Positions 1 to 64,000 of a stretch of 64,000 nucleotides of DNA are shown one piece after another (the first letter of the stretch is position 1; every line of letters starts with the position of its first letter). Source of the stretch: an uncultured Planctomycetia bacterium. GTDB taxonomy: Bacteria; Omnitrophota; Gorgyraeia; JAFGHF01. The notes beneath the pieces were generated by a model. The model had not been told where the DNA came from and searched no databases. It saw nothing but the letters and a program-made list of their open reading frames with translations. The translations under genes and the position numbers were made by a program. The stretch spans positions 11,648 to 75,647 of the forward strand of contig CAZPGX010000002.1 in the NCBI GenBank assembly GCA_964586605.1. The letters run 5' to 3'.

Positions 1-860
1 ACTACCATATAATCCACAAGAGCGAATTTAAGAAGCCCGAACAGGTAAATGTGCAGTACATAGCTCTCTACTTTGACAAAGAAGAGCCGCTTCAAGATGA
101 ATTGAAAGTGGCTCTGGAAGACAAAATATGGCAGATATCCGACGAGATTCAAGACGGTGTTGTCTCTTTTGAGGAAGCGGCCAAAAAATACGAACTGCCG
201 GTTAAAGAAAGCGGATTTTTCGGCCCCCAAGACGTCATCCCCGACTTCGGCCTCTCTTACGAATTCCTGAAAGCTGCCTTTTCCTTAAAAACGGGCGGGG
301 TAAGCAAGGTGATAGAGACCTCCAAAGCATACCTGATTATAAAAGTGAAAGAAAAAAAAGAGGCCTGCTTTCCCGAATTAGAAGAGATTAAAGATAAAGT
401 CGAGCAGGCCCTGATAAAGCAAAAATCCCGGCAATTAGCTAAAGACGAGGCAAAGAATGCCCTCTCTCAAATTAAAAAGATGATGGCTGAAGAGAATTTG
501 ACTTTTTCAAAGGCAGTAGAAAAGCTGAACTTAACTGTTCAAGAGACCGAAGAGTTTACCAGATCCGGGTATATCTCCGGAATCGGCCAGGCCCCGGGAT
601 TTAATCAAGCGGCCTTTGGGCTCGAGCAGGACCAGATAAGCGAAGTAATCGCTGTGGCGAGCGGCTATTGTATTTTAAACCTCAAAGGCATCACCCCAAT
701 CGAGCAAGAAAAGTTTATCGAGGAAAGAGAAGATTTTACTAAAGCGCTTCTGGCAAGAAAAAAAGATATCTACTATCGAATCTGGCTGACCGAGTTGGAA
801 AAACAGGCAAAACTGATAAACAACATCGCAAAACTTAAAAATAAGCCCGGGAGGCCTTAG
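1..860 (+). CDS. C-terminal part of a periplasmic folding chaperone / PpiC-SurA-PpiD-like protein (5' end lies outside the window)
   Basis: The frame is open from base 3 to the stop at 858-860. The product is Lys/Glu-rich with PpiD/SurA-like C-terminal composition. There is no strong motif, so the family assignment is tentative. Confidence 0.35.
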   Translation, partial: YHIIHKSEFKKPEQVNVQYIALYFDKEEPLQDELKVALEDKIWQISDEIQDGVVSFEEAAKKYELPVKESGFFGPQDVIPDFGLSYEFLKAAFSLKTGGVSKVIETSKAYLIIKVKEKKEACFPELEEIKDKVEQALIKQKSRQLAKDEAKNALSQIKKMMAEENLTFSKAVEKLNLTVQETEEFTRSGYISGIGQAPGFNQAAFGLEQDQISEVIAVASGYCILNLKGITPIEQEKFIEEREDFTKALLARKKDIYYRIWLTELEKQAKLINNIAKLKNKPGRP

Positions 861-1711
861 GTATTACCCAGGTATACATAGCGCAATTTTTTCCTGGCTA
901 ACTCTTGAGCTTTTTTGAGCGTCTTTACCGGCGTAGGCGGGATATCCATCTTGTAATAGGGAAAATAGCGCGAGAAATGGAGCGGGGTGTCTTCTCCCAG
1001 CTTTTGCGCTATCCAGTCCACAAGTTCTTCAAAATTCTCTTTTCTATCGTTAAGCGTAGGAATTATCAAATTGGTAATCTCGATATGACACTTTCCCTTT
1101 GAGAATTCCGTAGTGCGCAATACAGGTGCCAGAGACCCCCGGCAATATTTCTTATAAAATCCCTCCTCCATTGATTTGATGTCAATATTCATCGCATCAA
1201 TTAAACCGATTATCTCTTCAAGCGGCTTCTGATTTACGTAGCCGTTGGTTACTAAGACATTTTTTAAGCCTTCCTTGCGCGCAAGGCGCGCGGTGTCATA
1301 GACAAATTCATACCAGATAAACGGCTCATTATAGGTGTAGGCAATACCGAAAGAATCCAGTTGTCTGGCCCTGGCAATTACTTCTTTGGGGGTTATCTTT
1401 TCCGTAGGGCAATTTAGACTTTGAGAGATGGAAAAGTTCTGGCACCAGGGGCATTTAAGGTTGCACCCCTTTGTGCCTAAAGAGAGAATAGACTCGCCGG
1501 GATGGAAATGATAAAGAGGCTTTTTCTCAATGGGGTCCAGGGCAATAGAGGTGGCCTCGCCGTAAATCAGGGAATAGAGCCGGCCGTGTTCATTTTTTCT
1601 TACACCGCATTTGCCGGTTTCGCCCTTTTTCAAAAGGCAATAATTGGGGCAGAGCAGGCATTTGACCTTACCCTGCTCCATCAGCTGACAGTGCACCGAC
1701 TCCTTCTTCAT
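857..1711 (-). CDS. Radical SAM enzyme, AmmeMemoRadiSam-system type (AmrS-like, PflA-related)
   Basis: It has the N-terminal Cys motif VKCLLCPNYC...GKCGVRKN followed by the radical SAM cluster motif CNLKCPWCQN (CX3CX2C). It is 284 aa. Confidence 0.6.
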   Translation of the reverse strand: MKKESVHCQLMEQGKVKCLLCPNYCLLKKGETGKCGVRKNEHGRLYSLIYGEATSIALDPIEKKPLYHFHPGESILSLGTKGCNLKCPWCQNFSISQSLNCPTEKITPKEVIARARQLDSFGIAYTYNEPFIWYEFVYDTARLARKEGLKNVLVTNGYVNQKPLEEIIGLIDAMNIDIKSMEEGFYKKYCRGSLAPVLRTTEFSKGKCHIEITNLIIPTLNDRKENFEELVDWIAQKLGEDTPLHFSRYFPYYKMDIPPTPVKTLKKAQELARKKLRYVYLGNT

Positions 1712-1715
1712 CCCG

Positions 1716-2033
1716 CTACCTCACTTTTGCGCCGTTGGGAACCTTCTTTTCCGGCAGAAGCAATACCGGCTCCGGAGTAGCTGCGCAGAGAATCATCCCG
1801 TTACTCTCCACGCCCCTGATCGTTGCCGGCTCAAGGTTCAAAAGCACAGGCACCTGGCGTCCGAGGACATCCTTGGCCTCATACTGCATTGCTATGCCGG
1901 CAACAACCTGCCTTTTCTCTTCTCCGGTATCTACTACTAATTTCAGCAGCCTGTCCGCACCGGCAACCTTCTCGGCCTCAACAATAGCAGCCATTTTAAT
2001 CTCCAGTTTTGCAAAATCCTCGTACTTGATCAT
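1716..2033 (-). CDS. csaA: tRNA-binding domain protein (CsaA / EMAP-II-like)
   Basis: 105 aa with a typical Myf/CsaA tRNA-binding OB-fold sequence (AAIVEAEKV...LLKLVVDTG...VVAGIA). Confidence 0.65.
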   Translation of the reverse strand: MIKYEDFAKLEIKMAAIVEAEKVAGADRLLKLVVDTGEEKRQVVAGIAMQYEAKDVLGRQVPVLLNLEPATIRGVESNGMILCAATPEPVLLLPEKKVPNGAKVR

Positions 2034-2043
2034 CTAATCCTCC

Positions 2044-4974
2044 TTATCTTCTGTTTGTGGTATAGGGACAGACCTCGCGGTAGGCGCAATATTTACAGGC
2101 TAAATAGTTGGGCCTTGCCGGAAATTCCCGCGAGCGAATACCGCAAGAGGCCTGGGCAATTAATTCTTCGGCTTTTTCTAAGTCGCTTTCTTTGCGCCGG
2201 GCCCGGCCGATAAGGCCCGTATCTACGAAATGAAGCTCTACCCTGACCGGGAGTTCGCCTTTAACCATACGATAAGCTAAGGCGTAAATAGAAAGCTGCA
2301 AGGACTCTTTGGTGCGCTTATCCGCCTGTTTTTGTTTGGTTACCGTATCCGAAGTCTTAAAATCAATAATTACCGCGCCCTCTTCCGTTTCATCAATCCT
2401 GTCCCAGCGGCCGACTAGCTTATCCTTGCCCAGGGCAAAATTAAACGATTGCTCGATATAAGCAGGGAGTTTTTTGTCGTTTTCTCGATTGTAAAAATCT
2501 TTTAGTGTCTGTTCTCCCTGAGCAAACCTTTGTTCTTCATGCGCACGCGATAAGAAACCCTCGTTTACCCAAGCAGCTTTAAGGCTCTTAATTAAATCCT
2601 GCTCTGTAAATTTCTTTTTAGCTATTTTTGCCTGATAAAAATCCAGGATGGCCTTATGGATAGCGCTCCCATAGACTACGCTGTGATGGCGCATAATCGG
2701 AATGCGCAGGATATGCACATATTTATATTTTAGGGGACAGGTCAGGTAATCATCAACCTGGCGGAAGCTTAATCGCAATAACTCATCCGAAGATATCGGC
2801 TTTTCTTTAACAGCCGGGGCGGAGGCCCTGGGCGCAAAACGTCTGATTTCCTCAAGGGCTTGAGTCTTGATTACCTCAGGTTTCTGCGGGCTAATATCCA
2901 GCGCTTCATAGATAAACTGGCTGACCTTGCGCGTGCGTTTTCCGCCATAATCTAAGCTTGAAGTAAAATATAATTTATCCTTTGCGCGGGTCATCCCGAC
3001 ATAAAAGAGCCTTCTCTCCTCCTGAATATGATAATCGCCGCCGGGCAATATATCTTTGATCAATTCAAGCGGCATCTCAATGGGCTCACGGCGCCTGGGC
3101 CAGGGGAAACGCCCCTGCACTAAATTGACTAAAAATACAACGCTAAACTCTAATCCTTTGGCCTTATGCAACGTCAAGATATTTATCGCCTCCAAGTCAA
3201 AATCGGCTTCGGCGGTAGCCGGGTCGTCCCCGGCGGAAATCAGCATATCCAGGTGCTGGACAAAGCTGGGCAGGCGGTCCTCGCTGGTTAAATTCTCAAA
3301 GTTGGCCACAATGTTAAAGAAACGGGCAATATTTTTAATGCGCTGTTCGTTAACAACGCTCTCCTCTTTCATCAGCCTTTTGATATAACCTGATTGTTGC
3401 AAAAATAGATAAAGCAGTTTTCCGGAAGAAAGGCCCCTGGCCTCTTTTAAATAGTGATTTAAATCCTCAACAATCTTTTTAATCTTTACCCGGGTTTTGG
3501 CAGAGATATCGGCAAGCTCCTTAATCTTATCCAGGCAGCTAAAGGCGTTAAATAAAGAACGGTTCTTTTTGTCGGCCCAGTTAAGACAACGCGTTAAATC
3601 GGCCATATCCATATTATACAAGCCGGGAAAGCTGACCAGGTGATACAAGCTAATGCTGTCATCGGGGTCGGCAATGGCGCGCAAAAAAGAAATCAAAAAA
3701 CGGATTTCTTCCTGAGAGTAAAGCCCCTGATTTCCAGAAAAACGCCAGGGAATCAAGCGCATGTTTAAGGCGCGAAGAAAAGGCTGGGCGTCATTATTGG
3801 AGCGTACTAAAATGGCTATTTCTCCATAGGAAAGTTTATTCTTTTTTACTTTCTCTTCAATTATCCGGGCCACCTCATCGGCTTCTGATGAGCCGGTATC
3901 AAAATGAAGATGGTCGATTGCCGGACCTTTCTTTCTCCGGGCGGTGAGTTCCTTGCTGATCTTGCATTTTACCTCTAAGGTGTCCGGGTCATTGTGTTTG
4001 ATCAAGCGGTAGGCCCGATCAAGAATCACTTGAGTTGAGCGGTAGTTTTCGGTAAGCACGACCTGGCGTGCCCCGGGATAATAATCCATAAAATTAAGGA
4101 TATTGCTGATAGCCGCCCCGCGGAACTTAAAGATAGACTGATTATCATCTCCGACGACAGCGATGTTTTTGTGGGCCTGGGCCAGGAGTTTAACCAGCTG
4201 AAACTGGCTGAAATTTGTATCCTGAAACTCATCTACTAAAATATATTTAAACTGTTTTTGATAACGGCTAAGCACAAGTGGTTTTTTGCGGAAAAGATGA
4301 AGCGTAAGATAAACCTGATTAGCAAAGTCGACCTTGCCCTCTTTCATTAAAAATTTTTGATATTTCTCATAGGCCCGGGCAAGCTCCATCTGCGCGCGGG
4401 CGTTCTCTTTTAATTCTTCCTCTTGAGGGCTTTTTTTAGACTTTTCTTCCAGGCCCTTGGCATATTTTAAATATTCCTCCCAGGAGACATCCTCATCGCG
4501 CAGGCGGCTGAAAAGGATTACCAGCGCATCCAGGAAACGCGCCGGGTCGCTTTTAGGGCGGTAATAATCCAGGTTAAACTCATAGAGATGTTCTTTTAAA
4601 AAAATTATTTGATCCGGGCGGGTGAGAACATTGAACTCCGGCTCCAGCCCCAATTCTAAGGCGTTTTCGCGCAGGATGCGGTCGCCGAAGGCATGAAAGG
4701 TGGAGATCCAGATATCCGTATAGCCGTAGGGCACAAGCAGGTCCACCCTTTCCTCCATCTCAGCGGCAGCTTTATCGGTAAAGGTAAGGGCTAAGATTTC
4801 TTCGGGACGGGCTTTTTTGGCAGCAATCAGGTGGGCGATGCGGCGGGTAATAACTGCGGTTTTTCCAGTTCCGGCGCCGGCAATAATTAAAAGCGGGCCC
4901 TGGTCATGTTCGACTGCCTCTTTCTGCCTGGCATTCAGTCCCGCCAATGTCTTGTTTTCAGTCTTCACCGCCAC
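2044..4974 (-). CDS. UvrD/PcrA-family SF1 helicase fused to a C-terminal Cas4/AddB-type PD-(D/E)XK nuclease domain with a 4-Cys cluster
   Basis: The N-terminus carries Walker A (GAGTGKT), and the UvrD motifs (VDEFQDT, TLHKAKGLEF) are present. The C-terminus has Cys...DYLTCPLKY and ...CKYCAYREVC, typical of RecB-family Fe-S nucleases. Confidence 0.8.
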   Translation of the reverse strand: MAVKTENKTLAGLNARQKEAVEHDQGPLLIIAGAGTGKTAVITRRIAHLIAAKKARPEEILALTFTDKAAAEMEERVDLLVPYGYTDIWISTFHAFGDRILRENALELGLEPEFNVLTRPDQIIFLKEHLYEFNLDYYRPKSDPARFLDALVILFSRLRDEDVSWEEYLKYAKGLEEKSKKSPQEEELKENARAQMELARAYEKYQKFLMKEGKVDFANQVYLTLHLFRKKPLVLSRYQKQFKYILVDEFQDTNFSQFQLVKLLAQAHKNIAVVGDDNQSIFKFRGAAISNILNFMDYYPGARQVVLTENYRSTQVILDRAYRLIKHNDPDTLEVKCKISKELTARRKKGPAIDHLHFDTGSSEADEVARIIEEKVKKNKLSYGEIAILVRSNNDAQPFLRALNMRLIPWRFSGNQGLYSQEEIRFLISFLRAIADPDDSISLYHLVSFPGLYNMDMADLTRCLNWADKKNRSLFNAFSCLDKIKELADISAKTRVKIKKIVEDLNHYLKEARGLSSGKLLYLFLQQSGYIKRLMKEESVVNEQRIKNIARFFNIVANFENLTSEDRLPSFVQHLDMLISAGDDPATAEADFDLEAINILTLHKAKGLEFSVVFLVNLVQGRFPWPRRREPIEMPLELIKDILPGGDYHIQEERRLFYVGMTRAKDKLYFTSSLDYGGKRTRKVSQFIYEALDISPQKPEVIKTQALEEIRRFAPRASAPAVKEKPISSDELLRLSFRQVDDYLTCPLKYKYVHILRIPIMRHHSVVYGSAIHKAILDFYQAKIAKKKFTEQDLIKSLKAAWVNEGFLSRAHEEQRFAQGEQTLKDFYNRENDKKLPAYIEQSFNFALGKDKLVGRWDRIDETEEGAVIIDFKTSDTVTKQKQADKRTKESLQLSIYALAYRMVKGELPVRVELHFVDTGLIGRARRKESDLEKAEELIAQASCGIRSREFPARPNYLACKYCAYREVCPYTTNRR

Positions 4975-4997
4975 GGATTAGAATATTTTTTATGTTT

Positions 4998-5444
4998 CTA
5001 TCTAAGGCCTTTGAGGGTTTTCATGAATTGGCCGACGTCGCGGAATTGGCGGTAGACAGAGGCAAAGCGCACGTAGGCAATCTCGTCCAAGTCCTGCAAT
5101 TTCTTCATTACCAATTCCCCAATCTCTTTAAACTTAACCTCTTTATCGTAATTCTTGCGTAAGGCAGATTCTATTTTATCGGTTAAATCTTCCAACTGTT
5201 CCATGCTAATTGGCCTTTTCTCACAGGCCTTGATTAACCCGGCAAGCAGCTTTTTGCGTTCAAACGGCTGGCGGCGTGAGTCCTTTTTGACCACCATTAG
5301 AGGCGCCTCTTCAATATGTTCATAGGTAGTGAAGCGCCGTTCGCATTTGAGGCATTCGCGGCGGCGGCGGATAGAATTGCCTTCGGCACTGAGACGTGAA
5401 TCTACTACCTTATCTTCCAGGTTTCCGCAATAAGGACATTTCAT
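4998..5444 (-). CDS. nrdR: Transcriptional repressor NrdR
   Basis: MKCPYCG...[12 protein letters not shown] zinc ribbon followed by an ATP-cone domain; 148 aa. Confidence 0.9.
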
Positions 5445-5902
5445 TTTAGTCTACGTACCTTAATGCCGGCTTCTTTCAAGAATTCGCCGGCCATTTCATC
5501 GGGGTAGCTGCCGGCGATAACCACCTCTTTAATCCCGGCATTGATAATCATCTTGGCACAGATAATACAGGGCTGGTGGGTAACATAGAGCATGCTCTCT
5601 CGCAAGCTAATCCCATAAAGCGCTGCCTGCAGGAGGGCATTTTGCTCGGCGTGTAAGCCCCGGCACAACTCATGCCTCTGCCCTGAAGGAACTTTAAGCT
5701 TTGTACGCAAGCAGCCAACCTCGGCGCAATGTTTTATGCCGCTTGGGGTGCCATTATAGCCGGTAGCTAGAATGCGCCTGTCCTTGACAATTAAGGCGCC
5801 TACTTTTCGACGCAGGCAGGTTGAGCGCTTGGAGACAATCGCGGCAATCTCCAGGAAGTACTCATCCCAGCCCGGACGGGCATCTTTTCTTTTAGCCTTC
5901 AT
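5441..5902 (-). CDS. Deoxycytidylate (dCMP) deaminase / ComEB family
   Basis: CMP/dCMP deaminase zinc motifs HAEQNAL and PCIICAKMI are present; 153 aa. Confidence 0.85.
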
Positions 5903-7146
5903 ATCTTTAAATCCTTGTATAGCGGAAATATTGCTGTGAGCTTCAACACTTCCTTCCTGGTCATTTCGATTACTTTTTTATCTTTAGGCGAAGACAATAT
6001 TCCGTTGATTAGGCAGGCAATCTGGGACATCTCGCTTTCTTTCATCCCTCTTGTGGTAACGCAAGGGGTGCCTAATCTTAGGCCGCTGGCTAAGCTTGCC
6101 CTGCGCCCGTCAAAAGGAATCAAATTTTTATTCAAGACAATATTGGCTCTATGCAGGGCCGAAGCCGCGTCTTTGCCCGTTATCTTCCTTGAGGTCAGGT
6201 CTATTAAAAGCAGATGATTATCTGTGCCGCCGGAGACAATGCGATAACCTTGAGCCTTTAAATCTGCAGCTAACTTTTTGGCATTAATAATTATCTGTTT
6301 CTGATAAGCCTTAAATTCTGATCCGGCGGCAAGTTTTAAGGCAACTGCTTTAGCCGCGATTAGATGCATCAGCGGGCCTCCCTGGATGCCGGGAAAGACC
6401 TGAGCGTCTATTCTTTTAGCAAACTCCTTACGGCACATTATCATTCCGGCCCTGGGGCCGCGCAAGGTCTTATGGGTAGTGGTCGTAACAAATTCTGCAT
6501 GAGGAATAGGTGAGGGGTGAAGCCCGGCGGCTACCAACCCGGCGATATGGGCGATATCAGCCAGGATAAAGGCGCCGACTTTATCGGCAATTCCGCGGAA
6601 CCTGGCAAAATCTATAGTCCGCGGGTAAGCCGAGGCCCCCACTAAAATCATCTTTGGCCTATGCTTTTTGGCTAAGGCCTCAACTTCATTATAGTCTATG
6701 CGTTCATCTTTCTTGCTTACGCCGTAGGAGACAACATTAAAATACTTTCCGGAAAAATTCTGGCGGTGTCCGTGCGAAAGGTGCCCTCCGCAGGCCAAGT
6801 CCATAGCCAGGACGGTATCTCCCATCTTAAGCATGGCAAAATATACCGCCATATTGGCCTGTGTCCCCGAATGCGGCTGGACATTTACATGCCCTGCGCC
6901 GAAAAGCTTCTTGGCCCGTTCCTTGGCCAGGCCTTCCACCACATCCACACACTCACAACCGTCATACCAGCGCTGGCCGGGATAGCCTTCGGCGTATTTA
7001 TTGGTCATTACCGAGCCTTGGGCCTGTAAAACAGGCTCCGGGGTAAAGTTTTCGCTGGCAATCAGGTTGATAGTATCACGCTCTCTTTTCAGCTCATCAG
7101 CAATTGCCTTGTGTACCTGTGGGTCAACTTTTTTTAAGTAATCCAT
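5899..7146 (-). CDS. glyA: Serine hydroxymethyltransferase
   Basis: 415 aa with the SHMT hallmarks ([14 protein letters not shown], the PLP-lysine region [12 protein letters not shown]). Confidence 0.95.
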
Positions 7147-7162
7147 TGTCAGCTCCTGCTAC

Positions 7163-7621
7163 TCATTTTAATTTCTTAATCTTTTTCTCTATACTCGTAA
7201 TTTGCCTTACCCTGCGGGCATGACGGGGCTGTGCGGAAAATTCGGTTTCAAGCCATACCCGGACAATCTCACAGGCCTTTTTAAAACTTAAATAGCTGCC
7301 GGCCAAAGATAACACGTTGGCATTGTTGTGTTCACGGCTGCGCCGGGCCTGGATTTTGCTCTGACAAAGGGCTGCGCGAATCCCGGGAACTTTATTAGCA
7401 ACTACGGAAAGGCCGATTCCGGTTTTACAAATCAGTATCCCCCGGGGGAATTGCCCGCCGGCAACGCTAGCCGCAACCTTATAGCCGATAGCCGGATAGT
7501 CGCATCGCTTCGCGCTGTGCGTGCCTAAATCAGCAATTAGATGGCCGCGCCCTTCCAGAAACTTTATCAATTTGGTCTTTAATTTGTATCCGCCATGGTC
7601 GGCGCCGATAGCAATCTTCAT
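7163..7621 (-). CDS. rpiB: Ribose-5-phosphate isomerase B
   Basis: MKIAIGADHGGYKLK... RpiB/LacAB family; 152 aa. Confidence 0.9.
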   Translation of the reverse strand: MKIAIGADHGGYKLKTKLIKFLEGRGHLIADLGTHSAKRCDYPAIGYKVAASVAGGQFPRGILICKTGIGLSVVANKVPGIRAALCQSKIQARRSREHNNANVLSLAGSYLSFKKACEIVRVWLETEFSAQPRHARRVRQITSIEKKIKKLK

Positions 7622-8058
7622 CCTTCCTCCATTTTTTTTGCTATTCGCAAAATATTCTCCTTAATAACGGCATAGACCTTACGGTAAAAATCTAAAGACC
7701 TGCCGATAGGGTCAATAATATCCGACTCACTTAATAAATGCACCTTATTTCCTGCAGAGGGCTTGCGGGCTAAAATATGCTCTTGATGCCGCCTCTCCAT
7801 CACCAGGATTAAATCTGCCCCAGCAATCATTTCGTCGCTAAGGGGCGAGCTTCTGTGCTCGGAAATATCGATATCCTCTTCAGACATCACCTGAATCGCC
7901 TCAGGCGTTGCGGGCATCCCTTTAATTGCCGCTGTGCCCGCAGTAGCCACCTGATAATCGCCTTTTCCTTTTAACAGTTTTTTTAAAAGGCCCGCAGCCA
8001 TCGCGCTGCGGCAGGAATTTCCCGTACAGACTAAAAGGATTGTCTTAGCCTTAGACAC
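7618..8058 (-). CDS. Low-molecular-weight protein-tyrosine phosphatase (LMW-PTP / ArsC-like)
   Basis: N-terminal P-loop CTGNSCRS (CX5R) and a DPI motif; 146 aa. Confidence 0.85.
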   Translation of the reverse strand: MSKAKTILLVCTGNSCRSAMAAGLLKKLLKGKGDYQVATAGTAAIKGMPATPEAIQVMSEEDIDISEHRSSPLSDEMIAGADLILVMERRHQEHILARKPSAGNKVHLLSESDIIDPIGRSLDFYRKVYAVIKENILRIAKKMEEG

Positions 8059-8653
8059 TCCGGATATCCTTTTCGGTTATTATGCCCTCTCTTAATACTT
8101 TAGGGGGCGAAACAGTTAAATCTACCACGCTGGATGCCATTCCTAATTCTGCCGGCCCTGCGTCGATAACCATCTCAATAAGCCCGGCAAACGTTCCTAA
8201 GACCTGCTCGGCTGTCTTTGCTTCGGGCTCACCCGATAAATTGGCGCTGGGTGCAACCAAGGCAGTGTTGCTTTCTTCTATTAAGGCCCGGGCAACCTTA
8301 TTAGCGGGAATGCGCACACCTACCGTTCCTCCCGCTTTCGCTCGTAAAACTAAAGTCAACGGCCCCGGCCAAAAGCTGCCCATCAGTTGATAGGCAAAAG
8401 GAGAAATATCAGAGGCTATCTCTTCTAAACGGCTAATATCCCGGATTTGTACTGTCAGCGGTTTATCTTTGGGGCGTTTTTTCAGCTCAAAGATTCTCTT
8501 CACTGCCTGCTTGTTGGCAAAATCCGCCGCCAGCCCATAGACCGTTTCGGTGGGAAAACCAACAATCCCGCCTTTTTTGATTATCCCAGCCGCCTGCCTG
8601 ATCTTTTCTAAATCTATATCCTCCGGGTCTATCTTTACAACTTGCGTCTTCAT
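8051..8653 (-). CDS. tsaC: L-threonylcarbamoyladenylate synthase (TsaC/YrdC family)
   Basis: YrdC fold sequence: PTETVYGLAADA...GPLTLVL...SANLSG. Confidence 0.85.
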   Translation of the reverse strand: MKTQVVKIDPEDIDLEKIRQAAGIIKKGGIVGFPTETVYGLAADFANKQAVKRIFELKKRPKDKPLTVQIRDISRLEEIASDISPFAYQLMGSFWPGPLTLVLRAKAGGTVGVRIPANKVARALIEESNTALVAPSANLSGEPEAKTAEQVLGTFAGLIEMVIDAGPAELGMASSVVDLTVSPPKVLREGIITEKDIRSV

Positions 8654-9870
8654 ATGTTAACAATATCTTCGCCGTGATACAAGGCTAAAAACAGCAGCAG
8701 ATAATCCCTTAGGTGGCGGGTGAGCAGGAAGTTCTGCTTGATGTGTTCCCGGCCGGCCGCACCTAATTCCCTGGCATATTCAGGGCTGTTTAATAACTGT
8801 TTTACCCAAAAGGCCGTACCCTCGGTGGTGCGGGAAAGCAGGCCGCTGAATTTATGTCTTATCTGTAAAGGAATCCCTCCCACTGCCGAGGCCACGACGG
8901 GGCAACCTTTCCAGAGGGCCTCGGTTACGGTCAGGGCAAAACCCTCGCGAATAGACTTCTGCAAGACCACGCTTGCCGCTCTTTGCAGGGCATTTATCTC
9001 TATATCGCTGGCGGCGGGCACCGATAAGACATGGATGTCCTTATCGCCCTTTGCCTTTTCCTGCACCTTGGCCAGGACCTCGTTTGACTCCGGATCGTCC
9101 GCGGCTGTGCTTCCGGCCAAAACCAGCTGGCAATCGACGTATTTTTTCACCAATCTATAGACATCAATTACGCCTAAGGGATCCTTAAGATAATCAAAAC
9201 GCGAAATCTGCACAATCACCGGCTTCTTACGGCTTATGTTAAATTTTCTTAGCGCTTCATCTATGGTTGGCTGGGGAAGTTCCTTATTTTTATCGCTTAA
9301 AGGGTCAATAGAAGGAGGGATTAGAAACTGCCCAATCTTTAATTCTTGAGCAAAACTGGGAGAGGAAAAAACCGAGGCATCGTATTCTTCGACATAGGGC
9401 TTTAAGAAATCCCAGACCTGGGGCTGGGGCCGGGAGATATCGATGTGGCAGCGCCAGATCCATTTGGCTTTTTTAATTAATTTTTTTTTCTTAATTAAAA
9501 CAATAGGCTGGGGGTCGTGGACAAAGACAATGTCACCGCGCAAATTCATTTTTTTGACGTTTTCCTCGGAGGTACTTAAAAATAGATCTATCTCCTCCTG
9601 CGAAAGGCGCTCTTTCTTGCCGTGGAGCATATTATGGAATTTTTTGGTAACCGAAAAAAACTTCTCCCCTGCTTTAATTACGTCCCAGCGGGCACGCAGC
9701 CCTAACTCATTCAGGAGCGGAATCATCCGGTTGAGAATTTCTGCCACGCCTCCGCCTACGGCAGTAGAATTGATATTGCGCACTACTTTACCCTTAAGCC
9801 GCTGGCCCAGGGCCCTTAACTCCTCAATAACACTCCTGCCTACTACCGGCTCATAATCAGCTAATCTCAT
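8650..9870 (-). CDS. GT4 glycosyltransferase, TreT-like (trehalose glycosyltransferring synthase candidate)
   Basis: The N-terminus (NSTAVGGGVAEIL...ARWDVI) resembles TreT-type GT4 enzymes as recalled from memory. It lies adjacent to otsA/otsB. Confidence 0.55.
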   Translation of the reverse strand: MRLADYEPVVGRSVIEELRALGQRLKGKVVRNINSTAVGGGVAEILNRMIPLLNELGLRARWDVIKAGEKFFSVTKKFHNMLHGKKERLSQEEIDLFLSTSEENVKKMNLRGDIVFVHDPQPIVLIKKKKLIKKAKWIWRCHIDISRPQPQVWDFLKPYVEEYDASVFSSPSFAQELKIGQFLIPPSIDPLSDKNKELPQPTIDEALRKFNISRKKPVIVQISRFDYLKDPLGVIDVYRLVKKYVDCQLVLAGSTAADDPESNEVLAKVQEKAKGDKDIHVLSVPAASDIEINALQRAASVVLQKSIREGFALTVTEALWKGCPVVASAVGGIPLQIRHKFSGLLSRTTEGTAFWVKQLLNSPEYARELGAAGREHIKQNFLLTRHLRDYLLLFLALYHGEDIVNI

Positions 9871-10556
9871 CCTTTAATCTCTTTTATCCGCTGCTCTATT
9901 AATTCAATTATCTTTTTTCTCAAGCCCTCTAACGTATGGGTATAGGGGTCAAGGCGGGCCAATTCCTGCGCCAGGTCGGGCCGGGCGCAACTTGTATCAA
10001 TCCAGTAAGAGAAGTCGTTTACTCCCTTCTCCAGGCGCAATTTTGCCTCAAAGACATGGAAATATATGGAATTGATGGTAATCTTTTTCAAGATTTTGGC
10101 AAACTCTAAAAGATTGCGGGCTACATAGGGCGTAGGAAAGACAAAACTGATGGTCTTGACAAAATGAAACTGCTCTTCCTCCGATGAGACGCGAAACTGG
10201 CCCAGGCCGCTCTCTTCCATATAGCGGATATGGCCCTGGATGGTCTGGGAGAGTTTTTCTCGCAAGGCCCGAATGGTGGGAAACTGAATCGTATCAATGC
10301 TGGCCAGCTCTTCCCCTAATTTGTGTTCCCCTAAGACTTCTGTTACCCAATAGGCGAAGTCGTTGGGGGGCTCCGGAGACAAAAACTGATGCTGCTGCAA
10401 GAAACGGTGGGTATGATGATAGATTACCGAACCCGAAACCTTATTGATGCCCTTAAGCAGCGTCTTTAGGTCTCGCGCCTTTAGCCCGGTCAATTGCTGC
10501 AGGTGCAATCGAGTGTAAAAAACAAAAGGCTGTTGGGCTTTGCTGAATTTTGGCAT
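9867..10556 (-). CDS. Hypothetical protein (229 aa) inside the trehalose gene cluster
   Basis: It has compact overlaps with its neighbours. No motif was recognised. Confidence 0.4.
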   Translation of the reverse strand: MPKFSKAQQPFVFYTRLHLQQLTGLKARDLKTLLKGINKVSGSVIYHHTHRFLQQHQFLSPEPPNDFAYWVTEVLGEHKLGEELASIDTIQFPTIRALREKLSQTIQGHIRYMEESGLGQFRVSSEEEQFHFVKTISFVFPTPYVARNLLEFAKILKKITINSIYFHVFEAKLRLEKGVNDFSYWIDTSCARPDLAQELARLDPYTHTLEGLRKKIIELIEQRIKEIKG

Positions 10557-10557
10557 C

Positions 10558-11346
10558 TTAATTTTTTAGTTGCTCAATTTCGGCTAAGAACTTTTCTGTA
10601 TCCTTAGTACCTTTAAGATAATATTTCGCCGAGGAACCCTTCCTTCTGCCGACCAAGATACTAATCCCGCCGATTTTGTTCACTGTCCGAAAGGCATCTT
10701 CATCGGTCAAGTCATCTCCGATATATATGGAAAGAATGTTTTTGCTCTTAAGCCTGCGCAGGAGCCAAAGAACGGCTCGGCCCTTACCCCACTCGATAGG
10801 GGGGCGCACCTCCCAGACCTTCTTGCCGCAGGTCAGCTTAATCTTACGCGCAGTTAAATAGGGCTTGGTAATTTGAAAAAAGAGCTTCTCCAGTCTGCGC
10901 AGTTTGCCGCCTTTAACCAGGCGATAATGCAAACTTAAACTTAGATGTTTTTGTTCCAGAGTAGCTTCCGAAAAAGGGGCCAGGCCCCTTTTTAAGCTTC
11001 GAGCAATTTGAGAGATTGCCGGGATAAATCTTTTTGCCTGAGGATAAATAAACCTTTTGCCTTTGCAGGCGATTTCCAGGCCGTGATTGCCGGCAAAAAA
11101 CAAATTTTTTAGGCCCACCTTTTCTTTGATGTCCTTAAGGGAACGGCCGCTGACAATTCCCACAAAAAACGTGCCGTTTTTTGAGATTTTGTTCAAAAGG
11201 AGGCGGATATTTTTACTGAGCTTAGCCTCTTTTGGCCGGGGTTTTATGGGAGTGATTGTGCCGTCAAAGTCTAGACATAAGAGAATGCGCGCCGGGCCCG
11301 ATATCCTCTTTTTTAATTTTTCCCAATCGCCAAAGATGTATCGCAT
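10558..11346 (-). CDS. otsB: Trehalose-6-phosphate phosphatase (HAD-IIB)
   Basis: HAD motif I is LLCLDFDGTIT, and the C-terminus has GDDLTDEDAF. Confidence 0.85.
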   Translation of the reverse strand: MRYIFGDWEKLKKRISGPARILLCLDFDGTITPIKPRPKEAKLSKNIRLLLNKISKNGTFFVGIVSGRSLKDIKEKVGLKNLFFAGNHGLEIACKGKRFIYPQAKRFIPAISQIARSLKRGLAPFSEATLEQKHLSLSLHYRLVKGGKLRRLEKLFFQITKPYLTARKIKLTCGKKVWEVRPPIEWGKGRAVLWLLRRLKSKNILSIYIGDDLTDEDAFRTVNKIGGISILVGRRKGSSAKYYLKGTKDTEKFLAEIEQLKN

Positions 11347-11347
11347 A

Positions 11348-12835
11348 TCAGCGCAAAATCTTTACGGTTTTGGCCAGCTCATTAATAAATTTATTGGCCC
11401 ATCTATAGATGTCGTTTCGCACAATGATCTCGCGCAGCTGTTTCATTCTCCGGGCCTTTTCTTTTTGGGACATCTGCAGGACCTCTCTTAATTTATCGGC
11501 AAAGCCTTCGATATCGTAAGGATTCACCAGCACCGCCTCAGGCAGCTCGCGCGCGGCACCCGTAAAGCGGCTTAGAAGAAGTACTCCGTCCAATTTATTC
11601 TTGGCGCTGATATATTCTTTGGCCACAATATTCATCCCATCGTGCAGGGAACTTACTATACAGACATCTCCCAGGCGGTAAAAGGCCAGGGTCTCGGGGT
11701 GAGAAAGTGTCCGGCGCGTAAAGATTATTGGCGACCAGTTCTCGGTTGAATGCCTCCAGTTAATCTTCTCCACCAGTTCGTTTATCTTGTCGTTTAAATC
11801 CTTATATTGCCAAATATGCACCCGGGAAAGGGCGCCCATTTGAATAAAGACAAAGCGTTCTTTGTACTCCGGATATTTTTCCAGGAACCTGTCAATCGCC
11901 CTTAATCTCTCCGGGATACCTTTGGTATAATCAATGCGGTCTAACCCTAAGATAACCTTCACCTCATCGCTTAAAGAAAATTCTTCTCGAAAATGCGCCG
12001 CGCGGGCCTTGACTGCTTGAGAGCCAACGTTCTCGCTGATTTCTTCAAAATCCACGCTGATAGGAAAGGCCCGAATAACAGTCTCATGGCCGTGGCAAAT
12101 TATCGAAGTCTTCTCTCTGTCAATGCGGGCCTCAATCTCCTTTTCCACCGTGTTAATAAAGTTTGCGTCGTAATAGCGCAGGTGGAAGCCGAGCATATCA
12201 TTAGCCAAGAGACCTTCAAGGATCTCTTTCTTCATCGGGCAAATCCTAAAGGCCTCAGGATTGGGCCAGGGGATGTGCCAAAATTGAGCGCAGATTACGT
12301 CCTTTCTTTTTTCTTTGATATATTTGGCTACCAGGGCCAGATGATAATCCTGAATCCAGACGAAGGCCTTCTCTTTGCCGATTTCTTTCAGGATGGCATC
12401 GGCAAACATCTTATTTACCTTCTGATAATATTCCCAATCTGTCTGTCGAAAGATCGGCCGCGTATATACTACATGGCACAACGGCCAGAGGGCCTGGTTG
12501 GAAAAACCATAATAGTAGCCGTCGGCCTCATCCTTACTCAACCAGATTCTTTTTAAGGTATATTTCGGCTTCTCCGGAGGCAGTTGGACCTTACCCTCTG
12601 CATCGACTGCCCTTCTGTCGGCGCTGCCGCTACCATAGGCAACCCAGGTGCCGCCGCAGGCCTGTAAGATTGAATCTAAGGTATGCGCTGCTCCTCCTGC
12701 GGGCTTAAGATGGGCAACCTTGCCTTCTTTGAGGTAATGAATGTAGGGCTCGCGATTAGAGGCTACGACTACCCGGTAGCCTTCAAGCTTTTCGCGAATA
12801 GCCTTTTGTAGCTTTTGCTTGCTCGTAGCAGGCAT
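11348..12835 (-). CDS. otsA: Alpha,alpha-trehalose-phosphate synthase (GT20)
   Basis: OtsA motifs are present (VVASNREPY, LWPLCH, IQDYHL, HIPWP); 495 aa. Confidence 0.9.
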   Translation of the reverse strand: MPATSKQKLQKAIREKLEGYRVVVASNREPYIHYLKEGKVAHLKPAGGAAHTLDSILQACGGTWVAYGSGSADRRAVDAEGKVQLPPEKPKYTLKRIWLSKDEADGYYYGFSNQALWPLCHVVYTRPIFRQTDWEYYQKVNKMFADAILKEIGKEKAFVWIQDYHLALVAKYIKEKRKDVICAQFWHIPWPNPEAFRICPMKKEILEGLLANDMLGFHLRYYDANFINTVEKEIEARIDREKTSIICHGHETVIRAFPISVDFEEISENVGSQAVKARAAHFREEFSLSDEVKVILGLDRIDYTKGIPERLRAIDRFLEKYPEYKERFVFIQMGALSRVHIWQYKDLNDKINELVEKINWRHSTENWSPIIFTRRTLSHPETLAFYRLGDVCIVSSLHDGMNIVAKEYISAKNKLDGVLLLSRFTGAARELPEAVLVNPYDIEGFADKLREVLQMSQKEKARRMKQLREIIVRNDIYRWANKFINELAKTVKILR

Positions 12836-12836
12836 C

Positions 12837-13313
12837 TTATTTCCTCTTCTTTATTGAGGCAGCAAGTTTCTTTTTAAACTGCGCTAACTTTTCAGCCAGT
12901 AATTTATCTTCCAGGGCCAAAATCTGCGCTGCTAAAATAGCGGCATTTTTGGCGCCGGCTGAGCCGATAGCCATAGCGGCCACCGGTACACCCGAAGGCA
13001 TCTGTACCGTGGAAAATAGCGAATCGATTCCTTTTAAGGCCTTGGTCATCATCGGCACGCCGATAACCGGCAGGGTTGTATGCGCGGCAATTACGCCGGC
13101 CAGGTGTGCTGCCCCCCCGGCACCGGCAATAATTACTTTGATTGCCCTGTTTCTGGCCGAAACTGCATAGTTAATCGTAGCCAGCGGCGTGCGGTGCGCC
13201 GAAAGGACCCTTACCTCCGGTTTGATTCCGAAAGCGTTAAGCATCTTTTCTGCTTCAGACATAACGGGCATATCGGATTTGCTGCCCATTACAATTGCGA
13301 CTTGTGCTTTCAT
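12837..13313 (-). CDS. purE: N5-carboxyaminoimidazole ribonucleotide mutase
   Basis: VAIVMGSKSD...IAGAGGAAHLAG; 158 aa. Confidence 0.9.
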   Translation of the reverse strand: MKAQVAIVMGSKSDMPVMSEAEKMLNAFGIKPEVRVLSAHRTPLATINYAVSARNRAIKVIIAGAGGAAHLAGVIAAHTTLPVIGVPMMTKALKGIDSLFSTVQMPSGVPVAAMAIGSAGAKNAAILAAQILALEDKLLAEKLAQFKKKLAASIKKRK

Positions 13314-14581
13314 TTATTTAACGCCCTCCAGCCGATATCCCGGCGAAAATACATCTTTTCAAAATCTACTTTCTCAATTGCCTCATAGGCGCGAGATTGC
13401 GCCTGGGCGAGATCCTCTCCTAAGGAAACCACATTTAACACCCGCCCGCCTGATGTAAAGACCTTGCCGTTTTCCTGTTTCGTCCCGGCGTGGAAAACAA
13501 CTGTATCTTGAACTTTCTCTGCCCTCTGCAGGCCGGTAATCTCTTTTCCCTTTTCATAATTGCCCGGATAACCTCCGGAAGCCACCACTACGCAGATGCA
13601 GGGGCGCTTATCCCATTTTAAATTAACTTTGTCCAGATTGCCCTCAATCGTTGCCAGCATTACTTCTGTTAAATCGCTCCTTAGCCTGGGTAAAATCACC
13701 TGGGTCTCGGGGTCGCCAAAGCGCACATTGAACTCCAATATCTTCGGGCCGGAGGCAGTAACCATCAGGCCCGCATAAAGCACTCCCGTATATCTTTTGC
13801 CTTCGCTGTTTAATCCCAAAATCAACGGCTGCAAAATCTCTGAGTTAACTCTTTGCTCAAGCTGCGCAGTAACCACAGGGGCAGGTGAATAGGCACCCAT
13901 GCCTCCGGTATTGGGGCCGCGGTCGCCGTCATAAATCCTTTTATGGTCCTGCGAGGAAGCCAAAGAGACGATATTTTTCCCGTCAGAAAATACAAGGATC
14001 GAGGCCTCCTCGCCTTCTAAGCAATCTTCGATTACAACACGCGCTCCCGCATCGCCGAACTGCCTATCCACCATAGCCGTCTTTAAGGCCTGGTACGCTT
14101 CTTCAACATTACTGCAGACAAATACGCCTTTTCCTGCAGCTAGGCCATCGGCCTTGACTACACACGGCGTGCCTTTCTCGCGGATATAATCTGCGGCCTG
14201 TTCTTCATTCTCAAAGGTGCGGAATCCTGCCGTGGGCAGAGAAAAACGGGCCATGGTCTCTTTGGCAAAGACTTTACTTCCTTCTAAAAGAGCGAGTTTT
14301 TGTTGCGGGCCAAAAACTTTTAGGCCGCGCCTTTTGAACTCATCGACAATGCCGGAAACCAAAGGCATCTCCGGCCCGACAACCGTCAAATCAATCTTCC
14401 TCTGGCCGGCAAACTCGCCTAAGGCCTTGATATCGCCCGGGGCAATATGGATATTTTTGGCCAGGCTTTCGCTGCCTGCGTTTCCCGGAGCGCAGAAGAT
14501 TTCCTTAACCCTGTCTGACTGGGCAATCTTCCAGGCCAGGCAATGCTCCCGCCCGCCTGAGCCAATTACTAAAACCTTCAT
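13310..14581 (-). CDS. purD: Phosphoribosylamine--glycine ligase
   Basis: MKVLVIGSGGREH... ATP-grasp; 423 aa. Confidence 0.9.
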   Translation of the reverse strand: MKVLVIGSGGREHCLAWKIAQSDRVKEIFCAPGNAGSESLAKNIHIAPGDIKALGEFAGQRKIDLTVVGPEMPLVSGIVDEFKRRGLKVFGPQQKLALLEGSKVFAKETMARFSLPTAGFRTFENEEQAADYIREKGTPCVVKADGLAAGKGVFVCSNVEEAYQALKTAMVDRQFGDAGARVVIEDCLEGEEASILVFSDGKNIVSLASSQDHKRIYDGDRGPNTGGMGAYSPAPVVTAQLEQRVNSEILQPLILGLNSEGKRYTGVLYAGLMVTASGPKILEFNVRFGDPETQVILPRLRSDLTEVMLATIEGNLDKVNLKWDKRPCICVVVASGGYPGNYEKGKEITGLQRAEKVQDTVVFHAGTKQENGKVFTSGGRVLNVVSLGEDLAQAQSRAYEAIEKVDFEKMYFRRDIGWRALNK

Positions 14582-15597
14582 ACTATTACTTCTCTTTTGC
14601 CCTTAACTATCTCGCCGATTATCCAAGACCTTAGATTAAACTTTTGCCTAAGGAACCTGATAATTCTCCCGGATGTCTTTGGCGAAACTATCAAAACCAT
14701 GCCAATACCCATATTAAAGGTACGCAGCATCTGGCGCGCTTGGAGATGAGCCCGCGATTTAATCTCCTGGAATATATCGGGTATGGGCCAGGAGTTCTTG
14801 CAAAGTTCTACAGCTAATCCATCAGGAATAACCCGGGGGATTTTATCAATAAAGGCGCCGCCGGTGATGTGGGCGATGCCCTTTATAGTTGTAAGTTGTA
14901 AGTTGTAAGTTGTAAGTAAAGATAGGATCGGTTTTGTATAGATTCTTGTGGGAGTTAGAAACTCTTTAGCGCGCCTGTTTAACTCTTTTTTAGAAAATAG
15001 CTTTCTGACTAGAGAATAGCCGTTGGAGTGAAGGCCGGAAGAGGCCAGGCCGATTACCTGGTCGCCCAGTTTTATTCTGGAGCCGTCGATTATTTTATTC
15101 TTCTCCACTACCGCCACGCAAAATCCGGATAAGTCATACTCCCCTTCCTGATAAAAGTCGGGCATCTCGGCGGTTTCGCCGCCGATTAAGGCGCAATTTG
15201 CCTGACGGCATCCGGCGCTGATGCCTTTTACTACATCAACCAATGTCTTCTTCTTGAGTTTTCCCGTAGCAATATAATCCAAGAAAAAAAGCGGCTCAGC
15301 CCCGCAGCAGATACAATCATCCACATTCATCGCTACTAAATCAATACCCACTGTGTCGTGAATGCCGGCTAAAAAGGCCAGTTTGAGCTTTGTGCCTACG
15401 CCGTCGCTTGAGGAAACTAAGACCGGATTTTTGTATCTTTTAGACAACTCAAAAAATCCGCCAAATGAGCCAATGTTGCCCAACCAACCCGGCCGCTGCG
15501 TGGATTTAACCAGGCGTTTAATATCTTTAACAAAGCTTTCGGCCTTATCAATATCCACGCCTGCTTTTTTATATGTTATACTCTTTCTTTTCGCCAC
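14578..15597 (-). CDS. purM: Phosphoribosylformylglycinamidine cyclo-ligase (AIR synthase)
   Basis: PurM motifs are present, and the protein aligns with E. coli PurM (TRIY.K...IAH.TGG). It contains an in-frame heptanucleotide repeat insert. Confidence 0.9.
   Translation of the reverse strand: MAKRKSITYKKAGVDIDKAESFVKDIKRLVKSTQRPGWLGNIGSFGGFFELSKRYKNPVLVSSSDGVGTKLKLAFLAGIHDTVGIDLVAMNVDDCICCGAEPLFFLDYIATGKLKKKTLVDVVKGISAGCRQANCALIGGETAEMPDFYQEGEYDLSGFCVAVVEKNKIIDGSRIKLGDQVIGLASSGLHSNGYSLVRKLFSKKELNRRAKEFLTPTRIYTKPILSLLTTYNLQLTTIKGIAHITGGAFIDKIPRVIPDGLAVELCKNSWPIPDIFQEIKSRAHLQARQMLRTFNMGIGMVLIVSPKTSGRIIRFLRQKFNLRSWIIGEIVKGKREVIV
14887..14917. repeat. Heptanucleotide tandem repeat (AGTTGTA) with 4 perfect copies plus a partial copy, inside purM
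   Basis: It was read directly from the sequence. It encodes LTTYNLQLTT in a loop that is longer than in E. coli PurM. Confidence 0.9.
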
Positions 15598-16301
15598 TAA
15601 CCGAGAACCCTTTTTAATACCTCTTGATAGGCCCCTTCGATGTCGCCTAAATCGCGGCGGAATCTGTCTTTGTCCAACTTTTTATTTGTCTGTTTATCCC
15701 AGAGGCGGCAGGTATCCGGTGAGATTTCGTCGCCTAAAAGGATTTTTCCTTTATGGCGACCGAACTCCAGCTTAAAATCAACAAGCTTCAGGCCTAACCT
15801 GTCAAAAAATTCCTGCAAAATCTTATTAATCTTAAAAGAGTATTGGGCAATTTTATCCATCTCTCTTTTCGTGGCCAGATTCAGGGCATAGATATGGTAT
15901 TCGTTAATTAGAGGGTCATGCAGTGCGTCTTTTTTATAATGGTATTCCAGCACCGGTTCTTTTAGCGCTAGCCCCTCATCAAGTCCCAACTGTTTAGCCA
16001 TGCCTCCGGCAACGATATTGCGAATGGTTACCTCAACCAGGATAATCTCCAATTTCTTCACCAGCATCTCGCGCTCGCTTAGAAGCTTGACAAAATGCGT
16101 AGGCACCCCTTTAGATTCCAAAAGCTTAAAAATACGTACAGAAATTTTATTATTGCAGACGCCTTTGCCTACAATTGTGCCGCGCTTGGTGGCATCAAAG
16201 GCAGTGGCATCATCTTTAAAATCCTGAATTAAAAGGTCGGGGTCATCCGTCTCGTAAACCTTCTTGGCCTTGCCTTCATAGATAAGTTTTCCCTTCTTCA
16301 T
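15597..16301 (-). CDS. purC: SAICAR synthetase
   Basis: 234 aa with a PurC family sequence. Confidence 0.9.
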
Positions 16302-17590
16302 AGTCCTATTCTCCTGAAAATTTTATCTACATGACGCAGATATGACCTTTGGTCAAAGCAATCTTTGATTTCTTTCTTAGTTAGGTGCCTTGTAATCTGC
16401 GTATCGCCTGTTACTACATCCTTAAAATTTAACTCCGATTCCCAGACCCGGGATGCTGCTTGCTGCACTAAATCGTAACTTCTGGTTCGCGAAATTCCTT
16501 TTCCCATTAGGACCAGAAGCAGCCGTTGCGAGAAAATCAGGCCGCGAGTTTTATTTAGATTTTCTTTCATCTTCTCAGGGTAGACTAGCATATTGTCCAC
16601 AATCCAATTAACCTTGGTTAGCATATAATCAAGCAGGATTGTAGAGTCGGGAATGATTACCCTCTCTACGGAAGAGTGGCTGATATCCCGCTCATGCCAG
16701 AGGGCCACATTCTCCAGCGCCGCCTGGGCATTGCCTCTTAAAATGCGCGCCAGGCCACAGATTCTCTCGCAAAGGATGGGATTACGTTTATGGGGCATCG
16801 CGCTTGAGCCTTTTTGGGTTTTGGTAAAAGGCTCCATGGCCTCATTTACTTCACTGCGCTGTAGATGGCGGATTTCCTGAGCAAATCTTTCTAAGGAAGC
16901 GCCAAGCAGGGCAATCGTTACGATAAACTGGGCGTGGCGGTCGCGCGGAATTACCTGGGTGGTGATAGTTGCGGGTTTAAGATTTACCTTTTTGCAGACA
17001 TAGGCTTCCACAGAAGGGTCAAGATGGGCATATGTGCCTACTGCGCCGGAAATCTTGCCATAGCCCACGGCCTCTTGTGCCTCTTCCAGCCTTTTCAGGT
17101 TGCGTTTCATTTCATCGTAGAAAAGGGCAAATTTTAATCCGAAGGTAATCGGCTCGGCATGAATGCCGTGGGTGCGGCCCACGCAAATAGTCTGTTTATA
17201 TTCTCTGGCACGCCTGGCGCAGGAATGAAGCAGCTTTTTCACATCTTCAATCAAAATCCTGGCTGCCTCTTTTAGGCTCATCGCCAGGGTCGTATCTAAA
17301 AGATCGTTCGAAGTCAAACCAAGGTGGAAATAGCGCGAATCCTGCCCTAAATTTTCGCAAACCTGTGCAACGAAAGCAATTATGTCGTGACGGGTCTTGT
17401 TCTCGAGCTCCTCAATGCGCTCAATATTAATTTTGGCCTTCTGCTTGATATTGATTAAAGCCTGTTTGGGGATTTTGCCTTCGCGGTTCAGGGCCTCACA
17501 AACTAAAAGTTCCACCTCAAGCATCCGGCGAAACTTATTCTGATCCTCCCAAATCCGGCCCATCTTAGGAAGAGTGTATCTTTTTATCAT
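16298..17590 (-). CDS. purB: Adenylosuccinate lyase
   Basis: Fumarate-lyase signature [11 protein letters not shown]; 430 aa. Confidence 0.9.
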
Positions 17591-17644
17591 TTTATCCCCC
17601 TTTTAGGAACTTATATTATACCAGATATGGTAGTGTCCAGTCAA

Positions 17645-17690
17645 ACGAAAATAAAAAATCCCCACAGCTTGAAGCTATGGGGATTTCAAG
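17645..17690 (-). terminator. Rho-independent terminator directly downstream of the tRNA-fMet 3' end
   Basis: On the minus strand a 13-bp stem (ATCCCCA(C/T)AGCTT / AAGCTATGGGGAT) is followed by UUUUUUAUUUU. It begins immediately after the encoded CCA. Confidence 0.75.
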
Positions 17691-17734
17691 ATGGTAGCGG
17701 GGGGCCGATTTGAACGGCCGACCTTCAGGTTATG

Positions 17735-18378
17735 CCTACCACTACAGCTTTCGCTGCTTCCCCACCACAAAAGTTCCGTGGTGACAAATTTGTAGTCTGG
17801 ACTATACCTTAACCCCGAATCTTCGGGGTCCCTGCCATCTAGTCTCTACACCTTCCCTCGTTTTAGAGGGCTTGGCTCGGCATTGCCTTGAAATGACATC
17901 GAGGGTTTCACCGAATTTGACAGGTTACCCTTCAAGCGTTACCGCCTGAGGAGCCCATTGGACAATAAATCCCATCGCTCTCTGTAATCTGCTGACTTTG
18001 GTCTGCGTTGCCTTTTATCTGATTCTACAAATGTTATGCTACTTCCATAACGAGAAAAGACAGATATAGGCATTACATAGAACACATTTAAGTCAGCAAC
18101 ATAAGCAATTGCAAAATCAAAATCATTCGTATCGTAACGTTGCCTCAACATATGTCGGCGATTTGTCTTAGTTCGACGCACATCAACATTATAACATTTT
18201 GTCTTCGCGTTAAACCAAGCGCTCTTCACCTGAATACGTATGAGTTTTCTGTCAAGATCGACTGCCAAATCATACGCTAATCGATCTCCAACAGGCCGCA
18301 GCACCCTAAAGCCTCTTTTTAGAAGCTCGGTCGCGACAGCTGATTCTGCAATGTCGGCTTTGAGCTTTGTGTCCATTG
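17735..18378 (-). mobile_element. Group I (IC3-like) self-splicing intron, 644 nt, in the anticodon loop of tRNA-fMet (between U33 and C34, +/-1 nt)
   Basis: The 3' ~200 nt carry a recognisable group I core. The motifs GUCAAAUUCGGUGAAACC, GCAAUGCCGAGCCAAGC and GAAGGUGUAGAGACUAGAUGGCA are followed by a P8 hairpin (ACCCCGAAGAUUCGGGGU) and then by the S-like element AAGGUAUAGUCC. They closely match the Azoarcus pre-tRNA-Ile and cyanobacterial tRNA introns as recalled from memory. The ORF fills the 5' portion. Confidence 0.8.
17939..18376 (-). CDS. Intron-encoded putative homing endonuclease, PD-(D/E)XK family (I-Ssp6803I-like candidate), 145 aa
   Basis: The AUG lies at intron nt 3-5 (MDTKLKAD...). 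The sequence YDLAVDL...RIQVKS fits a D...(D/E)xK nuclease motif. The upstream 19 aa of the six-frame ORF (MIPFVEQRG...) are simply tRNA exon 1 translated. Confidence 0.65.
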   Translation of the reverse strand: MDTKLKADIAESAVATELLKRGFRVLRPVGDRLAYDLAVDLDRKLIRIQVKSAWFNAKTKCYNVDVRRTKTNRRHMLRQRYDTNDFDFAIAYVADLNVFYVMPISVFSRYGSSITFVESDKRQRRPKSADYRERWDLLSNGLLRR

Positions 18379-18465
18379 AGCCTGACGAGCTACCGGACTG
18401 CTCTACCCCGCGTTGTTCTACAAATGGTATCATATTTAACCGCTTAAGTCAACTTCTTTCTTATC

Positions 18466-18804
18466 TTACGATGTCTGCAAAAACCGCGCTAACTTCTCTT
18501 CAAAATCGGACGACTTGAAACCTGCCGGCCGGCCGGCCGGGCCGGATTTGGCTCTCTGGGAATCAGCCCTGAGGCCTTTCATGGTTAAATCAATCTTCCT
18601 GCCCGGACCCAGCTTAATTATTCTGGCCTTGACCCTATCGCCTACCTTAAGATGCTCATTAACATTCTTGACGTAGTCATCGGAGATCTGGGAAATATGG
18701 ATTAAACCGTTACCTCTGCCGTAAATCTTAACAAAGGCGCCAAAGTCCGTAATCTTGGCGACCTCTGCTTCTACCATTTCGCCTATTTTAAAAACCGTCG
18801 TCAT
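18466..18804 (-). CDS. S1 RNA-binding domain protein (YugI / general stress protein 13-like)
   Basis: S1 OB-fold (GEMVEAEVAKITDFGAFVKI...GLIHISQI) with a basic C-terminal tail. Confidence 0.75.
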   Translation of the reverse strand: MTTVFKIGEMVEAEVAKITDFGAFVKIYGRGNGLIHISQISDDYVKNVNEHLKVGDRVKARIIKLGPGRKIDLTMKGLRADSQRAKSGPAGRPAGFKSSDFEEKLARFLQTS

Positions 18805-18816
18805 AACCTGAAGAAT

Positions 18817-20396
<1,580 letters not shown>

Positions 20397-20993
20397 TCAA
20401 CTAATTTTTACTTTGCGTCCTTCTATTTTCAGTTTTCCTGCTACAAAAAGTTTAATCGTTTTGGGATAAAGCTGATGCTCTATCTTATGAATGCGCTCAG
20501 CTAAGGATTCTTCTGTATCGTTTTCCCCTATCTCTACGGTTTCCTGCAAAATTATTGGACCGTGATCCATTTCCCGATCAACGAAATGTACTGTTACGCC
20601 GGTGGTCTTGGCCTTAGCCTCCAAGGCATCGCGAATCGCATGGGCGCCTTTAAAAGCAGGTAAAAGTGCCGGATGAATATTTATAATGCTGTTGGGATAC
20701 TTTTTAAGCAGCGTAGGCCCAATAATGCGCATAAAACCGGCCAGGCAAATCAGCTCTATGTTTTCTTGTTCTAAATTTTTTATAATTTCATTTTCAAATT
20801 CTTCTTTGTTTTTAAATTTCTTTCTTTCTATTAATACAGATTTAATGCCTTCTTTTCTGGCGCGCTGCAGGGCAAAGGCTTCTGGATTATCACAAACCAT
20901 CAAGGCGACTTTAGTTGATAAGTCATCTTTTAAGCTATCTACAATGGCTTGAAAATTGCTGCCATTACCTGAGCAAAAAACTGCAATGTTCAC
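20397..20993 (-). CDS. purN: Phosphoribosylglycinamide formyltransferase
   Basis: NIAVFCSGNGSN...NIHPALLP; 198 aa. Confidence 0.9.
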   Translation of the reverse strand: MNIAVFCSGNGSNFQAIVDSLKDDLSTKVALMVCDNPEAFALQRARKEGIKSVLIERKKFKNKEEFENEIIKNLEQENIELICLAGFMRIIGPTLLKKYPNSIINIHPALLPAFKGAHAIRDALEAKAKTTGVTVHFVDREMDHGPIILQETVEIGENDTEESLAERIHKIEHQLYPKTIKLFVAGKLKIEGRKVKIS

Positions 20994-20996
20994 TGT

Positions 20997-21788
20997 TTAT
21001 TTCCTCCAAAGAATTATTTTGCGCGGGCAGGCCTTGATGCACTCACCGCAAGAGGTGCACTTATCATAATCGATTACGGCCAAATTATCAATTACTTTTA
21101 TCGCATCTACCGGACAGGCCTGCTCACATTTCTTACAGGCAATACAGCCGACTGCGCAAGCCTGGGCAACGGTCTTTGCCGGGTCATGAGATGTACAACC
21201 CACATACACTTTAGCCTTGGCGGGTATTAAAACCAACAAATTACGGGGACAGCTGGCAAGACACTGTCCGCAACTGGTGCAAAGCTCGCTATTAATTATA
21301 GGCAAGCCTTCGGGGCTCATTTTAATAGCGCCGAAAGGACAGGCCCTTAGACAATCGCCAAACCCCAAACAGGCATAATCGCAGAGTTTATACCCGCCTA
21401 AAACCTGCGCCGCAGCCCGACAACTCGCCGGGCCCTCGTAAATAAACCTATCCTTGGCCTTTTTGCCGCCGTGGCAACGCAGGCTAACGACCTCTTTTTC
21501 TTTTAAAGGCGCCTCCACGCCTAAAATCTTGGCTATCTCGGCAGCCTGTTCCTCAGAACAAATCTTGCAGGCCTGAAGAGGAAGTTCGCCGCGAATTAAA
21601 GACTCGCCAAAGCCTGCACACCCGGCCTTACCACAGGCACCGCAATTGGCTCCGGGAAGGTTCTCCAAAATCTTTTGTATCCGCGGGTCCTGCCTAACGG
21701 CAAACTTCTTTGAGGCAAGGGTGAGCACCAAGCCAAAGAAAAGACCCAGTCCTGTCAAGGTTAATATCGGCGCTAAGAATTGATTCAT
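20997..21788 (-). CDS. rnfB: Rnf electron transport complex subunit B (Fe-S)
   Basis: N-terminal TM segment, a CGACG...C cluster and several 4Fe-4S ferredoxin motifs. Confidence 0.85.
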   Translation of the reverse strand: MNQFLAPILTLTGLGLFFGLVLTLASKKFAVRQDPRIQKILENLPGANCGACGKAGCAGFGESLIRGELPLQACKICSEEQAAEIAKILGVEAPLKEKEVVSLRCHGGKKAKDRFIYEGPASCRAAAQVLGGYKLCDYACLGFGDCLRACPFGAIKMSPEGLPIINSELCTSCGQCLASCPRNLLVLIPAKAKVYVGCTSHDPAKTVAQACAVGCIACKKCEQACPVDAIKVIDNLAVIDYDKCTSCGECIKACPRKIILWRK

Positions 21789-21797
21789 TCTCGACTC

Positions 21798-22406
21798 TTA
21801 AAATTTAAATCCGGCAAAACCCATAAAGGCCAAAGACATCAGCGATGCTACGATAAAGGCAACCGGCATTCCTTTCAGACTTTCAGGCACGTCCAGCAGT
21901 TCTAACCTTTCGCGGATGCCGGACATTAAAAGCATCGCCAGCATAAACCCAACCCCGGCGCAGAATCCCTGTAAAAGCGTACAGGAGAAACTTGTACTTA
22001 AAGACAACCCTCCCTTAAGAAACATATTCACATTTAATACCGTTACGCCGAGCACCGCGCAATTGGTGGTAATTAGAGGAAGATAGACGCCCAATGCGCG
22101 ATAAAGCGCAGGGTTGGTCTTTAAAATAATCATCTCCGCAAGCTGGACAAAAGAGGCAATTACCAGGATAAAGGAAATCGTCCTTAAAAATTCAATCTGA
22201 AAAGGCACAAGCAGGAAATTATAGATACACCAGGTAACCGTAGAGGAAAGCACCATTACAAAGATAACCGCAAGACCCATGCTTAGGGCCGGCCCGGTTC
22301 TTTTAGAGACACCGATAAACGGGCAGAGCCCCAAAAATTTAAACAGGATGAAGTTGTTGATAAAGATGTTGCCGATTATAATAGAGAGAAACAAACTCAA
22401 GTCCAT
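21798..22406 (-). CDS. rnfA: Rnf complex subunit A
   Basis: 202-aa polytopic membrane protein of the RnfA/NqrE family. Confidence 0.85.
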   Translation of the reverse strand: MDLSLFLSIIIGNIFINNFILFKFLGLCPFIGVSKRTGPALSMGLAVIFVMVLSSTVTWCIYNFLLVPFQIEFLRTISFILVIASFVQLAEMIILKTNPALYRALGVYLPLITTNCAVLGVTVLNVNMFLKGGLSLSTSFSCTLLQGFCAGVGFMLAMLLMSGIRERLELLDVPESLKGMPVAFIVASLMSLAFMGFAGFKF

Positions 22407-22408
22407 TT

Positions 22409-22999
22409 TTACCTTTTCCTAAAAATCAAATTCGATAAACCGAGTAAAAGGCCTAATACAAGTAAGGCGCCGGGGGCTAGGGCCAGCGTTAAGGCCGGCT
22501 GGTAACCTTTAAATAGAACATAGCCGAACAATCTGCCTGCGCCGACGGCTTCGCGGATGGCCGAAATCAAAACTAAACCTATTGTAAAGCCTAAGCCCAT
22601 CCCCAGGGCGTCAAATAAAGAACTACCCACGGGATTGCGCGAGGCAAAGGCCTCGGCCCGGCACATAATAATGCAGTTGACCACAATCAAAGGCACGAAA
22701 ATCCCTAACTGTTTACTTAATGCGGGAAAATAGGCGGCCATTACTAATTCCACGATAGTTACAAAGGTAGCGATAATTACAATAAAGCAGGGGATTCTAA
22801 TCTTATGCGGAATGAACCCCCGGATGCTGGAGATGAGCAGATTAGAGCCAATTAGCACAAAGGTGGCGGCCGCGCCCATGCCTAAGCCGTTGATTGCAGA
22901 GGTAGAGACGGCTAGCGCCGGGCAAAGCCCCAGGGCCAGCCCGAAAATCGGGTTCTCTTTGTGGATGCCTTTAGTAAATTCCTGAAGCAATTTTTTCAC
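22409..22999 (-). CDS. rnfE: Rnf complex subunit E
   Basis: RnfE/NqrD family (NPIFGLALGLCPALAV). The likely start is a GTG overlapping the rnfD stop (GTGA); the longer six-frame ORF is an upstream extension. Confidence 0.8.
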   Translation of the reverse strand: MKKLLQEFTKGIHKENPIFGLALGLCPALAVSTSAINGLGMGAAATFVLIGSNLLISSIRGFIPHKIRIPCFIVIIATFVTIVELVMAAYFPALSKQLGIFVPLIVVNCIIMCRAEAFASRNPVGSSLFDALGMGLGFTIGLVLISAIREAVGAGRLFGYVLFKGYQPALTLALAPGALLVLGLLLGLSNLIFRKR

Positions 23000-23925
23000 T
23001 TTACTCCAAATCTTCTTGGTTTTGTGTATCTGTCGATTAAGGGAGTAGCTGCGTTCATCAAAAGTATAGCATAGCAGACGCCTTCCGGATAGCCGCCCCA
23101 GAGGCGGATTACCGAAGTAAATAAACCGCAACCAAAGCCAAAAATAAACTTACCTTTATTAGTTAAAGGCGAGGTAACATAATCCGTAGCCATAAAGAAG
23201 GCGCCGAGGACAAGCCCGCCGGACAAAATCTGAAATAGCCACGGCCCGCTAAAGAAACCCTCTCCTCCAAAAATCCAACTAAACAGCGCAACTGTGGCAA
23301 TAAAAGAAAAAGGGATGCGCCAACTGATGCAGCCCATTATTAACAGGAATAAGGCGCCCGCTAAAAGTGCCAGGATGCAGACCTCGCCTAAAGAACCTGC
23401 GCGATTGCCGCTCAGCAAATCCCAATAGGAGACATCGGCAAAACCGCTGGCTAAAGGAGTGGCCGAACTTACGGCATCAACGGCAGTTTTGGGGCTAATC
23501 CAAGCGGTCATATGTGTGGGCCAGGCTGCCAGCAAAAAGGCCCTGCCTACAAGCGCGGGATTAAAGATGTTCTGGCCTAAGCCGCCAAAGGCCTGCTTGC
23601 CAACGGCAATAGCCACAAAAGAACCAACCGCTGCCAGCCATAAAGGAACGCCCGCGGGCAAGCAAAATGCCAAAAGAAGACCTGTAAGCGCTGCGCTGCC
23701 GTCAAAGACTGTTACATTTGTCCGGCGCAATTTTTGAATAACTGCTTCTGTTAATACGGCAGAAAGCACGCAAATTAGCATTACCCACAAAGAGGCAATT
23801 CCGAAAATGAGCACTGCGGCAGTTGCTGCGGGAAGTAAAGACAGAGTGACCGTCCACATTATCTTCGCAGAATTATCTCCAGAATAGATATGCGGCGATA
23901 CGGAAACAATGAGTTTATTGCTCAT
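22996..23925 (-). CDS. rnfD: Rnf complex subunit D (NqrB family)
   Basis: SPHIYSGDNSAKIM N-terminus and the SSATPLA FMN-attachment region. Confidence 0.85.
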   Translation of the reverse strand: MSNKLIVSVSPHIYSGDNSAKIMWTVTLSLLPAATAAVLIFGIASLWVMLICVLSAVLTEAVIQKLRRTNVTVFDGSAALTGLLLAFCLPAGVPLWLAAVGSFVAIAVGKQAFGGLGQNIFNPALVGRAFLLAAWPTHMTAWISPKTAVDAVSSATPLASGFADVSYWDLLSGNRAGSLGEVCILALLAGALFLLIMGCISWRIPFSFIATVALFSWIFGGEGFFSGPWLFQILSGGLVLGAFFMATDYVTSPLTNKGKFIFGFGCGLFTSVIRLWGGYPEGVCYAILLMNAATPLIDRYTKPRRFGVK

Positions 23926-24511
23926 ATCCTAAGACCTCTTTTGCTTTTTTGCACACAGAATCAATCAGGCCCTGGGATGAAATAGTTGCGCCGGTAATAG
24001 CCTGGATATCCTCGCTAATCTTTTTACCTTTAAACCGGGCGCAAAACCAGGGCTCATCCGCTGATTTGGGGTATTTCTTTTCCCGCGAGAAAACCGCTTT
24101 TATCGCCTCCCAGAGGCTCTCCCTGACCAGGACCTCGGAAATCCTGGCCCCCAGGCCCGGGGTCTCGTTCTGCGCCAATATCCTTACCCCCGTAATCCCG
24201 CCCTCTCTATCCATCCCGGCCATGGCCTCAATCACACTTGAATATCCTTGGGCCTCTGTCCTGAAGGCATAACCTAGCAGGTCTTCTTTATCCGAAGACC
24301 TGTAGGCCCTAAAATAAATAATCTTGTTGTTTTCAACGATAGGCTCAAAATATCCTGCCTTAGGGCAGACCTCTTTTAAGGCCTGCCTCTCTTCGTGTGT
24401 CTTTTGTTCCAAGATTTTAGAACGCGTGAGAAAATAAACGCCGCTAAGCAAAGAGGCCATCACCATGCAGATCAGGGATAAGGTCAATATATATCTTAAG
24501 CTTTCACGCAT
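23915..24511 (-). CDS. rnfG: Rnf complex subunit G (FMN-binding)
   Basis: N-terminal TM segment and the FMN-bind motif ITGATISS. Confidence 0.8.
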   Translation of the reverse strand: MRESLRYILTLSLICMVMASLLSGVYFLTRSKILEQKTHEERQALKEVCPKAGYFEPIVENNKIIYFRAYRSSDKEDLLGYAFRTEAQGYSSVIEAMAGMDREGGITGVRILAQNETPGLGARISEVLVRESLWEAIKAVFSREKKYPKSADEPWFCARFKGKKISEDIQAITGATISSQGLIDSVCKKAKEVLGYEQ

Positions 24512-24512
24512 T

Positions 24513-25805
24513 TTATTTTTTCAGTTTTTCTTTGGCTAGTTTAACCAAAGCAACAATATTTCGATTGCCCGGGCAGACATAACTACAGATGCCGCATTCA
24601 ATGCAGTCTAAGACATGCTCTTCTTGGGCTAAATCAAACCTTCCCTTCTCTATTGCCTGGGCGATTGCCGAAGGATTAAGCCCCATCGGGCAAACCTGAA
24701 GGCACTTTCCGCAGCGAATACAGGGCTGAGAAGCGAAGGGTCTAACCTCTTTTCGGCTGAAAACAATTATTCCCGATGTGCCTTTAATTACCGGCACATC
24801 AAGCGCGTACTGGGCAATGCCCATCATCGGCCCGCCGAGAATTACCTTAGCCGGCTCTTCCGTTAAACCACCGCAGGCATCAATAATGTCTTTTACTTTG
24901 CTTCCGATTCTAACTCTAAGGTTACCGGGATTCCTGATAATGCTCCCGCTTACGCTAATTATCCTTTCATATAAAGGCTTATTTTTATACACGGCCTCAT
25001 AAACGGCAAAACATGTAGCCACATTATTAACCACCAGGCCCACATCAAAAGGAAGCCCTCCGGGCGGAACCTCACGATTTAAAATTGCCTTAATCATCTG
25101 TTTTTCCGCACCTTGCGGATAAAATGACTTCAGGACGGCCAATTTTATTTTTTGACCATCGGTTAATTTTTTGAATAGCCCTATGGCATCGGGCTTATTT
25201 TCTTCAATGGCTACAATGCCCTGCGATACCCCTAAAGCCTTCATCGCTACCTTCATTCCGGCAATAATTTCATTTGCCTTCTCCAACATTAGCCTGTGGT
25301 CGGCGGTTAGATATGGCTCGCACTCTGCGCCGTTTACAATAAAGGTGTCCAGGGGTTTTTCTTTGGGGGGGGATAATTTTACATGGGTAGGAAAGGCCGC
25401 TCCGCCTAAGCCGACAATGCCGCAGCTGCGGATAATCTTTTTTAGCCCATCCGCAGAAAGAGAATCAACATCCTCTCTATCCTTGATCGCGCTATCCAAC
25501 AAGCCCCGGCCATCGGATTTAATTACAATGGCCTGGTACTGGCCAAAAAGCGGATGGGGCCTGGCTTCAATTGCCGCAACCTCCCCGGAAATCGAAGAAT
25601 GGACCGGAGCAGATACATAGACATCGGCCCCAGCAACCAATGTGCCTGCTCTTACTTTATCCCCTACTGAGACCTTGGCCCGAGCAGGCGCTCCTGTGTG
25701 CTGTGATAAAGGCAGGATTACCTCATTTGGCATGGGTATTTCCTTTATCGGCAGGCCCTGGGTGGATTCTTTGAAATCAGGCGGGTGAAGTACTCTCTTT
25801 AGCAT
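24513..25805 (-). CDS. rnfC: Rnf complex subunit C (NADH-binding, Fe-S)
   Basis: Two CxxCxxCxxxCP ferredoxin motifs at the C-terminus and an RnfC barrel sandwich domain; 430 aa. Confidence 0.9.
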   Translation of the reverse strand: MLKRVLHPPDFKESTQGLPIKEIPMPNEVILPLSQHTGAPARAKVSVGDKVRAGTLVAGADVYVSAPVHSSISGEVAAIEARPHPLFGQYQAIVIKSDGRGLLDSAIKDREDVDSLSADGLKKIIRSCGIVGLGGAAFPTHVKLSPPKEKPLDTFIVNGAECEPYLTADHRLMLEKANEIIAGMKVAMKALGVSQGIVAIEENKPDAIGLFKKLTDGQKIKLAVLKSFYPQGAEKQMIKAILNREVPPGGLPFDVGLVVNNVATCFAVYEAVYKNKPLYERIISVSGSIIRNPGNLRVRIGSKVKDIIDACGGLTEEPAKVILGGPMMGIAQYALDVPVIKGTSGIIVFSRKEVRPFASQPCIRCGKCLQVCPMGLNPSAIAQAIEKGRFDLAQEEHVLDCIECGICSYVCPGNRNIVALVKLAKEKLKK

Positions 25806-25822
25806 TATTTATAGGCTGTTCC

Positions 25823-26773
25823 TTAAACCTTTGCCAGTTTTTTCAGCACCAGGCTTATTGCCCCTAAATCGCCTACTGCATCTTTTAATTTTGCCGGGAC
25901 AATTTTGCAGGCGCGATAGGGCCGGGGCCAGCTGAATTTGCGCACGGTATTACGTAAGGGCTTAAAAAGTATCGACCCGGCCTTGGATACGCCGCCGCCG
26001 ATAACAATCATCTCCGGATTAATCGTGTGGATAACATTGGTTACGCTTAAGCCCAGATAAAAAGCGGCTTGGCGATAAATTTGCCGCGCCAGTCTATCCC
26101 CTTTTCGAGCAGCTCGGGCAACAATCTCGGCGTCAATCTTTTTCTTGTTTTTGGCCAATTTTAAAATTAAAGAGCCTTCCGTCACTTTTTTTCTGGCAAT
26201 CCTGGCAATGGAAGTGCCGCTGGCCAAGGCCTCAAGACAGCCGCGTTTTCCGCAGTTACATCTGGGGCCATCCGGCACTATTACGGAATGGCCGATCTCT
26301 CCGGCATCGGAACTGGCCCCATGATAAATATCTCCGTTGATAATTAGACCGCCGCCAATTCCGGTGCTTACTGTATAGTAGAAAAGGTCTCTCACCGTCT
26401 TGCCGGCACCGAAGGTCTTCTCGCCCAAGGCAGCGCAATTGGCGTCATTATCCACAAATACCGGCAGAGCAAAGCTTGAGGCAAAGATTCTCTTCAAAGG
26501 GACATTGCGCCAGGCGGGCATATTCGGAGGTTTGATTAAGACGCCCTTCTTCAAGTCCATGGGCCCGGGGCCGGTTATGCCGATACCTCTAGTTCTCTTA
26601 AGGCCCTGATCGTATCTTTTAAGATAGGTCCGGATAATGCGTTTGAGCTGGCTAAGGGTAGAGCGCACCCCTTCGCTGGGCAAAACTGTGCGGATGATGA
26701 TTTTTCCCTGCGCGTTGCCCAAAGACACAGAGGTCTTTGTCCCGCCTATATCTATACCTATAATATAAAACAA
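25823..26773 (-). CDS. ROK-family sugar kinase (glucokinase-like)
   Basis: IIGIDIGGTKT N-terminus and the ROK zinc motif CNCGKRGCLE. Confidence 0.8.
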   Translation of the reverse strand: MFYIIGIDIGGTKTSVSLGNAQGKIIIRTVLPSEGVRSTLSQLKRIIRTYLKRYDQGLKRTRGIGITGPGPMDLKKGVLIKPPNMPAWRNVPLKRIFASSFALPVFVDNDANCAALGEKTFGAGKTVRDLFYYTVSTGIGGGLIINGDIYHGASSDAGEIGHSVIVPDGPRCNCGKRGCLEALASGTSIARIARKKVTEGSLILKLAKNKKKIDAEIVARAARKGDRLARQIYRQAAFYLGLSVTNVIHTINPEMIVIGGGVSKAGSILFKPLRNTVRKFSWPRPYRACKIVPAKLKDAVGDLGAISLVLKKLAKV

Positions 26774-26775
26774 GA

Positions 26776-26982
26776 CTACACTCCTTTCCGATTATATAGC
26801 TTGATGAAATTTTCGATGCTGCGGTCGTAGGTCTTCTCTACATCAGCGGGGAAAAGACAGGCGGGCAGTTCTCCTTGCTGCCAATGGTACCTTATACACT
26901 CACAGCACATACCCTTCCTGGAGCAAGGCTCATAAGTGCAATTGCAATTCTGCTTGTTTTGCTCGAGCTTACATTCCGGCAT
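26776..26982 (-). CDS. Small Cys-rich protein (68 aa, 8 Cys), function unknown
   Basis: [26 protein letters not shown].... It directly follows the radical SAM gene on the same strand. Confidence 0.5.
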
Positions 26983-26995
26983 AGGGATATCTCCT

Positions 26996-27775
26996 TTATT
27001 CCAACACCTTGCCTCGGCGAAGCATAGTCTCCTTTGCGCTAATAGAGCGCACCTTTTTTCGTTTTACAGTATAAAGCGAAATCACATTCATCCCGCGGAA
27101 ATACCCTTTTATCACCGAAATAGCTTTTCGTGAAAGCGGCCTAACCAAGCTAGGCCTTAAGGGCGTATTGAGCTGAATTTCATCGGCTTGAATCTGCCTG
27201 GCTAATTTGGCTATATTTTTGGCCTCATCTTTATTTTGCGGCATAAACATCAACTGTAGCGCTAATTTTCCGTGGTACACTTTTCTAAATTGCTTAATAC
27301 CTTTTAAAATAGCGGGAAACACTATTTTCTTCGCCGGATGATTTATTAGCCTTAAGAATTTCTGCGAGCCGGCGTCCAATTTAAGCGCTACCAAATCCGC
27401 CAGAGCCAACTCTTGCCTTACATCTTGGCGATACAACAAACTTGAATTGGTTAATACCGCTACCGGCTCTTTGCGCAACCTTTTCACTGCCCTGATGGCC
27501 TCGCCTAAATTCCTGGCTAAAGTGGGCTCGCCGCGCCCCGAGAAGGTAATATAATCTATATGGACTCTGGGAAGCATCTTTATTTCTTTGAGGACCTCTC
27601 TGGTAGGAACGTACAATTTTCTTTTGGTCGTATAGGCCTTGGTCGGGCCCAGCTGGCAATAGATGCAATCAAATGTGCAAACCTTCTCTTCTTGCGAAAG
27701 CAAATCTATCCCTAAAGAGCTGCCCAATCTCCACGAAGGCACCGGGCCATAGATATATTTAAAGTTCTTTCTCAT
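26996..27775 (-). CDS. Radical SAM protein (COG0731-like)
   Basis: [15 protein letters not shown] followed by CTFDCIYCQ (CX3CX2C); 259 aa. Confidence 0.65.
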
Positions 27776-27838
27776 ACGAGATTATTGTATGCTAAATTGC
27801 GCTTATTTTCAATCAAAAAATAAGGGATGGAAGATACT

Positions 27839-28435
27839 TTAATCTAAAGCGAAAACTATGGCAACTTCCATTGTTACGAAGTCTTGATTTATTTTTGCAG
27901 GAATTGACGGGAAAGGGTTGGCCCTTTGGATGGTGGCAACTGCCTCTTCATCAAGGATGTTAGAACCAGAGCGAGAAATAATTCTGATATCTTTGCTTAA
28001 ACCATTGGACAAAACCTGAAAGTTTAAATGAACCGTTCCTTCTACTCCCTGGCGTTTTGCGAAGGCCGGATACCTCCTTACTTCTTCTATCCTTTGCTTT
28101 ACCATATCCTGATAGCGAAACATTGCCTCTTCGGCTGGGTCGATTAGTTGGGTATTACTTATGCCTAATTGTTCATCAGTCTCTCCATCTGGCCTCTCAC
28201 AATTTGCCATTTGCAATTTGCCATTTGCCAACTTTTTCTCTTCTCCTAAAACATCTATCTTGGGCAAAAGGAGAGGTTTCTCCATCTTTATATAAACTAT
28301 TTCTAACTCCTTACGATTTTCCTCTATCGGGAGATTGGAGCTTAAATTAAAAGACGTACCTAAAAATAACAGATGCCCTGTCAAAGATAAAAGAAAAGTA
28401 ATCCTCATTATTTTATCCTTAAACATATTATTCAT
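27839..28435 (-). CDS. tonB: TonB-family energy transducer (C-terminal TonB domain)
   Basis: The C-terminus (GTVHLNFQVLSNG...ILDEEAVATIQRANPFPSIP) is a TonB_C domain. The start is probably an internal Met (M44 or M47), because the longer ORF overlaps the btuB 3' end. Confidence 0.65.
   Translation of the reverse strand: MNNMFKDKIMRITFLLSLTGHLLFLGTSFNLSSNLPIEENRKELEIVYIKMEKPLLLPKIDVLGEEKKLANGKLQMANCERPDGETDEQLGISNTQLIDPAEEAMFRYQDMVKQRIEEVRRYPAFAKRQGVEGTVHLNFQVLSNGLSKDIRIISRSGSNILDEEAVATIQRANPFPSIPAKINQDFVTMEVAIVFALD
28202..28229. repeat. Heptanucleotide tandem repeat (ATTTGCC/ATTTGCA) x4 within the tonB-like CDS
   Basis: It was read directly from the sequence. It encodes LANGKLQMAN in the linker region. 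Confidence 0.85.
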
Positions 28436-28484
28436 TCTTTTCCATCCCCCCACTATCACTTCGTAAGTGATAGTGGTTAAGCGC

Positions 28485-30350
28485 TTAAAAAGTTGCTTTA
28501 GCTCCTCCGTAGAAAGATGCTCCCGGATTAGCATATCCGCGAACTTGTTGAAATTTCTTGTCAAAGAGGTTTTCTATTCTTCCGAAAATCTGAAAAGTCT
28601 CTGTTAAATTATAAGAGGCGCAAAGATCAACCTTGGTGTATGCCTTTGCCTTCAGGGTATTTGCACTATTATCCCAGCGAGAGCCGATATAGCTTGTTGT
28701 TAGATTAACATTCCCTTTTTCAAGAAATGTCCAGTTCAAATCAACACCTGCTTGTTTCCTTGGCCTCCTAGCTAATTTTTTACCTGTGTCTTTATCTTCT
28801 GTCTTGGTGTAGGTGTAATTTGCCCCGATTGTCAGCACTTCTATTGGTTTGAAAGAACACTCTAATTCAACACCTTTCGTTTCTGCATTGTCAATATTTC
28901 TATAACTGCCTGAACTATAGGCAATCATATTCTTAAAATCATTATGAAAGTAGGTTAGGTCAAAAGAAATCTTGTCATTCCAAAAACGCTGCCCAAATCC
29001 GAAGTCGTAACTTTTGCTCTCATCAGGAGCAAGGGCTGTGTCCCCATAACTTGGATGATAGAGTTGGTATAAAGAAGGGGCCTTAAATCCGGTGCCCCAA
29101 TTGCCTTTAAGGCGGGTTCTCGTTTGCAGGATAAGATAAGCCGTGGATACTTTATAGAGGGTCTCGGTGCCAAAAAGCTCGTGCTCATCTACTCTTAAAC
29201 CAGGGGTAATGTATAAACTTTCCCAAAGTCTGAATTGATTTTGGAAATAGCAACCTCCGTTATCCACTGTCTTCCTATCAAGTCTGTTTGTTGAAGCACG
29301 GCCGTCACCAAAGCCTCTTTCCTGCTCATATTCAAAACCACAAGTCAACGTAGACCAATCAACTGGGTAAACATTGTGCTGCCATTCGAGTTTCTTCATC
29401 TCGCCCTTAAACCAGTTGTGTGTATTATCTGCTGTGTCCACAGAATCAGGCTCATCCTTATATTTTCTTCTGGTTTGCGAGTAAGAAAATGAAAACCTGT
29501 GGTCCCAGAATGAGTTTATGGCTTGGTCGAAGGCAATTTTTCCCGCTATATTTCTCCACCACCCCACTTTATTTGGGTCATCCTGATAAGCCCTGTTATC
29601 ATAATCATATTCGGCATCTGTGAAGCGCAAAGCAAAATCAAGATTGGCATCCTCAAGGATTTCATAGCCTAAACGAGTTGAGAATGTGATGTTTTCATAA
29701 CCGTCGTCCTCTGAGGTATCGGCAGTCTGCGATACCCCATCGCTATCCAGGCGTAGCAATGAGAAGGAAAAGTTTAGTTTATCCTCTGAGCCGCTCAAAG
29801 CCAATGTCTCTTTAAAAGTATTATCAGAGCCCCCCTCAAATAATGCTTCCCATTTTGGTTTACCCTTACCTTTTTTGGTAATAATATTGATGACTCCGCC
29901 TATAGCATCTGAGCCATAAAGGGTAGATTGAGGGCCGCGCACAACCTCAATGCGTTCAATATTATCAATGAGCAAATGAGCAAAGCCGTAGTCAAAAGAC
30001 CTATCGGCTTTCATTGGGTCGTTTAGCTCAATACCGTCAATTAAAACCAAAGTATGACCTGATTTTGAGCCTCGGAGATAAACAGAGGTTAATCCGCCAA
30101 ATGCCCCACTCTGTGCAACAGATACTCCCGGAACATCACGCAATACTTCCAGGACGGTTCTTTTGCCCTTCTTTTTTAACTCCTCAGCCGTGATTACTGT
30201 AGTTGAACTTCCCACTTCCGCCTGATACTGTTCTGTCTTTGTAGCAGCAACAATTACTTCTCCAAGATTATATTTTACTTCTTCGGCGCAAATGTTTCTG
30301 TTTATTAACAGCGTAAACATTCCTATTAAAATTATATTTTTCTTTCTCAC
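28485..30350 (-). CDS. btuB: TonB-dependent outer-membrane receptor, BtuB-like (cobalamin/corrinoid uptake candidate)
   Basis: It has a signal peptide, a plug domain, a beta-barrel and a C-terminal terminal Phe. It starts with GTG after a GGAGGAG RBS and is preceded by a cobalamin riboswitch. Confidence 0.85.
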   Translation of the reverse strand: MRKKNIILIGMFTLLINRNICAEEVKYNLGEVIVAATKTEQYQAEVGSSTTVITAEELKKKGKRTVLEVLRDVPGVSVAQSGAFGGLTSVYLRGSKSGHTLVLIDGIELNDPMKADRSFDYGFAHLLIDNIERIEVVRGPQSTLYGSDAIGGVINIITKKGKGKPKWEALFEGGSDNTFKETLALSGSEDKLNFSFSLLRLDSDGVSQTADTSEDDGYENITFSTRLGYEILEDANLDFALRFTDAEYDYDNRAYQDDPNKVGWWRNIAGKIAFDQAINSFWDHRFSFSYSQTRRKYKDEPDSVDTADNTHNWFKGEMKKLEWQHNVYPVDWSTLTCGFEYEQERGFGDGRASTNRLDRKTVDNGGCYFQNQFRLWESLYITPGLRVDEHELFGTETLYKVSTAYLILQTRTRLKGNWGTGFKAPSLYQLYHPSYGDTALAPDESKSYDFGFGQRFWNDKISFDLTYFHNDFKNMIAYSSGSYRNIDNAETKGVELECSFKPIEVLTIGANYTYTKTEDKDTGKKLARRPRKQAGVDLNWTFLEKGNVNLTTSYIGSRWDNSANTLKAKAYTKVDLCASYNLTETFQIFGRIENLFDKKFQQVRGYANPGASFYGGAKATF

Positions 30351-30361
30351 TTTCTCCTCCC

Positions 30362-30512
30362 TCGAGAATATTTACCCACCGAAGCTTTAGCGAAGGTGGG
30401 CTTCTCAGGATAGGCAATCGTCCGGGCTCCGCTGCATTTCGAAATGCAGCGATTACCGTTGCGGGGCAGCGGAAGGAATCACACCTTCACTTCCTTTGCC
30501 TATCCGGAAAAC
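30362..30512 (-). promoter_or_regulatory. Cobalamin (B12) riboswitch in the 5' leader of btuB
   Basis: The minus-strand RNA contains GGAAGUGAAGGUGUGAUUCCUUCCGCUGCCCCGCAACGGUAA, which has the GGUG...AAUCC...CCCGC-ACUG/ACGG (B12-box-like) pattern, together with a structured hairpin. Confidence 0.65.
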
Positions 30513-30522
30513 AAACTATAAG

Positions 30523-30966
30523 TTACTCCCGATAAAATGAAATTTCTCCATCTACTTTTTTAGAACAAACGTCTTGCTTATACACCCATTTTATATGCTC
30601 CATATCATTATTAAGCACATTTGAATAAGCTATTTTATCTGCTGACTCGCCATCTACTGTATAATACCATGCCATCTCTCCACGTTTACCCTCAACCCCG
30701 TCAATGGAAGTAACAATAACATATTGACCAACAGGATGGGTTTCTACCGTTGCAACAGTCTGTAACGCTTCAAGAACAGTTCTGTCTTTTACCCAAGGAA
30801 CTTCAACTGTTCGAGATGGACAAACATTCCAATAATCAATTTCCACAACAATACTTTTGTTGTTTTCATTAGCATATGAAGTTCGATTGCCCACCCATGA
30901 TTCTAATATAGTCACTGATGAAATACATAAAGCAACTACAACAACAAATCTGGCTATTCTATCCAT
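30523..30966 (-). CDS. Secreted DUF4430-like protein (candidate corrinoid-binding protein)
   Basis: It has a signal peptide and lies last in the btu/cob operon. The family call is from memory of DUF4430 proteins that accompany B12 uptake genes. Confidence 0.5.
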   Translation of the reverse strand: MDRIARFVVVVALCISSVTILESWVGNRTSYANENNKSIVVEIDYWNVCPSRTVEVPWVKDRTVLEALQTVATVETHPVGQYVIVTSIDGVEGKRGEMAWYYTVDGESADKIAYSNVLNNDMEHIKWVYKQDVCSKKVDGEISFYRE

Positions 30967-30980
30967 CTAACTCCTCCTTT

Positions 30981-31823
30981 TTATTTGTCAAAACCCTCTG
31001 TAAAATTCTTTTTTATACTCACCTCCTTTCTCTTCTGCTTCTCTTCCTCGGAAACCAAAAGACAATAGGGTTTGAAAGAAATTGGATTTTCCTTTACTAT
31101 AACTACTGTTTTATAAACCTCTTCAATATTTTGATAAGTAAGCACGTCTTGCGGTGAGCCTTCTTTAGATATCTCGCCTTCCTTAAGCAAAATTAATCGG
31201 TCGCAATAGCTGCTTGCCAAATTCAAATCGTGCAAGACTACAATTACTGTTAAGTTCTTCTCTTTATTTAGTCTCTTGATTAAATCTAAAACCTGGACCT
31301 GATGCGCAATGTCTAAATGTGAGGTTGGTTCATCCAGCAACAGAAGACGGGGTTCCTGAGCAAAGCCCTGGGCCAGAATTACCCTTTGCCTTTCTCCCCC
31401 CGATAATTCAGATATTTTGCGCTCACGAAAAGAAAATATGTCGGTAAAATTAAGGGCCTCTTTCAATATTTTATGGTCTTTTGGCCTTAAAGACTCGAAT
31501 CTGCCTAGGTGCGGAAAACGGCCCATTGATACAAATTCCTCTACTGAAAAGGCAAAAGGCACCTCTAAAATCTGAGGGATAACTGCTACCTCCCGCGCAA
31601 AATTGCGGGGTGAAATCTCAGAAATATTTTTGTCTCTATACAGAATTTTTCCTTCCCACGGCTTTAATGTTCCGGTTATGGTGCGAAAAAGCGTGGTCTT
31701 GCCTGCCCCGTTTGGGCCGATTATGCCTAAGAAATCTCCCTCCTTTATTGAGAAAGATACCTTTTTAATAACTTCTTTTGCCTCATACCCGCATGATAAA
31801 TCTTTAATCCTCAATATATCCAT
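30981..31823 (-). CDS. btuD: ABC transporter ATP-binding protein (BtuD/FepC family)
   Basis: Walker A (GPNGAGKTT), the LSGGERQR signature and Walker B (LLLDEP). Confidence 0.85.
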   Translation of the reverse strand: MDILRIKDLSCGYEAKEVIKKVSFSIKEGDFLGIIGPNGAGKTTLFRTITGTLKPWEGKILYRDKNISEISPRNFAREVAVIPQILEVPFAFSVEEFVSMGRFPHLGRFESLRPKDHKILKEALNFTDIFSFRERKISELSGGERQRVILAQGFAQEPRLLLLDEPTSHLDIAHQVQVLDLIKRLNKEKNLTVIVVLHDLNLASSYCDRLILLKEGEISKEGSPQDVLTYQNIEEVYKTVVIVKENPISFKPYCLLVSEEEKQKRKEVSIKKNFTEGFDK

Positions 31824-31825
31824 CT

Positions 31826-32818
31826 TTAAAACATTTCCCAGCGTTTAGATTTTAGCAGGAAACTTAAGAAAAATATTCCGCCGAATATTCCTGTTATTAC
31901 TCCTACCGGCAATTCTAGAGGCCGGATAATAGAACGAGCTAACGCATCGCAAAGAATGAGAAACGTTGCTCCAGCAATACAGGAAGCGGGTAAAAGTAAC
32001 CGATGGTTAACCCCAACAACCTTTCGCATAAAATGGGGGATTATTAATCCTACAAATCCGATTATCCCAGAGGCTGCTACGCAGGCACCGGTAATGCAAG
32101 ATGCTACAATGAAAAGAATCTTTTTAACCTGTTTTGAATTAACGCCTAAGTGCAGCGCCTTTTCCTCACCTAAGGTAAGAATATTCAGATCGCGGGAAAA
32201 GATTAAAAGCAGCCCTATGCCGGGAACAATAAAGAAGGGTATGATTTTTATTAAATAATCCTGGGCAGAGGAAAGGTCTCCCATCAGCCACAAAATCGCC
32301 CCGTGGACATCCTCCGCTTTGGAAACAGCAAATACCAGAAGCACCAAAGAGGAAAATAAAAAGCTTAAAATCACACCGCCCAAAATTAGGGTAGTATTGG
32401 AAAACTGTTTTCTAGAAGCAACAGTATATACTAAAAATACACTTAAGGCACTGCCGGCAAAGGCAGAAAGAGGCAATAAAATTCCGGAGGCACCGGAAAT
32501 AATTGCCAATGTTGCCCCCAGGGCCGCTCCCCCGGAGATACCCAGGGTGTAGGGTTCGGCTAAAGGATTACGCAAGATACCCTGAAATACTGCCCCGCAA
32601 GAGGCCAAGCCTGCGCCCACAAGTAAGGCTAACACAACCCTGGGAAAACGGATTTGCCAGATGATATCTCTTTCTACCCCCCAGGAGGCTGGATGAAAAA
32701 GGCAATATATAGCCTTTGTAACTTCGAGCTTGCTTCCTCCAACTAGATTTGAGGCAACAAAACTAAGACCAAGTATTGCGATCAGGGAAATAAATATTAA
32801 AGCGTGTCTTTTACTCAA
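31826..32818 (-). CDS. btuC: ABC transporter permease (BtuC/FecCD family)
   Basis: 330-aa polytopic membrane protein of the FecCD family. Confidence 0.85.
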   Translation of the reverse strand: MSKRHALIFISLIAILGLSFVASNLVGGSKLEVTKAIYCLFHPASWGVERDIIWQIRFPRVVLALLVGAGLASCGAVFQGILRNPLAEPYTLGISGGAALGATLAIISGASGILLPLSAFAGSALSVFLVYTVASRKQFSNTTLILGGVILSFLFSSLVLLVFAVSKAEDVHGAILWLMGDLSSAQDYLIKIIPFFIVPGIGLLLIFSRDLNILTLGEEKALHLGVNSKQVKKILFIVASCITGACVAASGIIGFVGLIIPHFMRKVVGVNHRLLLPASCIAGATFLILCDALARSIIRPLELPVGVITGIFGGIFFLSFLLKSKRWEMF

Positions 32819-32820
32819 AG

Positions 32821-33675
32821 CTATTCCACCTCTTCAAAGGCTTCCGGATGCAGAAGCCTTGCCACTTCTTTTAATCCTGCTAAGAAACTTATGGGTGTAG
32901 GCCGGCAGACTTTATCGGCATCAACAACATAAATCCTATTATTTTTTGTTGCCTCTAAGTCCTTAAATTTTTGCCAATATGTTCTTTCCTTCCCTGTTAC
33001 ATCGCCCATAGTAACTAAAATGATTACTTGCGGATTCTTGCTGAGGACTTCCTCGCGGCTTACCCGTGGATACCTAATAGAGGTATCGGCAAAAATATTA
33101 ATGCCACCGGAATATTCGATAAACTCATTAGCAAAAGATTTACCTCCTGCGCTGACTAAGGGCCTTGCTCCCACTTCCCAAAAGACTTTTACGGAAGGCG
33201 CACCTTTTGTCCTTTTAGCTATAGAATTTACTTCTTTCTCTGTTGCCCTTACAATATCTCTGGCTTTTTCCTCTCTCTGTGTTAACTTCCCTAGTCGAAT
33301 GAAATTCTTTGCAACCTCATCAAAGCTGTTGCACTCATCAAGGGCTATTACCTTAAGGCCTAAGTCTCGTAATTTCTCTATTGTTTGCGAACGATTTATT
33401 CCGTTGGCGGCTAACACCAAATCGGGAGAAAGAGAATAAATCTTCTCGATATTGGGATTAATTAAAGTCCCTATTGTCTCTTTTGTCTTGGTCTCCGGGG
33501 GATAATTACAATAGGAAGTTAGGCCTATTAAATCTTCTTCTGCGCCTAATTGATACAGGCTTTCTGTAATTGATGGGGCCAAAGAAATTATCCTTTTAGA
33601 CTGGTCTGCCATTGCAGATGATAGAACTAACAAAACTATAAAGACTATAAGGCAATATTTAATCAGTAATTTCAT
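32821..33675 (-). CDS. btuF: Periplasmic substrate-binding protein (BtuF/FecB class III)
   Basis: Signal peptide and a class III SBP; 284 aa. Confidence 0.75.
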   Translation of the reverse strand: MKLLIKYCLIVFIVLLVLSSAMADQSKRIISLAPSITESLYQLGAEEDLIGLTSYCNYPPETKTKETIGTLINPNIEKIYSLSPDLVLAANGINRSQTIEKLRDLGLKVIALDECNSFDEVAKNFIRLGKLTQREEKARDIVRATEKEVNSIAKRTKGAPSVKVFWEVGARPLVSAGGKSFANEFIEYSGGINIFADTSIRYPRVSREEVLSKNPQVIILVTMGDVTGKERTYWQKFKDLEATKNNRIYVVDADKVCRPTPISFLAGLKEVARLLHPEAFEEVE

Positions 33676-34324
33676 AATCTAAGATATCTAAGAACCAATG
33701 CTTGTCCCTTTGGATTTTTTTTGTCTTTAAAAGCGCTATTTTTCTTTTAAAGATAGGGCCAGAGTTGACAAAGGTGTGATACTCGCCAGATTCTCCGCAT
33801 AGGTCAACCTTACCCAAATCTTTTAGGTCTCTTATGAATTCTTCATCTATTTTGCGGCCTATCCACTTTGAACCCAAAACATCTGCCCTGGTCGCTACAA
33901 CAACTGCCTCAAAGCCTAAACTAATAAATTCTCTGAGAATCTCTTCCCTTTTTCCCTGCCATAAGGGGAAAATGGGCTTAATGCCGCAGTCTTTACAAAC
34001 CCTTTCTACCCAATCCCGGTGTTCTTGAAGATCAATATCTCCAAATACTCCTGCGGCAATATTCTCTTTTTTAAAATCACAAATGGCTTTTTTGAATTCC
34101 TCTTCATAAGTCTTCCACGTAGTTCTCCTCTGAACGATTGGAATTCCTGTGGATTCTGCCTGCAGTCTCATAAACTCTACGCCAATACCGTGAGAACGAG
34201 AATGTTTGCCATCTTCTGAAACCATATTTAAAAGATGCGTAATTTCAACATCCTGATTTTGCACTGCCTTATAAAGGGAAAGGGCCGTTTCTTTACCACC
34301 ACTCCAGGAAACAAATGCCTTCAT
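33659..34324 (-). CDS. PP-loop ATP pyrophosphatase, Dph6/MJ0570-like (ATP_bind_4 family), function unknown
   Basis: MKAFVSWSGGKET PP-loop; 221 aa. It is embedded in the cob/btu operon. Confidence 0.6.
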   Translation of the reverse strand: MKAFVSWSGGKETALSLYKAVQNQDVEITHLLNMVSEDGKHSRSHGIGVEFMRLQAESTGIPIVQRRTTWKTYEEEFKKAICDFKKENIAAGVFGDIDLQEHRDWVERVCKDCGIKPIFPLWQGKREEILREFISLGFEAVVVATRADVLGSKWIGRKIDEEFIRDLKDLGKVDLCGESGEYHTFVNSGPIFKRKIALLKTKKIQRDKHWFLDILDYEITD

Positions 34325-35245
34325 TTACAACCTCCAATTAAGAACATGCCCGCAGACCTTGCAGTGAAAGGCGCTAACATCCATACCCGCGCCGCAACCC
34401 GGACATGCCTTTTCAGTCTCCTTTGGCGCCGGAATTTCACCTACTTCCTTGCGATAAATCTCATAATAATAAAGATGTTCTTTATTTAAGAACTTCACGG
34501 GATATGCCTTTTGCTTTCTCTCGAATTCACTATCAGATATTCTTGAGCTAATAATATTCCTTAATCGTGTCATTCCAGAACCGATTTCAAGAGGCCTCTT
34601 ACTTTGCCAGACGAGCTGATGAGGCAATTTATCCTCAAAGGCCTTGCGTAAAATCCATTTACCCCAGATGGTTCCGTTATCCCTGTGTATTTTAAAATTA
34701 ATTGGTATTCCTAAAGCAAAATCTACCACTTTCTTGTCCATGTAAGGTTGTCTTATTTTAAGACCCTTCGATTCTGCCAGGACATTTGAACTAAAAGACA
34801 TATTACGCGATACTCTCTCTGTATAGCCTGCTAAATCCTTTATATCTTCCATAAACGAATAACCTGCAAAAATTTCATCGCTTCCGTCGCCGGTCATCAC
34901 CTCGTCTATTCCCAACTCTTTTGCAAACTTTAGTCCAAAATAGACAACTAAATCATTGGGAATGGCCGGATCGAAAGTTTTTAGTATCTTTATTACTTCT
35001 GGAATAGCTTCTATGGCTTCATCAGTGTCTATGCTTTTTTGATAATGCTCAATATTAAGAAATCTTGCCGCAGAAGCAGCATATTTGATATCTTCTCCAC
35101 CCGATTCCAAGCTTACCGTAATCGCTTTAATATTAGGGCTGAGCTTCGCCAATATAGCTGAATCTAAGCCTCCGGAAAAAAGAAGGCCGGTAGTCCTATT
35201 TTTTTGGACGGATTCGGTTAATTTTCTTTTTAATTCAAGAATCAT
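34325..35245 (-). CDS. Asparagine-synthetase-like PP-loop amidoligase domain protein with a C-terminal Zn ribbon (no glutaminase domain)
   Basis: LLFSGGLDSA PP-loop, an AsnB-like DEVMTGDGSDEIFAGY and a CPGCG...CKVCG zinc ribbon; 306 aa. Confidence 0.6.
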   Translation of the reverse strand: MILELKRKLTESVQKNRTTGLLFSGGLDSAILAKLSPNIKAITVSLESGGEDIKYAASAARFLNIEHYQKSIDTDEAIEAIPEVIKILKTFDPAIPNDLVVYFGLKFAKELGIDEVMTGDGSDEIFAGYSFMEDIKDLAGYTERVSRNMSFSSNVLAESKGLKIRQPYMDKKVVDFALGIPINFKIHRDNGTIWGKWILRKAFEDKLPHQLVWQSKRPLEIGSGMTRLRNIISSRISDSEFERKQKAYPVKFLNKEHLYYYEIYRKEVGEIPAPKETEKACPGCGAGMDVSAFHCKVCGHVLNWRL

Positions 35246-36294
35246 AGGACCTCTTTTAGAGCGGCAAGGAGTTGCAAATTTTCTTTGTGAGAACGCACAG
35301 CCACGCGGATATATTTATCATTTAAATTCCTGAAATTGGCGCAATCCCTGATCAGAATTCCTTTTTCCAGAAGCAACCTCTGTAATGACTTTGAACTCAA
35401 ACCAGGTCTTTCTATTTTTAGCAAAAGGAAATTTGCTACTGAGGGATAGGGCTTTAACCCCACGATTGCGGCTAATTGTTTACTAAGATATTTTCTTTCT
35501 TTCCCTATAAGCTTGCGGGTCTTTTTGATGTAAACTTTGTCGTTTAAAATCAGCCCTGCCGCTAATTGGGCTAAAGAATTTGTGCCCCAGGGCGCTTGGT
35601 ATTGCCTTAACTTGTCAATAATCTTTTTGTGCGCAATGAGGTAGCCTACTCTCAAGCCCGGTAGGGCAAAAAACTTTGTAAGCGTGCGCAGGACAATGAG
35701 CTTTTTGGATTTTACTGCCTTCCAAATTAAAGTATAATTTTTTTGCTCCGGCAAGAAATCCATAAAGGCCTCATCGACAACAACTAATTTATTGGATAGC
35801 GCCTCGATCCTCTTGCCATCTTCTGCAATAAGATTTCCTGTGGGATTGTTGGGGTTGCAAAGGAAAAGAATGTCTGTCTTGCCGATAGAAGACAAATCAA
35901 GCTTAAAGCCTTCTTTTTCTTTAAGTTTTAAAAATTCTATTCTGCTTTTTATGCCTCTTGCCGCACGCTCATATTCTGAGAATGTGGGCACGGGCACAAA
36001 AGCAGTCTTTGGCCTAAGAAAAGATATGATAAGATAGATGAGCTCGACAGAGCCGTTACCAAGAAGGACATTTTCCTCATCTATTCCCCAACATTTAGCG
36101 ATTTTTTTGGTTATATCAGTTGCTTTGTAATCAGGATAATGCAGGATTCTATCAAAATTTTTATAAATAGCCTCTTTTAGCCCTGCAGGCAAACCTAAAG
36201 GATTAATATTTGCGCTGAAATCGATTATTTTCTTTCTATCTTTGCCCTTAAGCTCGTAAATATTTCCGCCGTGTAAGAAATCTAGATCAGCCAT
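35242..36294 (-). CDS. cobD: L-threonine-O-3-phosphate decarboxylase (class I/II aminotransferase fold)
   Basis: HisC/CobD-like sequence with a PLP-lysine region; 350 aa. It is in the cob operon. Confidence 0.75.
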   Translation of the reverse strand: MADLDFLHGGNIYELKGKDRKKIIDFSANINPLGLPAGLKEAIYKNFDRILHYPDYKATDITKKIAKCWGIDEENVLLGNGSVELIYLIISFLRPKTAFVPVPTFSEYERAARGIKSRIEFLKLKEKEGFKLDLSSIGKTDILFLCNPNNPTGNLIAEDGKRIEALSNKLVVVDEAFMDFLPEQKNYTLIWKAVKSKKLIVLRTLTKFFALPGLRVGYLIAHKKIIDKLRQYQAPWGTNSLAQLAAGLILNDKVYIKKTRKLIGKERKYLSKQLAAIVGLKPYPSVANFLLLKIERPGLSSKSLQRLLLEKGILIRDCANFRNLNDKYIRVAVRSHKENLQLLAALKEVL

Positions 36295-37211
36295 TTTAAA
36301 ATAATCCCCATAGAGACCATTAAAACAGAGGCAAGCAAACTTATGGTTAATGCCTCATTTATAAAAGAAGGATGCAGAACTCTTTTTTCTTCTCCAAGAT
36401 AAGGATTTGTGTAAAATTTACCTTGATAAGACCTGTTGCCCCCCAGCCTTATTCCTAAGGCCCCGGCCATAGCTGCAATTGATACCCCGCTATTTGGGGA
36501 AGGGTGTTTCCTGCCATCTCTAAGCATCGTTTTAAAAGAATCTTTGAATCTTTTTAGCGAAGCAGCCGATATTAAAAATCCGCAAATCCGCGCAGGAATA
36601 AAATTAACAATGTCATCTACCTTGGCAGAGAACCAGCCCAGATGAAGATACTTTTCATTCCTATACCCCACCATCGAATCAAGGGTGTTTATGGCCTTGT
36701 AAGCAAAAACCAACACCGGCCCTCCTAAAATGAGGTAAAAAAGAGGTGCTATAATACCATCATTAGTACTCTCGGCAATGCTCTCTATTGTAGCCGCCGT
36801 TATCCTATCTTTGTTTAAATCCCGGGTATCCCTGCCTACAATTTTAGAAAGTTCTTCCCGGGCAGAAGCAATGGAGTTATCTTTAAGCGCCTGCGAAATT
36901 GCCCTTGCTTTAACCCGTAAATCCTTTACAGAAAGTGTAGTGTAACCTAAATAAATCCAAGCTAAGTTTCCAAAATAGGGGTTCAACTTTCTAAAAAATT
37001 CAATAAATAGATAGGCAAAGCAGGCGCTTATCCCTACTATAACAAAAGCTAATACTATTCCCTTCGTTCGTTCTATCCAGAGAGCGCTCCTGCCGCCCAA
37101 TCGCTTCTCCAGCAGGCCTATTAATTTGCCAATGCCCCTTACCGGATGGGGAAACCATTCAGGATCTCCCAAGATCAAATCAGCAATATAAGAAGAGATT
37201 ATTAAGAACAT
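36282..37211 (-). CDS. cbiB: Adenosylcobinamide-phosphate synthase
   Basis: The N-terminus (LILGDPEWFPHPVRGIGKLI) is typical of CbiB; membrane protein. Confidence 0.85.
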   Translation of the reverse strand: MFLIISSYIADLILGDPEWFPHPVRGIGKLIGLLEKRLGGRSALWIERTKGIVLAFVIVGISACFAYLFIEFFRKLNPYFGNLAWIYLGYTTLSVKDLRVKARAISQALKDNSIASAREELSKIVGRDTRDLNKDRITAATIESIAESTNDGIIAPLFYLILGGPVLVFAYKAINTLDSMVGYRNEKYLHLGWFSAKVDDIVNFIPARICGFLISAASLKRFKDSFKTMLRDGRKHPSPNSGVSIAAMAGALGIRLGGNRSYQGKFYTNPYLGEEKRVLHPSFINEALTISLLASVLMVSMGIILKWLI

Positions 37212-37217
37212 ATTATC

Positions 37218-37949
37218 TTAAAAATAGATTAATACAAAAAATAGTACGGCTAGCTCTGCAATCTCACTTGTGGCGCCAATTGTATCTCCGGTCATCCCGC
37301 CAATTTTTCTCTTTGCGTAATTGATAAATAAAAATATCGGAAGTAAAGAAAGACTTAATAAGACAATCCCCTTTAATTTCATCAACAATAGAAATAAGGC
37401 TACGGTAAAGAGGCCCGCGCGAAGAAACTCTCTTTTAGTGCTATATTCTATGAAATATTTGGCCTTGCCTTCTTTACGTGCGTACTTAGACATATAACAG
37501 GCTAAACTTTGAGACCACCTTGAAAATACTGTCATCGCGATCAGGGCTTTCCAAAGGATATTTTGCGGAATATTTAGCATTAAACTAAATTTTAGAAGCA
37601 ACAGGCTTACTAGACCAATTACCCCCATTACGCCAATCCGGCTATCCCGCATTATCTTTAATATCTGTTCCTTGGACCTCCTGCCATAGAATCCATCGCA
37701 GGTATCGGCGAAGCCATCCAAATGTATTCCGCCTGTTACAACAATCGATCCGATTAGAACCAAGATAACCGTAACTAAATGCGGCAAGAAATTAAAGACA
37801 AACAGAATCAAAACTAACAAAACCCCTATGAATGCGCCGACTATGGGAAAATAAGCAAGCGAGCCGCCGAAGTCTTTTGCTTTTATCTCTGATCTAATTT
37901 TAATCGGCAGGGTAGTCAAGAATTGCAGGGCAATTAAAAACTTTTTCAT
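37218..37949 (-). CDS. cobS: Adenosylcobinamide-GDP ribazoletransferase (cobalamin synthase)
   Basis: 243-aa polytopic membrane protein of the CobS family (FLTTLPI...DGFADTCDG). Confidence 0.85.
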   Translation of the reverse strand: MKKFLIALQFLTTLPIKIRSEIKAKDFGGSLAYFPIVGAFIGVLLVLILFVFNFLPHLVTVILVLIGSIVVTGGIHLDGFADTCDGFYGRRSKEQILKIMRDSRIGVMGVIGLVSLLLLKFSLMLNIPQNILWKALIAMTVFSRWSQSLACYMSKYARKEGKAKYFIEYSTKREFLRAGLFTVALFLLLMKLKGIVLLSLSLLPIFLFINYAKRKIGGMTGDTIGATSEIAELAVLFFVLIYF

Positions 37950-39031
37950 GGTTCGACAGGCTCACCACTGTGTTTATCGGTTCTTTCAGATACGCCTGCG
38001 CTTTGGAATGTCGCCATTTGAGTCAAAATTTTAATGCCGGCTTCTATTATATTCATTGCCAAGGCGCTACCGGTGCCCTCTCCCAACCTTAGATCTAAAT
38101 TCAGGATTGGCGCAAGGCCCATATGCTCCAGAACAATCTTATGGCCTTTTTCAACGGAACAGTGCGCAGCAATCAGATAATCTTTAATCTTTGGTTCCAA
38201 TTGATAGGCTATCAATGCAGCTGCTCCTGAGATAAAACCATCGATCACTATCGGCACTCTTCTGGAAGCGCTGGCTAAAATTACACCGGCCAGGCCCCCT
38301 ATCTCAAAGCCGCCTACCTTAGAAAGCACATCGATTGCATCCTGCGGGTTGGGCCTATTTAACTCAAGGGCCTTTTTAATCACAGCAATCTTATTTGAAA
38401 GGGCCTGATCATTAATACCTGTTCCTCTGCCCACCAATTCCTCTGCCGGTTTACCCGTAATGCAGGCAGCAATTGCGGAGGAGGGTGTGGTATTGCCAAT
38501 GCCCATATCTCCTGTCCCAACTATGTCTATGCCATTTAAGAATTCTTCTTCAAACACCTCTATGCCGTTTTCTATAGATTTTACAGCCTCTTCTCTGGTC
38601 ATAGCCGGGCCTTCTGCCATATTCTTAGTTCCGTAATTTACCTTTTTAATTATTAGCCCTGGATGGGAATTTAAATCTGAGGCCACACCCATATCAACCA
38701 CAACAACTTTAGCCCCCACATGCCTGGCGAGCACGTTTATGCCGGCGCCGCCTCCGGTAAAGTTGTAAACCATCTGCGGCGTTACCTCCTGAGGAAAGAC
38801 GCTTACTCCTTCTTTGACAACACCGTGGTCGCCGGCCAGAGTAAATATAACCTTAAATTTAGTTGGAGGGTTAACATTGCCTGTAATCTCTACTACCTGT
38901 TTAGCCAATTCTTCTAAGCGCCCGAGGCTTCCTTGCGGTTTGGTAAGGTTATCAAGGCGCTTTTGTGTCTTTTGGGCCAGGCTATGGTCTATCTCCTTGA
39001 TTTTATTTATTGTCTCTTGTAATTTTTGCAT
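37946..39031 (-). CDS. cobT: Nicotinate-nucleotide--dimethylbenzimidazole phosphoribosyltransferase
   Basis: CobT family (the C-terminal LGEGTGSALAM); 361 aa. Confidence 0.9.
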   Translation of the reverse strand: MQKLQETINKIKEIDHSLAQKTQKRLDNLTKPQGSLGRLEELAKQVVEITGNVNPPTKFKVIFTLAGDHGVVKEGVSVFPQEVTPQMVYNFTGGGAGINVLARHVGAKVVVVDMGVASDLNSHPGLIIKKVNYGTKNMAEGPAMTREEAVKSIENGIEVFEEEFLNGIDIVGTGDMGIGNTTPSSAIAACITGKPAEELVGRGTGINDQALSNKIAVIKKALELNRPNPQDAIDVLSKVGGFEIGGLAGVILASASRRVPIVIDGFISGAAALIAYQLEPKIKDYLIAAHCSVEKGHKIVLEHMGLAPILNLDLRLGEGTGSALAMNIIEAGIKILTQMATFQSAGVSERTDKHSGEPVEP

Positions 39032-39032
39032 C

Positions 39033-39587
39033 TTAATTTCCTTTTATGTTTACAGGGATCCCTGCCTGCATAAGAATTACCTGATCAGCCTTTTTTGCGA
39101 GCATCTGATTTGCCAACCCCAGTAAATCACGAAATCGCCTGGCCAAAGCATTCTCAGGAACTATACCAGCTCCTACCTCATTTGATACTAAGATTACAAC
39201 GCAATTGGCTTTTAGTATAACCTCGATGAGATTCTTTATCTTCTTCTCTATTTGCCCATCTTTCAAGTTACTCATTAAAAGATTAGAAACTAATAGACCC
39301 AAACAATCGATCAAAACCACTTTATATTTGTCGGGCAGTTTAGACAAAGCCAAACCAACATCTCTGCCTTCTTCAACTAGTTTCCAGGTCCTGGGCCTTG
39401 AGGCCTTGTGTAATTTTATTCTTTTCTTCATCTCCCTATCTAATGAAGCGGCTGTAGCAATAAAGGCCACTGGTTTTTTCCCGCCAGAGGCGGGTCCGCC
39501 TTCGGCGGAGAACTCTTTTGCCAATTGCACCGCATGACTACTCTTTCCGCTTCTGGCACCGCCCAAGATAAGAATAAATTGCTTCAT
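39033..39587 (-). CDS. cobU: Adenosylcobinamide kinase / adenosylcobinamide-phosphate guanylyltransferase
   Basis: P-loop ILILGGARSGKSS; 184 aa. Confidence 0.85.
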   Translation of the reverse strand: MKQFILILGGARSGKSSHAVQLAKEFSAEGGPASGGKKPVAFIATAASLDREMKKRIKLHKASRPRTWKLVEEGRDVGLALSKLPDKYKVVLIDCLGLLVSNLLMSNLKDGQIEKKIKNLIEVILKANCVVILVSNEVGAGIVPENALARRFRDLLGLANQMLAKKADQVILMQAGIPVNIKGN

Positions 39588-40150
39588 GCTGCGACTCCTT
39601 CAGGGTAATCTATAATTCTTAAAGTGCCGATTTCCTGCTCTACCTTCCAGAAACTTTCTAAGCCAAACTTTAATGCCTGGCAGAGGATAATTTTTATCGG
39701 TCCGCCATGGCTGACCAAGGCTATTGTCTTACCCACATCTTGGCAAAGAATAAGAAATAATCTCTTCTTAACTCTTCTCTCTAACTCTACTAGCCCCTCG
39801 CCGCTTGGAACTTTGACTCTCAGCGGATTATCTATCCAGTTTCTATAGAGTTTGGCGTGAGTTTTGATAATCTCTTCGTGCTTCAGCCCCTCAAAAAGGC
39901 CGAAATTCATTTCGCGCAAGTCTTTTGCTTTCTCAATTGAATTATTTCTAAAGATTATCTTTGCCGTTTCGTATGCCCTGTCTAAATCGCTTGAATAGAC
40001 TCTATCTACATTTAGGCCTTTCAATCTAACAGCTAACTTTTTCGCCTGCCATATGCCTTTACTGTTTAACGGCGGATTGCCAAATCCGCAATATCTCTTT
40101 TCCAGGTTGTAATCTGTTTCGCCGTGACGGATTAAAATCAGTCTTGTCAT
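39584..40150 (-). CDS. cobC: Alpha-ribazole phosphatase (histidine phosphatase family)
   Basis: The RHGETDYN catalytic motif is present. The start was moved to the internal ATG (MTRLILIRHGE), because the longer ORF runs through the riboswitch terminator hairpin. Confidence 0.8.
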   Translation of the reverse strand: MTRLILIRHGETDYNLEKRYCGFGNPPLNSKGIWQAKKLAVRLKGLNVDRVYSSDLDRAYETAKIIFRNNSIEKAKDLREMNFGLFEGLKHEEIIKTHAKLYRNWIDNPLRVKVPSGEGLVELERRVKKRLFLILCQDVGKTIALVSHGGPIKIILCQALKFGLESFWKVEQEIGTLRIIDYPEGVAA

Positions 40151-40170
40151 AAAACTATCCCTAACAAAAA

Positions 40171-40440
40171 GTCCCGAATGTAGAAACTTCATTGAAGTTC
40201 TACCTTCGGGACTGCACCCTGATTTATCTTGGCCCCTAAATAAAAACTTTTAAGTTCTATCCTGCGTAGAACAAAAAGTTTCCTCGCTTCGTTAGGCAGG
40301 TCTTCTGACTTACGGCTTCCTACTCACCAGGCCTTCCCACCCCGAGACTTCGGGACAGTGGCTAATGCTGGTTTTCGCTACCGATTACAGCGGCGGGACC
40401 GCGCTCGAGTTTCACGAGCTTCCCTACACCTAACTTGCAA
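40171..40440 (-). promoter_or_regulatory. Cobalamin riboswitch (aptamer about 40294..40437) plus an intrinsic-terminator expression platform (hairpin 40171..40212 followed by a U-run), upstream of cobC
   Basis: The minus-strand RNA reads GGUGUAGGGAAGC...GUGAAA...GCGCGGUCCCGCCGCUGUAAUCGG...GCCACUG...GGGAAGGCC...GCCGUAAGUCAGAAGACCUGCC. This includes the canonical B12 box GCCACUG and the conserved flanking elements. Confidence 0.85.
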
Positions 40441-40494
40441 TCTATTCAATTGTAATGCTACCATAAACTAAATATCTATCTTTGTCAAGAAAAA

Positions 40495-41463
40495 TTATAA
40501 GTGCGCGTGGTTTTTTAAGAAACCTACGTAATCTTTTACTGCCTCGCTAAATTCAAAGAACTTATGGTCAACCCCTGCCCTTTTTAATTTATTCGCGTCG
40601 GCTTCTGTAAAATACTGGTATTTATCGCGGATGGCCCCGGGCATATCAAAATATTCGATTCTTGCGGGCAGAGCCAGGGCCGAGAATATAGCCTGCGCCA
40701 GCTCATTCCAGGTGTGGGCACGCCCTGTGCCCAGATTAAATATGCCTGTTTTTTGAGGATGCTCGACAAAATGATAAACGATATCTACGGCGTCTTTGAC
40801 ATAGATAAAATCCCGTTTTTGTTCGCCGTCAGCATAATCTTTTCTGTAGGATTTAAACAGCCTGATCTTTCTTTCTTTGAGTATCTTATCAAAAGACTTG
40901 GCGATTACGCTCATCATCTCGCCCTTATGGTATTCATTGGGGCCGAAGACGTTGAAGAATTTAAAACCGGTTGCCCGATTTAAGTAGCCGTTTCTGATTA
41001 ACCAGAGGTCAAAAAGTTGTTTGGAATAACCATAGATATTCAACGGTTTAAGGGTTGGAGTAACTTCGTCTTCATCCGAGAAACCTTTCTCGCCCAGGCC
41101 GTAAGTGGCGGCAGAAGAGGCATAAAGGAAAGGAATCCTGCGCTTGAAGGCCAACTTTGCCAGCTCCTTTGAATACTCATAATTATTTTTGAGCATATAG
41201 GTAGCATCAAAGCAGGTGGTGGAGGTACAGGCGCCCAGATGGATGAGCATATCTACGCCCTTGCCGATTTTCTCTTCCTGAACCAGCTTTAGAAAATCGC
41301 CCTTTTCGATATAATCCTTGAAATCCTTGCCCACAAGGTTCTTCCACTTCGCAGAATCTGCTAAATGGTCGACGACCAGGATATCGCTTATGCCTTGCTG
41401 ATTCAATTTCCATAACAGGCAGCTACCGATAAACCCTGCCCCACCCGTAACAATTACTTTCAT
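40495..41463 (-). CDS. hldD: ADP-L-glycero-D-manno-heptose-6-epimerase (NAD-dependent epimerase)
   Basis: IVTGGAGFIGS Rossmann fold and HldD-like length and sequence. Confidence 0.75.
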   Translation of the reverse strand: MKVIVTGGAGFIGSCLLWKLNQQGISDILVVDHLADSAKWKNLVGKDFKDYIEKGDFLKLVQEEKIGKGVDMLIHLGACTSTTCFDATYMLKNNYEYSKELAKLAFKRRIPFLYASSAATYGLGEKGFSDEDEVTPTLKPLNIYGYSKQLFDLWLIRNGYLNRATGFKFFNVFGPNEYHKGEMMSVIAKSFDKILKERKIRLFKSYRKDYADGEQKRDFIYVKDAVDIVYHFVEHPQKTGIFNLGTGRAHTWNELAQAIFSALALPARIEYFDMPGAIRDKYQYFTEADANKLKRAGVDHKFFEFSEAVKDYVGFLKNHAHL

Positions 41464-41477
41464 CTCTTTGACCCTCC

Positions 41478-43202
41478 TTAAAATTGCAAGAGTAGATTCA
41501 AGAGGCCTCCGACGATAATAGCGGTAAGCACCATCAGCAGCGCGCTTTTGAGCATATCTTTCAGGCCCAGTTCTTTCAGCAACACCACAAATGTGGCCAC
41601 ACAGGGAAAGTATATCGCCAGAATTATCGAGCCGATAACCAACTGCTTTGTAGCCAGATTCAACGGTCCGAGCATGCCGATGGCTACGTCTTTTCTTAAA
41701 AAACCCACAATTAAGGCAGAGATGGCCTCGCGGGGTAAGCCCCAGATGTTTTGCAAAATTGGGCTAAAGATCCTGCTGAGGAAATCAATTATCTTTAAGG
41801 CATGCAGTAAATTAACGAATAAGATACCCAGAAGTACGTAGGGAAGCGCCTCTTTTAAGAAAGTTAATACGCGCATGGTCAATTTTTTGAACACTGCCAG
41901 GGCTTGTGGAAACCGATAGCGGGGAATCTCAACTAAAATCTCCGGGCTTCTGCCCCTTAAGAACTTATTTAAGATGAGCCCTTTAATTACTAAAACTAAA
42001 AATAAAGTACCAAAGACTATTCCTAAATATTGCCCTCCGCGCGCGCCCACTAAGCCAACAATCATAGCAATCTGGGCCATACAGGGGACGGCGATAGCCA
42101 TCAATGTCGCGGCAATAAATTTTTCACGGCGTTCTTCCAAGAGGCGTGTGGCCAGGGCCCCGGGCACATTACACCCCAAGCCTAGAATCATCGGGATAGT
42201 CGCATATCCGTGCAGGCCAATGTGGTGCATCAGATTATCCATCAGTACCGCAAAGCGGGGAAGGTAACCAAAGTCCTCCCAGAGACCGAGAACCAGATAA
42301 AAGCTAAAGATATAGGGAAGGACCATCCCTAAGGGTACATAAAGTCCGGTGGTTAAAAGCCCAAAAGAGATCCCAAAATCGATCTCGCCCTTAACCAGCC
42401 CGCCGATTAAGATATGATGGATTAAGCCCGCACTGCCCAGGAAGGCGCTCAACCTATTCATCAGCGGCAGCCATAGATTTTCAAAGAAGGGGTCAAAGAC
42501 AATATTAATCAGGCCTTCCCCGACAAAACGAATTATCCAGAAAGAAATAAAGACTACCAGAGCCGCGAACAGATGCCCCCAGAAGGGCTTAATCGTTAAG
42601 TCCTCCAGGCGCTCTAGAAGCGTGTGGTGCCTGTGGCTGAGTTTCTGTACCTGCTGAATAATCACGCCGATTTCCTCCCAGCATTTTTCTGCGCTGCAAG
42701 GAGCCTTTTTAGGAGAGCACGCCTGGGGTATACGCTCAATCAGCTGTTTTATCCCTTCTCCGGTAAGCCCACAGGTAGGCACAACAGGGACGCCGAGAAT
42801 CTCCTCCAATTGTTTCAAGTCGATACCTATGCCCTTGTGTTTGGTATCATCCCACATATTTAAGGCCACGACCATCGGGATGTGGCGCTGCAAAAGTTGC
42901 AGGGTAAGATAAAGATTCCTTTCTAAATTTGTGGCATCGACAATATTTACCACTACATCGCCCTGCTCCAACATCTTCACCGCTACTTCTTCGGCGCGGC
43001 TTGTGGGCTGAAGGCTGTAAGTGCCGGGGACATCGATGACTGCCGGGCGGGTGTCTGCGATCTTCATATAGCCCTGCATAAATTCTACGGTTGTGCCGGG
43101 ATAATTAGAGATAATTACCCTGGCCCCGGTTAAGCGGGAAAAGACTGCGCTTTTCCCCACATTAGGATTGCCCATCAATAATATTTTTTTTATCTCTGTC
43201 AT
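41478..43202 (-). CDS. feoB: Ferrous iron transporter B
   Basis: N-terminal G-domain (GNPNVGKS) followed by a polytopic membrane domain; 574 aa. Confidence 0.9.
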   Translation of the reverse strand: MTEIKKILLMGNPNVGKSAVFSRLTGARVIISNYPGTTVEFMQGYMKIADTRPAVIDVPGTYSLQPTSRAEEVAVKMLEQGDVVVNIVDATNLERNLYLTLQLLQRHIPMVVALNMWDDTKHKGIGIDLKQLEEILGVPVVPTCGLTGEGIKQLIERIPQACSPKKAPCSAEKCWEEIGVIIQQVQKLSHRHHTLLERLEDLTIKPFWGHLFAALVVFISFWIIRFVGEGLINIVFDPFFENLWLPLMNRLSAFLGSAGLIHHILIGGLVKGEIDFGISFGLLTTGLYVPLGMVLPYIFSFYLVLGLWEDFGYLPRFAVLMDNLMHHIGLHGYATIPMILGLGCNVPGALATRLLEERREKFIAATLMAIAVPCMAQIAMIVGLVGARGGQYLGIVFGTLFLVLVIKGLILNKFLRGRSPEILVEIPRYRFPQALAVFKKLTMRVLTFLKEALPYVLLGILFVNLLHALKIIDFLSRIFSPILQNIWGLPREAISALIVGFLRKDVAIGMLGPLNLATKQLVIGSIILAIYFPCVATFVVLLKELGLKDMLKSALLMVLTAIIVGGLLNLLLQF

Positions 43203-43435
43203 CTCTCTTCTATCTCTACCATCACCCGGCTGGCCATACCAAAGCCTATAGCAGCATTCGTCCCGCCCACCTGAACGGTAACCGGCCCGCGCCAGAAATG
43301 CCCGCTTACTTTGGTAATCTTTTTGCCCGGGCGAATCCCTAAATTCTGCAGGCGGGCAAGAAAACCTCTCCCACCTTCTAAGCGGGCTACGACCCCGGAC
43401 TCGCCCGTTTTCATTTTGGTTAAATCAACAACCAT
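43199..43435 (-). CDS. feoA: FeoA
   Basis: 78-aa SH3-like FeoA, overlapping the feoB start. Confidence 0.85.
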   Translation of the reverse strand: MVVDLTKMKTGESGVVARLEGGRGFLARLQNLGIRPGKKITKVSGHFWRGPVTVQVGGTNAAIGFGMASRVMVEIEER

Positions 43436-43436
43436 C

Positions 43437-44201
43437 TTATCCCTTTCTGCTCTTAAGTTCTAAAATTCTTTTCTCTTCTCTGCTTAAGCTACCCATGCCG
43501 CGCTTAGAGATTTTATCCAATACAACATTTACTTTGCGATCAAGATTTTTCTGCGCTCTCTGCTTCTCGCTGATTTTCCTCTTTTTGCTGTGAATCTTCA
43601 GCGAACTAAAGTCTAAATAAGAAATCTGCCTTTTAATCCATTCACTTTTAACGTATAGATACCCGAACAGGCCTCCTCCTAAGTGGGCAAAATAGGCAAT
43701 GCCTGCGCCCGGCGCCGAGAGCGCTCCCAGAAGGTTTATCCCGGCCAAGACCAATACCGCATGTTTAATTTTCATCGGAAAGACAAAGAACAAAAGAATC
43801 GTGGTCTGCGGAAAGAGCATCGCGTAGGCCACCAAGAGCCCGAATATTGCACCCGATGCCCCGATTACGGGGATAGCAGAACCTAAAGCGCTAAGGTAGC
43901 TGCACAGGCCTGCGCCTATTCCGGTAAAGAAATAAAACGAGAGGAACTCTTTCCTGCTCCAGCTTCTTTCAATGGCCGGGCCAAAAAACCAGAGCATCAG
44001 CATATTGAGCACAAGATGCCAAAGCCCCGCATGCAAAAACATATAAGTGGCCAACTGCCAGAGCCTAAATCTTCCTAATACATCCCGGGGCACCAGGCCA
44101 AAGAAGGTAAGCCAGCCAAACCCGGGCACAAGATGAACCAGGATGAACAGGGCAACGTTGGCGATAATCAGCGCTTTAACGGTCTTGGTCATAATCGTCA
44201 T
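43437..44201 (-). CDS. Rhomboid-family intramembrane serine protease
   Basis: GASGAIFG catalytic Ser motif and a His in the distal TM segment (AHLGG). Confidence 0.85.
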   Translation of the reverse strand: MTIMTKTVKALIIANVALFILVHLVPGFGWLTFFGLVPRDVLGRFRLWQLATYMFLHAGLWHLVLNMLMLWFFGPAIERSWSRKEFLSFYFFTGIGAGLCSYLSALGSAIPVIGASGAIFGLLVAYAMLFPQTTILLFFVFPMKIKHAVLVLAGINLLGALSAPGAGIAYFAHLGGGLFGYLYVKSEWIKRQISYLDFSSLKIHSKKRKISEKQRAQKNLDRKVNVVLDKISKRGMGSLSREEKRILELKSRKG

Positions 44202-44264
44202 GGCAGCCCCAACTCGTGCTGAACACTACGGATAGTTTACTTCTGTTAAATCGCTGCAATTTTC

Positions 44265-45401
44265 TCATATTTTGGAAAGCCACTTTTTGAAGAATACGTC
44301 CACAATGGTATATAAATCGCTTTCTTTGTCTATTAGATCCTTGTCTATAAGACTTCGTACTGTACGCTGTAGGCTTGATGCTGAACCAAGATCGTATTTT
44401 TGTAAAAACTCATAAGAAAAAAGCTTTTCTTCGGGCGACATCTTACTTAGCGCCATAAGAACTTGTTTTTGTTTAAGCGCAAGAAGGTTCCATGTGGCCT
44501 CATATGTAGAAGACTCTCTTTCTAGCAGAAGGTCGAGGCTTTTTAAAAAATCCTCTTCGCTAATTTTCTGTTTATCTATTGCCTTCTCCCATATGATATG
44601 GCAAAGATATTGAACATAGTAAGGGTGAGATTCACATATGTTCATTATTTCACCGGCTAAATTACTGGAAAGAATTTTATTGCTAAGTTCAAATTTATTT
44701 CGTATAAATTCTGAAAGTTCGTTTTTGTCAATTTTACATAGAGGGAAAGATTTACCACTCCTATAAAAAGGCCTGTTGGGGTTATTAAATATATCGGAAA
44801 TAAGGTGTTTCTTGCTTCCCATAAATATATAAGATATGTTTTTGTGTTTTTGAAATAACGAGCGCATTGTTTTTTCAAGCTTGTCTGTCTTAAAAAGAGC
44901 TATCTGTTGAAACTCGTCAAAGCAAACTACGGCTTTCTTTTTTTTGCTAGCTATATAACGATTTATGCTTTCCAGGGCATCTTCTAACGAGGGAAGGATT
45001 TCTTTTTTTTCAATATCTATACTGTAAGATATTTCTCCACTTTGCCCTAGAGTAAATTTTGGCCTAATCTTTTTAAATAGCTTAGTGACGCCCTTAAGGC
45101 TCTTTCTAACCTTGCCAAAAATCGATTCTGCTATAGCTTTCCCATATATAGAAATAAAATCCTCTTCTGTTAACATTGGGTAAAGATCTGCATATACCGT
45201 GATCACGCCTTTTCTTTTGGATATTTCAAAGACTCTTTTTATTAAAGAAGTCTTTCCGTATCTCCTTTGTGAGAATATAATAACATTTTGGCTATTTTCA
45301 ACATCTCGGCACAATTCTTGTATCTCTTTTTTTCTGTTACAGAAATTGTCTCCTGCTACTTCTTTCCCATATACAAAGGGATTTTCCATAAATACCTCCA
45401 T
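44265..45401 (-). CDS. AAA-type ATPase (PF01637 'archaeal ATPase' / DUF234-like)
   Basis: Walker A (SQRRYGKTSL) and Walker B (VVCFDEF). The gene is AT-rich. Confidence 0.65.
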   Translation of the reverse strand: MEVFMENPFVYGKEVAGDNFCNRKKEIQELCRDVENSQNVIIFSQRRYGKTSLIKRVFEISKRKGVITVYADLYPMLTEEDFISIYGKAIAESIFGKVRKSLKGVTKLFKKIRPKFTLGQSGEISYSIDIEKKEILPSLEDALESINRYIASKKKKAVVCFDEFQQIALFKTDKLEKTMRSLFQKHKNISYIFMGSKKHLISDIFNNPNRPFYRSGKSFPLCKIDKNELSEFIRNKFELSNKILSSNLAGEIMNICESHPYYVQYLCHIIWEKAIDKQKISEEDFLKSLDLLLERESSTYEATWNLLALKQKQVLMALSKMSPEEKLFSYEFLQKYDLGSASSLQRTVRSLIDKDLIDKESDLYTIVDVFFKKWLSKI

Positions 45402-45428
45402 TACGCATTATGCGTTACGCATTATGCG
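45401..45428. repeat. 14-bp direct repeat x2 (TTACGCATTATGCG), each copy an imperfect dyad (CGCAT-n-ATGCG), immediately 5' of the ATPase RBS
   Basis: It was read directly from the sequence. It is a candidate operator. Confidence 0.7.
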
Positions 45429-45490
45429 TAATTATAACATATCCAGGCATAATGTCAATATTATTTTACAGGAAAAGTAACTGGTAGTGA

Positions 45491-45568
45491 TGGCAGCCCC
45501 AAGGGGATTTGAACCCCTGCCGCCAGAATGAGAATCTGGTGTCCTAAACCGAGCTAGACGATGGGGCC
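45491..45568 (-). tRNA. tRNA-Glu(CUC)
   Basis: It was folded by eye as GGCCCCA/UGGGGCU acceptor, anticodon loop UUCUCAU, T-loop UUCAAAU, with CCA encoded. It resembles E. coli tRNA-Glu. Confidence 0.75.
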
Positions 45569-45619
45569 ATGCGAGACTATAGTCTATAAAAAAAGGGTTA
45601 AAAAGTCAAACAAAATATA

Positions 45620-45648
45620 TTGACTAAGGCGGCCTCTTGCTGTAGACT
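45620..45648 (+). promoter_or_regulatory. Candidate sigma70-type promoter (TTGACT, 17-nt spacer, TAGACT) placing the TSS at or next to the FIST gene ATG (leaderless or near-leaderless)
   Basis: Read directly from the sequence. There is no obvious RBS before the ATG at 45655. Confidence 0.3.
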
Positions 45649-45654
45649 AAACAT

Positions 45655-46845
45655 ATGTCTACCTCTTTAGGAGTGGGAATAAGCGAGAATCCCGACCCAT
45701 TTGCAGCAGGTAAACAAGCCGCAGGCGCCGTCTGCGAACAGGCTCAGGGGAATTACTTCAATCTTTTAATTGTCTTTGCCTCCGTAAAGTTTGACCAGCA
45801 GGCCCTGATCCGGGGGATAAAATCTGTCTGCCACAACGCCCCGATAATAGGCTGCTCGAGCGCCGGGGAGATATCTACCGCGGGCTCAACAAAGGATTCG
45901 GTAGCGATAATGGGAATCAATTCGAGCAGTGCTACTTTCTCGACGGGTTTGGGCTGCGGCCTAAGCCAGGATGCGCGCGCTGCGGGACAGAGATGCGCCC
46001 GGGAAGCAGCAAAGGCAAGACCGGGCAAGAGGCACGCCTTTATTATCCTGCCCGATGGGCTATCCGGAAATGGCGCTGAGATAATCCGGGGAACTCAAGA
46101 GGTCCTGGGAACCAGCTTTCCCATTGTGGGAGGCTCGGCCGGAGATGACTATCTCTTCCAGAAAACCTACCAGTATTACGGCGATAAAGTCTTAAGCGAT
46201 TCGGTGGTAGGAATTCTATTAGGAGGAGATATCTCCGTAGGTATCGGCATCCGCCACGGGTGGCATGCCATCGGCAAGGCCCACGAAGTCACTCAGGCCC
46301 ACGGCAATGTCATCGAGCGGATTGACGGAGAACAAGCTTTAAAGCTCTACCAGGATTACTTTGGCCGGGAGGCAGAAAATCTCAAGGACTCGCCCTGGGC
46401 AAAAATCGGCACTATTTATCCGCTGGGCATGTCCATACCCGATGAAGAAGAGTACTTAATCAGATACGCCTATAAAGCCACGGATACAGGCTTCCTTGTC
46501 TGTGCGGCGGAGGTTCCCCAAGGCTCGCTGGTGCGCTTGATGATTGCCGACAAAGATGGGGTTCTCAACGCAGCCAGAGAAGCCGCCCTCAAAGCCAAAG
46601 AGGCCCTAAAAGGCAGATCGATTTTAGCGGTAATTATCTTCGACTCCATCGCCCGCAAAAGGGTCCTGGGTAGAATTGCCCAGGAAGAAATTGAGGTAAT
46701 CAAAAAGACCCTGGGCCGGCCCTATCCAATGGTCGGATTCTATACCTACGGGGAACAGGCGCCTTTAAGGGCAGAAAGGTACGCAGGCAAGTCCTACTTT
46801 CATAACGAGGCGGTAGTGGTTATGGCTATAGGAGAAGCGCAATGA
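45655..46845 (+). CDS. FIST-domain sensor protein (FIST_N + FIST_C)
   Basis: 396 aa, Gly/Ala-rich, with FIST-like blocks (IVFASVKFDQ..., GCSSAGEI, IILPDGLSGNG). The family call is by resemblance. Confidence 0.6.
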   Translation: MSTSLGVGISENPDPFAAGKQAAGAVCEQAQGNYFNLLIVFASVKFDQQALIRGIKSVCHNAPIIGCSSAGEISTAGSTKDSVAIMGINSSSATFSTGLGCGLSQDARAAGQRCAREAAKARPGKRHAFIILPDGLSGNGAEIIRGTQEVLGTSFPIVGGSAGDDYLFQKTYQYYGDKVLSDSVVGILLGGDISVGIGIRHGWHAIGKAHEVTQAHGNVIERIDGEQALKLYQDYFGREAENLKDSPWAKIGTIYPLGMSIPDEEEYLIRYAYKATDTGFLVCAAEVPQGSLVRLMIADKDGVLNAAREAALKAKEALKGRSILAVIIFDSIARKRVLGRIAQEEIEVIKKTLGRPYPMVGFYTYGEQAPLRAERYAGKSYFHNEAVVVMAIGEAQ

Positions 46846-48338
46846 TAGCAACGCTCACTCTAAATATAGGTACGGTCTTTATTGTCACCAGTGCCTTGAT
46901 TGTTGCGGCCTTTGGTTATCTGGTGGGTATCACCGAAAGGCAAAAGAAGGCCAGAGAAAACCTGCAGCGCTCTTTGGATAAACTCAAAAAGGCCTACAAT
47001 GAATTAGACGAACAGGCCAAGATTATTGTCAAGAAAGACCTGGAGCTCAACAAGACCCAGGAAGAATTGGATAAAAAACTCTCCAGTCTTTATGCCCTGC
47101 ATAAATTCAGCCAAGCGATTAGTTCTACCTTTGACAGAGAAAAACTATTTTCCCAGATTGATAAGTCTTTTATCTCAGAGCTGGGCTTCTACAGAGGCGT
47201 ACTTATTCTGGCAGATAGAGAAGCCAAAGGCTTCTCTATCCCTGTGGCTGTAGGATACAGCCGGCAAGAGCAAGAAAAGATTAAAAAACGCCTAAGCGAA
47301 AAGGATATCCTGGGTAAACTCAAGCAGCCCTTATTAATAGACGAAAGCCACCTGCTTGACGAAATAAAGAAAGAACTGCTACAGACATTTAGCCTTGTCT
47401 CCTTTTGCGTAGTGCCGATTATATCCCAGGAGGCAAAGTTAGGTCTAATTGTAGCAGGCAATGAGCTGGCCTACACCCGCCTTACCGAGGCAGACCTGGA
47501 GATGCTTTCTATACTGGCCAGCCAGATAGCCTCAGGGCTGGAAAATGTTCGGCTCTATGAAGAACTCTGGCATTCCCACCAGGACCTGGAGCAAAGAGTA
47601 GCCCAGAGGACAAAAGAGCTGGCCCTGGCCAATGAGAAATTGAAAAAAATAGATAAATTAAAGTCGGAATTTGTCTCCGCCGTCTCCCACGAATTAAGAA
47701 CCCCCTTAACTTCTATCAAGGGCTATGCCTCTATCCTGACTGGCGGAAAGCTTGGGGCTGTCCCCGCTCAAGCTAAAGAACGCCTGGAAAAAATCAACAA
47801 GCACTCCGATGCGCTGGTCAAGCTCGTCAACGACCTTTTAGACGGCGCCAGAATAGAATCAGGCAAAGTGGAGATGAAATTAGAAAAACTAAACGTAAAA
47901 GATGCCCTGGATTGGGTTGCCGATATCATGGCACCGCAGATGAAAGAAAAGAAGATTGAGTTTACTCAAGAGATAACTAAAGGTATTCCTGAATGCCTTG
48001 CCGACTCAATCCAGTTGGGCCGCGTCCTGACCAACCTCATGGGCAACGCTATTAAATTTACTCCGGAAAAGGGAAAAATTTCCATCAAGGTCAAGCAGAT
48101 TAAAGATTTCTTACAAATAGACATCCGCGATTCAGGCATCGGCATTGCCGAAGATGAGATAGCAAAGGTGTTTGAGGAATTCTACCGCGCAGATAACGAA
48201 GTTAACCAGAAGGTAAAAGGAACCGGCCTGGGGCTTCCTTTGGTAAAACGCATTGTGCAGGCGCACAAAGGAAAGATTTGGGTAACGAGCACGCTCGGCA
48301 AAGGCACAACATTCTCCTTTACCTTACCTAAAGCTTAG
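46842..48338 (+). CDS. Sensor histidine kinase (TM, coiled coil, GAF-like domain, HisKA, HATPase_c)
   Basis: H-box SHELRTPLTSIKGY, and the N, G1 and G2 boxes (NLMGNAIKFT, DSGIGI, GTGLGL). Its start overlaps the FIST gene stop. Confidence 0.85.
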   Translation: MIATLTLNIGTVFIVTSALIVAAFGYLVGITERQKKARENLQRSLDKLKKAYNELDEQAKIIVKKDLELNKTQEELDKKLSSLYALHKFSQAISSTFDREKLFSQIDKSFISELGFYRGVLILADREAKGFSIPVAVGYSRQEQEKIKKRLSEKDILGKLKQPLLIDESHLLDEIKKELLQTFSLVSFCVVPIISQEAKLGLIVAGNELAYTRLTEADLEMLSILASQIASGLENVRLYEELWHSHQDLEQRVAQRTKELALANEKLKKIDKLKSEFVSAVSHELRTPLTSIKGYASILTGGKLGAVPAQAKERLEKINKHSDALVKLVNDLLDGARIESGKVEMKLEKLNVKDALDWVADIMAPQMKEKKIEFTQEITKGIPECLADSIQLGRVLTNLMGNAIKFTPEKGKISIKVKQIKDFLQIDIRDSGIGIAEDEIAKVFEEFYRADNEVNQKVKGTGLGLPLVKRIVQAHKGKIWVTSTLGKGTTFSFTLPKA

Positions 48339-48347
48339 CGAGGGCAA

Positions 48348-49277
48348 ATGGCGAAGAAACGCATCTTAATTGCTGACGATGACGCAGACATCCTGGATGT
48401 GCTGCGCCTGAGCATCCCGGAAGACGAATACGAAGTAATCGAGGCCCGCGACGGGCAGGAGGCCATGGAGAAGGTCTACGCGCGGCCGCCGGACTTGCTC
48501 ATCTCGGATTATATGATGCCCAAGATTGACGGCCGCGCGCTCTGCGAAAAATTGAAGAAAGACATCCTGCTGCGCCACATGCCAATCATTATGCTCACCG
48601 GAAAAGGCGACGTGAAAGACAAGGTCAAAGGCCTCGACGCCGGTGCTGACGACTACATCGTTAAGCCCTTTGACCCCGAAGAGCTCTTAGCGCGCATCAG
48701 GATGGTCCTGCGGCGCAGTCAAATAGATTTAGATGCCGCTCCCCTGACCCGGCTTCCCGGCAATGTCTCTATCTTTAACGAAATCGAAAAACGGATTAAA
48801 GCTAAAGAAAAATTTGCGGTCGGGTATGTTGACCTGGATAAGTTCAAGGTCTTTAATGATAAATACGGATTTACTTGGGGAGACCGTTGTATCCAAACAA
48901 CCGCTCGTGTAGTCGTTAAGGCCGTAGAGGCAAAAGGAAAGCAAGATGATTTTGTTGGCCACATTGGCGGCGATGATTTCGTTATAGTCGGTTCTGTTGA
49001 TACTATTGATGCAATCTGTGAACAAATTGTTCAAGAATTTGGCAAGACAACTAAAGGGCTATACAAGCCTGAAGATTTAAAAAAAGGTTATATTGTCGGT
49101 AAAGACAGGCAGGGGAAAAAAACCAAGGCGGGTTTGATTTGTATCTCTATAGGTGTAGTCACGAATATGCATCGTGAATTTACTCATGTAGCCCAGGTTA
49201 CCGGAATCGGTGCAGAGCTAAAAGAATACGCTAAGAGCAAACAAAAAAGTAATTATGTGAGGGATAAAAGGAAGTGA
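48348..49277 (+). CDS. Response regulator: REC domain plus a degenerate GGDEF-like domain (GGDDF)
   Basis: REC motifs (DDD...D57-like...K), then DLDKFKVFNDKYG...GD...HIGGDDF. Confidence 0.75.
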   Translation: MAKKRILIADDDADILDVLRLSIPEDEYEVIEARDGQEAMEKVYARPPDLLISDYMMPKIDGRALCEKLKKDILLRHMPIIMLTGKGDVKDKVKGLDAGADDYIVKPFDPEELLARIRMVLRRSQIDLDAAPLTRLPGNVSIFNEIEKRIKAKEKFAVGYVDLDKFKVFNDKYGFTWGDRCIQTTARVVVKAVEAKGKQDDFVGHIGGDDFVIVGSVDTIDAICEQIVQEFGKTTKGLYKPEDLKKGYIVGKDRQGKKTKAGLICISIGVVTNMHREFTHVAQVTGIGAELKEYAKSKQKSNYVRDKRK

Positions 49278-49296
49278 CAAATTTTCTTCGAAAATT

Positions 49297-49383
49297 TGGT
49301 GCGCGGGGCGAGACTCGAACTCGCAAAACCTTACGGTCACAAGGCCCTCAACCTTGCGTGTTTGCCAATTTCACCACCCGCGC
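49297..49383 (-). tRNA. tRNA-Leu(GAG), type II with a long variable arm
   Basis: Acceptor GCGCGGG/CCCGCGC, anticodon loop UUGAGGG, T-loop UUCGAGU, with CCA encoded. Confidence 0.75.
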
Positions 49384-49494
49384 ATTTTTCAAATTATAAC
49401 ACAACCCCTTAATCCTGTCCACTCCCCCTATCCCTTAGCGTCCGCTGGATTGCTTTGTTAGATTTATTTATTCAATTCTTTTCCCACTTCTCAT

Positions 49495-49863
49495 TTACAA
49501 TTTTTTAAAATATTTTTGTTTGATAATACTGATAGAAAAAATTAACAATATCAAATAATTGATAGAAAAGAACGTGTTGAAAGGCAACAAATTAAGAGTG
49601 CTTGTTATTAATGCCTGAATATAACAATAGATAAAATATAAACAGACAAATGGCGCCGCAATTATAGCCAGAGTATTATAGAAAAATAAACCTATTGCTT
49701 CTAATAAGATTATGATTACGTAAAATAGAATAAGCATGAAGAATCTATTTGAAAAAATCGCTACTTCAAATGTTGGATTACCCAATGCCATCATACCAGT
49801 AATAAACATAAAAATTGAATGAAAGAGGATTATCATAGCATTAATTTTTAAATAAGTTTTCAT
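49495..49863 (-). CDS. Hypothetical small hydrophobic protein (3-4 TM) in a very AT-rich islet
   Basis: The ORF sits in a low-GC stretch (about 49390-50000) and has no RBS or motif support. It may be spurious. Confidence 0.25.
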   Translation of the reverse strand: MKTYLKINAMIILFHSIFMFITGMMALGNPTFEVAIFSNRFFMLILFYVIIILLEAIGLFFYNTLAIIAAPFVCLYFIYCYIQALITSTLNLLPFNTFFSINYLILLIFSISIIKQKYFKKL

Positions 49864-50010
49864 TAAACATCTCTCCTTTTTATTATTTTTAATCTAACAT
49901 ATAATAGACAAAGTTCGTTTTTTCTGTTGCTTTTTCTCTATTTTTGTTCAGTTGCCTAGTTAAATATGCTGTAATATTTTCTTCCATTTCGCTCTTTTAT
50001 AGAAAAGTAA

Positions 50011-50035
50011 AAAGGGGCCAAGCCCCTTTTACACG
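50011..50035 (-). terminator. Intrinsic terminator hairpin (AAAAGGGGC-caag-GCCCCTTTT) downstream of the four-helix-bundle gene
   Basis: Perfect 9-bp GC-rich stem flanked by T/A runs on both sides. Confidence 0.6.
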
Positions 50036-50054
50036 ACTAATTGTCGATATTGGC

Positions 50055-50396
50055 TCACTTTATTAAACCCGAAAGCATCTTACAGATATCTTCAATCTCT
50101 TTCTTCAGTAATTCGTTTTTGGGCATATCAACAAGGTCCTTGCGTTTGCAAAGCTCCAAAATGGGAACACATTCAAACGCAGAACCCCGGGCTATTCTAA
50201 AGAAGTTAACTCTATCCGCCTTATGGTATCGGCCATTGCCTTCTGCAATGTTCGTTGAAATTGATAAAGCTGCTCGATTTAATTGGTCAACTAGATAATA
50301 ATTGCCTTTTGGAAAATCCTTCGTTAATTCGCATATTGCATCTGCGAAATCAACTGCTTTTTGATATACATCAAGTTTTTCAAATATAAATGCCAT
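50055..50396 (-). CDS. Four-helix-bundle protein (23S rRNA intervening-sequence protein family)
   Basis: Characteristic family sequence: MAFIFEKLDVYQKAVDFA...LVDQLNRAALSISTNIAEG. Confidence 0.75.
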   Translation of the reverse strand: MAFIFEKLDVYQKAVDFADAICELTKDFPKGNYYLVDQLNRAALSISTNIAEGNGRYHKADRVNFFRIARGSAFECVPILELCKRKDLVDMPKNELLKKEIEDICKMLSGLIK

Positions 50397-50503
50397 GTTT
50401 TGAAAATAGAAAATCGAGATTTGATCGAACCGAAAATCTTTTCCCAGCTATTTTCAACTATCGATTTTCGATTCTCTACCAATTTCTGGCTATGCCAGAA
50501 ATT

Positions 50504-50578
50504 GGTTGCCCCGTCTGGACTCGAACCAGAAATAACTGATCCAGAATCAGTCGTGTTACCAATTACACCACAGGGCAA
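50504..50578 (-). tRNA. tRNA-Gln(CUG)
   Basis: U1:A72, anticodon loop UUCUGGA, T-loop UUCGAGU, with CCA encoded. Confidence 0.7.
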
Positions 50579-50584
50579 TGTGAA

Positions 50585-50612
50585 AAGGTGTGAAAAGGGG
50601 CCTGGCCCCTTT
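50585..50612. terminator. Bidirectional terminator-like hairpin (AAAGGGGCC-tgg-GGCCCCTTT) between the PilZ gene and tRNA-Gln
   Basis: It is a near-copy of the 50011 hairpin, with a T-run on the plus side and an A-run on the minus side. Confidence 0.55.
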
Positions 50613-50615
50613 TTG

Positions 50616-50984
50616 TTATGCGGAACGATATTTCTTGCCCATACTTAAGAAGTGTCTGGCTGTCTGGACCATTCTCTTCTGGTCAAAGGTCTGCATTTTG
50701 GTAAATTTCACGCCGACGTCGTAGATCTCTCTTCCCTCTTTGGTGCTTAAGGCGCTAATCCAGACTACCTGCCCTCTGGCAGCGATAGGCATTGTATCAA
50801 AAGGGGTCTCAACATATAACTCTAAAGGCGTGCCTATCTTTAGTTTTTCATATACAGGGAAACGGATACCTCCTTCGCTAAAGTCTTTGGTGATAGTTTT
50901 TTTAGTTGCAGGTGTTTTCCCGCCCATTTTATAAGTAACTACCACCGGCGCCTGTATGCGGATATATTTCCTTTTCTCCTGCAT
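50616..50984 (-). CDS. PilZ-domain protein (c-di-GMP receptor candidate)
   Basis: RKYIRIQ (RxxxR) and DFSEGG (D/NxSxGG). Confidence 0.75.
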   Translation of the reverse strand: MQEKRKYIRIQAPVVVTYKMGGKTPATKKTITKDFSEGGIRFPVYEKLKIGTPLELYVETPFDTMPIAARGQVVWISALSTKEGREIYDVGVKFTKMQTFDQKRMVQTARHFLSMGKKYRSA

Positions 50985-51002
50985 CGTTCCTCCCTCCTGG
51001 CT

Positions 51003-52295
51003 CTATTGGCCCATTAATTTCAGGGTTTCGGTTAATCTTTTTAAAACCTTCTCCCTGCCTAAAACCGACATCAACTCAAACAAACCCGGCCCTACCCTTT
51101 TGCCTGTAAGCGCTACCCTGACCGGATGAATTAGCTCGCCTGCGCGAATACCCTCATTGGCAATCAATTGACGGCAGGCGGTTTCTGCTCTCTCTGTATC
51201 AAAGGAGTCTGTTTTTTTTAGGCTTGCGATTAACTTATTGAAAATATCCTTATTTTTTTGCTCCTTAAGCAAAAACTCTTTTGCCTCGGGGGTAAATTTG
51301 ATTTTCTCTTCAAAGAAAAAGGCGGCCTGCTCGGCAAATTCGGAGAGTTTCTTTATTCTCATTTTAAGCAACTGAATAATCTCAGAGGCTTTCTCTTTAT
51401 CGTAACCCTGCTTGATATATCCCCTCTCAAGCAAAAAAGGAGATACCCTCTCAAGCAGTTGTTCTGCGCTTAACTGTTGAATATACCGGCCGTTCATCCA
51501 CTCTAATTTCTCCGGATTGAAGTAAGCTGCGGTCTTGAGCACCCTCTCTAAGGTAAATTCCTTAACCGTCTCTTCTTGCGAGAGGACCTCGCGATTCGCT
51601 CCCGGCGACCAGCCCAAAAGGGCCAGGAAATTAAACAGGGCTTCGGGCAAATAGCCCTGGTCTCTGTAATAAGAAACCGGCATAGCCCCCTTTCGTTTGG
51701 AAAGGCGGGAACGGTCGCTGGCTACAATCAGGGGGATATGCGCAAATTCAGGGATAGCAAATCCCAGCGCTTCATAAATGGCGAGCTGCTTCGGCGTATT
51801 GGAGATATGGTCTTCGCCGCGGATAACATGGCTGATGCGCATATCGTGGTCGTCCAGGCAGCAGGCAAAATTATAGGTAGGCGTGCCGTCGGATTTTATT
51901 AATACCTGGTCTTTGAAGGAGCCTGCGGAAAATTTAATCTTACCGCGGATTAAATCCGTAAACTCAAAATCGTGCCGGGGAACTTTTAAGATGATGGCTG
52001 CGCCTTCGGTATAGGCCTTTTGTGCTTTGAGAAGTTTCTGCGCCTGCTCCCGGTAGAGGCTGCTTCGCTTGCTTTGAAAATACGGCCCCTCATCCCAATT
52101 AAGCCCGAGCCATTTTAAGTCCTCGAGAATCTGGCCTAAGTAGGTATCTTGCGAGCGGGCCCTGTCGGTATCTTCGATTCTTAAAATAAAGGCGCCTTTT
52201 TCATGGCGGGCAAACAGCCAATTGAATAAGGCAGTCCTTACTCCCCCAATATGAAGAAACCCCGTCGGGGAAGGAGCAAATCTAACTCTAACCAT
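51003..52295 (-). CDS. gltX: Glutamate--tRNA ligase (short form, 430 aa)
   Basis: Class I HIGH motif (PSPTGFLHIGG), KMSKS-like LSKRKG and the GluRS body. Confidence 0.85.
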   Translation of the reverse strand: MVRVRFAPSPTGFLHIGGVRTALFNWLFARHEKGAFILRIEDTDRARSQDTYLGQILEDLKWLGLNWDEGPYFQSKRSSLYREQAQKLLKAQKAYTEGAAIILKVPRHDFEFTDLIRGKIKFSAGSFKDQVLIKSDGTPTYNFACCLDDHDMRISHVIRGEDHISNTPKQLAIYEALGFAIPEFAHIPLIVASDRSRLSKRKGAMPVSYYRDQGYLPEALFNFLALLGWSPGANREVLSQEETVKEFTLERVLKTAAYFNPEKLEWMNGRYIQQLSAEQLLERVSPFLLERGYIKQGYDKEKASEIIQLLKMRIKKLSEFAEQAAFFFEEKIKFTPEAKEFLLKEQKNKDIFNKLIASLKKTDSFDTERAETACRQLIANEGIRAGELIHPVRVALTGKRVGPGLFELMSVLGREKVLKRLTETLKLMGQ

Positions 52296-52824
52296 TTAAT
52301 TCTGTCCCTACCTTAAACGCTTTCTTATTTAACTCTACTATCGTTTGTCCCTTCGGATTAAATATCTCCTCTATTGCTTTTTCAAAAAATGAGCTTTTTA
52401 AAAAAGCGGCATTACTTATATAAACCCCGAGAGCAATTATATTAGCTACCTGTTTATTGCCTAATTCAGTTGCTTGTTTAGTAAAATCTCTATTAATTAC
52501 CTTTAAATCCCCGCGAATACATAAATCGCCTATAGTCCCTTTATTTATTACCACCAAACCCTTTCTTTTAACCCGGGCAATAAATCTATTTACTGAAGGG
52601 ACATTCATTAAAATTGCATCGTCGGAAAACTCTACATAAGGAGAAGCTATGCCCTCATCGGAAATAACCACCATACAATGGGCTGTTCCTCCGCGCATCT
52701 CTGCTCCATAAGAAGGGAGCCAACTAACCTGCTTTTTTTGCATTAATCCTGCTTGAGCTAAAATCTTCCCCAATACTAAAACCCCCTGGCCCCCAAAGCC
52801 TGAACAAATAATTCTCTTTTCCAT
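52288..52824 (-). CDS. 2-oxoacid:ferredoxin oxidoreductase gamma subunit
   Basis: IICSGFGGQGVLVLGKILA N-terminus typical of POR/KOR gamma. Confidence 0.8.
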   Translation of the reverse strand: MEKRIICSGFGGQGVLVLGKILAQAGLMQKKQVSWLPSYGAEMRGGTAHCMVVISDEGIASPYVEFSDDAILMNVPSVNRFIARVKRKGLVVINKGTIGDLCIRGDLKVINRDFTKQATELGNKQVANIIALGVYISNAAFLKSSFFEKAIEEIFNPKGQTIVELNKKAFKVGTELNG

Positions 52825-53543
52825 TATTTGACCTTTCCCAAGGGAAAGATTGTTAACATCTTTTCTTCAATCCAATCATAAGCCTCTTTGGGCGTGAGAT
52901 GCCAGGCAGTGGGACAAGGAGATATTACCTCTACTAAAGAAAAGCCTCTCCCCTCTATCTGATTTAAAAAAGCCTGTCTTATTGCCTCTTTTGCCTCTTT
53001 TATCGCGGAAGAGTTGTGGATTGAAACCCTCACTAAGCTATATACTCCTTCTAACGACTTCAGTAACTCGCATACCTTAAGAGGGAAACCTTCGCCTAAA
53101 TCCTCTCTTCTCCCAAAAGGGGTGGTTGTAGTTATCTGTCCTTCGATTGTCGTAGGAGCCATCTGCCCCCCGGTCATACCGTAAACTGCATTATTAATAA
53201 AAATAGTAGTTAGTTTCTCCCCCCGGTTAGCTGCATGAATCGTCTCGGCCATGCCGATAGAAGCCAGGTCTCCATCTCCTTGATAAGTAAATACTATGTT
53301 TTCGGGATGGGTGCGTTTTATGCCCGTGGCTACTGCCAATCCTCTCCCATGAGCAGATTCAGTAACATCGAAATTCCAATATTTATAAGCGATTACCGCA
53401 CACCCTACCGGAGCAATTCCAACAACAATCTCTCTTATATCCAGCTCATCGACTATTTGAGCTATGAGTTTATGCGTCAAGGTGTGTCCGCATCCTGGAC
53501 AATAATGAAAAGGGGCTTTTCTTAACGCTTTTTGCTCATCCAT
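52824..53543 (-). CDS. 2-oxoacid:ferredoxin oxidoreductase beta subunit (TPP-binding)
   Basis: CPGCGH N-terminus and the TPP GDG motif. Confidence 0.85.
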   Translation of the reverse strand: MDEQKALRKAPFHYCPGCGHTLTHKLIAQIVDELDIREIVVGIAPVGCAVIAYKYWNFDVTESAHGRGLAVATGIKRTHPENIVFTYQGDGDLASIGMAETIHAANRGEKLTTIFINNAVYGMTGGQMAPTTIEGQITTTTPFGRREDLGEGFPLKVCELLKSLEGVYSLVRVSIHNSSAIKEAKEAIRQAFLNQIEGRGFSLVEVISPCPTAWHLTPKEAYDWIEEKMLTIFPLGKVK

Positions 53544-54592
53544 TTTATCCTCTTTATTATCACCTGAGATTGGGGTATCTCCCCTCCTAATGTTCCATAG
53601 AAGTCTGTCTTTATATCTTTATCTAAAGACAAGCGCACATCCTCTAACATCTGCCCCATAGACATCTCTATTACTAAAATATTTTTAGTTTGGGGGCCTA
53701 TCTTCTTAAAGGCCTTCTTGGGAAAAGGCCACAAAGAAATAGGTCTAATCATCCCTACTTTTCTACCCTCACCTCTTGCTTTTCGCATAGCCTCTTTTGC
53801 GATTCGGGCTACCGAACCATAGGCCACTAAAATAGTCTGCGCTTCTTGTAAGTTTTCCTCTTCCCAGAGCTGCTCTTGAGCATAAATCTCTTCATATTTC
53901 TTTTGTAAATGAGCCAGGTGCGCTACCATTTCCTCTTTACTCATAAAAAGAGAACGAATTACACGAGGTTGTCTGCCTTTACATCCCGTCAAGGCCCATG
54001 ATTTCGTATTTCGTACTTTGTATTTCGTATTTCGTATTTTACGATTCACGAGCAATGGTTCCATCATTTGACCTATTGTAGCATCGGTCAAAATCATACA
54101 AGGATTACGATATTTATCCGCCAAGCAGAAAGCCTTCTTTACTAAATCGCTTGCTTCCTGGACACTGTTTGGAGCCAGGACAATCAAATGATAATCGCCA
54201 TGCCCCCCACCTTTAGTAGCCTGGAAATAATCTCCCTGGGCAGGAGTTATATATCCCAGGCCCGGGCCTACACGCATCACATTTACAATCACTGCCGGAA
54301 GTTCGCAGCCTGCTAAATAGGAAATCCCTTCCTGTTTGAGGCTTATCCCGGGGGAAGAAGAAGAAGTCATTGCCCTTTCTCCCGCAACTGAAGCGCCAAA
54401 TACCATATTAATAGCGGCAATTTCAGATTCTGCCTGAATAAAGACTCTCCCCTTTTTAGGCATATTTTCTGCCATATAGGCGGTGAGTTCATTCTGAGGT
54501 GTTATAGGATAGCCGGCATAGAACCTGCAACCGGCTGATATAGCAGCTTCAGCCATCGCTTCATTGCCAGTCATTAATACTTTCTTGGACAT
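53522..54592 (-). CDS. 2-oxoacid:ferredoxin oxidoreductase alpha subunit
   Basis: POR_N-like N-terminus (MTGNEAMAEAAISAGCRFYAGYPITP). It contains an in-frame heptanucleotide repeat insert. Confidence 0.85.
   Translation of the reverse strand: MSKKVLMTGNEAMAEAAISAGCRFYAGYPITPQNELTAYMAENMPKKGRVFIQAESEIAAINMVFGASVAGERAMTSSSSPGISLKQEGISYLAGCELPAVIVNVMRVGPGLGYITPAQGDYFQATKGGGHGDYHLIVLAPNSVQEASDLVKKAFCLADKYRNPCMILTDATIGQMMEPLLVNRKIRNTKYKVRNTKSWALTGCKGRQPRVIRSLFMSKEEMVAHLAHLQKKYEEIYAQEQLWEEENLQEAQTILVAYGSVARIAKEAMRKARGEGRKVGMIRPISLWPFPKKAFKKIGPQTKNILVIEMSMGQMLEDVRLSLDKDIKTDFYGTLGGEIPQSQVIIKRIKWMSKKR
54001..54040. repeat. Heptanucleotide tandem repeat (ATTTCGT, about 5.7 copies, one variant unit) inside the oxidoreductase alpha CDS
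   Basis: It was read directly from the sequence. It encodes RKIRNTKYKVRNTKS. Confidence 0.9.
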
Positions 54593-54593
54593 C

Positions 54594-56516
54594 TTAATTC
54601 GCTTTTTCTTTGTGATAATTCATGTTTTTTAATTCATTAAGCACAGTGTGCACAATGCCCTTGGCTGTCAGACCGTACTTTTCTAAAAGAAATTCGCGTC
54701 TTGCCTGCGGGATAAATGCGCAGGGCAAGGCAATCCTTTTAACTTTTACCCCGGAAATTTTTTCTCTTTCTAAAAGTTCTAAGACTGCCGAGCCAAAGCC
54801 GCCGGCAGAGACCCCTTCTTCTGCCACTACCAACATCTTGAATCTGGCACAGAGTTCCTTAATTAGCAGCTCATCCAGCGGTTTAGCAAAGCGGGCATTG
54901 ATTACGGCACATTCGGTGCCCCGGGCAGCCAAAATCCTGGCGACCTCAAGGCTGGGATAAACCATGCTGCCTAAAGCGATAATAGCCAGGTGTTTTCCTT
55001 CGCGTAAGACCTCGGCCCTGCCGTATTCAATCCTGGCCGGCCGGTAATCCTCAAGGCCTAAATCCTTTTCCAGCGGAACCCCGCCCTTGGGGTATCTGAT
55101 TGCTATCGGACGAGAACCCCTTAAGGCAAACTCCAACATCGCCTCTAATTCTTCTGCGTCCTTCGGAGCCGTAAGCACTAAGTTGGGGATATGCCTCAAA
55201 TAAGCAAGGTCAAAGATGCCCTGATGGGTAGCGCCGTCTTCTCCGACGAGACCTGCGCGGTCAAGACATAAGATTACCGGCAACTCCTGCAAGGCTACAT
55301 CGTGGATTATCTGATCATAGCCCCGCTGCAAGAATGTGGAGTAGATAGCCACAAAGGGCCGCAGGCCCATGCGGGCTAATCCGGCGGCAAAACCTACGGC
55401 GTGGCCTTCGGCCATGCCCACATCATAAAACCTCTGCGGAAAGACCTTGCCAAATTTATCCAATCCCGTGCCTTCGGGCATAGCCGCGGTAATAGCAACT
55501 ACTCTTTTATCGTGCCGGGCCAGATGAATCAATTTCTGGCTAAAAACTTGTGTAAAGGTCTTCTTGCCCCCTGCCGCCTTGCCTGAACCAAAGGCGCTTG
55601 AACTTACTCCGTGAAATCTCTCAGGAAGCTCTTCCGCCCGCAAATAGCCTTTGCCTTTTACTGTTATGGCATGAACAAGTACCGGGCCCTGCAGCTGCAA
55701 TACATTCTTTAAGGTGTGGACGATCTCTTCAATATTATGCCCGTCGATGGGGCCAAAGTAGCGAAAACCCAGTTCTTCAAACAGCGTTCCCGGCACAAGA
55801 AGGTTCTTCAGGCCTTCCTCGAGGTGTTTGGCGGCGGAAAGAAGCTTTTTCCCAACACGCGGGACTCTTTTGACTAAGTTTTCTATATCAGCCCTGATGC
55901 GGTTATAAATAGGCATAGTAATTATGCGGTTAAGATAGTGGCTGAGTGCGCCTACGCTTTTTGAGATAGCCATTTTATTATCGTTGACGATTACCACAAG
56001 GTCTTTTTTCAGCTGTCCGGCGTGGTTTAAGGCCTCGAGGGCCATTCCTCCGCCTAGGGAGGCATCGCCGATCACCACTGCTATCTTCAAACGCCGGGGC
56101 TGCGTCCTGTCTTTGTTCTCTCCCGCGCAGGCGCAGGCCAATCCTAAGGCCGTGGAAATAGAAGTGGAGCCATGCCCGACGGTAAAGGTATCATAAATAC
56201 TCTCATCTTTGTTCGGAAAGCCGCTTAACCCCTGCCACTGGCGAAGCGTCTTTAGCCTCTTGCGCCGCCCGGTTAAAATCTTATGGGCATAGGCCTGATG
56301 CCCGACATCCCAGATGAGCTTATCTTTTGGCGTATCCAGACAATAATGCAGGGCAACGGCCAACTCTACTGCGCCGAGGCTAGAGGCTAAATGCCCGCCG
56401 GTGCGGGAGACTGTCTCAATAATCTCCCGACGAATCTCCTGCACCAATTGAGGCAGCTTTCTTAAGGGGAGTTTTTTTAAATCTGCTGGATTCTTAATGT
56501 TTTCTAATAAACCCAT
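54594..56516 (-). CDS. dxs: 1-deoxy-D-xylulose-5-phosphate synthase
   Basis: TPP-binding GDG...N motif and DXS/transketolase-like domains; 640 aa. Confidence 0.9.
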   Translation of the reverse strand: MGLLENIKNPADLKKLPLRKLPQLVQEIRREIIETVSRTGGHLASSLGAVELAVALHYCLDTPKDKLIWDVGHQAYAHKILTGRRKRLKTLRQWQGLSGFPNKDESIYDTFTVGHGSTSISTALGLACACAGENKDRTQPRRLKIAVVIGDASLGGGMALEALNHAGQLKKDLVVIVNDNKMAISKSVGALSHYLNRIITMPIYNRIRADIENLVKRVPRVGKKLLSAAKHLEEGLKNLLVPGTLFEELGFRYFGPIDGHNIEEIVHTLKNVLQLQGPVLVHAITVKGKGYLRAEELPERFHGVSSSAFGSGKAAGGKKTFTQVFSQKLIHLARHDKRVVAITAAMPEGTGLDKFGKVFPQRFYDVGMAEGHAVGFAAGLARMGLRPFVAIYSTFLQRGYDQIIHDVALQELPVILCLDRAGLVGEDGATHQGIFDLAYLRHIPNLVLTAPKDAEELEAMLEFALRGSRPIAIRYPKGGVPLEKDLGLEDYRPARIEYGRAEVLREGKHLAIIALGSMVYPSLEVARILAARGTECAVINARFAKPLDELLIKELCARFKMLVVAEEGVSAGGFGSAVLELLEREKISGVKVKRIALPCAFIPQARREFLLEKYGLTAKGIVHTVLNELKNMNYHKEKAN

Positions 56517-56521
56517 CTTGC

Positions 56522-56737
56522 CTACTCTAAAGGTTTTGTTTCCCAGCCTTCGCCTTTTTTGCTTAAGAGCTGAATCTTCTTCTGGGCTGCCTGCAGGGTC
56601 TTATGGCAAAACCGCGAAAGCCTTACCCCTTCTTCATATCTCTTTAAAGAGTCGTCCAGAGAGAGTTTTCCCGATTCCAGCTCTTCCACAATCTTTTCTA
56701 ATTTTTTGAAGGCCTCTTCAAATCGCACCTCTGCCAT
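56522..56737 (-). CDS. xseB: Exodeoxyribonuclease VII small subunit
   Basis: FEEAFKKLEKIVEELESGKLSLD...; 71 aa. Confidence 0.85.
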   Translation of the reverse strand: MAEVRFEEAFKKLEKIVEELESGKLSLDDSLKRYEEGVRLSRFCHKTLQAAQKKIQLLSKKGEGWETKPLE

Positions 56738-56738
56738 C

Positions 56739-57941
56739 TTATAACATCTCCTCTATTTTACTTATTAAAGCCCCATCACTTAATCTTGTTTTAATTTTGA
56801 GGCCTATTTTAAGTGAACGGGTATTTTTTATTATTTTCTCATCGGCTGCCATTGAGGTAATGCTATAGCCGCGGCCCAAAATATTTAACGGGCTTAACGC
56901 TTGGAGCTTCCCTACTACTACATTATAGCGCTCTTGATAAATCGCTCCTAAGTGCTTGAGTTTTATCGCCAGGCCCGAGGCCAGTTCATCAACCCTTTGC
57001 TGATACTGTTCTATTAAGTCCATGGGCCTTCTAAAGGCATATCTTTCTCGAAAGGCCTCTAGTCTATGCTGCCAGAACTCAACTGTGTTAGATACGCTAA
57101 GATTAAGGCGGGAATGTAGATTCTCTATTTTATCAAGAAGTTCCTGCTTATGTACAATTACCTGTTCTGCTGCAGCTGAAGGAGTAGGTGCTCGTAAGTC
57201 GGCAACAAAATCAGATATAGTATAGTCTATTTCATGGCCTACGGCCGAAATCACAGGTATCTTTGAGCGAAAAATTGCCCGCGCAACTTCCTCCTCGTTA
57301 AAGGCCCAAAGGTCTTCTAGGCTTCCGCCGCCGCGGCCGACAATTAAAACATCCGCTTTGCCAAATTGGTTAAATTCATCGATGGCCCGGGCAATTTCTT
57401 CTGCTGCGCTCGCGCCTTGAACTCTTACCGGATTTAAGGTAATTTCCAAATTGGCAAATCTCCTATTCAAAACATGTCTGATGTCCTGAAAGGCTGCTCC
57501 GGTGGGAGAAGTAATTACTCCTATGCGCCGAGGAAGAAATGGAATGGGTTTTTTGTGTTTTTCATCAAAGAGGCCTTCTTGCTTCAAGCGCTCTTTAAGT
57601 TGCTCAAAGGCAAGCTGCAGGGCGCCTGCGCCTTTGGGCTCTATCTTTAAGACATTAATCTGATACTGCCCGCTTTTCTCATATATAGTAATTCGGCCCA
57701 GGCACACCGCATGCATTCCGTCTCTGGGTTCAAATTTCAAGCCTTTATTTACATTTCTGAATAAAACTGCCCTTAAGACGCTGTCGGCGTCTTTCAGGCT
57801 GAAATACATATGCCCGGATGAATGCAGTTTAAAATTCGAAACCTCACCCTCAACCCAAATTGTGGCAAATCGTTCCTCTAAAAGGGCTTTGACACTGCGC
57901 GTTAACTGGGAAACTGTATAGATATGTCTTTTTTCTGCCAT
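56739..57941 (-). CDS. xseA: Exodeoxyribonuclease VII large subunit
   Basis: OB-fold N-terminus (IWVEGEVSNFK) and the catalytic domain (GRGGGS). Confidence 0.9.
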   Translation of the reverse strand: MAEKRHIYTVSQLTRSVKALLEERFATIWVEGEVSNFKLHSSGHMYFSLKDADSVLRAVLFRNVNKGLKFEPRDGMHAVCLGRITIYEKSGQYQINVLKIEPKGAGALQLAFEQLKERLKQEGLFDEKHKKPIPFLPRRIGVITSPTGAAFQDIRHVLNRRFANLEITLNPVRVQGASAAEEIARAIDEFNQFGKADVLIVGRGGGSLEDLWAFNEEEVARAIFRSKIPVISAVGHEIDYTISDFVADLRAPTPSAAAEQVIVHKQELLDKIENLHSRLNLSVSNTVEFWQHRLEAFRERYAFRRPMDLIEQYQQRVDELASGLAIKLKHLGAIYQERYNVVVGKLQALSPLNILGRGYSITSMAADEKIIKNTRSLKIGLKIKTRLSDGALISKIEEML

Positions 57942-57945
57942 CAGA

Positions 57946-58314
57946 TTAGCCTTTTCGGCTCCAGATGTACTTTATTATATTTTGAATTCTTTCCTTATCT
58001 TGGTCTTTAATGGCAATAAATTCAATGCCCGTATTGTAGCGCAAGGGCTTTTCTTTCTGTTTAGAAGCGAGTTCTTCAACCCACCTAACCTTGCCTCTTG
58101 AGAACACGGTGGGCAATGTATCTTTTAAATCTATTTCCAGGTCTACCTCTGCCGCCATTTCTATCTTCTGCCTAATTATTACGCGCAGGCCGAGCACGCT
58201 GATGTCTTCGGTGTGCGTAAGCAGGGACTGCGCAGGAACGGTATTTTTGCGCAGCGTAATCAGGCACGGATATTCTGCCCGCCTGAACCTGCGCCTATCC
58301 ACCCCATCCCACAT
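57946..58314 (-). CDS. PilZ-domain protein
   Basis: RRRFRR...EDISVLG pattern. Confidence 0.65.
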   Translation of the reverse strand: MWDGVDRRRFRRAEYPCLITLRKNTVPAQSLLTHTEDISVLGLRVIIRQKIEMAAEVDLEIDLKDTLPTVFSRGKVRWVEELASKQKEKPLRYNTGIEFIAIKDQDKERIQNIIKYIWSRKG

Positions 58315-59107
58315 CGTTACCTCCCCTTAGTTTTTCTTGAATTCTTAAAATTGACCGGGCCTTGCCGGTCCGCTCATCTATATCCAAAACTACTCCGTGT
58401 AACTGGACGTTATCTCTGGCCATTTCAAAGCGCACCGGCCGCTGGGTCAAAAAACGCTCTAAAATCTGTTCAACCTTCCTTCCGATTACAGAGTCATATG
58501 GGCCGGCCATCCCCAGATCCGTGATATATGCGCTGCCGCCGGGCAATATCTTCTCATCCGCTGTCTGCACATGCGTGTGGGTGCCTAAGACGGCACTTAC
58601 TTTGCCGTCGAGAAACCAGCCCAGGGCAATCTTTTCGCTGGTAGCCTCGGCGTGCATATCCACTAAGATTACCGGCGTCTGACCCCTCATCTCCTCCACA
58701 GCGGCCTCGGCGCATTTAAAAGGGCACTCCAGGCTGGACATAAATACCCGCCCTTCCAAATTTAGCACGCCTACCTTTTGTTGGCCCTTCTTTGTTTTAA
58801 TGATACCCCAGCCTCTTCCAGGAGCCCCCGCAGGGTAATTCGCCGGGCGCAGGATTCTCATCTCCGAATCAATGATTTCCAGGACCTCGTTTTTCTTCCA
58901 GATATGGTCGCCGCTGGTAAGCATATCCAGGCCAAACCTGAAAAGCTCCTCGGCAATCCTAGGCGTAACCCCCGAGCCCCCGGCAGCGTTCTCGGCATTG
59001 GCAATGGATAAATCGATTTTGTGCTTTTTAACGAGCTGCGGCAGAAGCAGGCGAATTGCCTCCCTGCCGGGCTTGCCAACTATATCCCCAATAAATAGAA
59101 TCTTCAT
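58295..59107 (-). CDS. ymdB: YmdB-like metallophosphoesterase (TIGR00282; 2',3'-cyclic-nucleotide phosphodiesterase)
   Basis: [11 protein letters not shown]...ANAENAAGG. The rny-ymdB pairing is conserved. Confidence 0.85.
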
Positions 59108-60678
59108 TTGGCGTAGTCGATTGCTCGCGTTTCGCGAATTACCATAACCTTAACCTGCCCCGGATACTCCAGGCCCTCTTCGATCTTTTTTCTGATCTCG
59201 CCGGCCAAAACTACTGATTCGGCATCGCTGACCTTATTCGGCTGCACAATTACTCTTATCTCCCTGCCGGCCTGAATAGCATAGGCCTTGCTTACACCTT
59301 TAAAAGAATCGGCTATGGATTCCAGCTTTTCCAGGCGCTTCACGTAAGACTCTAATGTCTCGCGCCTTGCCCCCGGGCGAGTTGCGCTAACGGCATCGGC
59401 GGCCTGAACCAATACGGCTAAAAGCGACCTGGCCTCAACATCCTGATGATGCGCGGCGATGGCATTGACTACCAACGGCCCCTCCCCGTATTTTTTGGCC
59501 AGCTCCGCCCCGATATTGGCATGGGTGCCTTCCACTTCATGGTCAACGGCCTTGCCGATGTCATGCAAGAGTCCCACCCTGCGGGCCAGGGCAAAATCTA
59601 TGCCCAGCTCGGAAGCCATTACCCCCAGAAGGTAGGCAACCTCTTTGGAATGCTGCAATACATTCTGCCCAAAGCTGGTTCTATATTTAAGACGGCCTAA
59701 CAGCTTAATCTCTTCAGGGTGCAACCTGTGCACGCCGGCATCGAAAGCGGCGCGCTTTCCTTCTTCCCGGATAGCCAATTCCATCTCCTGTTTAACCTTG
59801 ACCACCACCTCTTCAATCCGCGCCGGATGGATCCTCCCGTCGGCAATCAACCTCTCCAGGGCAACGCGGGCAATCTCCCTTTTTACCAGATTAAACCCTG
59901 AAAGCGTAACCGCCTCCGGCGTATCATCAACAATGACATCTATACCCGTGGCAATCTCCAGGGCGCGAATATTTCTTCCCTCTCGGCCAATAATTCTGCC
60001 TTTCATCTCGTCAGAAGGCAAGCTAACCACGCTAACCGTAGATTCAATCGTATGGTCGGCGGCACACCTTTGAATAGCCAGGCTAATTATCTCTCTGGAT
60101 TTTTTGTCGGCGGTCTCTTTGGCCTCCTCTTCTGTGCGCCTGATCATAGCAACGGCCTCAAGCTTTGCATCGCGTTCCATTCTCTCCAGGAGAATCCTCT
60201 TTGCCGCCTCGGCGGTTAAGCCGGAAACCCTCTGCAATCTTTGCTTTTCCTCTTCAATCAGCCTGCCCAACTCGCTGTTCTTGTTCTCCAGTGCCTTCTC
60301 AGCAAGGGTAATATTTTTTTCTCTGCGCTGGGCGTCTCTTTCTTTTCTCTCCAGGATATCAACCTTACGGTCGATATTTTCTTCTTTCTGCAGCTGCCTT
60401 CTTTCCAAAGCAGCCAATCTTTGCCTTGTCTCTTTAGTCTCTCTCTCGAATTCTGCCCGCGTCTTATAAAGCAGGTCTTTGGCCTCTAATTTTGCCTCGC
60501 GGCGGATATTCTCCGCCTCTTTCTCGGCTGCCTGGGTAATCTCTTTGGCTTTAGTCTCGGCAATCTTGACCTTCATCTCCGCAGCATACTTGCGAAGAAG
60601 ATAGCCTATGGCAAAAAAGATTATGCCGCTAAAAATACCCAAGGCGATGAGCCGCATAAGATTAAGTTCTATTATCAT
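59104..60678 (-). CDS. rny: Ribonuclease Y
   Basis: N-terminal TM segment, a coiled coil, a KH domain and an HD domain ([12 protein letters not shown]). Confidence 0.9.
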
Positions 60679-60697
60679 GAAAACCTCCCCCGTGGAA

Positions 60698-61252
60698 TTA
60701 CGCAGAGATTAGTTTGGTAACGGGGATATCGTGGGAGAGTGCGGGAAGCGTCTCAACCAACTGAAAGTCAAAGGCCAGGCCAATGCGAGGAATGTCCGCA
60801 GGTAAGCTGGCCATGAATTTATCGTAATAGCCTCCTCCCCGGCCCAGGCGCCTGTTTTGCCGGTCAAAGGCCAGGCCGGGAACTACTACTAAATTTATCT
60901 TTTCCGGCGGCACTTCGCGGATACATTCATCGCGGGGCCGGAGTATTCCGTAGGGCCCCGGCACCAGGTCGGTTTTTGAGTCTTCTATTTGGGAAGCTAT
61001 TATTCTATTCTCTCCTTTTAATATTACCGGTACCGATATTTTCTTGCCGATTTTTAGGGCTTCCTCTATCATCAGATGCGTCTGGACTTCTTCCTTTGTG
61101 GCCAGATAGAACATCACCTGTTTTGCCCTTTTAAATTCGGCAAGCTCGAAAAATTTTTTCTTAATCAAAAAACTTTTCTGTAATCGCTGCTTGTTATTTT
61201 GTCTATCTAACTTCTCTTTGATCTCCTTTCTGAAACTATCCTTCAACATCAT
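60698..61252 (-). CDS. 5-formyltetrahydrofolate cyclo-ligase
   Basis: MTHFS family with the GRGGGYYD motif. Confidence 0.85.
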
Positions 61253-62900
61253 TTTTATGCTTTTTAATATCGTCCCACTGAAAAGAGCCCATTACTGCCT
61301 GGGCAACGTTGGTCAGATGGTCGCCAATCTTCTCCAGGTTATTAATAAAATCCAAAAAAATGATCCCGGAGAGAATAAAACATGTGCCTTCATTCAGCCT
61401 CTGGATATGATTTTGCCGCAGTTCCATCTGCAATCTATTTAAGGTTTGCTCTCTCACCAGCGCCTTTTGGGCGTATTCATGACTGTCATTTTGCAAGGCA
61501 GATTTTACCTCTTCCAGCATCGAATTCACTTCGTTATATACCATCTGCAATTCTTCCAAGGCATTTTTAGTAAAAGGGAGTTTTTCCTCCAGCGCCCTTT
61601 CCGCCAGCTCCTGTAAATTTTCAGCGTGGTCGCCAATTCTTTCGATATCATTTACCGAGTGCAAAAGCGCAGGCAGCTTCTCCGACTCCTCGGGTGTAAG
61701 GTTGCGTTGGGAAACCTGTACCAGATATTGGGTAATCTCTTTTTGCAGGTTATCCACGGCTTCTTCCCGACGGGCAACCTCACCCAGCAGGCGTTCGTTG
61801 CGGCCGAAAAAACCCTGCATTGCACAGGATATAGCGTCTTGGGCAATACCCGCCATACGCACCAATTCCTTGGCGGCCTGGTCTAAGGCTAAAGGCGGGG
61901 TGTCCAGCAGGTGCCTCTCTAAAAACTTCGGCTCCGCCGGCAACTCTTCAACCTGGCCAGGAACTATCCAAAGGCAAACTCTTTCTAAAACTCCTATGAA
62001 AGGCAAAAAGACTATAGTATTTAAGAGATTAAATACTAAATGGGCATTGGCAATGTGGCGCATTATATTTGCGTTTACATCCCCGGGCGTAATAAACACA
62101 ATAAATTTGGCAAACCAGCCGTTATAAACAAAGACAAGTATATAACCGACGCCAAGGACATTAAATAGGGTATGGGCCCAGGCAGTCCGCCGGGCAGTGA
62201 GATTGGTTCCGATGCTGGCGAGCTGGGCGGTAATGGTGGTGCCGATATTAGCACCCAAAATTAAACTGACAGAAACTGGAAAAGTTAATAGTCCATTAAA
62301 GGCCATGGCCATTACCAAACCTGTTGTGGCACTGGATGATTGAATTATTGCTGTGAGTATTGCTCCAGCTACAACTCCTAGCAGGGGATTGGCACTGAAA
62401 TTAATCAAGGCCTGGCTGGTGAGGGGATTCTCTTTGAGTGGACCGAGGACCTGTTTCATAATTAAAAGGCCCAAAAAAAGCAGGCCAAAACCCAAAAGCA
62501 CCTGGCCCCAGAATTTCCAGGCCTTCCTTTTGGCCAGGACAAACAGGGCAAATCCTAAGCCGATTGCCGGCAGGGCGTACTGGTCGATTTTAAAAGCAAT
62601 AATCTGGGCGGTAATGGTGGTGCCGATATTGGCGCCTATAATCACGCCAATCGCCTGTTTAAGCGCCAAGAGGCCGGCATTAACAAACCCCACTGCCATC
62701 ACCGTTGTAGCGGAGGAGCTCTGGATTATGCCGGTGACTACTGCCCCCGTGCATACTCCTACTATTGTTTTATTGGTCAAAAACTTCAAAATCTGGCGCA
62801 GCTTGGCCCCGGCCAGTTTCTGGAAACCCTCGGAGAGCAATCGCATTCCAAAGAGAAACAAACCTAAACCACCGACTATACCAAAAACAATCTCTTTCAT
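61236..62900 (-). CDS. Na+/phosphate cotransporter family protein with a C-terminal PhoU-like domain
   Basis: Duplicated Na_Pi_cotrans membrane repeats (GANIGTTITAQ x2) plus PhoU-like helices. Confidence 0.8.
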   Translation of the reverse strand: MKEIVFGIVGGLGLFLFGMRLLSEGFQKLAGAKLRQILKFLTNKTIVGVCTGAVVTGIIQSSSATTVMAVGFVNAGLLALKQAIGVIIGANIGTTITAQIIAFKIDQYALPAIGLGFALFVLAKRKAWKFWGQVLLGFGLLFLGLLIMKQVLGPLKENPLTSQALINFSANPLLGVVAGAILTAIIQSSSATTGLVMAMAFNGLLTFPVSVSLILGANIGTTITAQLASIGTNLTARRTAWAHTLFNVLGVGYILVFVYNGWFAKFIVFITPGDVNANIMRHIANAHLVFNLLNTIVFLPFIGVLERVCLWIVPGQVEELPAEPKFLERHLLDTPPLALDQAAKELVRMAGIAQDAISCAMQGFFGRNERLLGEVARREEAVDNLQKEITQYLVQVSQRNLTPEESEKLPALLHSVNDIERIGDHAENLQELAERALEEKLPFTKNALEELQMVYNEVNSMLEEVKSALQNDSHEYAQKALVREQTLNRLQMELRQNHIQRLNEGTCFILSGIIFLDFINNLEKIGDHLTNVAQAVMGSFQWDDIKKHKNDVEG

Positions 62901-62951
62901 TCGTCCTTTTCTCTATTTAGTTAGACTTTTATTATACTATATCTAATTAAA

Positions 62952-64000
62952 TTAATCAACCTTACCCTTTTCCAGCTTCTCCAGCCATTCTTTAATCTTC
63001 TGCTCATAGCCAATTGCCGCGGGGATATAGTATTTTTTCTTAGTCGGGACATACTCTTGCTTCACAAAATGCCCGGGGTAGCTATGGGCGTATTTATAGC
63101 CCCGGCCATGCCCCAATCTTTCTGCCCCAGCATATCCCCCCACCCTTAAGGGTGGGGGCACCTGAAGGGTTCTGCCTTGTTCCACGTCGGATAAGGCCGC
63201 TTCTATTCCCTTATAGGCGGCATTACTTTTGGGCGCTGAGGCAATATAGACTGCGGCCTGGGCCAGGGGAATCCGCGCCTCGGGCAACCCGACAAATTCG
63301 CAAGTCTGCCAGGCCGCATTGGCTAAAACCAGGGCCTGAGGGTCGGCGTTGCCGACATCCTCGGCCGCGCAGATAACAATCCTGCGGGCAATGAAACGGG
63401 GGTCCTCTCCGGCATAAATCATCTTGGCCAGCCAATAAAGGGCGGCATCGGGATCGGAGCCGCGCATGCTTTTAATAAAAGCGGAAATCGTATCATAATG
63501 CCCGCCCTCATTCTTATCATAAACAACCGCCTTCTTCTGGATAGACTGCTCGGCTACTTCCAGGGTAAAGTCTATTGTTCCGCCTTTGCTGGATTTCGTG
63601 GTCAACGCCCCTACCTCCAGGGCATTTAGCGCCCGGCGGGCATCCCCCTCGGATAAACGGGCCAGATGGCGCAGCGCCTTATCCTCTATCTTGATGCGCA
63701 TTTTTCCCAAGCCGCGCCCTTTGTCCTTGAGGGCGTTTTTCAAGATTACAATAATCTCTTCTTCGCTTAAAGGATTTAAGGAAAAGACGATAGAACGGGA
63801 AAGTAACGGAGCCACTATGGAGAAAAACGGATTGTGCACTGTGGCGCCGATAAGCACCACATTTGCCTCTTCCACATCAGGCAAGACAACGTCTTGCTGG
63901 GCCTTGTTAAAACGGTGAATCTCGTCAATGAAAAGGATTGTTTTTTGCCGGGTGAGTTTCTTTCTCTGCCCGGCCGCAGAGATTATCTTGCGCATCGCCT
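62952..64000 (-). CDS. rarA: Replication-associated recombination protein A (RarA/MgsA AAA+ ATPase); the N-terminus lies beyond the window end
   Basis: Walker B/sensor region (ILFIDEIHRFNKAQQD) and the conserved C-terminal MgsA domain. The ORF is open up to the window edge. Confidence 0.8.
   Translation of the reverse strand, partial: AMRKIISAAGQRKKLTRQKTILFIDEIHRFNKAQQDVVLPDVEEANVVLIGATVHNPFFSIVAPLLSRSIVFSLNPLSEEEIIVILKNALKDKGRGLGKMRIKIEDKALRHLARLSEGDARRALNALEVGALTTKSSKGGTIDFTLEVAEQSIQKKAVVYDKNEGGHYDTISAFIKSMRGSDPDAALYWLAKMIYAGEDPRFIARRIVICAAEDVGNADPQALVLANAAWQTCEFVGLPEARIPLAQAAVYIASAPKSNAAYKGIEAALSDVEQGRTLQVPPPLRVGGYAGAERLGHGRGYKYAHSYPGHFVKQEYVPTKKKYYIPAAIGYEQKIKEWLEKLEKGKVD

Follow-up and report, generated by a model that had tools for sequence, protein, structure and literature searches.

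The window analysed here (the whole stretch of DNA, 64 kb in length) contains on its minus strand a tRNA gene with the anticodon CAU that is interrupted in the anticodon loop by 644 nt with an open reading frame of their own. This locus raises the question of whether the insertion is a functional and still mobile intron, a resident one that has ceased to move, or part of a dead gene copy, and to which type of element and host it belongs. Very probably, it is a functional, mobile IC3-like group I intron at the U33/C34 site of an Omnitrophota initiator tRNA gene that carries the gene of an I-Ssp6803I-family PD-(D/E)XK endonuclease in its P1 loop.

The exons were delimited by ARAGORN and by comparison with an uninterrupted allele from a metagenome (contig L084); together with their flanking signals they comprise the following features:

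18379..18412, minus strand: tRNA-fMet exon 1, 34 nt (positions 1–33 with 17a), 3' end U33; equals the 5' half of the uninterrupted L084 gene
17692..17734, minus strand: tRNA-fMet exon 2, 43 nt, from the anticodon CAU to the encoded CCA (ARAGORN; L084 comparison)
18424..18452, minus strand: promoter-like site TTGACT, 17-nt spacer, TACCAT, with its end 12 nt before tRNA position 1 (consensus scan alone)
17655..17687, minus strand: terminator-like (intrinsic) hairpin and T run, 4 nt past the CCA; kept in L084

At the place of the window's TACCAT, the intron-less L084 contains TATAAT. The split tRNA-Met gene was missed by the default mode of ARAGORN, which called only tRNA-Glu, tRNA-Leu and tRNA-Gln in the window; the intron mode reported a tRNA-Met(CAT) whose nucleotide 34 is followed by an intron of 644 nt. 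The joined exons were called as a 77-nt tRNA-Met, and the exon coordinates given by a preceding sequence-only reading of this DNA (18412..18379 and 17734..17692) proved to be exact. No other tRNA-Met was found by ARAGORN within the 64-kb window. In the ARAGORN cloverleaf, C1 is positioned unpaired opposite U72, A11 pairs with U24, the anticodon is CAT, and the anticodon stem is built from U27-A43, C28-G42, A29-U41, G30-C40 and G31-C39. Based on the CAU anticodon, the missing Watson-Crick pair at 1:72 and the A11:U24 pair, the window gene is an initiator-type tRNA-Met(CAT), tRNA-fMet. The sequence-only reading had listed a G-C rich anticodon stem as a further initiator mark; while the unpaired C1/U72 and A11:U24 were retrieved, only two of the three consecutive G:C pairs expected of an initiator (29:41, 30:40, 31:39) are present, A29:U41 being the deviating one. 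Variants of this three-G:C rule occur in some bacteria. The A29:U41 pair recurs in the L084 allele, which has no intron, as well as in many homologues from Omnitrophota and is, therefore, a lineage trait and not the result of damage. The description of the tRNA as almost identical to that of E. coli was an overstatement, as the joined sequence is 88.3% identical over the full 77 nt to the E. coli tRNA-Met genes (the matched genes are present in approximately four copies per E. coli genome).

The intron, its open reading frame and the elements of the ribozyme are located as follows:

17735..18378, minus strand: group I intron, 644 nt, starting with CAAUGG and ending with ...GGUAGG, terminal G at 17735 (ARAGORN intron mode, Rfam; absent from L084)
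18373..18382, minus strand: P1 5' strand, exon G30-G31-C32-U33 and intron C1–G6; its partner is the guide at 17961..17952
17939..18376, minus strand: predicted homing endonuclease ORF, 145 aa and stop, in the P1 loop (translation, PF11645, PDB 2OST)
17952..17961, minus strand: internal guide sequence CCAAUGGGCU, P1 3' strand and P10 partner of C34-A35-U36, inside the 3' end of the ORF (conservation in 53 introns)
17932..17949, minus strand: P2 hairpin UCAGGCG-GUAA-CGCUUGA (7/7 pairs compensatory; 97% of cells paired)
17738..17924, minus strand: catalytic core as a whole (Rfam alignment, hand-drawn structure, covariation)
17924..17919 / 17836..17831, minus strand: P3
17915..17909 / 17882..17876, minus strand: P4
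within the core 17738..17924, minus strand: P5 and P6/P6a
17844..17840 / 17804..17800, minus strand: P7
17828..17813, minus strand: P8
17796..17792 / 17742..17738, minus strand: P9, with P9a and a GAAA-capped P9b

The Rfam covariance model RF00028 matched positions 17977..17782 of the minus strand over its full length (model positions 1–253) with 75.3 bits (E = 2.6e-17) compared with a gathering score of 50. The insertion point is situated between U33 and C34 of the tRNA-fMet; as had been claimed and as ARAGORN confirmed, the 644 nt follow a U and end in G, in agreement with the splice-site rule of group I introns. In consequence of the RF00028 match and the ARAGORN result, the central proposal of the sequence-only reading, namely that a group I intron with an ORF interrupts an initiator-type tRNA gene at U33|C34, was substantiated. 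All sequence blocks that had been cited for the core are present in the window, and the suggested likeness to IC3 introns received indirect support: according to its 67–70% identity (154–261 aligned columns) to introns at the same site that were classed as IC3 in PMC13011429, the core appears to be IC3-like.

Since the start of the intron pairs with the guide, the endonuclease ORF occupies the loop of P1. Within the guide motif GGGC (window 17956..17953), GGG is invariant and the C nearly invariant among 53 introns; the P1 pairs U33·G, C32-G, G31-C and C+1-G are present in 53/53 homologous introns, and the U·G wobble at the 5' splice site, which the sequence-only reading had left to be confirmed, was found in the window and in all of these homologues. 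The exon part of P1 is short (3–4 bp), and its extension in the window consists of A2-U, an A3×A mismatch, U4-A, G5-C and G6-C. For P10, the first contact, between a G of the guide and C34 at the start of exon 2, is possible in 53/53 introns, the next two positions being pairable in 34/53 and 43/53.

The fold was evaluated by a covariation test on the ribozyme parts of 53 non-identical introns, based on the hand-drawn helices P2, P3, P4, P5, P6/6a, P7 (as a pseudoknot), P8, P9 and P9b. Standard pairs were present in 94.4% of the cells versus 27–41% when the 3' partners were slid by 1–3 columns; compensatory changes on both sides affected 34 of the 52 pairs (24.2 ± 1.6 in the shuffled control), and the covariation score was 0.428 versus 0.09 or less in the slid control. 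Covariation was detected at every pair of P2, P6a and P8 and at four pairs each in P3, P9 and P9b; P3 had compensatory changes in 4/6 pairs, and P7 in 1/5, with the remaining four invariant. The P3–P9 core including the P3/P7 pseudoknot is maintained by compensatory change, i.e. the fold is under selection. The first drawing of P9 (ACUACA/UGUAGU) clashed with P9b and was replaced by ACUAC/GUGGU on the basis of compensatory changes.

The ATG of the intron ORF (18376..18374) corresponds to intron nucleotides 3–5 and its stop to 17941..17939; the stop UAA sits in the GUAA loop of P2, and the final codons encode the guide and the 5' half of P2. The deduced 145-aa protein matched Pfam PF11645 (PDDEXK_5) over profile positions 1–137 of 138 (E = 6.4e-45; 153 bits versus a cut-off of 26.1) and PDB entry 2OST, the structure of I-Ssp6803I, with 55% identity (E = 2.3e-47). 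By homology, the intron ORF is a PD-(D/E)XK homing endonuclease of the I-Ssp6803I family; the earlier reading had mentioned the ORF without recognising this identity. The residues D8, D36, Q49 and K51 (window numbering; Q49-V-K51) are invariant across nine sequences including I-Ssp6803I and, following the PD-(D/E)XK pattern, probably form the catalytic motif. In comparisons of the window endonuclease with ten intron-borne relatives, dN/dS values of 0.06–0.13 were obtained, which demonstrates strong purifying selection on the endonuclease. The database version of the protein (P0001) has 164 aa, starting at the upstream ATG 18433 and reading through the promoter region and exon 1; this long form is a gene-calling artefact and the true ORF has 145 aa, the start MDTKLK being common to all homologues (143–213 aa). 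The AUG lies 3 nt from the 5' end of the intron, and only one sequence resembles a Shine-Dalgarno element, namely the AGG that exon 1 contributes to the anticodon stem, 4 nt upstream of the AUG. P1 and the anticodon stem sequester the start codon and this AGG, so that very little endonuclease may be made.

A scan of metagenomes for the uninterrupted junction retrieved one contig, the aforementioned L084 (Ga0114923_10008187, 6,979 nt), which is collinear with window positions 12417..19924 and 88–91% identical to them in nucleotide sequence. The alignment is interrupted precisely at 17734|18377; L084 harbors an uninterrupted 77-nt tRNA, identical in 77/77 positions to the joined exons of the window, and the promoter and terminator context is common to both. 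The uninterrupted site of the L084 type reads …GTAGCTCGTCAGGCT|CATAACCTGAAGGTC…. The intron boundaries are therefore fixed independently of any model, save for a two-base CA ambiguity that is resolved by the U/G splice rule, and the ligated sequence corresponds to a functional gene product in a close relative. The identical sequence was also recovered from two JGI samples and one Logan run, which were assembled independently; together with the intron-less allele that breaks at 17734|18377, this demonstrates that the arrangement is not due to chance. Window and L084 represent an intron presence/absence polymorphism at a purB dS of approximately 0.40; the difference could reflect precise loss instead of gain.

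For each genome pair, the synonymous divergence of the endonuclease gene was set against that of its neighbour purB and was consistently lower (0.77–2.1 versus 1.9 to saturated). The dS values for endonuclease and purB were 0.77 and 1.87 in the pair of window and L004, and 0.83 and 2.37 for L014; the endonuclease values for L005 and L029 were 0.79 and 0.86, respectively, with purB saturated in both cases. The endonuclease gene of L014 contains an in-frame stop. The dS contrast and the L014 stop would fit the usual homing cycle, in which an intron invades, decays, is lost and invades again, with the element being exchanged between lineages of the Omnitrophota; with a gene of 145 codons and near-saturated purB values, the dS contrast is only suggestive of lateral movement.

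These data also bear on the explanation that the intron is resident and vertically inherited, i.e. that it splices and no longer moves, the endonuclease being kept for another role (maturase-like or in DNA repair) and L084 representing a rare precise loss. Several Omnitrophota species indeed carry the same intron and endonuclease at the syntenic S1–tRNA–purB site, the element is found very frequently in this phylum, and the translation start is sequestered in P1. Nevertheless, this explanation is unlikely: the dN/dS of 0.06–0.13 over the whole protein and the invariant nuclease motif fit a working nuclease, the endonuclease dS below that of the neighbouring purB argues for exchange between lineages, and a relative of only approximately 10% divergence is without the intron. 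To our knowledge, no maturase activity has been described for the I-Ssp6803I-type protein family, which further speaks against such a role. That the window holds a dead copy whose intron no longer splices, the cell using another, uninterrupted tRNA-fMet gene elsewhere, would be compatible with the 64 kb of genome at hand and the absence of a further tRNA-Met from them, but is highly improbable given exons 77/77 identical to those of an uninterrupted relative whose flanks have diverged by approximately 10%, helices that are all intact and covary across the family, promoter-like and terminator-like sites that are kept, and an intact ORF under purifying selection.

According to the preferred reading of a functional and mobile intron, the split gene would constitute its own transcription unit, from the promoter-like site (18452..18424) to the terminator (17687..17655). 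In the precursor, P1 with its U33·G wobble would arise from pairing of the guide GGGC (17956..17953) with G31-C32-U33 of the exon and C+1 of the intron; upon folding of the P3–P9 core, exogenous guanosine would attack after U33. Subsequently, the terminal G (17735) would take the G site in place of the guanosine, the P10 pairing between the guide and C34-A35-U36 would align exon 2, and exon ligation would yield the 77-nt tRNA-fMet with encoded CCA. Splicing of the window intron is predicted from its group I family membership, the established pathway behind these steps being that described in PMC3984707. From its homology with I-Ssp6803I, one would expect the 145-aa protein to cleave tRNA-fMet genes that lack the intron, within the stem-loop of the anticodon and around the anticodon itself; copying of the intron-bearing allele during repair would then spread the intron. 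As a speculation, translation of the endonuclease might begin on the precursor by use of the AGG in exon 1, or else on the released intron, which would then serve as a near-leaderless mRNA.

With regard to the host, exact-sequence queries with the endonuclease and five neighbouring proteins yielded neither names nor accessions; the nearest endonuclease homologues among the matches listed are 74–85% identical and derive overwhelmingly from Candidatus Omnitrophota MAGs. The gene order of an S1-domain gene, a split tRNA-fMet with endonuclease and purB is common to several Omnitrophota genomes, including a 1.55-Mb chromosome (CP070837.1, L004); compared with the syntenic Omnitrophota genomes, PurB is 77–81% and the S1 protein 62–65% identical. 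Judged from gene order and protein similarity, the host is an Omnitrophota bacterium and not a cyanobacterium, in line with the non-cyanobacterial surroundings that had been noticed before.

As the ORF belongs to the I-Ssp6803I family, the window element is the direct counterpart of the group I intron in the tRNA-fMet gene of Synechocystis sp. PCC 6803, which encodes I-Ssp6803I (Bonocora & Shub 2001, as cited in PMC3984707), a tetrameric PD-(D/E)XK homing endonuclease of cyanobacterial origin (PMC3384342) with the structure 2OST (Zhao et al. 2007, as cited in PMC3384342). Both elements interrupt the initiator tRNA at site 33/34 (PMC13011429) and carry a PF11645 endonuclease inside the intron (55% identity between the window protein and 2OST). 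They differ in the host (Cyanobacteriota versus Omnitrophota) and in the anticodon stem, the presumed target, which has G29:C41 in Synechocystis versus A29:U41 in the window. The endonuclease-bearing fMet intron has been considered essentially cyanobacterial (PMC3384342). As an insertion site, the 33/34 position of tRNA-fMet has been well characterised (PMC13011429), and the survey of 4,934 complete genomes in the same study (mSystems 2026) lists, in its supplementary table, ORF-less IC3 introns at this position in Cyanobacteriota, Bacteroidota, Desulfobacterota, Nitrospirota and one member of the Omnitrophota (GCF_004102945.1, 252 nt); PF11645 genes in fMet introns were encountered in only two cyanobacterial complete genomes, and the authors remarked that draft genomes might show more. 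The ORF-less introns share with the window intron the site, the splice rules, a homologous core and the guide motif AUGGGY just upstream of P2; in contrast to the window intron with its 438-nt endonuclease gene in the P1 loop, those of Omnitrophota, Nitrospirota, Desulfobacterota and Bacteroidota have 245–303 nt and no ORF. Novelty outside the cyanobacteria, as put forward in the sequence-only reading, was overstated inasmuch as such introns, including that of an Omnitrophota complete genome, had already been tabulated (PMC13011429).

Hundreds of Omnitrophota endonuclease homologues are present in public databases, some of them already named "group I intron-associated PD-(D/E)XK endonuclease" by NCBI. 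In the literature searched, no treatment of the fMet intron–endonuclease element of Omnitrophota was found in a main text, and the group I intron database paper (PMC11835236) contained nothing on PF11645 or fMet. Considering the known site, the tabulated ORF-less introns and the NCBI-named homologues, the window element joins a known type that was first described in Synechocystis; its novelty is modest, an addition to a known type of element and not a new kind of system. The Azoarcus intron, likewise small and located in a tRNA anticodon loop, has core blocks near-identical to GUCAAAUUCGG, CCGAGCCAAGC and GAAGGUGUAGAGACUAGA of the window, which is further indirect support for IC3; it differs in the tRNA concerned, in its insertion after a CAU anticodon, in the lack of an ORF and in a differently elaborated P9.

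Outside the window, a relative of the endonuclease is encoded by at least 293 species-level genomes (one genome scanned per species) from many phyla, and in most of the best 80 loci it is located within or beside an intron-split tRNA-fMet. In all loci with resolved boundaries, the junctions read ...GGCU|CA...G|CAUAACC, i.e. the intron occupies the U33|C34 site, starts with CA and ends with G. The layout of the window with the ORF in the P1 loop was found in approximately 51 of these 80 loci (introns of 617–683 nt in the 39 with resolved boundaries); approximately 20 of the 80 were left unresolved by the regular expressions, and 12 of these were assigned to the window-type layout from ARAGORN spans. 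The layout counts leave out L038, L045, L058 and L082, and L054 and L074 are without a parsed endonuclease ORF. At least 20 loci combine an ORF-less intron of 202–325 nt in the tRNA-fMet gene with a free-standing homologous endonuclease gene (L031, L044, L048, L056, L057, L063, L065, L067, L072–L074, L076–L081 and L083); this layout occurs in Omnitrophota, cyanobacterial MAGs and cultured Arcicella strains. Among the 12 loci for which the distance was measured, 11 have the free-standing gene 50–323 nt downstream, the exception being L031 with 1.1 kb; L074 has its split tRNA on the opposite strand. A single group I core was present per locus of this kind, and no second, degenerate intron was found around the free-standing endonucleases. 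In a rough NJ tree, intron-encoded and free-standing layouts are interspersed. The free-standing copy of L031 retains the intron-type tail up to where the guide would start, which suggests that it came out of an intron.

Free-standing endonucleases at intron sites are known from "collaborative homing", as documented for phage T4 mobE / I-TevIII (PMC2790892) and for cyanophage F-CphI at psbA (PMC6083498). L031, L044, L067, L073, L076 and other relatives resemble these systems in the combination of an ORF-less intron with a free endonuclease beside the interrupted gene; the phage cases concern protein-coding genes and other nuclease families, whereas the window endonuclease resides inside the intron. 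Two aspects of the family are new: the endonuclease-bearing fMet intron is common outside the cyanobacteria, and among relatives the endonuclease gene alternates between a place within the intron and a free-standing one. Tentatively, and with considerable doubt, the family might be viewed as a natural series of mobile-intron formation and breakup in cellular genomes, with several switches of the endonuclease gene between the P1 loop and a free-standing position beside a tRNA-fMet with ORF-less intron, phage-like contigs in which free-standing copies abut uninterrupted initiator tRNA genes, and an Omnitrophota element that moves between lineages and possibly splits the sole gene for initiator tRNA. 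Should no other initiator tRNA gene exist, translation initiation would depend on a ribozyme and its GTP-dependent self-splicing. The window element and the intron-less allele of its close relative constitute ready-made material for homing tests.

The locus type is also prone to misannotation. Default tRNA finders miss the gene and intron-aware runs often label it as Leu, Ser, Thr or Pro; since the intron begins with CAA or CAG, the ARAGORN labels "tRNA-Leu(CAA)", Ser, Thr and Pro on homologues were rejected as boundary slips, the U|...G rule resulting in tRNA-fMet(CAU) in every resolved case. Gene callers, in turn, report the 145-aa endonuclease as a protein of 164 aa whose reading frame crosses exon 1 and reaches into the promoter. 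As a result of these omissions, mislabels and over-extensions, Omnitrophota genomes can appear to be without an initiator tRNA. In two of the relatives' loci, L047 and L069, a second tRNA-Met gene is located just downstream; both were considered as spare initiators and discarded, as their 1:72 end is paired and they are of the elongator or Ile2 type.

Relatives of the window endonuclease from other genomes (loci L004–L083) include a layout in which the tRNA-fMet intron, 202–325 nt long and inserted at the same site as that of the window, lacks an ORF and the endonuclease homologue is free-standing, positioned 50–323 nt 3' of exon 2 at the measured loci and often preceded by a terminator-like hairpin. 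The following loci carry an ORF-less tRNA-fMet intron plus free-standing endonuclease:

L076:1039-1983
L073:1087-1959
L067, L080, L081, L063, L077, L044, L048
L056, L057, L065, L072, L078, L079, L083

The hosts comprise cyanobacterial MAGs, the cultured Arcicella gelida and A. rosea, a Bacteroidia MAG and several Omnitrophota. In a neighbor-joining tree, the intron-internal and free-standing endonuclease copies were intermixed. At L031 (503-1950), two ORFs encoding a helix-turn-helix (68 aa) and an HNH-like protein (233 aa) separate the intron-containing tRNA-fMet from the free-standing endonuclease; the tail of the latter (…WDLLSD) matches that of the intron-borne copies as far as the guide-sequence position. 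Judged from its sequence, this endonuclease looks as if it were a copy excised from an intron. The intron-borne endonuclease of L014 (1501-1935; Omnitrophota MAG), 77% identical to the window protein, contains an in-frame stop and may be a decaying copy.

Free-standing homologues (54–58% identity) are also present on viral-classified IMG/VR contigs of up to 178 kb, each next to an uninterrupted, initiator-like tRNA-Met(CAT):

L085:1998-2514
L086:2001-2499
L087:2001-2500
L088:2001-2495

The tRNA 5' end abuts, or is overlapped by, the endonuclease stop codon, and the anticodon stem in L087 and L088 is of the GACGC/GCGUU type instead of the usual GGGCU…AACCC. Here a phage endonuclease could be paired with a resistant tRNA-fMet. 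In many Omnitrophota initiator tRNAs, A29:U41 stands in the anticodon stem where the canonical run of three G:C pairs would begin; this A:U pair is likewise present in the window exons (18379-18412 / 17692-17734) and in the intron-less allele of the metagenome contig L084 (5413-5489); stems of this type among the L004–L083 exons, the window and L084 are UCAGG/CCUGA, CAAGG/CCUUG and UUAGG/CCUAA.

The Omnitrophota-type locus was also found in third-party-assembled MAGs labelled "uncultured Planctomycetia/Planctomycetales":

L005, L008, L011, L013, L018, L022, L036
L048, L049, L053, L056, L057, L062

These taxonomic labels may be imprecise; in L005, the synteny is the same and PurB, encoded beside the tRNA, is 81% identical to that of the window.

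Three annotation traps were encountered (window 17939-18433; L004–L083): default ARAGORN overlooks the split tRNA-fMet; in intron mode, its boundary often slides, so that tRNA-Leu(CAA), Ser, Thr or Pro is reported; and gene callers lengthen the endonuclease ORF, either at its 5' end across exon 1 or at its 3' end across the ribozyme core, over-extended tails such as …NLSNSVEP…GNTEPS being translated ribozyme sequence.

Elsewhere in the window, two cobalamin riboswitch matches (RF00174; gathering score 31.5) were observed:

40278-40448, minus strand, strong match (95 bits)
30396-30518, minus strand, marginal match (35.7 bits)

Follow-up and report, generated by a model that had tools for sequence, protein, structure and literature searches.

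An initiator tRNA gene of a probable Omnitrophota bacterium interrupted by a group I intron with a predicted I-Ssp6803I-family homing endonuclease

A start codon at the third nucleotide of a group I intron raises the question of how the same RNA can begin a coding sequence and also contribute to the intron 5′ end, where helix P1 must form. We studied such a case in a 64,000-nt stretch of DNA (hereafter, the window). The initial annotation, made from the letters of the window, had recognized a putative PD-(D/E)XK homing endonuclease ORF in an intron of the initiator tRNA gene, and had suggested that translation and ribozyme folding compete or that splicing regulates expression. The analysis below indicates that an initiator tRNA gene is very probably split here by a group I intron carrying an intact homing endonuclease of the I-Ssp6803I family, with the ORF in the terminal loop of P1 (L1).

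The split tRNA-fMet gene and its intron

The minus strand of the window contains an initiator tRNA-fMet(CAU) gene interrupted by a 644-nt group I intron (17735–18378) between U33 and C34. Exon 1, tRNA positions 1–33 (18379–18412, minus strand; CGCGGGG...CAGGCU), is found upstream of the ORF in ~50 loci. Exon 2, positions 34–76 (17692–17734, minus strand; CAUAACC...ACCA), includes an encoded CCA. A promoter-like site (18424–18452, minus strand) consisting of TTGACT, a 17-nt spacer, and TACCAT, with a TG ahead of the second hexamer, ends 11 nt 5′ of the tRNA; it is a consensus match only, and the count of two such sites against 1.8 expected in shuffled sequences makes it a weak one. A hairpin with a T-run, resembling an intrinsic terminator (17655–17687, minus strand), begins 4 nt past the tRNA 3′ end. 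The tRNA-fMet gene is thus its own transcription unit, in which the promoter-like site, exon 1, the intron, exon 2, and the terminator-like hairpin follow each other.

Bacterial initiator tRNAs are distinguished by a CAU anticodon, a mismatch at 1:72, an A11:U24 pair, and consecutive G-C pairs at the bottom of the anticodon stem. When the exons were joined in silico, a 77-nt tRNA-Met(CAT) was obtained that was accepted by ARAGORN. Read directly, it contains a C1xU72 mismatch, A11:U24, G30-C40, and G31-C39, while the 29-41 pair is A-U, not G-C. The 1:72 mismatch is kept in the tRNA-fMet of relatives, with different bases. ARAGORN reported no tRNA at the split gene when run on the window, because group I introns are not modelled by this program. 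A search of the window for a second, intronless tRNA-fMet copy returned none, the sole one-mismatch match being at chance level.

The intron begins with CAAUGG and ends with GGUAGG, its omega-G being at 17735. Its ribozyme region (17782–17977, minus strand) is matched by the Rfam group I model RF00028 (E 2.6e-17; 75.3 bits against a gathering score of 50; model positions 1–253). A repeated CA makes the splice junction ambiguous from the window alone. The group I rule, with a U before the 5′ splice site and a G before the 3′ splice site, resolves it, and so does a set of 45 homologous introns, some of which begin with TGG or CG while exon 2 always begins with CAT; the U|...G| boundaries are retained in all 45. 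A survey of complete genomes puts such introns at tRNA position 33/34 (PMC13011429). With the junction so fixed, the AUG begins at the third nucleotide of the intron, as the initial annotation had it.

The exon sequence ...GGCU pairs with a guide sequence, UGGGCU (17957..17952), the pairing including a U-G wobble. Both the guide pairing and the omega-G are kept in the 45 homologues and in ORF-less introns. The latter, whose occurrence among relatives the initial annotation had raised, do exist at the same site (205–280 nt), in Scytonema hofmannii (L072) and in Omnitrophota (L023, L047, L048, L053, and L056), and they share the insertion site, the UGGGCU guide, P2, and the core with the window intron. 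When nucleotides 3–421 are removed from the window intron, the remaining 225 nt are collinear with the ORF-less introns, at 66–75% identity. The only large difference is in L1, which is 2–5 nt long in the ORF-less introns, where an identical UGGGCU follows it directly, and ~419 nt long in the window. By these criteria of alignment and model score, the intron is a group I intron predicted to be self-splicing.

The endonuclease ORF and its family

The 145-codon ORF is present exactly as initially quoted: it occupies 18376..17939 of the minus strand, that is, intron nucleotides 3–440 including the TAA stop codon, and its translation begins MDTKLKADIAESAVATELLKRGFRV. The product matches Pfam PF11645 (PDDEXK_5) with an E-value of 6.4e-45 (153 bits against a cut-off of 26.1) over profile positions 1–137 of 138. 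It also matches the I-Ssp6803I structure, PDB 2OST (E 2.3e-47), with query residues 2–138 aligned to chain residues 3–139, and is ~53–55% identical to I-Ssp6803I over the full length. The proposed I-Ssp6803I-type identity is therefore borne out by these matches. The proposed D...(D/E)xK core was right as to the restriction-endonuclease-like family; the strict motif is not there, and the ORF has instead D36...Q49-V-K51, plus an invariant acid, E11. The PD-(D/E)XK variant of this family is characterized by an acid in helix 1, a D in strand 2, and a Q/E-x-K in strand 3. Residues E11, D36, Q49, and K51, which are the presumed catalytic residues of the family, are invariant in two 34-sequence alignments and are all present in the window ORF.

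An AlphaFold2 model built from the 34-sequence alignment was poor (mean pLDDT 53.6). In a Foldseek search with this poor model (pLDDT ~54), 2OST chains ranked first (E 6e-9), followed, weakly, by the SPARDA nuclease, Hjc, and EcoRV (E 0.07 or higher); we treat this ranking as corroborative. The PD-(D/E)XK fold of the 145-amino-acid protein is inferred from its ~53% identity to the solved structure. A scan against NCBIfam returned no model, so the name that NCBI gives to Omnitrophota homologues, "group I intron-associated PD-(D/E)XK endonuclease", does not come from NCBIfam.

The prototype, I-Ssp6803I, and the tRNA-fMet intron of Synechocystis sp. PCC 6803 were reportedly described by Bonocora and Shub in 2001 and by Zhao et al. 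in 2007 (PDB 2OST). The Synechocystis-type intron as published is 655 nt long with a 150-amino-acid ORF, compared with 644 nt and 145 amino acids in the window. The two systems share the protein family over its full length, the tRNA-fMet host gene, the 33/34 site, and the placement of the ORF between the P1 5′ strand and the guide sequence, in L1. They differ in the host, which is probably Omnitrophota for the window and Cyanobacteria for the prototype, and in the ORF ends: the window ORF starts at nucleotide 3, against nucleotide 21 for the prototype, and terminates within the GUAA loop of P2. The element is thus of a known kind of mobile element, whose family, fold, host gene, and insertion site have already been described.

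Overlap of the ORF with ribozyme helices and its likely effect on expression

The ORF takes up the whole of L1 plus 19 nt that double as the guide sequence, the P2 5′ strand, and the P2 loop. P1 and its extension have a 5′ strand (18361–18382, minus strand) that consists of exon GGCU, intron CA, and then AUGGACACAAAGCUCA, the last corresponding to ORF codons 1–5 and the first base of codon 6. This strand was paired by hand and checked with a mini-intron minimum-energy fold and with pair counts on the 45 homologues. The 3′ strand (17952–17974, minus strand) consists of UGGGAUUUAUUGUCCAA, corresponding to codons W135–N140, followed by the guide UGGGCU. P2 is a hairpin, CCUCAGGCG-GUAA-CGCUUGAAGG (17928–17951, minus strand), in which the ORF stop codon UAA (17941..17939) supplies three of the four GUAA loop bases. 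Across homologues, all nine P2 pairs have changed on both sides, and the ORF stop codon lies within the P2 region in 22 of 43 introns.

As can be seen from this layout, the first ORF codons are complementary to the W135–N140 codons and form with them a long P1 extension that includes a GGACA/UGUCC pairing. The initial observation that the AUG overlaps the P1 region can accordingly be sharpened: the extended P1 includes the U and G of the start codon among its paired bases, and the final codons of the ORF, 420 nt downstream, contain the guide sequence. The minimum-energy fold of the mini-intron is P1 with the extension, and the 13 extension pairs are 94.8% paired over 44 distinct sequences. At one pair, formed by the third positions of an Asp and a Leu codon, so that changes on either side are synonymous, we counted 28 CG, 13 UA, and three UG combinations and no mismatch (n=44), with 13 double changes. 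The helix is absent from free-standing homologues (see below) in which the MDTKLK and W-x-L-L residues are likewise encoded: only 1–4 of 5 pairs are present, and the Asp/Leu third-position pair is mismatched in 5 of 11 cases. Two-sided covariation within the extension is limited to that one pair. Elsewhere the extension consists of conserved coding sequence, and most of helix B persists in free-standing genes (5–8 of 8 pairs), so that conservation of the protein may account for part of the complementarity. The register given to helix B is provisional: in introns L031 and L032 an unbulged pairing fits better than the bulged alternative. The core pairs of P1 were read by hand, since a MAFFT alignment of the 5′ segments misplaced exon columns owing to the variable spacer length; in this reading they show one-sided changes only.

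In the 45 homologous introns the AUG is found at nucleotides 3–10, and at nucleotide 3 in 19 of them. The simplest reason for its position is architectural. The ORF occupies a loop that has 2–5 nt in ORF-less relatives, and the AUG is at nucleotide 3 because the loop that the ORF fills starts after the 2-bp intronic part of P1.

Such an arrangement would make the P1 extension the element that returns the guide sequence from 420 nt downstream to the 5′ splice site. Once the guide sequence is made, P1 would bury the U and G of the AUG, and ribosomes on the ORF would, for their part, cover the guide sequence and P2. Any one transcript is therefore likely to be either translated or spliced but not both, translation proceeding from the pre-tRNA, mainly before the ORF 3′ end is made. 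The competition between translation and ribozyme folding that had been suggested fits the structure and is a reasonable inference. It agrees with published work on other intron endonucleases, such as I-TevI, for which ribosome occupancy is cited as impairing splicing (PMC3073962). In the td intron of phage T4, which carries I-TevI, the ORF end also overlaps ribozyme helices and the translation start is also sequestered by RNA structure; in the window it is P1 itself that would hide the AUG, and the host gene is untranslated. The nascent 5′ 120 nt have no significant structure (z -0.8), a result that is neutral with respect to the translation window.

The position of the AUG could alternatively reflect selection for expression, with anticodon-stem purines of exon 1 ((A)AGG or GGG) acting as a Shine-Dalgarno sequence, so that translation would be possible only from unspliced pre-tRNA and splicing would serve as an off-switch. 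An AUG at nucleotides 3–10 lies 4–11 nt past the exon GG, inside the usual Shine-Dalgarno–AUG spacing, and with just 2–9 intron nucleotides ahead of it no other such sequence is available. However, no clear Shine-Dalgarno sequence was seen upstream of the window AUG, only an AGG in the anticodon stem 4 nt upstream, and AGG or AAGG would be a very weak one. Moreover, the AUG of the Synechocystis-type intron, at nucleotide 21, does not have such spacing, the prototype is given in a review as an example of a non-consensus ribosome-binding site or start codon (PMC3073962), and loop filling predicts the same AUG positions without selection. We therefore consider selection for an exon-borne ribosome-binding site rather doubtful.

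Splicing could also activate expression, if the linear intron, once excised and with a guanosine added at its 5′ end (5′ G-CA-AUG), served as an almost leaderless mRNA for the endonuclease. Its leader would amount to only 3 nt in the window, as in 19 of the 45 relatives, and P1 is no longer needed after excision. Yet bacterial leaderless initiation strongly prefers an AUG at the extreme 5′ end, while the AUG is found anywhere between 3 and 10 nt into the intron, and at 21 nt in the prototype, and the P1 extension can still form in the excised intron and bury the AUG. Translation from the excised intron thus appears improbable, and loop filling remains the preferred explanation for the position of the AUG.

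Mobility and distribution of the element

By analogy with the prototype, the protein would be expected to assemble as a tetramer and to make a site-specific double-strand cut in the palindromic DNA of the anticodon stem-loop in an intronless tRNA-fMet gene, here TCAGGCT/CATAACCTGA. For the tRNA-fMet gene of the window, the predicted intronless target duplex is GGTAGCTCGTCAGGCTCATAACCTGAAGGTCGG; it is the same near-palindromic anticodon stem-loop as the I-Ssp6803I target, with A-T at pair 29-41 where the prototype has G-C. Double-strand-break repair would copy the intron into the cut gene, the intron would protect its own allele by splitting the target site, and the ribozyme would excise itself to leave a normal initiator tRNA.

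Two comparisons bear on this cycle. At syntenic loci, the identity of the endonucleases exceeds that of the neighbouring enolases in 35 of 41 cases and is uncorrelated with it (rho 0.04). In addition, the ORF is decayed or deleted in ~6 of ~45 introns, which carry premature stops or internal deletions (L010, L057, L060, L061, L064, and L067). The identity pattern and the ORF decay match a cycle of homing and decay, and are suggestive of one; high endonuclease identity could also result from strong dual coding and RNA constraint instead of lateral spread.

The decayed ORFs, together with the RNA-level constraint on the ORF ends, would also be expected if the window ORF were itself a decaying or domesticated relic, inactive as a homing endonuclease and perhaps kept only for the P1 and P2 RNA. 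The window ORF, however, is full length, has no frameshift, and retains all family-invariant residues, E11, D36, Q49, and K51 among them. It is 85% identical to intact ORFs in genomes whose enolase is at most 80% identical, and introns L064 and L067 keep P1 and P2 although 200 nt have been lost from inside the ORF, so the RNA does not require the entire ORF. We consider a relic very unlikely. Maturase-only and pseudogene readings of the ORF were likewise rejected.

A 164-amino-acid product starting at 18433 (MIPFVEQRG...), the gene-caller annotation (P0001), has an open frame with an ATG in its favour and is used in public gene calls, but it is almost certainly not the true one: its extra 19 codons (including MIPFVEQRGVEQSGSSSGS) are tRNA exon 1 and upstream spacer, its ATG falls within the predicted −10 region or precedes it, the exon/ORF frame is not conserved (AUG offsets 3–10), the Pfam and 2OST matches begin at residue 1–2 of the 145-amino-acid form, and the equivalent Met is the first residue of all 34 homologues in the alignment, the free-standing ones among them. 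Their N-termini read MDTKLK in most cases and MSNKLK, MNTKLK, or METKLK in three. The longer start had been dismissed at the outset as an artefact of translating exon 1, and rightly so. Because standard tools miss the split gene and call the false 164-amino-acid protein, Omnitrophota genomes will seem to be without an initiator tRNA.

The layout of the window is common to ~45 species-level genomes, mostly Omnitrophota, at one syntenic eno-tRNAfMet-purB locus. The family numbers roughly 1,400 members. Homologues were found in genomes labelled Omnitrophota, Cyanobacteria, Melainabacteria, Patescibacteria, Bacteroidota, and Deltaproteobacteria, the labels of metagenome-assembled genomes being unreliable. 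According to reviews and to a survey of complete genomes from 2026 (survey, PMC13011429), tRNA-fMet introns with PD-(D/E)XK endonucleases occur in Cyanobacteria only. The same composite element is common in Omnitrophota, beyond that published range.

In many relatives the intron is ORF-less and a homologous endonuclease gene stands free, often 55–1160 nt downstream of the tRNA gene; L048, L053, and L072 are examples. An ORF-less intron is likewise paired with a free-standing endonuclease at one target gene in collaborative (trans) homing, known from F-CphI with cyanophage psbA and from T3 gene 5.3 with I-TslI (Zeng et al. 2009; Bonocora & Shub 2009; reviewed in PMC3984707). The window would represent the "united" composite state predicted by that model. 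The published cases concern phage protein-coding genes and HNH or other nucleases, whereas here the host is a cellular tRNA gene, the nuclease is of the PD-(D/E)XK type, and the free-standing copies are candidate partners of the ORF-less introns.

The location of the ORF in L1, where the ORF ends form P1 and a GNRA loop contains the stop codon, amounts to compact dual coding. We tentatively propose, as a possibility, that in this clade the ORF ends have been recruited as an RNA element, the ~14-bp P1 extension, which would turn the tRNA precursor into a self-limiting mRNA. Its AUG, along with any ribosome-binding purines borne by the exon, would stay accessible only as long as the last 20 codons had yet to be transcribed; P1 would then form, hide the AUG, and commit the transcript to splicing. 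As part of the same tentative proposal, endonucleases may have repeatedly switched between free-standing and intron-embedded states at tRNA-fMet 33/34, in several phyla and at one syntenic locus. The free-standing copies beside ORF-less introns offer material for testing how endonuclease genes and introns unite. If the proposal is true, the switches at tRNA-fMet 33/34 would provide a cellular test bed for the Bonocora–Shub model of the origin of mobile introns.

Splice sites of the split tRNA-fMet gene

Read on the minus strand from 18480 to 17640, the window contains a promoter-like site (TTGACT-17-TACCAT by sequence match, 18452..18424), a 34-nt tRNA-fMet exon 1 that matches the 5′ portion of an initiator tRNA (CGCGGGGUAGAGCAGUCCGGUAGCUCGUCAGGCU, 18412..18379), a 644-nt intron (18378..17735), a 43-nt exon 2 that includes CCA and completes the tRNA (CAUAACCUGAAGG...CCGCUACCA, 17734..17692), and a hairpin with a T-run of the intrinsic-terminator type (17687..17655). 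The Rfam group I intron model matched 17977..17782 on the same strand (75.3 bits versus a gathering score of 50, E 2.6e-17). ARAGORN did not detect the split tRNA (18412..17692) in the window; when the exons were joined in silico, it reported a canonical 77-nt tRNA-Met(CAT). The joined tRNA has a C1xU72 mismatch, A11:U24, G30-C40, and G31-C39, features that mark bacterial initiator tRNAs.

Because CA is present at both junctions (GGCU/CA...GG/CAUAACC), three splice registers are possible from the window sequence alone. In group I introns, a U precedes the 5′ splice site and a G precedes the 3′ splice site, and the register that splits the tRNA between U33 and C34 was chosen on this basis. When a single genome from each species was scanned, relatives of the intron ORF turned up at 70 loci, and both exons could be located in 45 of them. 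All 45 introns are preceded by ...GGCT, end with G, and are followed by CATAACC. Several begin with CG or TGG, so the CAT anticodon cannot be the split point. A 2026 survey likewise places cyanobacterial tRNA-fMet introns encoding PF11645 proteins at position 33/34 (PMC13011429). The group I rule and the homologous exon boundaries thus settle the register and bear out the initial annotation, which had put the A of the ORF start codon at intron nucleotide 3.

The ORF can be read as a 164-codon frame (18433..17939) or as a 145-codon form starting at ATG 18376. The longer reading, deposited by gene callers (P0001, MIPFVEQRG...), was rejected as an artefact, as had been proposed from the sequence. 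Among the 45 homologous introns, the AUG lies at nucleotide 3 in 19, 4 in 7, 5 in 11, 6 in 2, 7 in 3, 9 in 2, and 10 in 1, so the frame of the ORF relative to exon 1 is not fixed; moreover, the ATG of the 164-aa frame is at or upstream of the predicted −10 element. Public calls of many other such ORFs are also often extended through tRNA exon 1 (155-213 aa versus 145).

The ORF as the filling of the P1 loop

The initial annotation had asked whether homologous introns lack the ORF, and such introns, 205-358 nt long, were found at the same tRNA-fMet site in 11 related loci (L023, L036, L045, L047, L048, L053, L054, L056, L068, L070, and L072), which include Scytonema hofmannii PCC 7110 (L072) and a Nostoc strain. 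In each, a homologous endonuclease gene lies downstream of the tRNA with the ORF-less 33/34 intron, at a distance of 55-1160 nt and often within the same eno-tRNA-purB locus (for example, L072 1608..2483 and L048 2649..3429). The free-standing gene is intact in most of the 11 loci; in L068 an early stop leaves 48 codons, and in L070 just the first 21 codons are visible before the end of the locus.

In the ORF-less introns, exon GGCU and intronic CA pair with the guide UGGGCU to form P1 with a 2-5-nt loop, and P2 follows immediately; the L023 intron, for instance, begins GGCU/CA-AUUU-UGGGCU-CCUCAGCCGGUAACGGCUGAAGG. The corresponding layout in the window is GGCU/CA-[AUGGACA ... UGUCCAA]-UGGGCU-CCUCAGGCGGUAACGCUUGAAGG. 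After removal of intron nucleotides 3-421, the remaining 225 nt align over their whole length with the ORF-less introns (66-75% identity), the sole large difference being L1, the terminal loop of P1. The ORF is thus a 419-nt filling of L1, and its position explains the AUG at nucleotide 3, which starts at the beginning of L1, just past two intronic P1 base pairs. The last 19 nt of the ORF continue through the guide sequence, the P2 5′ strand, and the P2 loop, where the UAA stop codon (17941..17939) provides three of the four GUAA tetraloop bases.

The P2-region stop is missing in 17 of 43 homologous introns (L001, L005, L007, L008, L024, L032, and others; the P2 loop of L001 is GCAA versus GUAA in the window), and the ORFs extend into the ribozyme core by another 15-43 codons. 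Six of these 17 ORFs end at the UAG inside a conserved GGUGUAGAGACU element; conserved ribozyme motifs therefore serve as back-up stop codons.

The two ends of the ORF also pair with each other. The stretch made up of codons 1-5 and the first base of codon 6 (AUGGACACAAAGCUCA) can pair with the W135-D-L-L-S-N codons (UGGGAUUUAUUGUCCAA), extending P1 by two segments, helix A (GGACA/UGUCC) and helix B. With GAAA in place of the ORF interior, a mini-intron had exactly this extended P1 in its minimum free energy structure (z −4.8 for the entire construct). In the alignment of the 45 homologues (44 distinct sequences), the 13 proposed P1-extension pairs were 94.8% paired. The third positions of the Asp codon (GAC/GAU) and the second Leu codon (UUG/UUA) form C-G in 28 sequences, U-A in 13, and U-G in 3, with no mismatches, both changes being synonymous. 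Since the U-A state is seen in introns with different exon variants, the covariation of this pair appears to have arisen in several independent events. P2, used as a positive control, showed two-sided changes at 9 of 9 pairs.

In the 11 free-standing homologues, the MDTKLK and W-x-L-L residues are encoded too, yet helix A is missing (1-4 of 5 pairs form, with Ser encoded by AGU or substituted); the covarying Asp/Leu pair is mismatched in 5 of them. Helix A is thus a property of the RNA, and one confined to genes that lie in introns. Free-standing genes keep part of helix B, which may largely reflect protein conservation. Both the covariation and the lack of such pairing in free-standing genes support the pairing of the ORF ends in P1.

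With the ORF in this position, the U and G of the AUG would be base-paired in the folded precursor, P1 formation would have to await transcription of the guide sequence 420 nt downstream, and both P2 and the guide sequence would be covered by a ribosome completing the ORF. From this anatomy, it is plausible and reasonable to predict that translation and splicing would be mutually exclusive on any given transcript, in accord with findings for I-TevI and for the ORFs of other introns (PMC3073962).

The endonuclease and its relatives

The 145-aa product matched Pfam PF11645 (PDDEXK_5) over nearly the entire profile (E 6.4e-45), and its one match among solved structures was 2OST, I-Ssp6803I (E 2.3e-47, residues 2-138). 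In two alignments of 34 family members each, which span several phyla and include both intron-encoded and free-standing copies, E11, D36, Q49, and K51 are invariant, as is, among others, the block D65-R-R-T-x-T-N-R-R; all invariant residues are present in the window ORF. These results uphold its assignment as a putative I-Ssp6803I-type endonuclease. The D...(D/E)xK core initially read from the sequence was right as to nuclease family and wrong as to a strict (D/E)xK, since the motif is D36...Q49-x-K51 with the extra acid E11. Foldseek, run with a poor AlphaFold2 model (pLDDT 53.6; an alignment of 34 sequences as input), placed four 2OST chains on top (E about 6e-9), followed weakly by the SPARDA nuclease domain, archaeal Hjc, and EcoRV. 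The predicted PD-(D/E)XK fold rests on about 53% identity to the crystal structure, which is sufficient. The family is a large one, two database searches having given 923 and 1,440 clusters. Residue 12 of 2OST chain A is Q, while E11 is invariant in all 34 natural sequences, including one 95% identical to it; the crystallised chain may be an engineered inactive variant.

That 95% identical protein is encoded on the L071 contig, which served as a stand-in for the prototype: its intron is exactly 655 nt and its ORF 150 aa, the figures published for Synechocystis PCC 6803 (PMC1995217). Its exon 2 start (CATAACCCGAAGG) and guide region agree in type, and the ORF likewise lies between the P1 5′ strand and the guide sequence, with its AUG at intron nucleotide 21 rather than 3. 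The window element is therefore the same Synechocystis-type composite element, with its 5′ junction drawn tighter. Once reconstituted, the window target differs from the cyanobacterial one solely in the 29-41 anticodon-stem pair (A-T for G-C), and retains the palindrome TCAGG...CCTGA.

In a rough neighbour-joining tree (one 34-sequence alignment, no bootstrap or maximum-likelihood support), free-standing and intron-borne copies are interleaved: L023 lies beside L011 and L048 beside L029, and a clade of free-standing copies from cyanobacteria takes in the Synechocystis type. The branching pattern suggests that the ORF may have moved into or out of the intron repeatedly. A free-standing endonuclease with an ORF-less intron is a proposed precursor of mobile introns, and the arrangement at the 11 loci resembles the collaborative-homing pairs of phages (PMC3984707).

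Two further loci stand apart. At L069, which encodes the most divergent homologue (51% identity), the endonuclease gene adjoins an opposite-strand group I intron in divergent orientation (2626..2829 (−) and 3001..3432 (+)). L058 carries a 527-codon ORF with an endonuclease-like N-terminus (3001..4584), which may be a fusion or read-through into another gene; a pattern search of this locus did not find tRNA-fMet exons.

Host, distribution, and mobility

The gene order enolase, DivIC-like, S1-domain, tRNA-fMet, purB (window 16298..20363) is syntenic with most of the 70 loci, and this conservation across most Omnitrophota loci makes the intron-bearing tRNA-fMet gene orthologous across the phylum. 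Enolase and PurB are 80% and 77% identical to those of a complete Candidatus Omnitrophota chromosome (L001, CP070837.1), so the window very probably derives from an Omnitrophota bacterium. Identical ORF copies occur on three metagenome contigs. The 3′ part of the S1-domain gene contains a GGCC-type repeat run (ccggccggccggccgggccgg, 18520..18550) encoding a PAGRPAG stretch. Elsewhere in the window, cobalamin riboswitch matches were strong at 40278..40448 (−) (95 bits) and barely above the gathering score at 30396..30518 (−) (35.7 versus 31.5).

Of 41 syntenic loci, 35 showed higher identity to the window copy for the endonuclease than for enolase, with no correlation between the two identities (Spearman 0.04). 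About 6 of the 45 introns have decayed or internally deleted ORFs. High endonuclease identity and sporadic decay fit the invasion-and-decay cycle of homing elements. A further contribution could come from strong dual constraint on the ORF. P1, P2, and the core are retained in the loci with premature stops (L010, L057, L060, and L061) or internal deletions (L064 and L067, introns of 503 and 442 nt), as well as in the expanded 1268-nt intron of L063.

Reviews describe the family as "generally encoded in cyanobacteria" (PMC3384342), in complete genomes the 2026 survey reports it in tRNA-fMet of Cyanobacteriota only (PMC13011429), and our literature search found no paper tying Omnitrophota to this intron. 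Measured against that literature, its presence throughout the phylum is new, although database annotation already shows it, NCBI naming members, including those of Omnitrophota, "group I intron-associated PD-(D/E)XK endonuclease". Thus, the initial observation and the interpretation of the protein are confirmed, and an element of a well-characterised kind is extended to a new phylum. Since ARAGORN is blind to the split tRNA, genomes of this group will seem to be without an initiator tRNA.

What the first reader, a model, noticed from the sequence alone, without database searches (positions are those of the whole stretch)
33659..35245. Two PP-loop ATP-pyrophosphatase (amidoligase-like) genes embedded in the B12-riboswitch-controlled cobamide salvage and transport operon
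The riboswitch at about 40171..40440 and btuB at 28485..30350 bracket a tightly overlapping minus-strand operon. Its order is cobC-cobU-cobT-cobS-cbiB-cobD, then a stand-alone asparagine-synthetase-like domain with a C-terminal Zn ribbon (SGGLDS PP-loop), then a Dph6/MJ0570-type PP-loop ATPase (SGGKE), then btuF-btuC-btuD and a DUF4430-like gene. Neither PP-loop family is part of known cobamide biosynthesis or salvage; the known amidations use CobB/CobQ-type enzymes, and salvage uses CbiZ. Both families adenylate carboxylates and ligate ammonia or amines. Their 4-nt and 0-nt junctions with neighbours imply co-translation with the cob/btu genes. A plausible but unproven role is re-amidation or tailoring of salvaged, incompletely amidated corrinoids or their side chains.
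Basis: inference. Interest (0 to 1): 0.6.

Follow-up and report, generated by a model that had tools for sequence, protein, structure and literature searches.

The report
B12-operon pair of PP-loop amidoligases
Two ATP-dependent "carboxylate-to-amide" enzymes really do sit inside a vitamin-B12 salvage operon: one was already predicted in 2012 to act in B12 salvage, and the other belongs to an apparently undescribed family that is tied to B12 from bacteria to water moulds and most likely re-amidates salvaged B12 precursors, though this is unproven.

Summary
Window 34325..35245(-) encodes a 306-aa stand-alone asparagine-synthetase C-terminal domain. It has the SGGLDS PP-loop, no glutaminase domain, and a conserved C-terminal CxxC..CxxC zinc ribbon. 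I call it AsnBC. Window 33659..34324(-) encodes a DUF71/COG2102 PP-loop protein. Both lie in a riboswitch-led operon: cobC-cobU-cobT-cobS-cbiB-cobD-AsnBC-DUF71-btuFCD-DUF4430.

The DUF71 gene is not new. It carries the ExGE[YF]H signature of the "DUF71-B12" subgroup, which was linked to btuFCD/cbiB and B12 salvage in 2012 (PMC3541065). Its function is still unknown.

AsnBC appears undescribed. In 88 related loci, DUF71 follows it directly in 54 of 68 testable cases, usually among cob/btu genes and B12 riboswitches. Independent domain fusions also tie the AsnBC family to corrinoids: CobY-AsnBC in Thermoprotei and MMACHC/CblC-AsnBC in oomycetes. Stand-alone copies occur in B12-using early-diverging fungi.

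Best reading (confidence about 0.4): both are ammonia-dependent amidoligases acting on corrinoid carboxylate side chains. That both work on B12 at all is about 0.9.

Rivals are a CbiZ-like remodelling route and modification of a peptide. An optional cbpA/cbpB radical-SAM peptide cassette inserts exactly between the two genes in relatives.

The parts
40460..40488 (-). promoter-like site (TTGACA-17-TATGGT) upstream of the riboswitch
   Evidence: This is a consensus match only.
40278..40448 (-). cobalamin riboswitch heading the operon
   Evidence: Rfam RF00174, 95 bits, E 2e-22
39584..40192 (-). cobC (alpha-ribazole phosphatase-like His phosphatase)
   Evidence: PF00300 at 8e-53. TIGR03162 scores 147 bits, just under its cut-off of 163.
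39033..39587 (-). cobU (AdoCbi kinase/guanylyltransferase)
   Evidence: NF004469, 190 bits, above its cut-off
37946..39031 (-). cobT
   Evidence: TIGR03160, 468 bits, above its cut-off
37218..37949 (-). cobS
   Evidence: TIGR00317, 152 bits, above its cut-off
36282..37211 (-). cbiB (AdoCbi-P synthase)
   Evidence: TIGR00380, 243 bits, above its cut-off
35242..36294 (-). cobD (L-Thr-P decarboxylase)
   Evidence: TIGR01140, 309 bits, above its cut-off
34325..35245 (-). AsnBC: a stand-alone AsnB-type PP-loop synthetase domain with a C-terminal Zn ribbon. Proposed corrinoid amidoligase.
   Evidence: PF00733 at 2.8e-40. AlphaFold2 model with pLDDT 89.7. Foldseek best match is AsnB 1ct9, TMq 0.75. 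The family alignment is, synteny, and fusions.
33659..34324 (-). DUF71-B12 subgroup PP-loop ATP pyrophosphatase
   Evidence: PF01902 at 1e-56. It falls below the Dph6 cut-off. It has the ESGEYH motif, and 115 of 120 homologues have ExGE[YF]HT. The subgroup is defined in PMC3541065.
32821..33675 (-). btuF (periplasmic binding protein)
   Evidence: PF01497 at 9e-31
31826..32818 (-). btuC (FecCD permease)
   Evidence: PF01032 on the identical gene in L001
30981..31823 (-). btuD (ABC ATPase)
   Evidence: PF00005 on the identical gene in L001
30523..30966 (-). DUF4430 protein, the last gene of the operon
   Evidence: PF14478 at 1e-7
30396..30518 (-). second, weak cobalamin riboswitch in front of btuB
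   Evidence: RF00174, 35.7 bits against a gathering score of 31.5
28485..30350 (-). TonB-dependent receptor, probably BtuB
   Evidence: Plug plus barrel domains. TIGR01779 scores 333 bits, below its cut-off.
27839..28564 (-). TonB
   Evidence: PF03544 at 1.6e-15

Best explanation
Both proteins are ATP-pyrophosphatase (PP-loop) amidoligases that act on imported or incomplete corrinoids.

Proposed mechanism: each adenylates a free carboxylate side chain of the corrin (acyl-AMP plus PPi), and free ammonia then converts it to the carboxamide. The substrates would be incompletely amidated cobyrinic or cobyric-acid-type precursors, or deamidated cobamides. The two enzymes would cover different side chains. 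The products would feed the neighbouring CbiB/CobD and CobU/T/S/C steps after uptake by BtuB/BtuFCD. The whole unit is switched off by B12 through the riboswitch.

What is shown:
- gene identities
- operon structure
- conserved pairing of the two genes
- B12 linkage by neighbourhood, riboswitch and domain fusion
- loss of the AsnB and Dph6 substrate signatures

What is inferred:
- the substrate (a corrinoid carboxylate)
- the nucleophile (NH3)
- the division of labour between the two enzymes

Confidence that both genes work in corrinoid salvage or processing is about 0.9. Confidence in this specific chemistry is about 0.4.
For: 1. Chemistry of the ancestors. AsnB synthetase domains and Dph6 both convert carboxylate plus ATP plus NH3 to carboxamide plus AMP plus PPi (established knowledge). 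The ATP motifs are kept: SGGLDS and K216 in AsnBC, SGGKE in DUF71.

2. The original substrates are excluded.
- AsnBC has no glutaminase domain.
- The AsnB TTIR loop is replaced by an invariant DPAIPND, and E348 by D120.
- AsnBC scores far below the AsnB equivalog cut-offs (151 against 499 bits).
- DUF71 has ESGEYH instead of Dph6 EGG[ED]xE, and falls below the Dph6 cut-off (135 against 197 bits).

3. Conserved pairing and B12 context.
- 88 loci were examined, with AsnBC 53-66% identical to the window protein.
- DUF71 lies within 300 nt downstream in 54 of 68 loci that have room. In 5 more it is present but separated by an inserted cassette or in reversed order.
- At least one cob/btu gene is present in 58 of 69 loci.
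- The pair persists while its flanks change. Upstream can be cobD, cobS, btuB, btuF or cobT. Downstream can be btuF or cbiB.
- Cobalamin riboswitches head pair-containing operons of different gene order in L009, L010 and L027.

4. Rosetta-stone fusions of the AsnBC family (Zn ribbon, TGDGxDE, no GAT domain).
- Fused to CobY, the AdoCbi-P guanylyltransferase, in Thermoprotei. The match to PDB 2mzb/3rsb is full length at E 4e-18, and the gene sits inside a cobT-cobS operon.
- Fused to MMACHC/CblC, the B12-processing chaperone, in oomycetes. Profile search against PDB gives E 6e-9, and the AlphaFold2 model matches human MMACHC at TMt 0.70-0.72.
- Stand-alone homologues occur in Mortierella, Umbelopsis, Coemansia and chytrids. 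These are lineages reported to use B12. No Dikarya appear in the hit list (PMC8085122).
- These eukaryotes are not known to assemble nucleotide loops (not checked here). This points to the corrin ring or its side chains as the target rather than the lower loop.

5. AsnBC also lies at the end of de novo cbiF-cbiGH genes (L018) and next to CbiA/GATase_3 (L096). This is consistent with a corrin-amidation-type step.

6. The AsnB(GAT+synthetase)-DUF71 fusions reported in methanogens link the two PP-loop families to each other and to an ammonia source (PMC3541065).
Against: - There is no biochemical or genetic test. The substrate is inferred only from context.
- Known corrinoid amidations use unrelated enzymes (CbiA/CobB and CbiP/CobQ, which produce ADP plus Pi). 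It is unknown whether the genomes carrying the pair lack them. Some relatives clearly have de novo cbi genes or CbiA nearby, so simple replacement is not required.
- The published phyletic pattern (DUF71-B12 anticorrelated with CbiZ in bacteria) fits a remodelling role better than a re-amidation role.
- A cbpA/cbpB peptide plus radical-SAM cassette inserts exactly between the two genes in at least 9 relatives. CbpA is fused in frame to AsnBC in two of them. This hints at a peptide substrate.
- The window's subfamily has lost the Arg (FDPMEVRN becomes FDPAIPND) that the wider family shares with AsnB R325. Function may therefore differ between subfamilies.
- Nitrososphaeria-type members show no B12 neighbourhood.
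Confidence: 0.4

Rival explanations
1. CbiZ substitute, or cobamide remodelling. One or both enzymes provide an ATP-dependent route that removes or exchanges the nucleotide loop of unwanted cobamides or cobinamide. For example, activation of the f-side-chain amide could yield cobyric acid or its adenylate. CbiB/CobD and CobU/T/S/C would then rebuild the loop with the preferred lower ligand.
For: - This is the published hypothesis for DUF71-B12. Nearly all CbiB-containing prokaryotes have either CbiZ or DUF71-B12, and the two are strictly anticorrelated in bacteria (PMC3541065).
- The operon contains cbiB and cobD, which are only useful if cobyric acid is produced or imported, and it shows no cbiZ.
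- cobD is the most common upstream neighbour of AsnBC, in 33 loci.
- The CobY-AsnBC fusion sits in a nucleotide-loop operon.
- CbiZ was not among the 25 most frequent Pfam families in 150 neighbouring ORFs.
Against: - PP-loop amidoligases are not known to run as amidohydrolases. A reviewer raised this objection in the 2012 paper.
- The AsnBC family occurs in oomycetes and early fungi, fused to CblC or stand-alone. Nucleotide-loop rebuilding is not known in these organisms.
- It also occurs in de novo cbi clusters.
- The absence of CbiZ from the whole genome could not be tested with a 64-kb window.
Confidence: 0.2
2. Peptide or protein modification. AsnBC (like the AsnB-type lasso cyclases) and DUF71 (like Dph6, which acts on a protein) amidate or cyclise a ribosomal peptide or a B12-handling protein. 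The candidate peptide is CbpA, matured by the radical SAM/SPASM enzyme CbpB.
For: - In L016, L046, L056 and L101, a CbpA precursor (TIGR04164, up to 55 bits against a cut-off of 35) and CbpB (TIGR04163, up to 706 bits against a cut-off of 375) lie exactly between AsnBC and DUF71. In L004, L069 and L084 they lie just after DUF71.
- CbpA is fused in frame to the C-terminus of AsnBC in P0062/L101 and in L056.
- Both ancestral families include enzymes that act on polypeptides.
Against: - The window and most loci have the pair but no cbpA/cbpB. tblastn found none in the window, and the cassette was seen in about 11 of 89 loci.
- The fusions to CobY and CblC, which handle small-molecule corrinoids, and the eukaryotic members are not explained by this reading.
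- Hits to the lasso-cyclase models are far below their cut-offs (44 against 300 bits).
Confidence: 0.12
3. The enzymes act on another small molecule of the loop-assembly branch. For example, they could activate or aminate a lower-ligand base, or make or attach the aminopropanol or threonine-phosphate linker by an adenylate route.
For: - AsnBC is tightly coupled to cobD, with a 4-nt overlap here and cobD upstream in 33 loci.
- A GHMP (PduX-like) kinase lies directly upstream in L040.
- The CobY fusion lies next to cobT-cobS.
- PP-loop enzymes also aminate heterocycles, as GuaA and QueC do (established knowledge).
Against: - CbiB, CobD and CobT are already present for these steps.
- The eukaryotic CblC fusions and fungal homologues lack this pathway context.
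- No candidate substrate emerges from the neighbourhoods.
Confidence: 0.13
4. Housekeeping enzymes placed here by chance: an ammonia-dependent asparagine synthetase and a diphthine-ammonia ligase, as current automatic annotation says.
For: Public names given to homologues are 'asparagine synthase (glutamine-hydrolysing)' and 'diphthine--ammonia ligase'.
Against: - Both proteins score below all equivalog cut-offs.
- Substrate-site motifs are replaced.
- Bacteria have no diphthamide (PMC3541065).
- The pairing is conserved inside B12 operons in dozens of loci.
Confidence: 0.02

Closest known systems
DUF71-B12 subgroup of COG2102/DUF71 (de Crecy-Lagard et al. 2012, PMC3541065)
   Same: The window gene 33659..34324 has the same fold family (PF01902), the same SGGK[DE] PP-loop, and the same diagnostic ExGE[FY]H motif with His at the Dph6 E188 position. 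It also has the same neighbourhood, directly upstream of btuFCD and near cbiB.
   Different: Nothing essential differs, so this gene is a member. The second residue of the motif is Ser here. It is Lys, Ala or Asn in most relatives. The 2012 paper did not report a constant AsnB-like partner gene.
Asparagine synthetase B (E. coli AsnB, PDB 1ct9; human ASNS)
   Same: AsnBC shares the C-terminal synthetase fold (Foldseek TMq 0.75, 26-28% identity), the SGGxDS PP-loop, the GxGxDE segment, and the Lys equivalent to K449.
   Different: AsnBC has no N-terminal glutaminase domain. The TTIR aspartate/transition-state loop is replaced by DPAIPND, and E348 by Asp. It has an extra C-terminal Zn ribbon. It sits in a B12 operon and scores well below the equivalog cut-offs.
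Dph6 diphthine-ammonia ligase
   Same: The DUF71 gene shares the Pfam family, the ATP-binding residues, and the presumed chemistry of carboxylate adenylation followed by ammonia attack.
   Different: The EGG[ED]xE motif is replaced. The score is below the TIGR03679 cut-off. The host is bacterial and has no diphthamide. The context is B12.
CbiA/CobB and CbiP/CobQ corrinoid amidotransferases
   Same: The net reaction proposed here is the same: amidation of corrin acetate and propionate side chains, with two enzymes dividing the side chains between them.
   Different: These enzymes have an unrelated fold (a MinD/dethiobiotin-synthetase-like ATPase plus GATase_3). They go through phosphoryl rather than adenylyl intermediates and use glutamine. 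Neither window protein matches these families.
CbiZ adenosylcobinamide / pseudo-B12 amidohydrolase
   Same: CbiZ occupies the same operon niche in salvagers, between transport genes and cbiB. It is anticorrelated with DUF71-B12 in bacteria.
   Different: CbiZ has an unrelated fold and is a hydrolase that uses no ATP. No sequence similarity to it was detected here.
CbpA/CbpB (NCBIfam TIGR04164/TIGR04163), a peptide plus radical SAM/SPASM system
   Same: It occurs in the same operons, inserted between or just after the two PP-loop genes in relatives.
   Different: It is absent from this window. Its function is unknown, and I found no published study of it in the searchable library.

Membership tests
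Asparagine synthetase B (glutamine-hydrolysing) | N-terminal Ntn/GAT-II glutaminase domain | tested here: not met
   The protein is 306 aa and aligns only to AsnB positions 210-505. No GATase Pfam hit was found.
Asparagine synthetase B (glutamine-hydrolysing) | PP-loop SGGxDS and the C-terminal synthetase fold | tested here: met
   SGGLDS at residues 24-29. The AlphaFold2 model (pLDDT 89.7) matches 1ct9 at TMq 0.75, E 4e-16.
Asparagine synthetase B (glutamine-hydrolysing) | Curated equivalog score | tested here: not met
   NF006949 scores 150.9 bits against a cut-off of 499. TIGR01536 scores 111.6 against 267.
Asparagine synthetase B (glutamine-hydrolysing) | Aspartate/transition-state residues (Thr322, Thr323, Arg325, Glu348 of E. 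coli AsnB; their roles are recalled from the literature) | tested here: not met
   The profile alignment puts an invariant DPAIPND opposite DVTTIRA, and D120 opposite E348. K449 is kept as K216.
Dph6 diphthine-ammonia ligase | DUF71 (PF01902) domain with the SGGKD/E PP-loop | tested here: met
   PF01902 at 1e-56 over residues 1-215, with SGGKE.
Dph6 diphthine-ammonia ligase | EGG[E/D]xE motif with catalytic E188, and the equivalog score | tested here: not met
   The motif is ESGEYH, with His at the E188 position. TIGR03679 scores 135.3 bits against a cut-off of 197.3.
Dph6 diphthine-ammonia ligase | The host makes diphthamide on EF-2 (archaea and eukaryotes only) | tested here: not met
   The operon encodes a TonB-dependent outer-membrane receptor and TonB, so the host is a diderm bacterium. 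That bacteria lack diphthamide is taken from PMC3541065.
DUF71-B12 subgroup | ENGE[F/Y]H-type motif (His replaces E188) | tested here: met
   ESGEYHT in the window protein. 115 of the 120 closest homologues have ExGE[YF]HT.
DUF71-B12 subgroup | Physical clustering with btuFCD and/or cbiB | tested here: met
   The gene lies directly upstream of btuF (17-nt overlap), and cbiB is three genes upstream. The same holds in related loci.
DUF71-B12 subgroup | No CbiZ in the same bacterial genome | not testable with these tools
   Only 64 kb of the genome is available. No cbiZ is in the operon, and CbiZ is not among the top 25 families in 150 neighbouring ORFs of relatives.
CbiA/CobB and CbiP/CobQ corrinoid amidotransferases | CbiA-type ATPase domain plus GATase_3 domain | tested here: not met
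   Neither protein hits PF01656 or PF07685. A genuine CbiA/GATase_3 gene is seen next to a distant AsnBC in L096.
AsnB-like lasso-peptide / macrolactam cyclases | Curated family score, and an adjacent precursor peptide with B1/B2 (leader-recognition and leader-peptidase) proteins | tested here: not met
   NF033561 scores 43.9 bits against a cut-off of 300. NF033535 scores 37.2 against 525. No lasso genes are present, and no CbpA is in the window.
AsnBC family as defined here (B12-linked stand-alone AsnB-like domain) | No GAT domain, a TGDGxDE segment, and a C-terminal CxxC..CxxC ribbon | tested here: met
   All 20 aligned close members keep the four Cys and TGDGxDE. 90 of 123 representatives of at least 280 aa have the ribbon. 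GAT-containing relatives form one separate cluster in a neighbour-joining tree.

The most novel reading that the evidence does not exclude
The Zn-ribbon AsnB-like family (AsnBC) is a previously unrecognised, widely distributed corrinoid side-chain amidoligase. It would be a PP-loop 'B12 re-amidation or repair' enzyme used by bacteria, archaea, oomycetes (fused to CblC) and early-diverging fungi. Together with DUF71-B12 it would form an adenylate-based alternative or complement to CobB/CobQ. That would let B12 auxotrophs use incompletely amidated or deamidated corrinoids.
Probability: 0.3. Interest if true: 0.85.

Novelty: new variant of a known kind. Interest (0 to 1): 0.65.

Why it matters
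The function of DUF71-B12 has been open since 2012, and a 2016 review still lists it as unknown. Its reviewers also asked what an AsnB-like PP-loop domain fused to DUF71 might do.

This work shows that an AsnB-like partner is a near-constant neighbour in several uncultured phyla. It also shows that the partner's family is fused to CblC and CobY elsewhere. That turns a vague association into a concrete, testable proposal: two adenylating amidoligases acting on corrinoids.

If the proposal is true, it adds a new enzymatic step to cobamide salvage. It widens the range of environmental corrinoids that auxotrophs can use. It also identifies a new B12-processing activity in eukaryotes (oomycete pathogens and early fungi).

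Separately, the work flags systematic misannotation. Bacterial DUF71 proteins are named 'diphthine--ammonia ligase', and AsnBC proteins are named 'asparagine synthase'.

Tried and rejected
- The genome-contig scan was run with the single protein instead of an alignment. The metagenome scan with alignment A1 compensated for this.
- The literature search for CbpB, cobopep and TIGR04163 gave only unrelated acronyms. Searches combining asparagine synthase with riboswitch, btuF or cobinamide found no prior description of the AsnB-like partner. The same was true for MMACHC combined with asparagine synthetase. A search for deamidated-cobalamin literature found nothing useful.
- tblastn of CbpA, CbpB, CobA/BtuR and the small radical-SAM family against the window gave no hits. 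These recurrent neighbours are absent here, and the window's radical SAM ORF 26996..27775 is not their homologue.
- The contexts of Nitrososphaeria-type AsnBC homologues were uninformative, with no B12 genes.
- I tried to find the host gene of the group I intron with ARAGORN, both with in-silico splicing and with the intron option. Nothing was found.
- Considered and rejected: housekeeping AsnB or Dph6 (signatures and cut-offs fail), lasso cyclase (scores far below cut-offs), and recent horizontal insertion (GC is uniform).

Full report
**1. Observation**

The minus strand between 30523 and 40192 carries twelve tightly packed ORFs. NCBIfam and Pfam identify most of them.
- Matched above or very near the curated cut-offs: cobC (39584..40192), cobU, cobT, cobS, cbiB and cobD (35242..36294).
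- Matched by Pfam domain: btuF and a DUF4430 gene.
- btuC and btuD were assigned from the FecCD and ABC_tran calls on the identical contig L001.
- The two focal genes are 34325..35245 (Asn_synthase, 2.8e-40) and 33659..34324 (Diphthami_syn_2, 1e-56).

cobD and AsnBC overlap by ATGA. The AsnBC TAA is followed immediately by the DUF71 ATG. DUF71 overlaps btuF by 17 nt.

Rfam places a strong cobalamin riboswitch at 40278..40448(-), 95 bits. A promoter-like site lies just upstream of it. A second, marginal riboswitch lies at 30396..30518, in front of btuB-tonB. GC content is uniform.

**2. The DUF71 gene is already explained at the level of association**

It falls below the Dph6 equivalog cut-off, at 135 against 197 bits. 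It carries ESGEYH where Dph6 has EGG[ED]xE.

De Crecy-Lagard et al. 2012 defined exactly this 'DUF71-B12' subgroup.
- The defining motif is ENGE[F/Y]H.
- 75 of 102 members were adjacent to btuCDF and 18 of 102 to cbiB.
- The subgroup was strictly anticorrelated with CbiZ in bacteria.
- They proposed a role in pseudo-B12 or cobinamide salvage, possibly replacing CbiZ (PMC3541065).

A 2016 review still lists the function as unknown (PMC5041015). I found no later experimental work.

Of the 120 closest homologues, 115 have ExGE[YF]HT. Many are publicly named 'diphthine--ammonia ligase'. That is the misannotation the 2012 paper warned about.

**3. The AsnB-like gene (AsnBC)**

It is a stand-alone synthetase domain.
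- It aligns to AsnB residues 210-505 only.
- It folds confidently (pLDDT 89.7).
- Its best structural matches are E. coli and human asparagine synthetase, at TMq 0.75, followed by beta-lactam and carbapenam synthetases.

The PP-loop and the Lys equivalent to AsnB K449 are kept. The AsnB TTIR loop is replaced by an invariant DPAIPND, and E348 by Asp. A CxxC..CxxC ribbon is appended. No NCBIfam model claims it.

Close homologues are 53-74% identical. They come from Omnitrophota, Nitrospirota, Thermodesulfovibrionales, Firestonebacteria, Hydrogenedentota and many unnamed metagenome contigs.

**4. Neighbourhood test**

I examined 88 loci: 8 from species-representative genomes and 80 from metagenomes. 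They were annotated by tblastn with the window's own proteins.
- DUF71 starts within 300 nt downstream of AsnBC in 54 of 68 loci with enough sequence.
- In four more (L016, L046, L055, L056) it follows an inserted cassette. In one (L075) the order is reversed.
- Seven loci have AsnBC without an adjacent DUF71. Six of these still contain cob/btu genes: L033, L040, L066, L067, L068 and L083. The seventh, L072, has a homocysteine S-methyltransferase gene upstream instead.
- At least one cob/btu gene is present in 58 of 69 loci with 1.5 kb or more of flank.
- The pair stays together while its flanks change. Upstream can be cobD, cobS, btuB, btuF or cobT. Downstream can be btuF or cbiB.

Cobalamin riboswitches head differently arranged operons that contain the pair (L009, L010, L027).

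Other recurrent neighbours are the CobA/BtuR adenosyltransferase, small radical-SAM proteins and tetrapyrrole methylases. CbiZ and CbiA/CobQ families are not among the 25 most frequent.

**5. Evidence independent of operons**

A full HMMER scan of 1.84 billion representatives shows that stand-alone, roughly 300-350-aa, Zn-ribbon, TGDGxDE proteins extend down to about 31% identity. They make up about 100 clusters at 50% identity. GAT-containing AsnB-like proteins form one separate cluster in a crude neighbour-joining tree.

Within this AsnBC family I found several fusions and notable distributions.
- **CobY-AsnBC fusions in Thermoprotei.** The N-terminal domain matches M. jannaschii CobY over its full length (E 4e-18). 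The gene follows cobT-like and cobS genes.
- **MMACHC/CblC-AsnBC fusions** in Aphanomyces, Saprolegnia, Achlya, Thraustotheca, Pythium and Phytophthora. The single-sequence Pfam hit is weak. A 14-sequence profile hits human MMACHC at 6e-9. The AlphaFold2 model (pLDDT 84) superposes on MMACHC at TMt 0.70-0.72.
- **Stand-alone homologues** in Mortierella, Umbelopsis, Coemansia and chytrids. No Dikarya are in the hit list. This mirrors the reported distribution of B12 use in fungi (PMC8085122).
- **Members beside de novo cbiF-cbiGH genes** (L018), **beside btuF plus CbiA/GATase_3** (L096), and **beside a MetH-like domain** (L072).

That paper and my literature searches do not mention this family.

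**6. Mechanism**

Both parent families adenylate a carboxylate and pass it to ammonia. Both proteins here keep the ATP site but have lost the parent substrate signatures. AsnBC has no glutaminase domain, so free NH3 or a partner is needed.

AsnBC is physically fused to two proteins that bind corrinoids: CblC, which binds cobalamin, and CobY, which binds AdoCbi-P. It also occurs in eukaryotes that only use B12 and do not build it. The simplest common denominator is therefore action on the corrin itself.

The only carboxylate chemistry available on a corrin is the side chains. I therefore favour amidation of incompletely amidated or deamidated corrinoids, with the two enzymes covering different side chains. 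In this operon that would feed CbiB/CobD and CobU/T/S/C.

The substrate, the nucleophile and the division of labour are inferred, not shown (confidence about 0.4). That mild hydrolysis of B12 yields b-, d- and e-monocarboxylic acids is from my own knowledge, not from a tool.

**7. Rivals**

*CbiZ-replacement or remodelling (0.2).* This is the published idea. It fits the CbiZ anticorrelation and the presence of cbiB and cobD without cbiZ. It requires unusual chemistry for a PP-loop enzyme and does not explain the eukaryotic members.

*Peptide modification (0.12).* This was raised by an unexpected find.
- In at least 9 relatives, a CbpA precursor peptide and the CbpB radical SAM/SPASM enzyme sit exactly between AsnBC and DUF71, or just after DUF71. 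CbpA (TIGR04164) has the core sequence ..VIAYRKKCKxNGTGLSHYxL... CbpB (TIGR04163) scores up to 706 bits.
- One of these relatives, L101, is close to the window: the same epimerase gene lies upstream of its operon.
- CbpA is fused in frame to AsnBC in two cases.
- The window has a 0-nt junction at that position and no cbpAB. The cassette is therefore accessory, but the link deserves testing.

*A role on linker or lower-ligand precursors (0.13).* This is suggested by the coupling to cobD, the GHMP kinase neighbour and the CobY fusion.

*Housekeeping AsnB or Dph6.* This is essentially excluded.

**8. Novelty and verdict**

The DUF71 half is already known as a prediction. The AsnB-like partner, its constant pairing with DUF71, its Zn-ribbon family, and its fusions to CblC and CobY appear undescribed in the searchable literature.

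Both folds and the chemistry type are familiar. I therefore rate the whole as a new variant of a known kind, with interest 0.65. It makes a question that has been open since 2012 directly testable, and it points to a possible new B12-processing enzyme in eukaryotes.

Noticed in passing
L016:5279-6886, L046:7685-9248, L056:10985-12443, L101:9001-11490. Also L004, L012, L019, L035, L048, L069 and L084.: A CbpA precursor peptide (TIGR04164) and the CbpB radical SAM/SPASM enzyme (TIGR04163) are inserted exactly at the AsnBC|DUF71 junction, or just after DUF71, in relatives. The cassette is absent from the window. CbpA is fused in frame to the C-terminus of AsnBC in L101/P0062 and in L056.
   Followed up: partly
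P0340, P0391-P0405 (oomycete proteins); model mff967610fb98: Oomycetes encode an MMACHC/CblC domain fused to an AsnBC domain with a Zn ribbon. Early-diverging fungi (Mortierella, Umbelopsis, Coemansia, chytrids) have stand-alone AsnBC homologues, and no Dikarya are among the hits.
   Followed up: partly
L092/L093:6123-9587 (Thermoprotei archaeon): A CobY (AdoCbi-P guanylyltransferase)-AsnBC fusion protein is the last gene of a cobT-like, cobS operon. No DUF71 lies within 8 kb.
   Followed up: partly
window 30396..30518 (-): A second, marginal cobalamin riboswitch (35.7 bits against a gathering score of 31.5) lies between the DUF4430 gene and btuB. This suggests that btuB-tonB is a separately B12-controlled unit.
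   Followed up: no
window 17782..17977 (-) and 17939..18433 (-): A group I intron match (RF00028, 75 bits) is directly preceded and overlapped by a PD-(D/E)XK endonuclease ORF (PF11645, 1e-44), a possible homing endonuclease. ARAGORN finds no host tRNA, even when allowing introns. Adenylosuccinate lyase lies downstream. The host gene is unresolved.
   Followed up: partly
L055:10929-11627, 12305-13066, 14185-15009: An IS200-like transposase sits between AsnBC and DUF71. Two CbiE-like tetrapyrrole methylase genes are interleaved with btuF inside an otherwise salvage-type operon.
   Followed up: no
L018:189-4925 (and L026): AsnBC follows cbiF, a cbiG-cbiH fusion, and a 417-aa unknown protein with a weak BPL_N (class-I glutamine-amidotransferase-like) hit. 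That protein is a possible ammonia-donating partner.
   Followed up: no
L045, L047, L049, L050, L051, L061: One lineage keeps the AsnBC-DUF71 pair next to a DUF294/CBS/cNMP nucleotidyltransferase, an RNase T-like exonuclease, an isochorismatase and RadC, with no cob genes. No riboswitch lies upstream of the pair. In L049 a riboswitch lies downstream, before btuB.
   Followed up: partly
L080:6530-7387, L016:7622-8350 and 8 other loci: A small activase-like radical SAM protein (Fer4_12 plus Radical_SAM, about 250-285 aa) recurs downstream of DUF71 or btuF in 10 loci. The window's radical SAM ORF 26996..27775 is not its homologue.
   Followed up: partly
P0140-P0224 (homologues of window 33659..34324): Bacterial DUF71-B12 proteins are widely named 'diphthine--ammonia ligase' in public records, and AsnBC proteins are named 'asparagine synthase (glutamine-hydrolysing)'. 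Both names are very probably wrong.
   Followed up: yes
L040:4114-5019: A GHMP-family kinase (possibly a PduX-like L-threonine kinase) lies directly upstream of AsnBC, in a locus where AsnBC has no adjacent DUF71.
   Followed up: no
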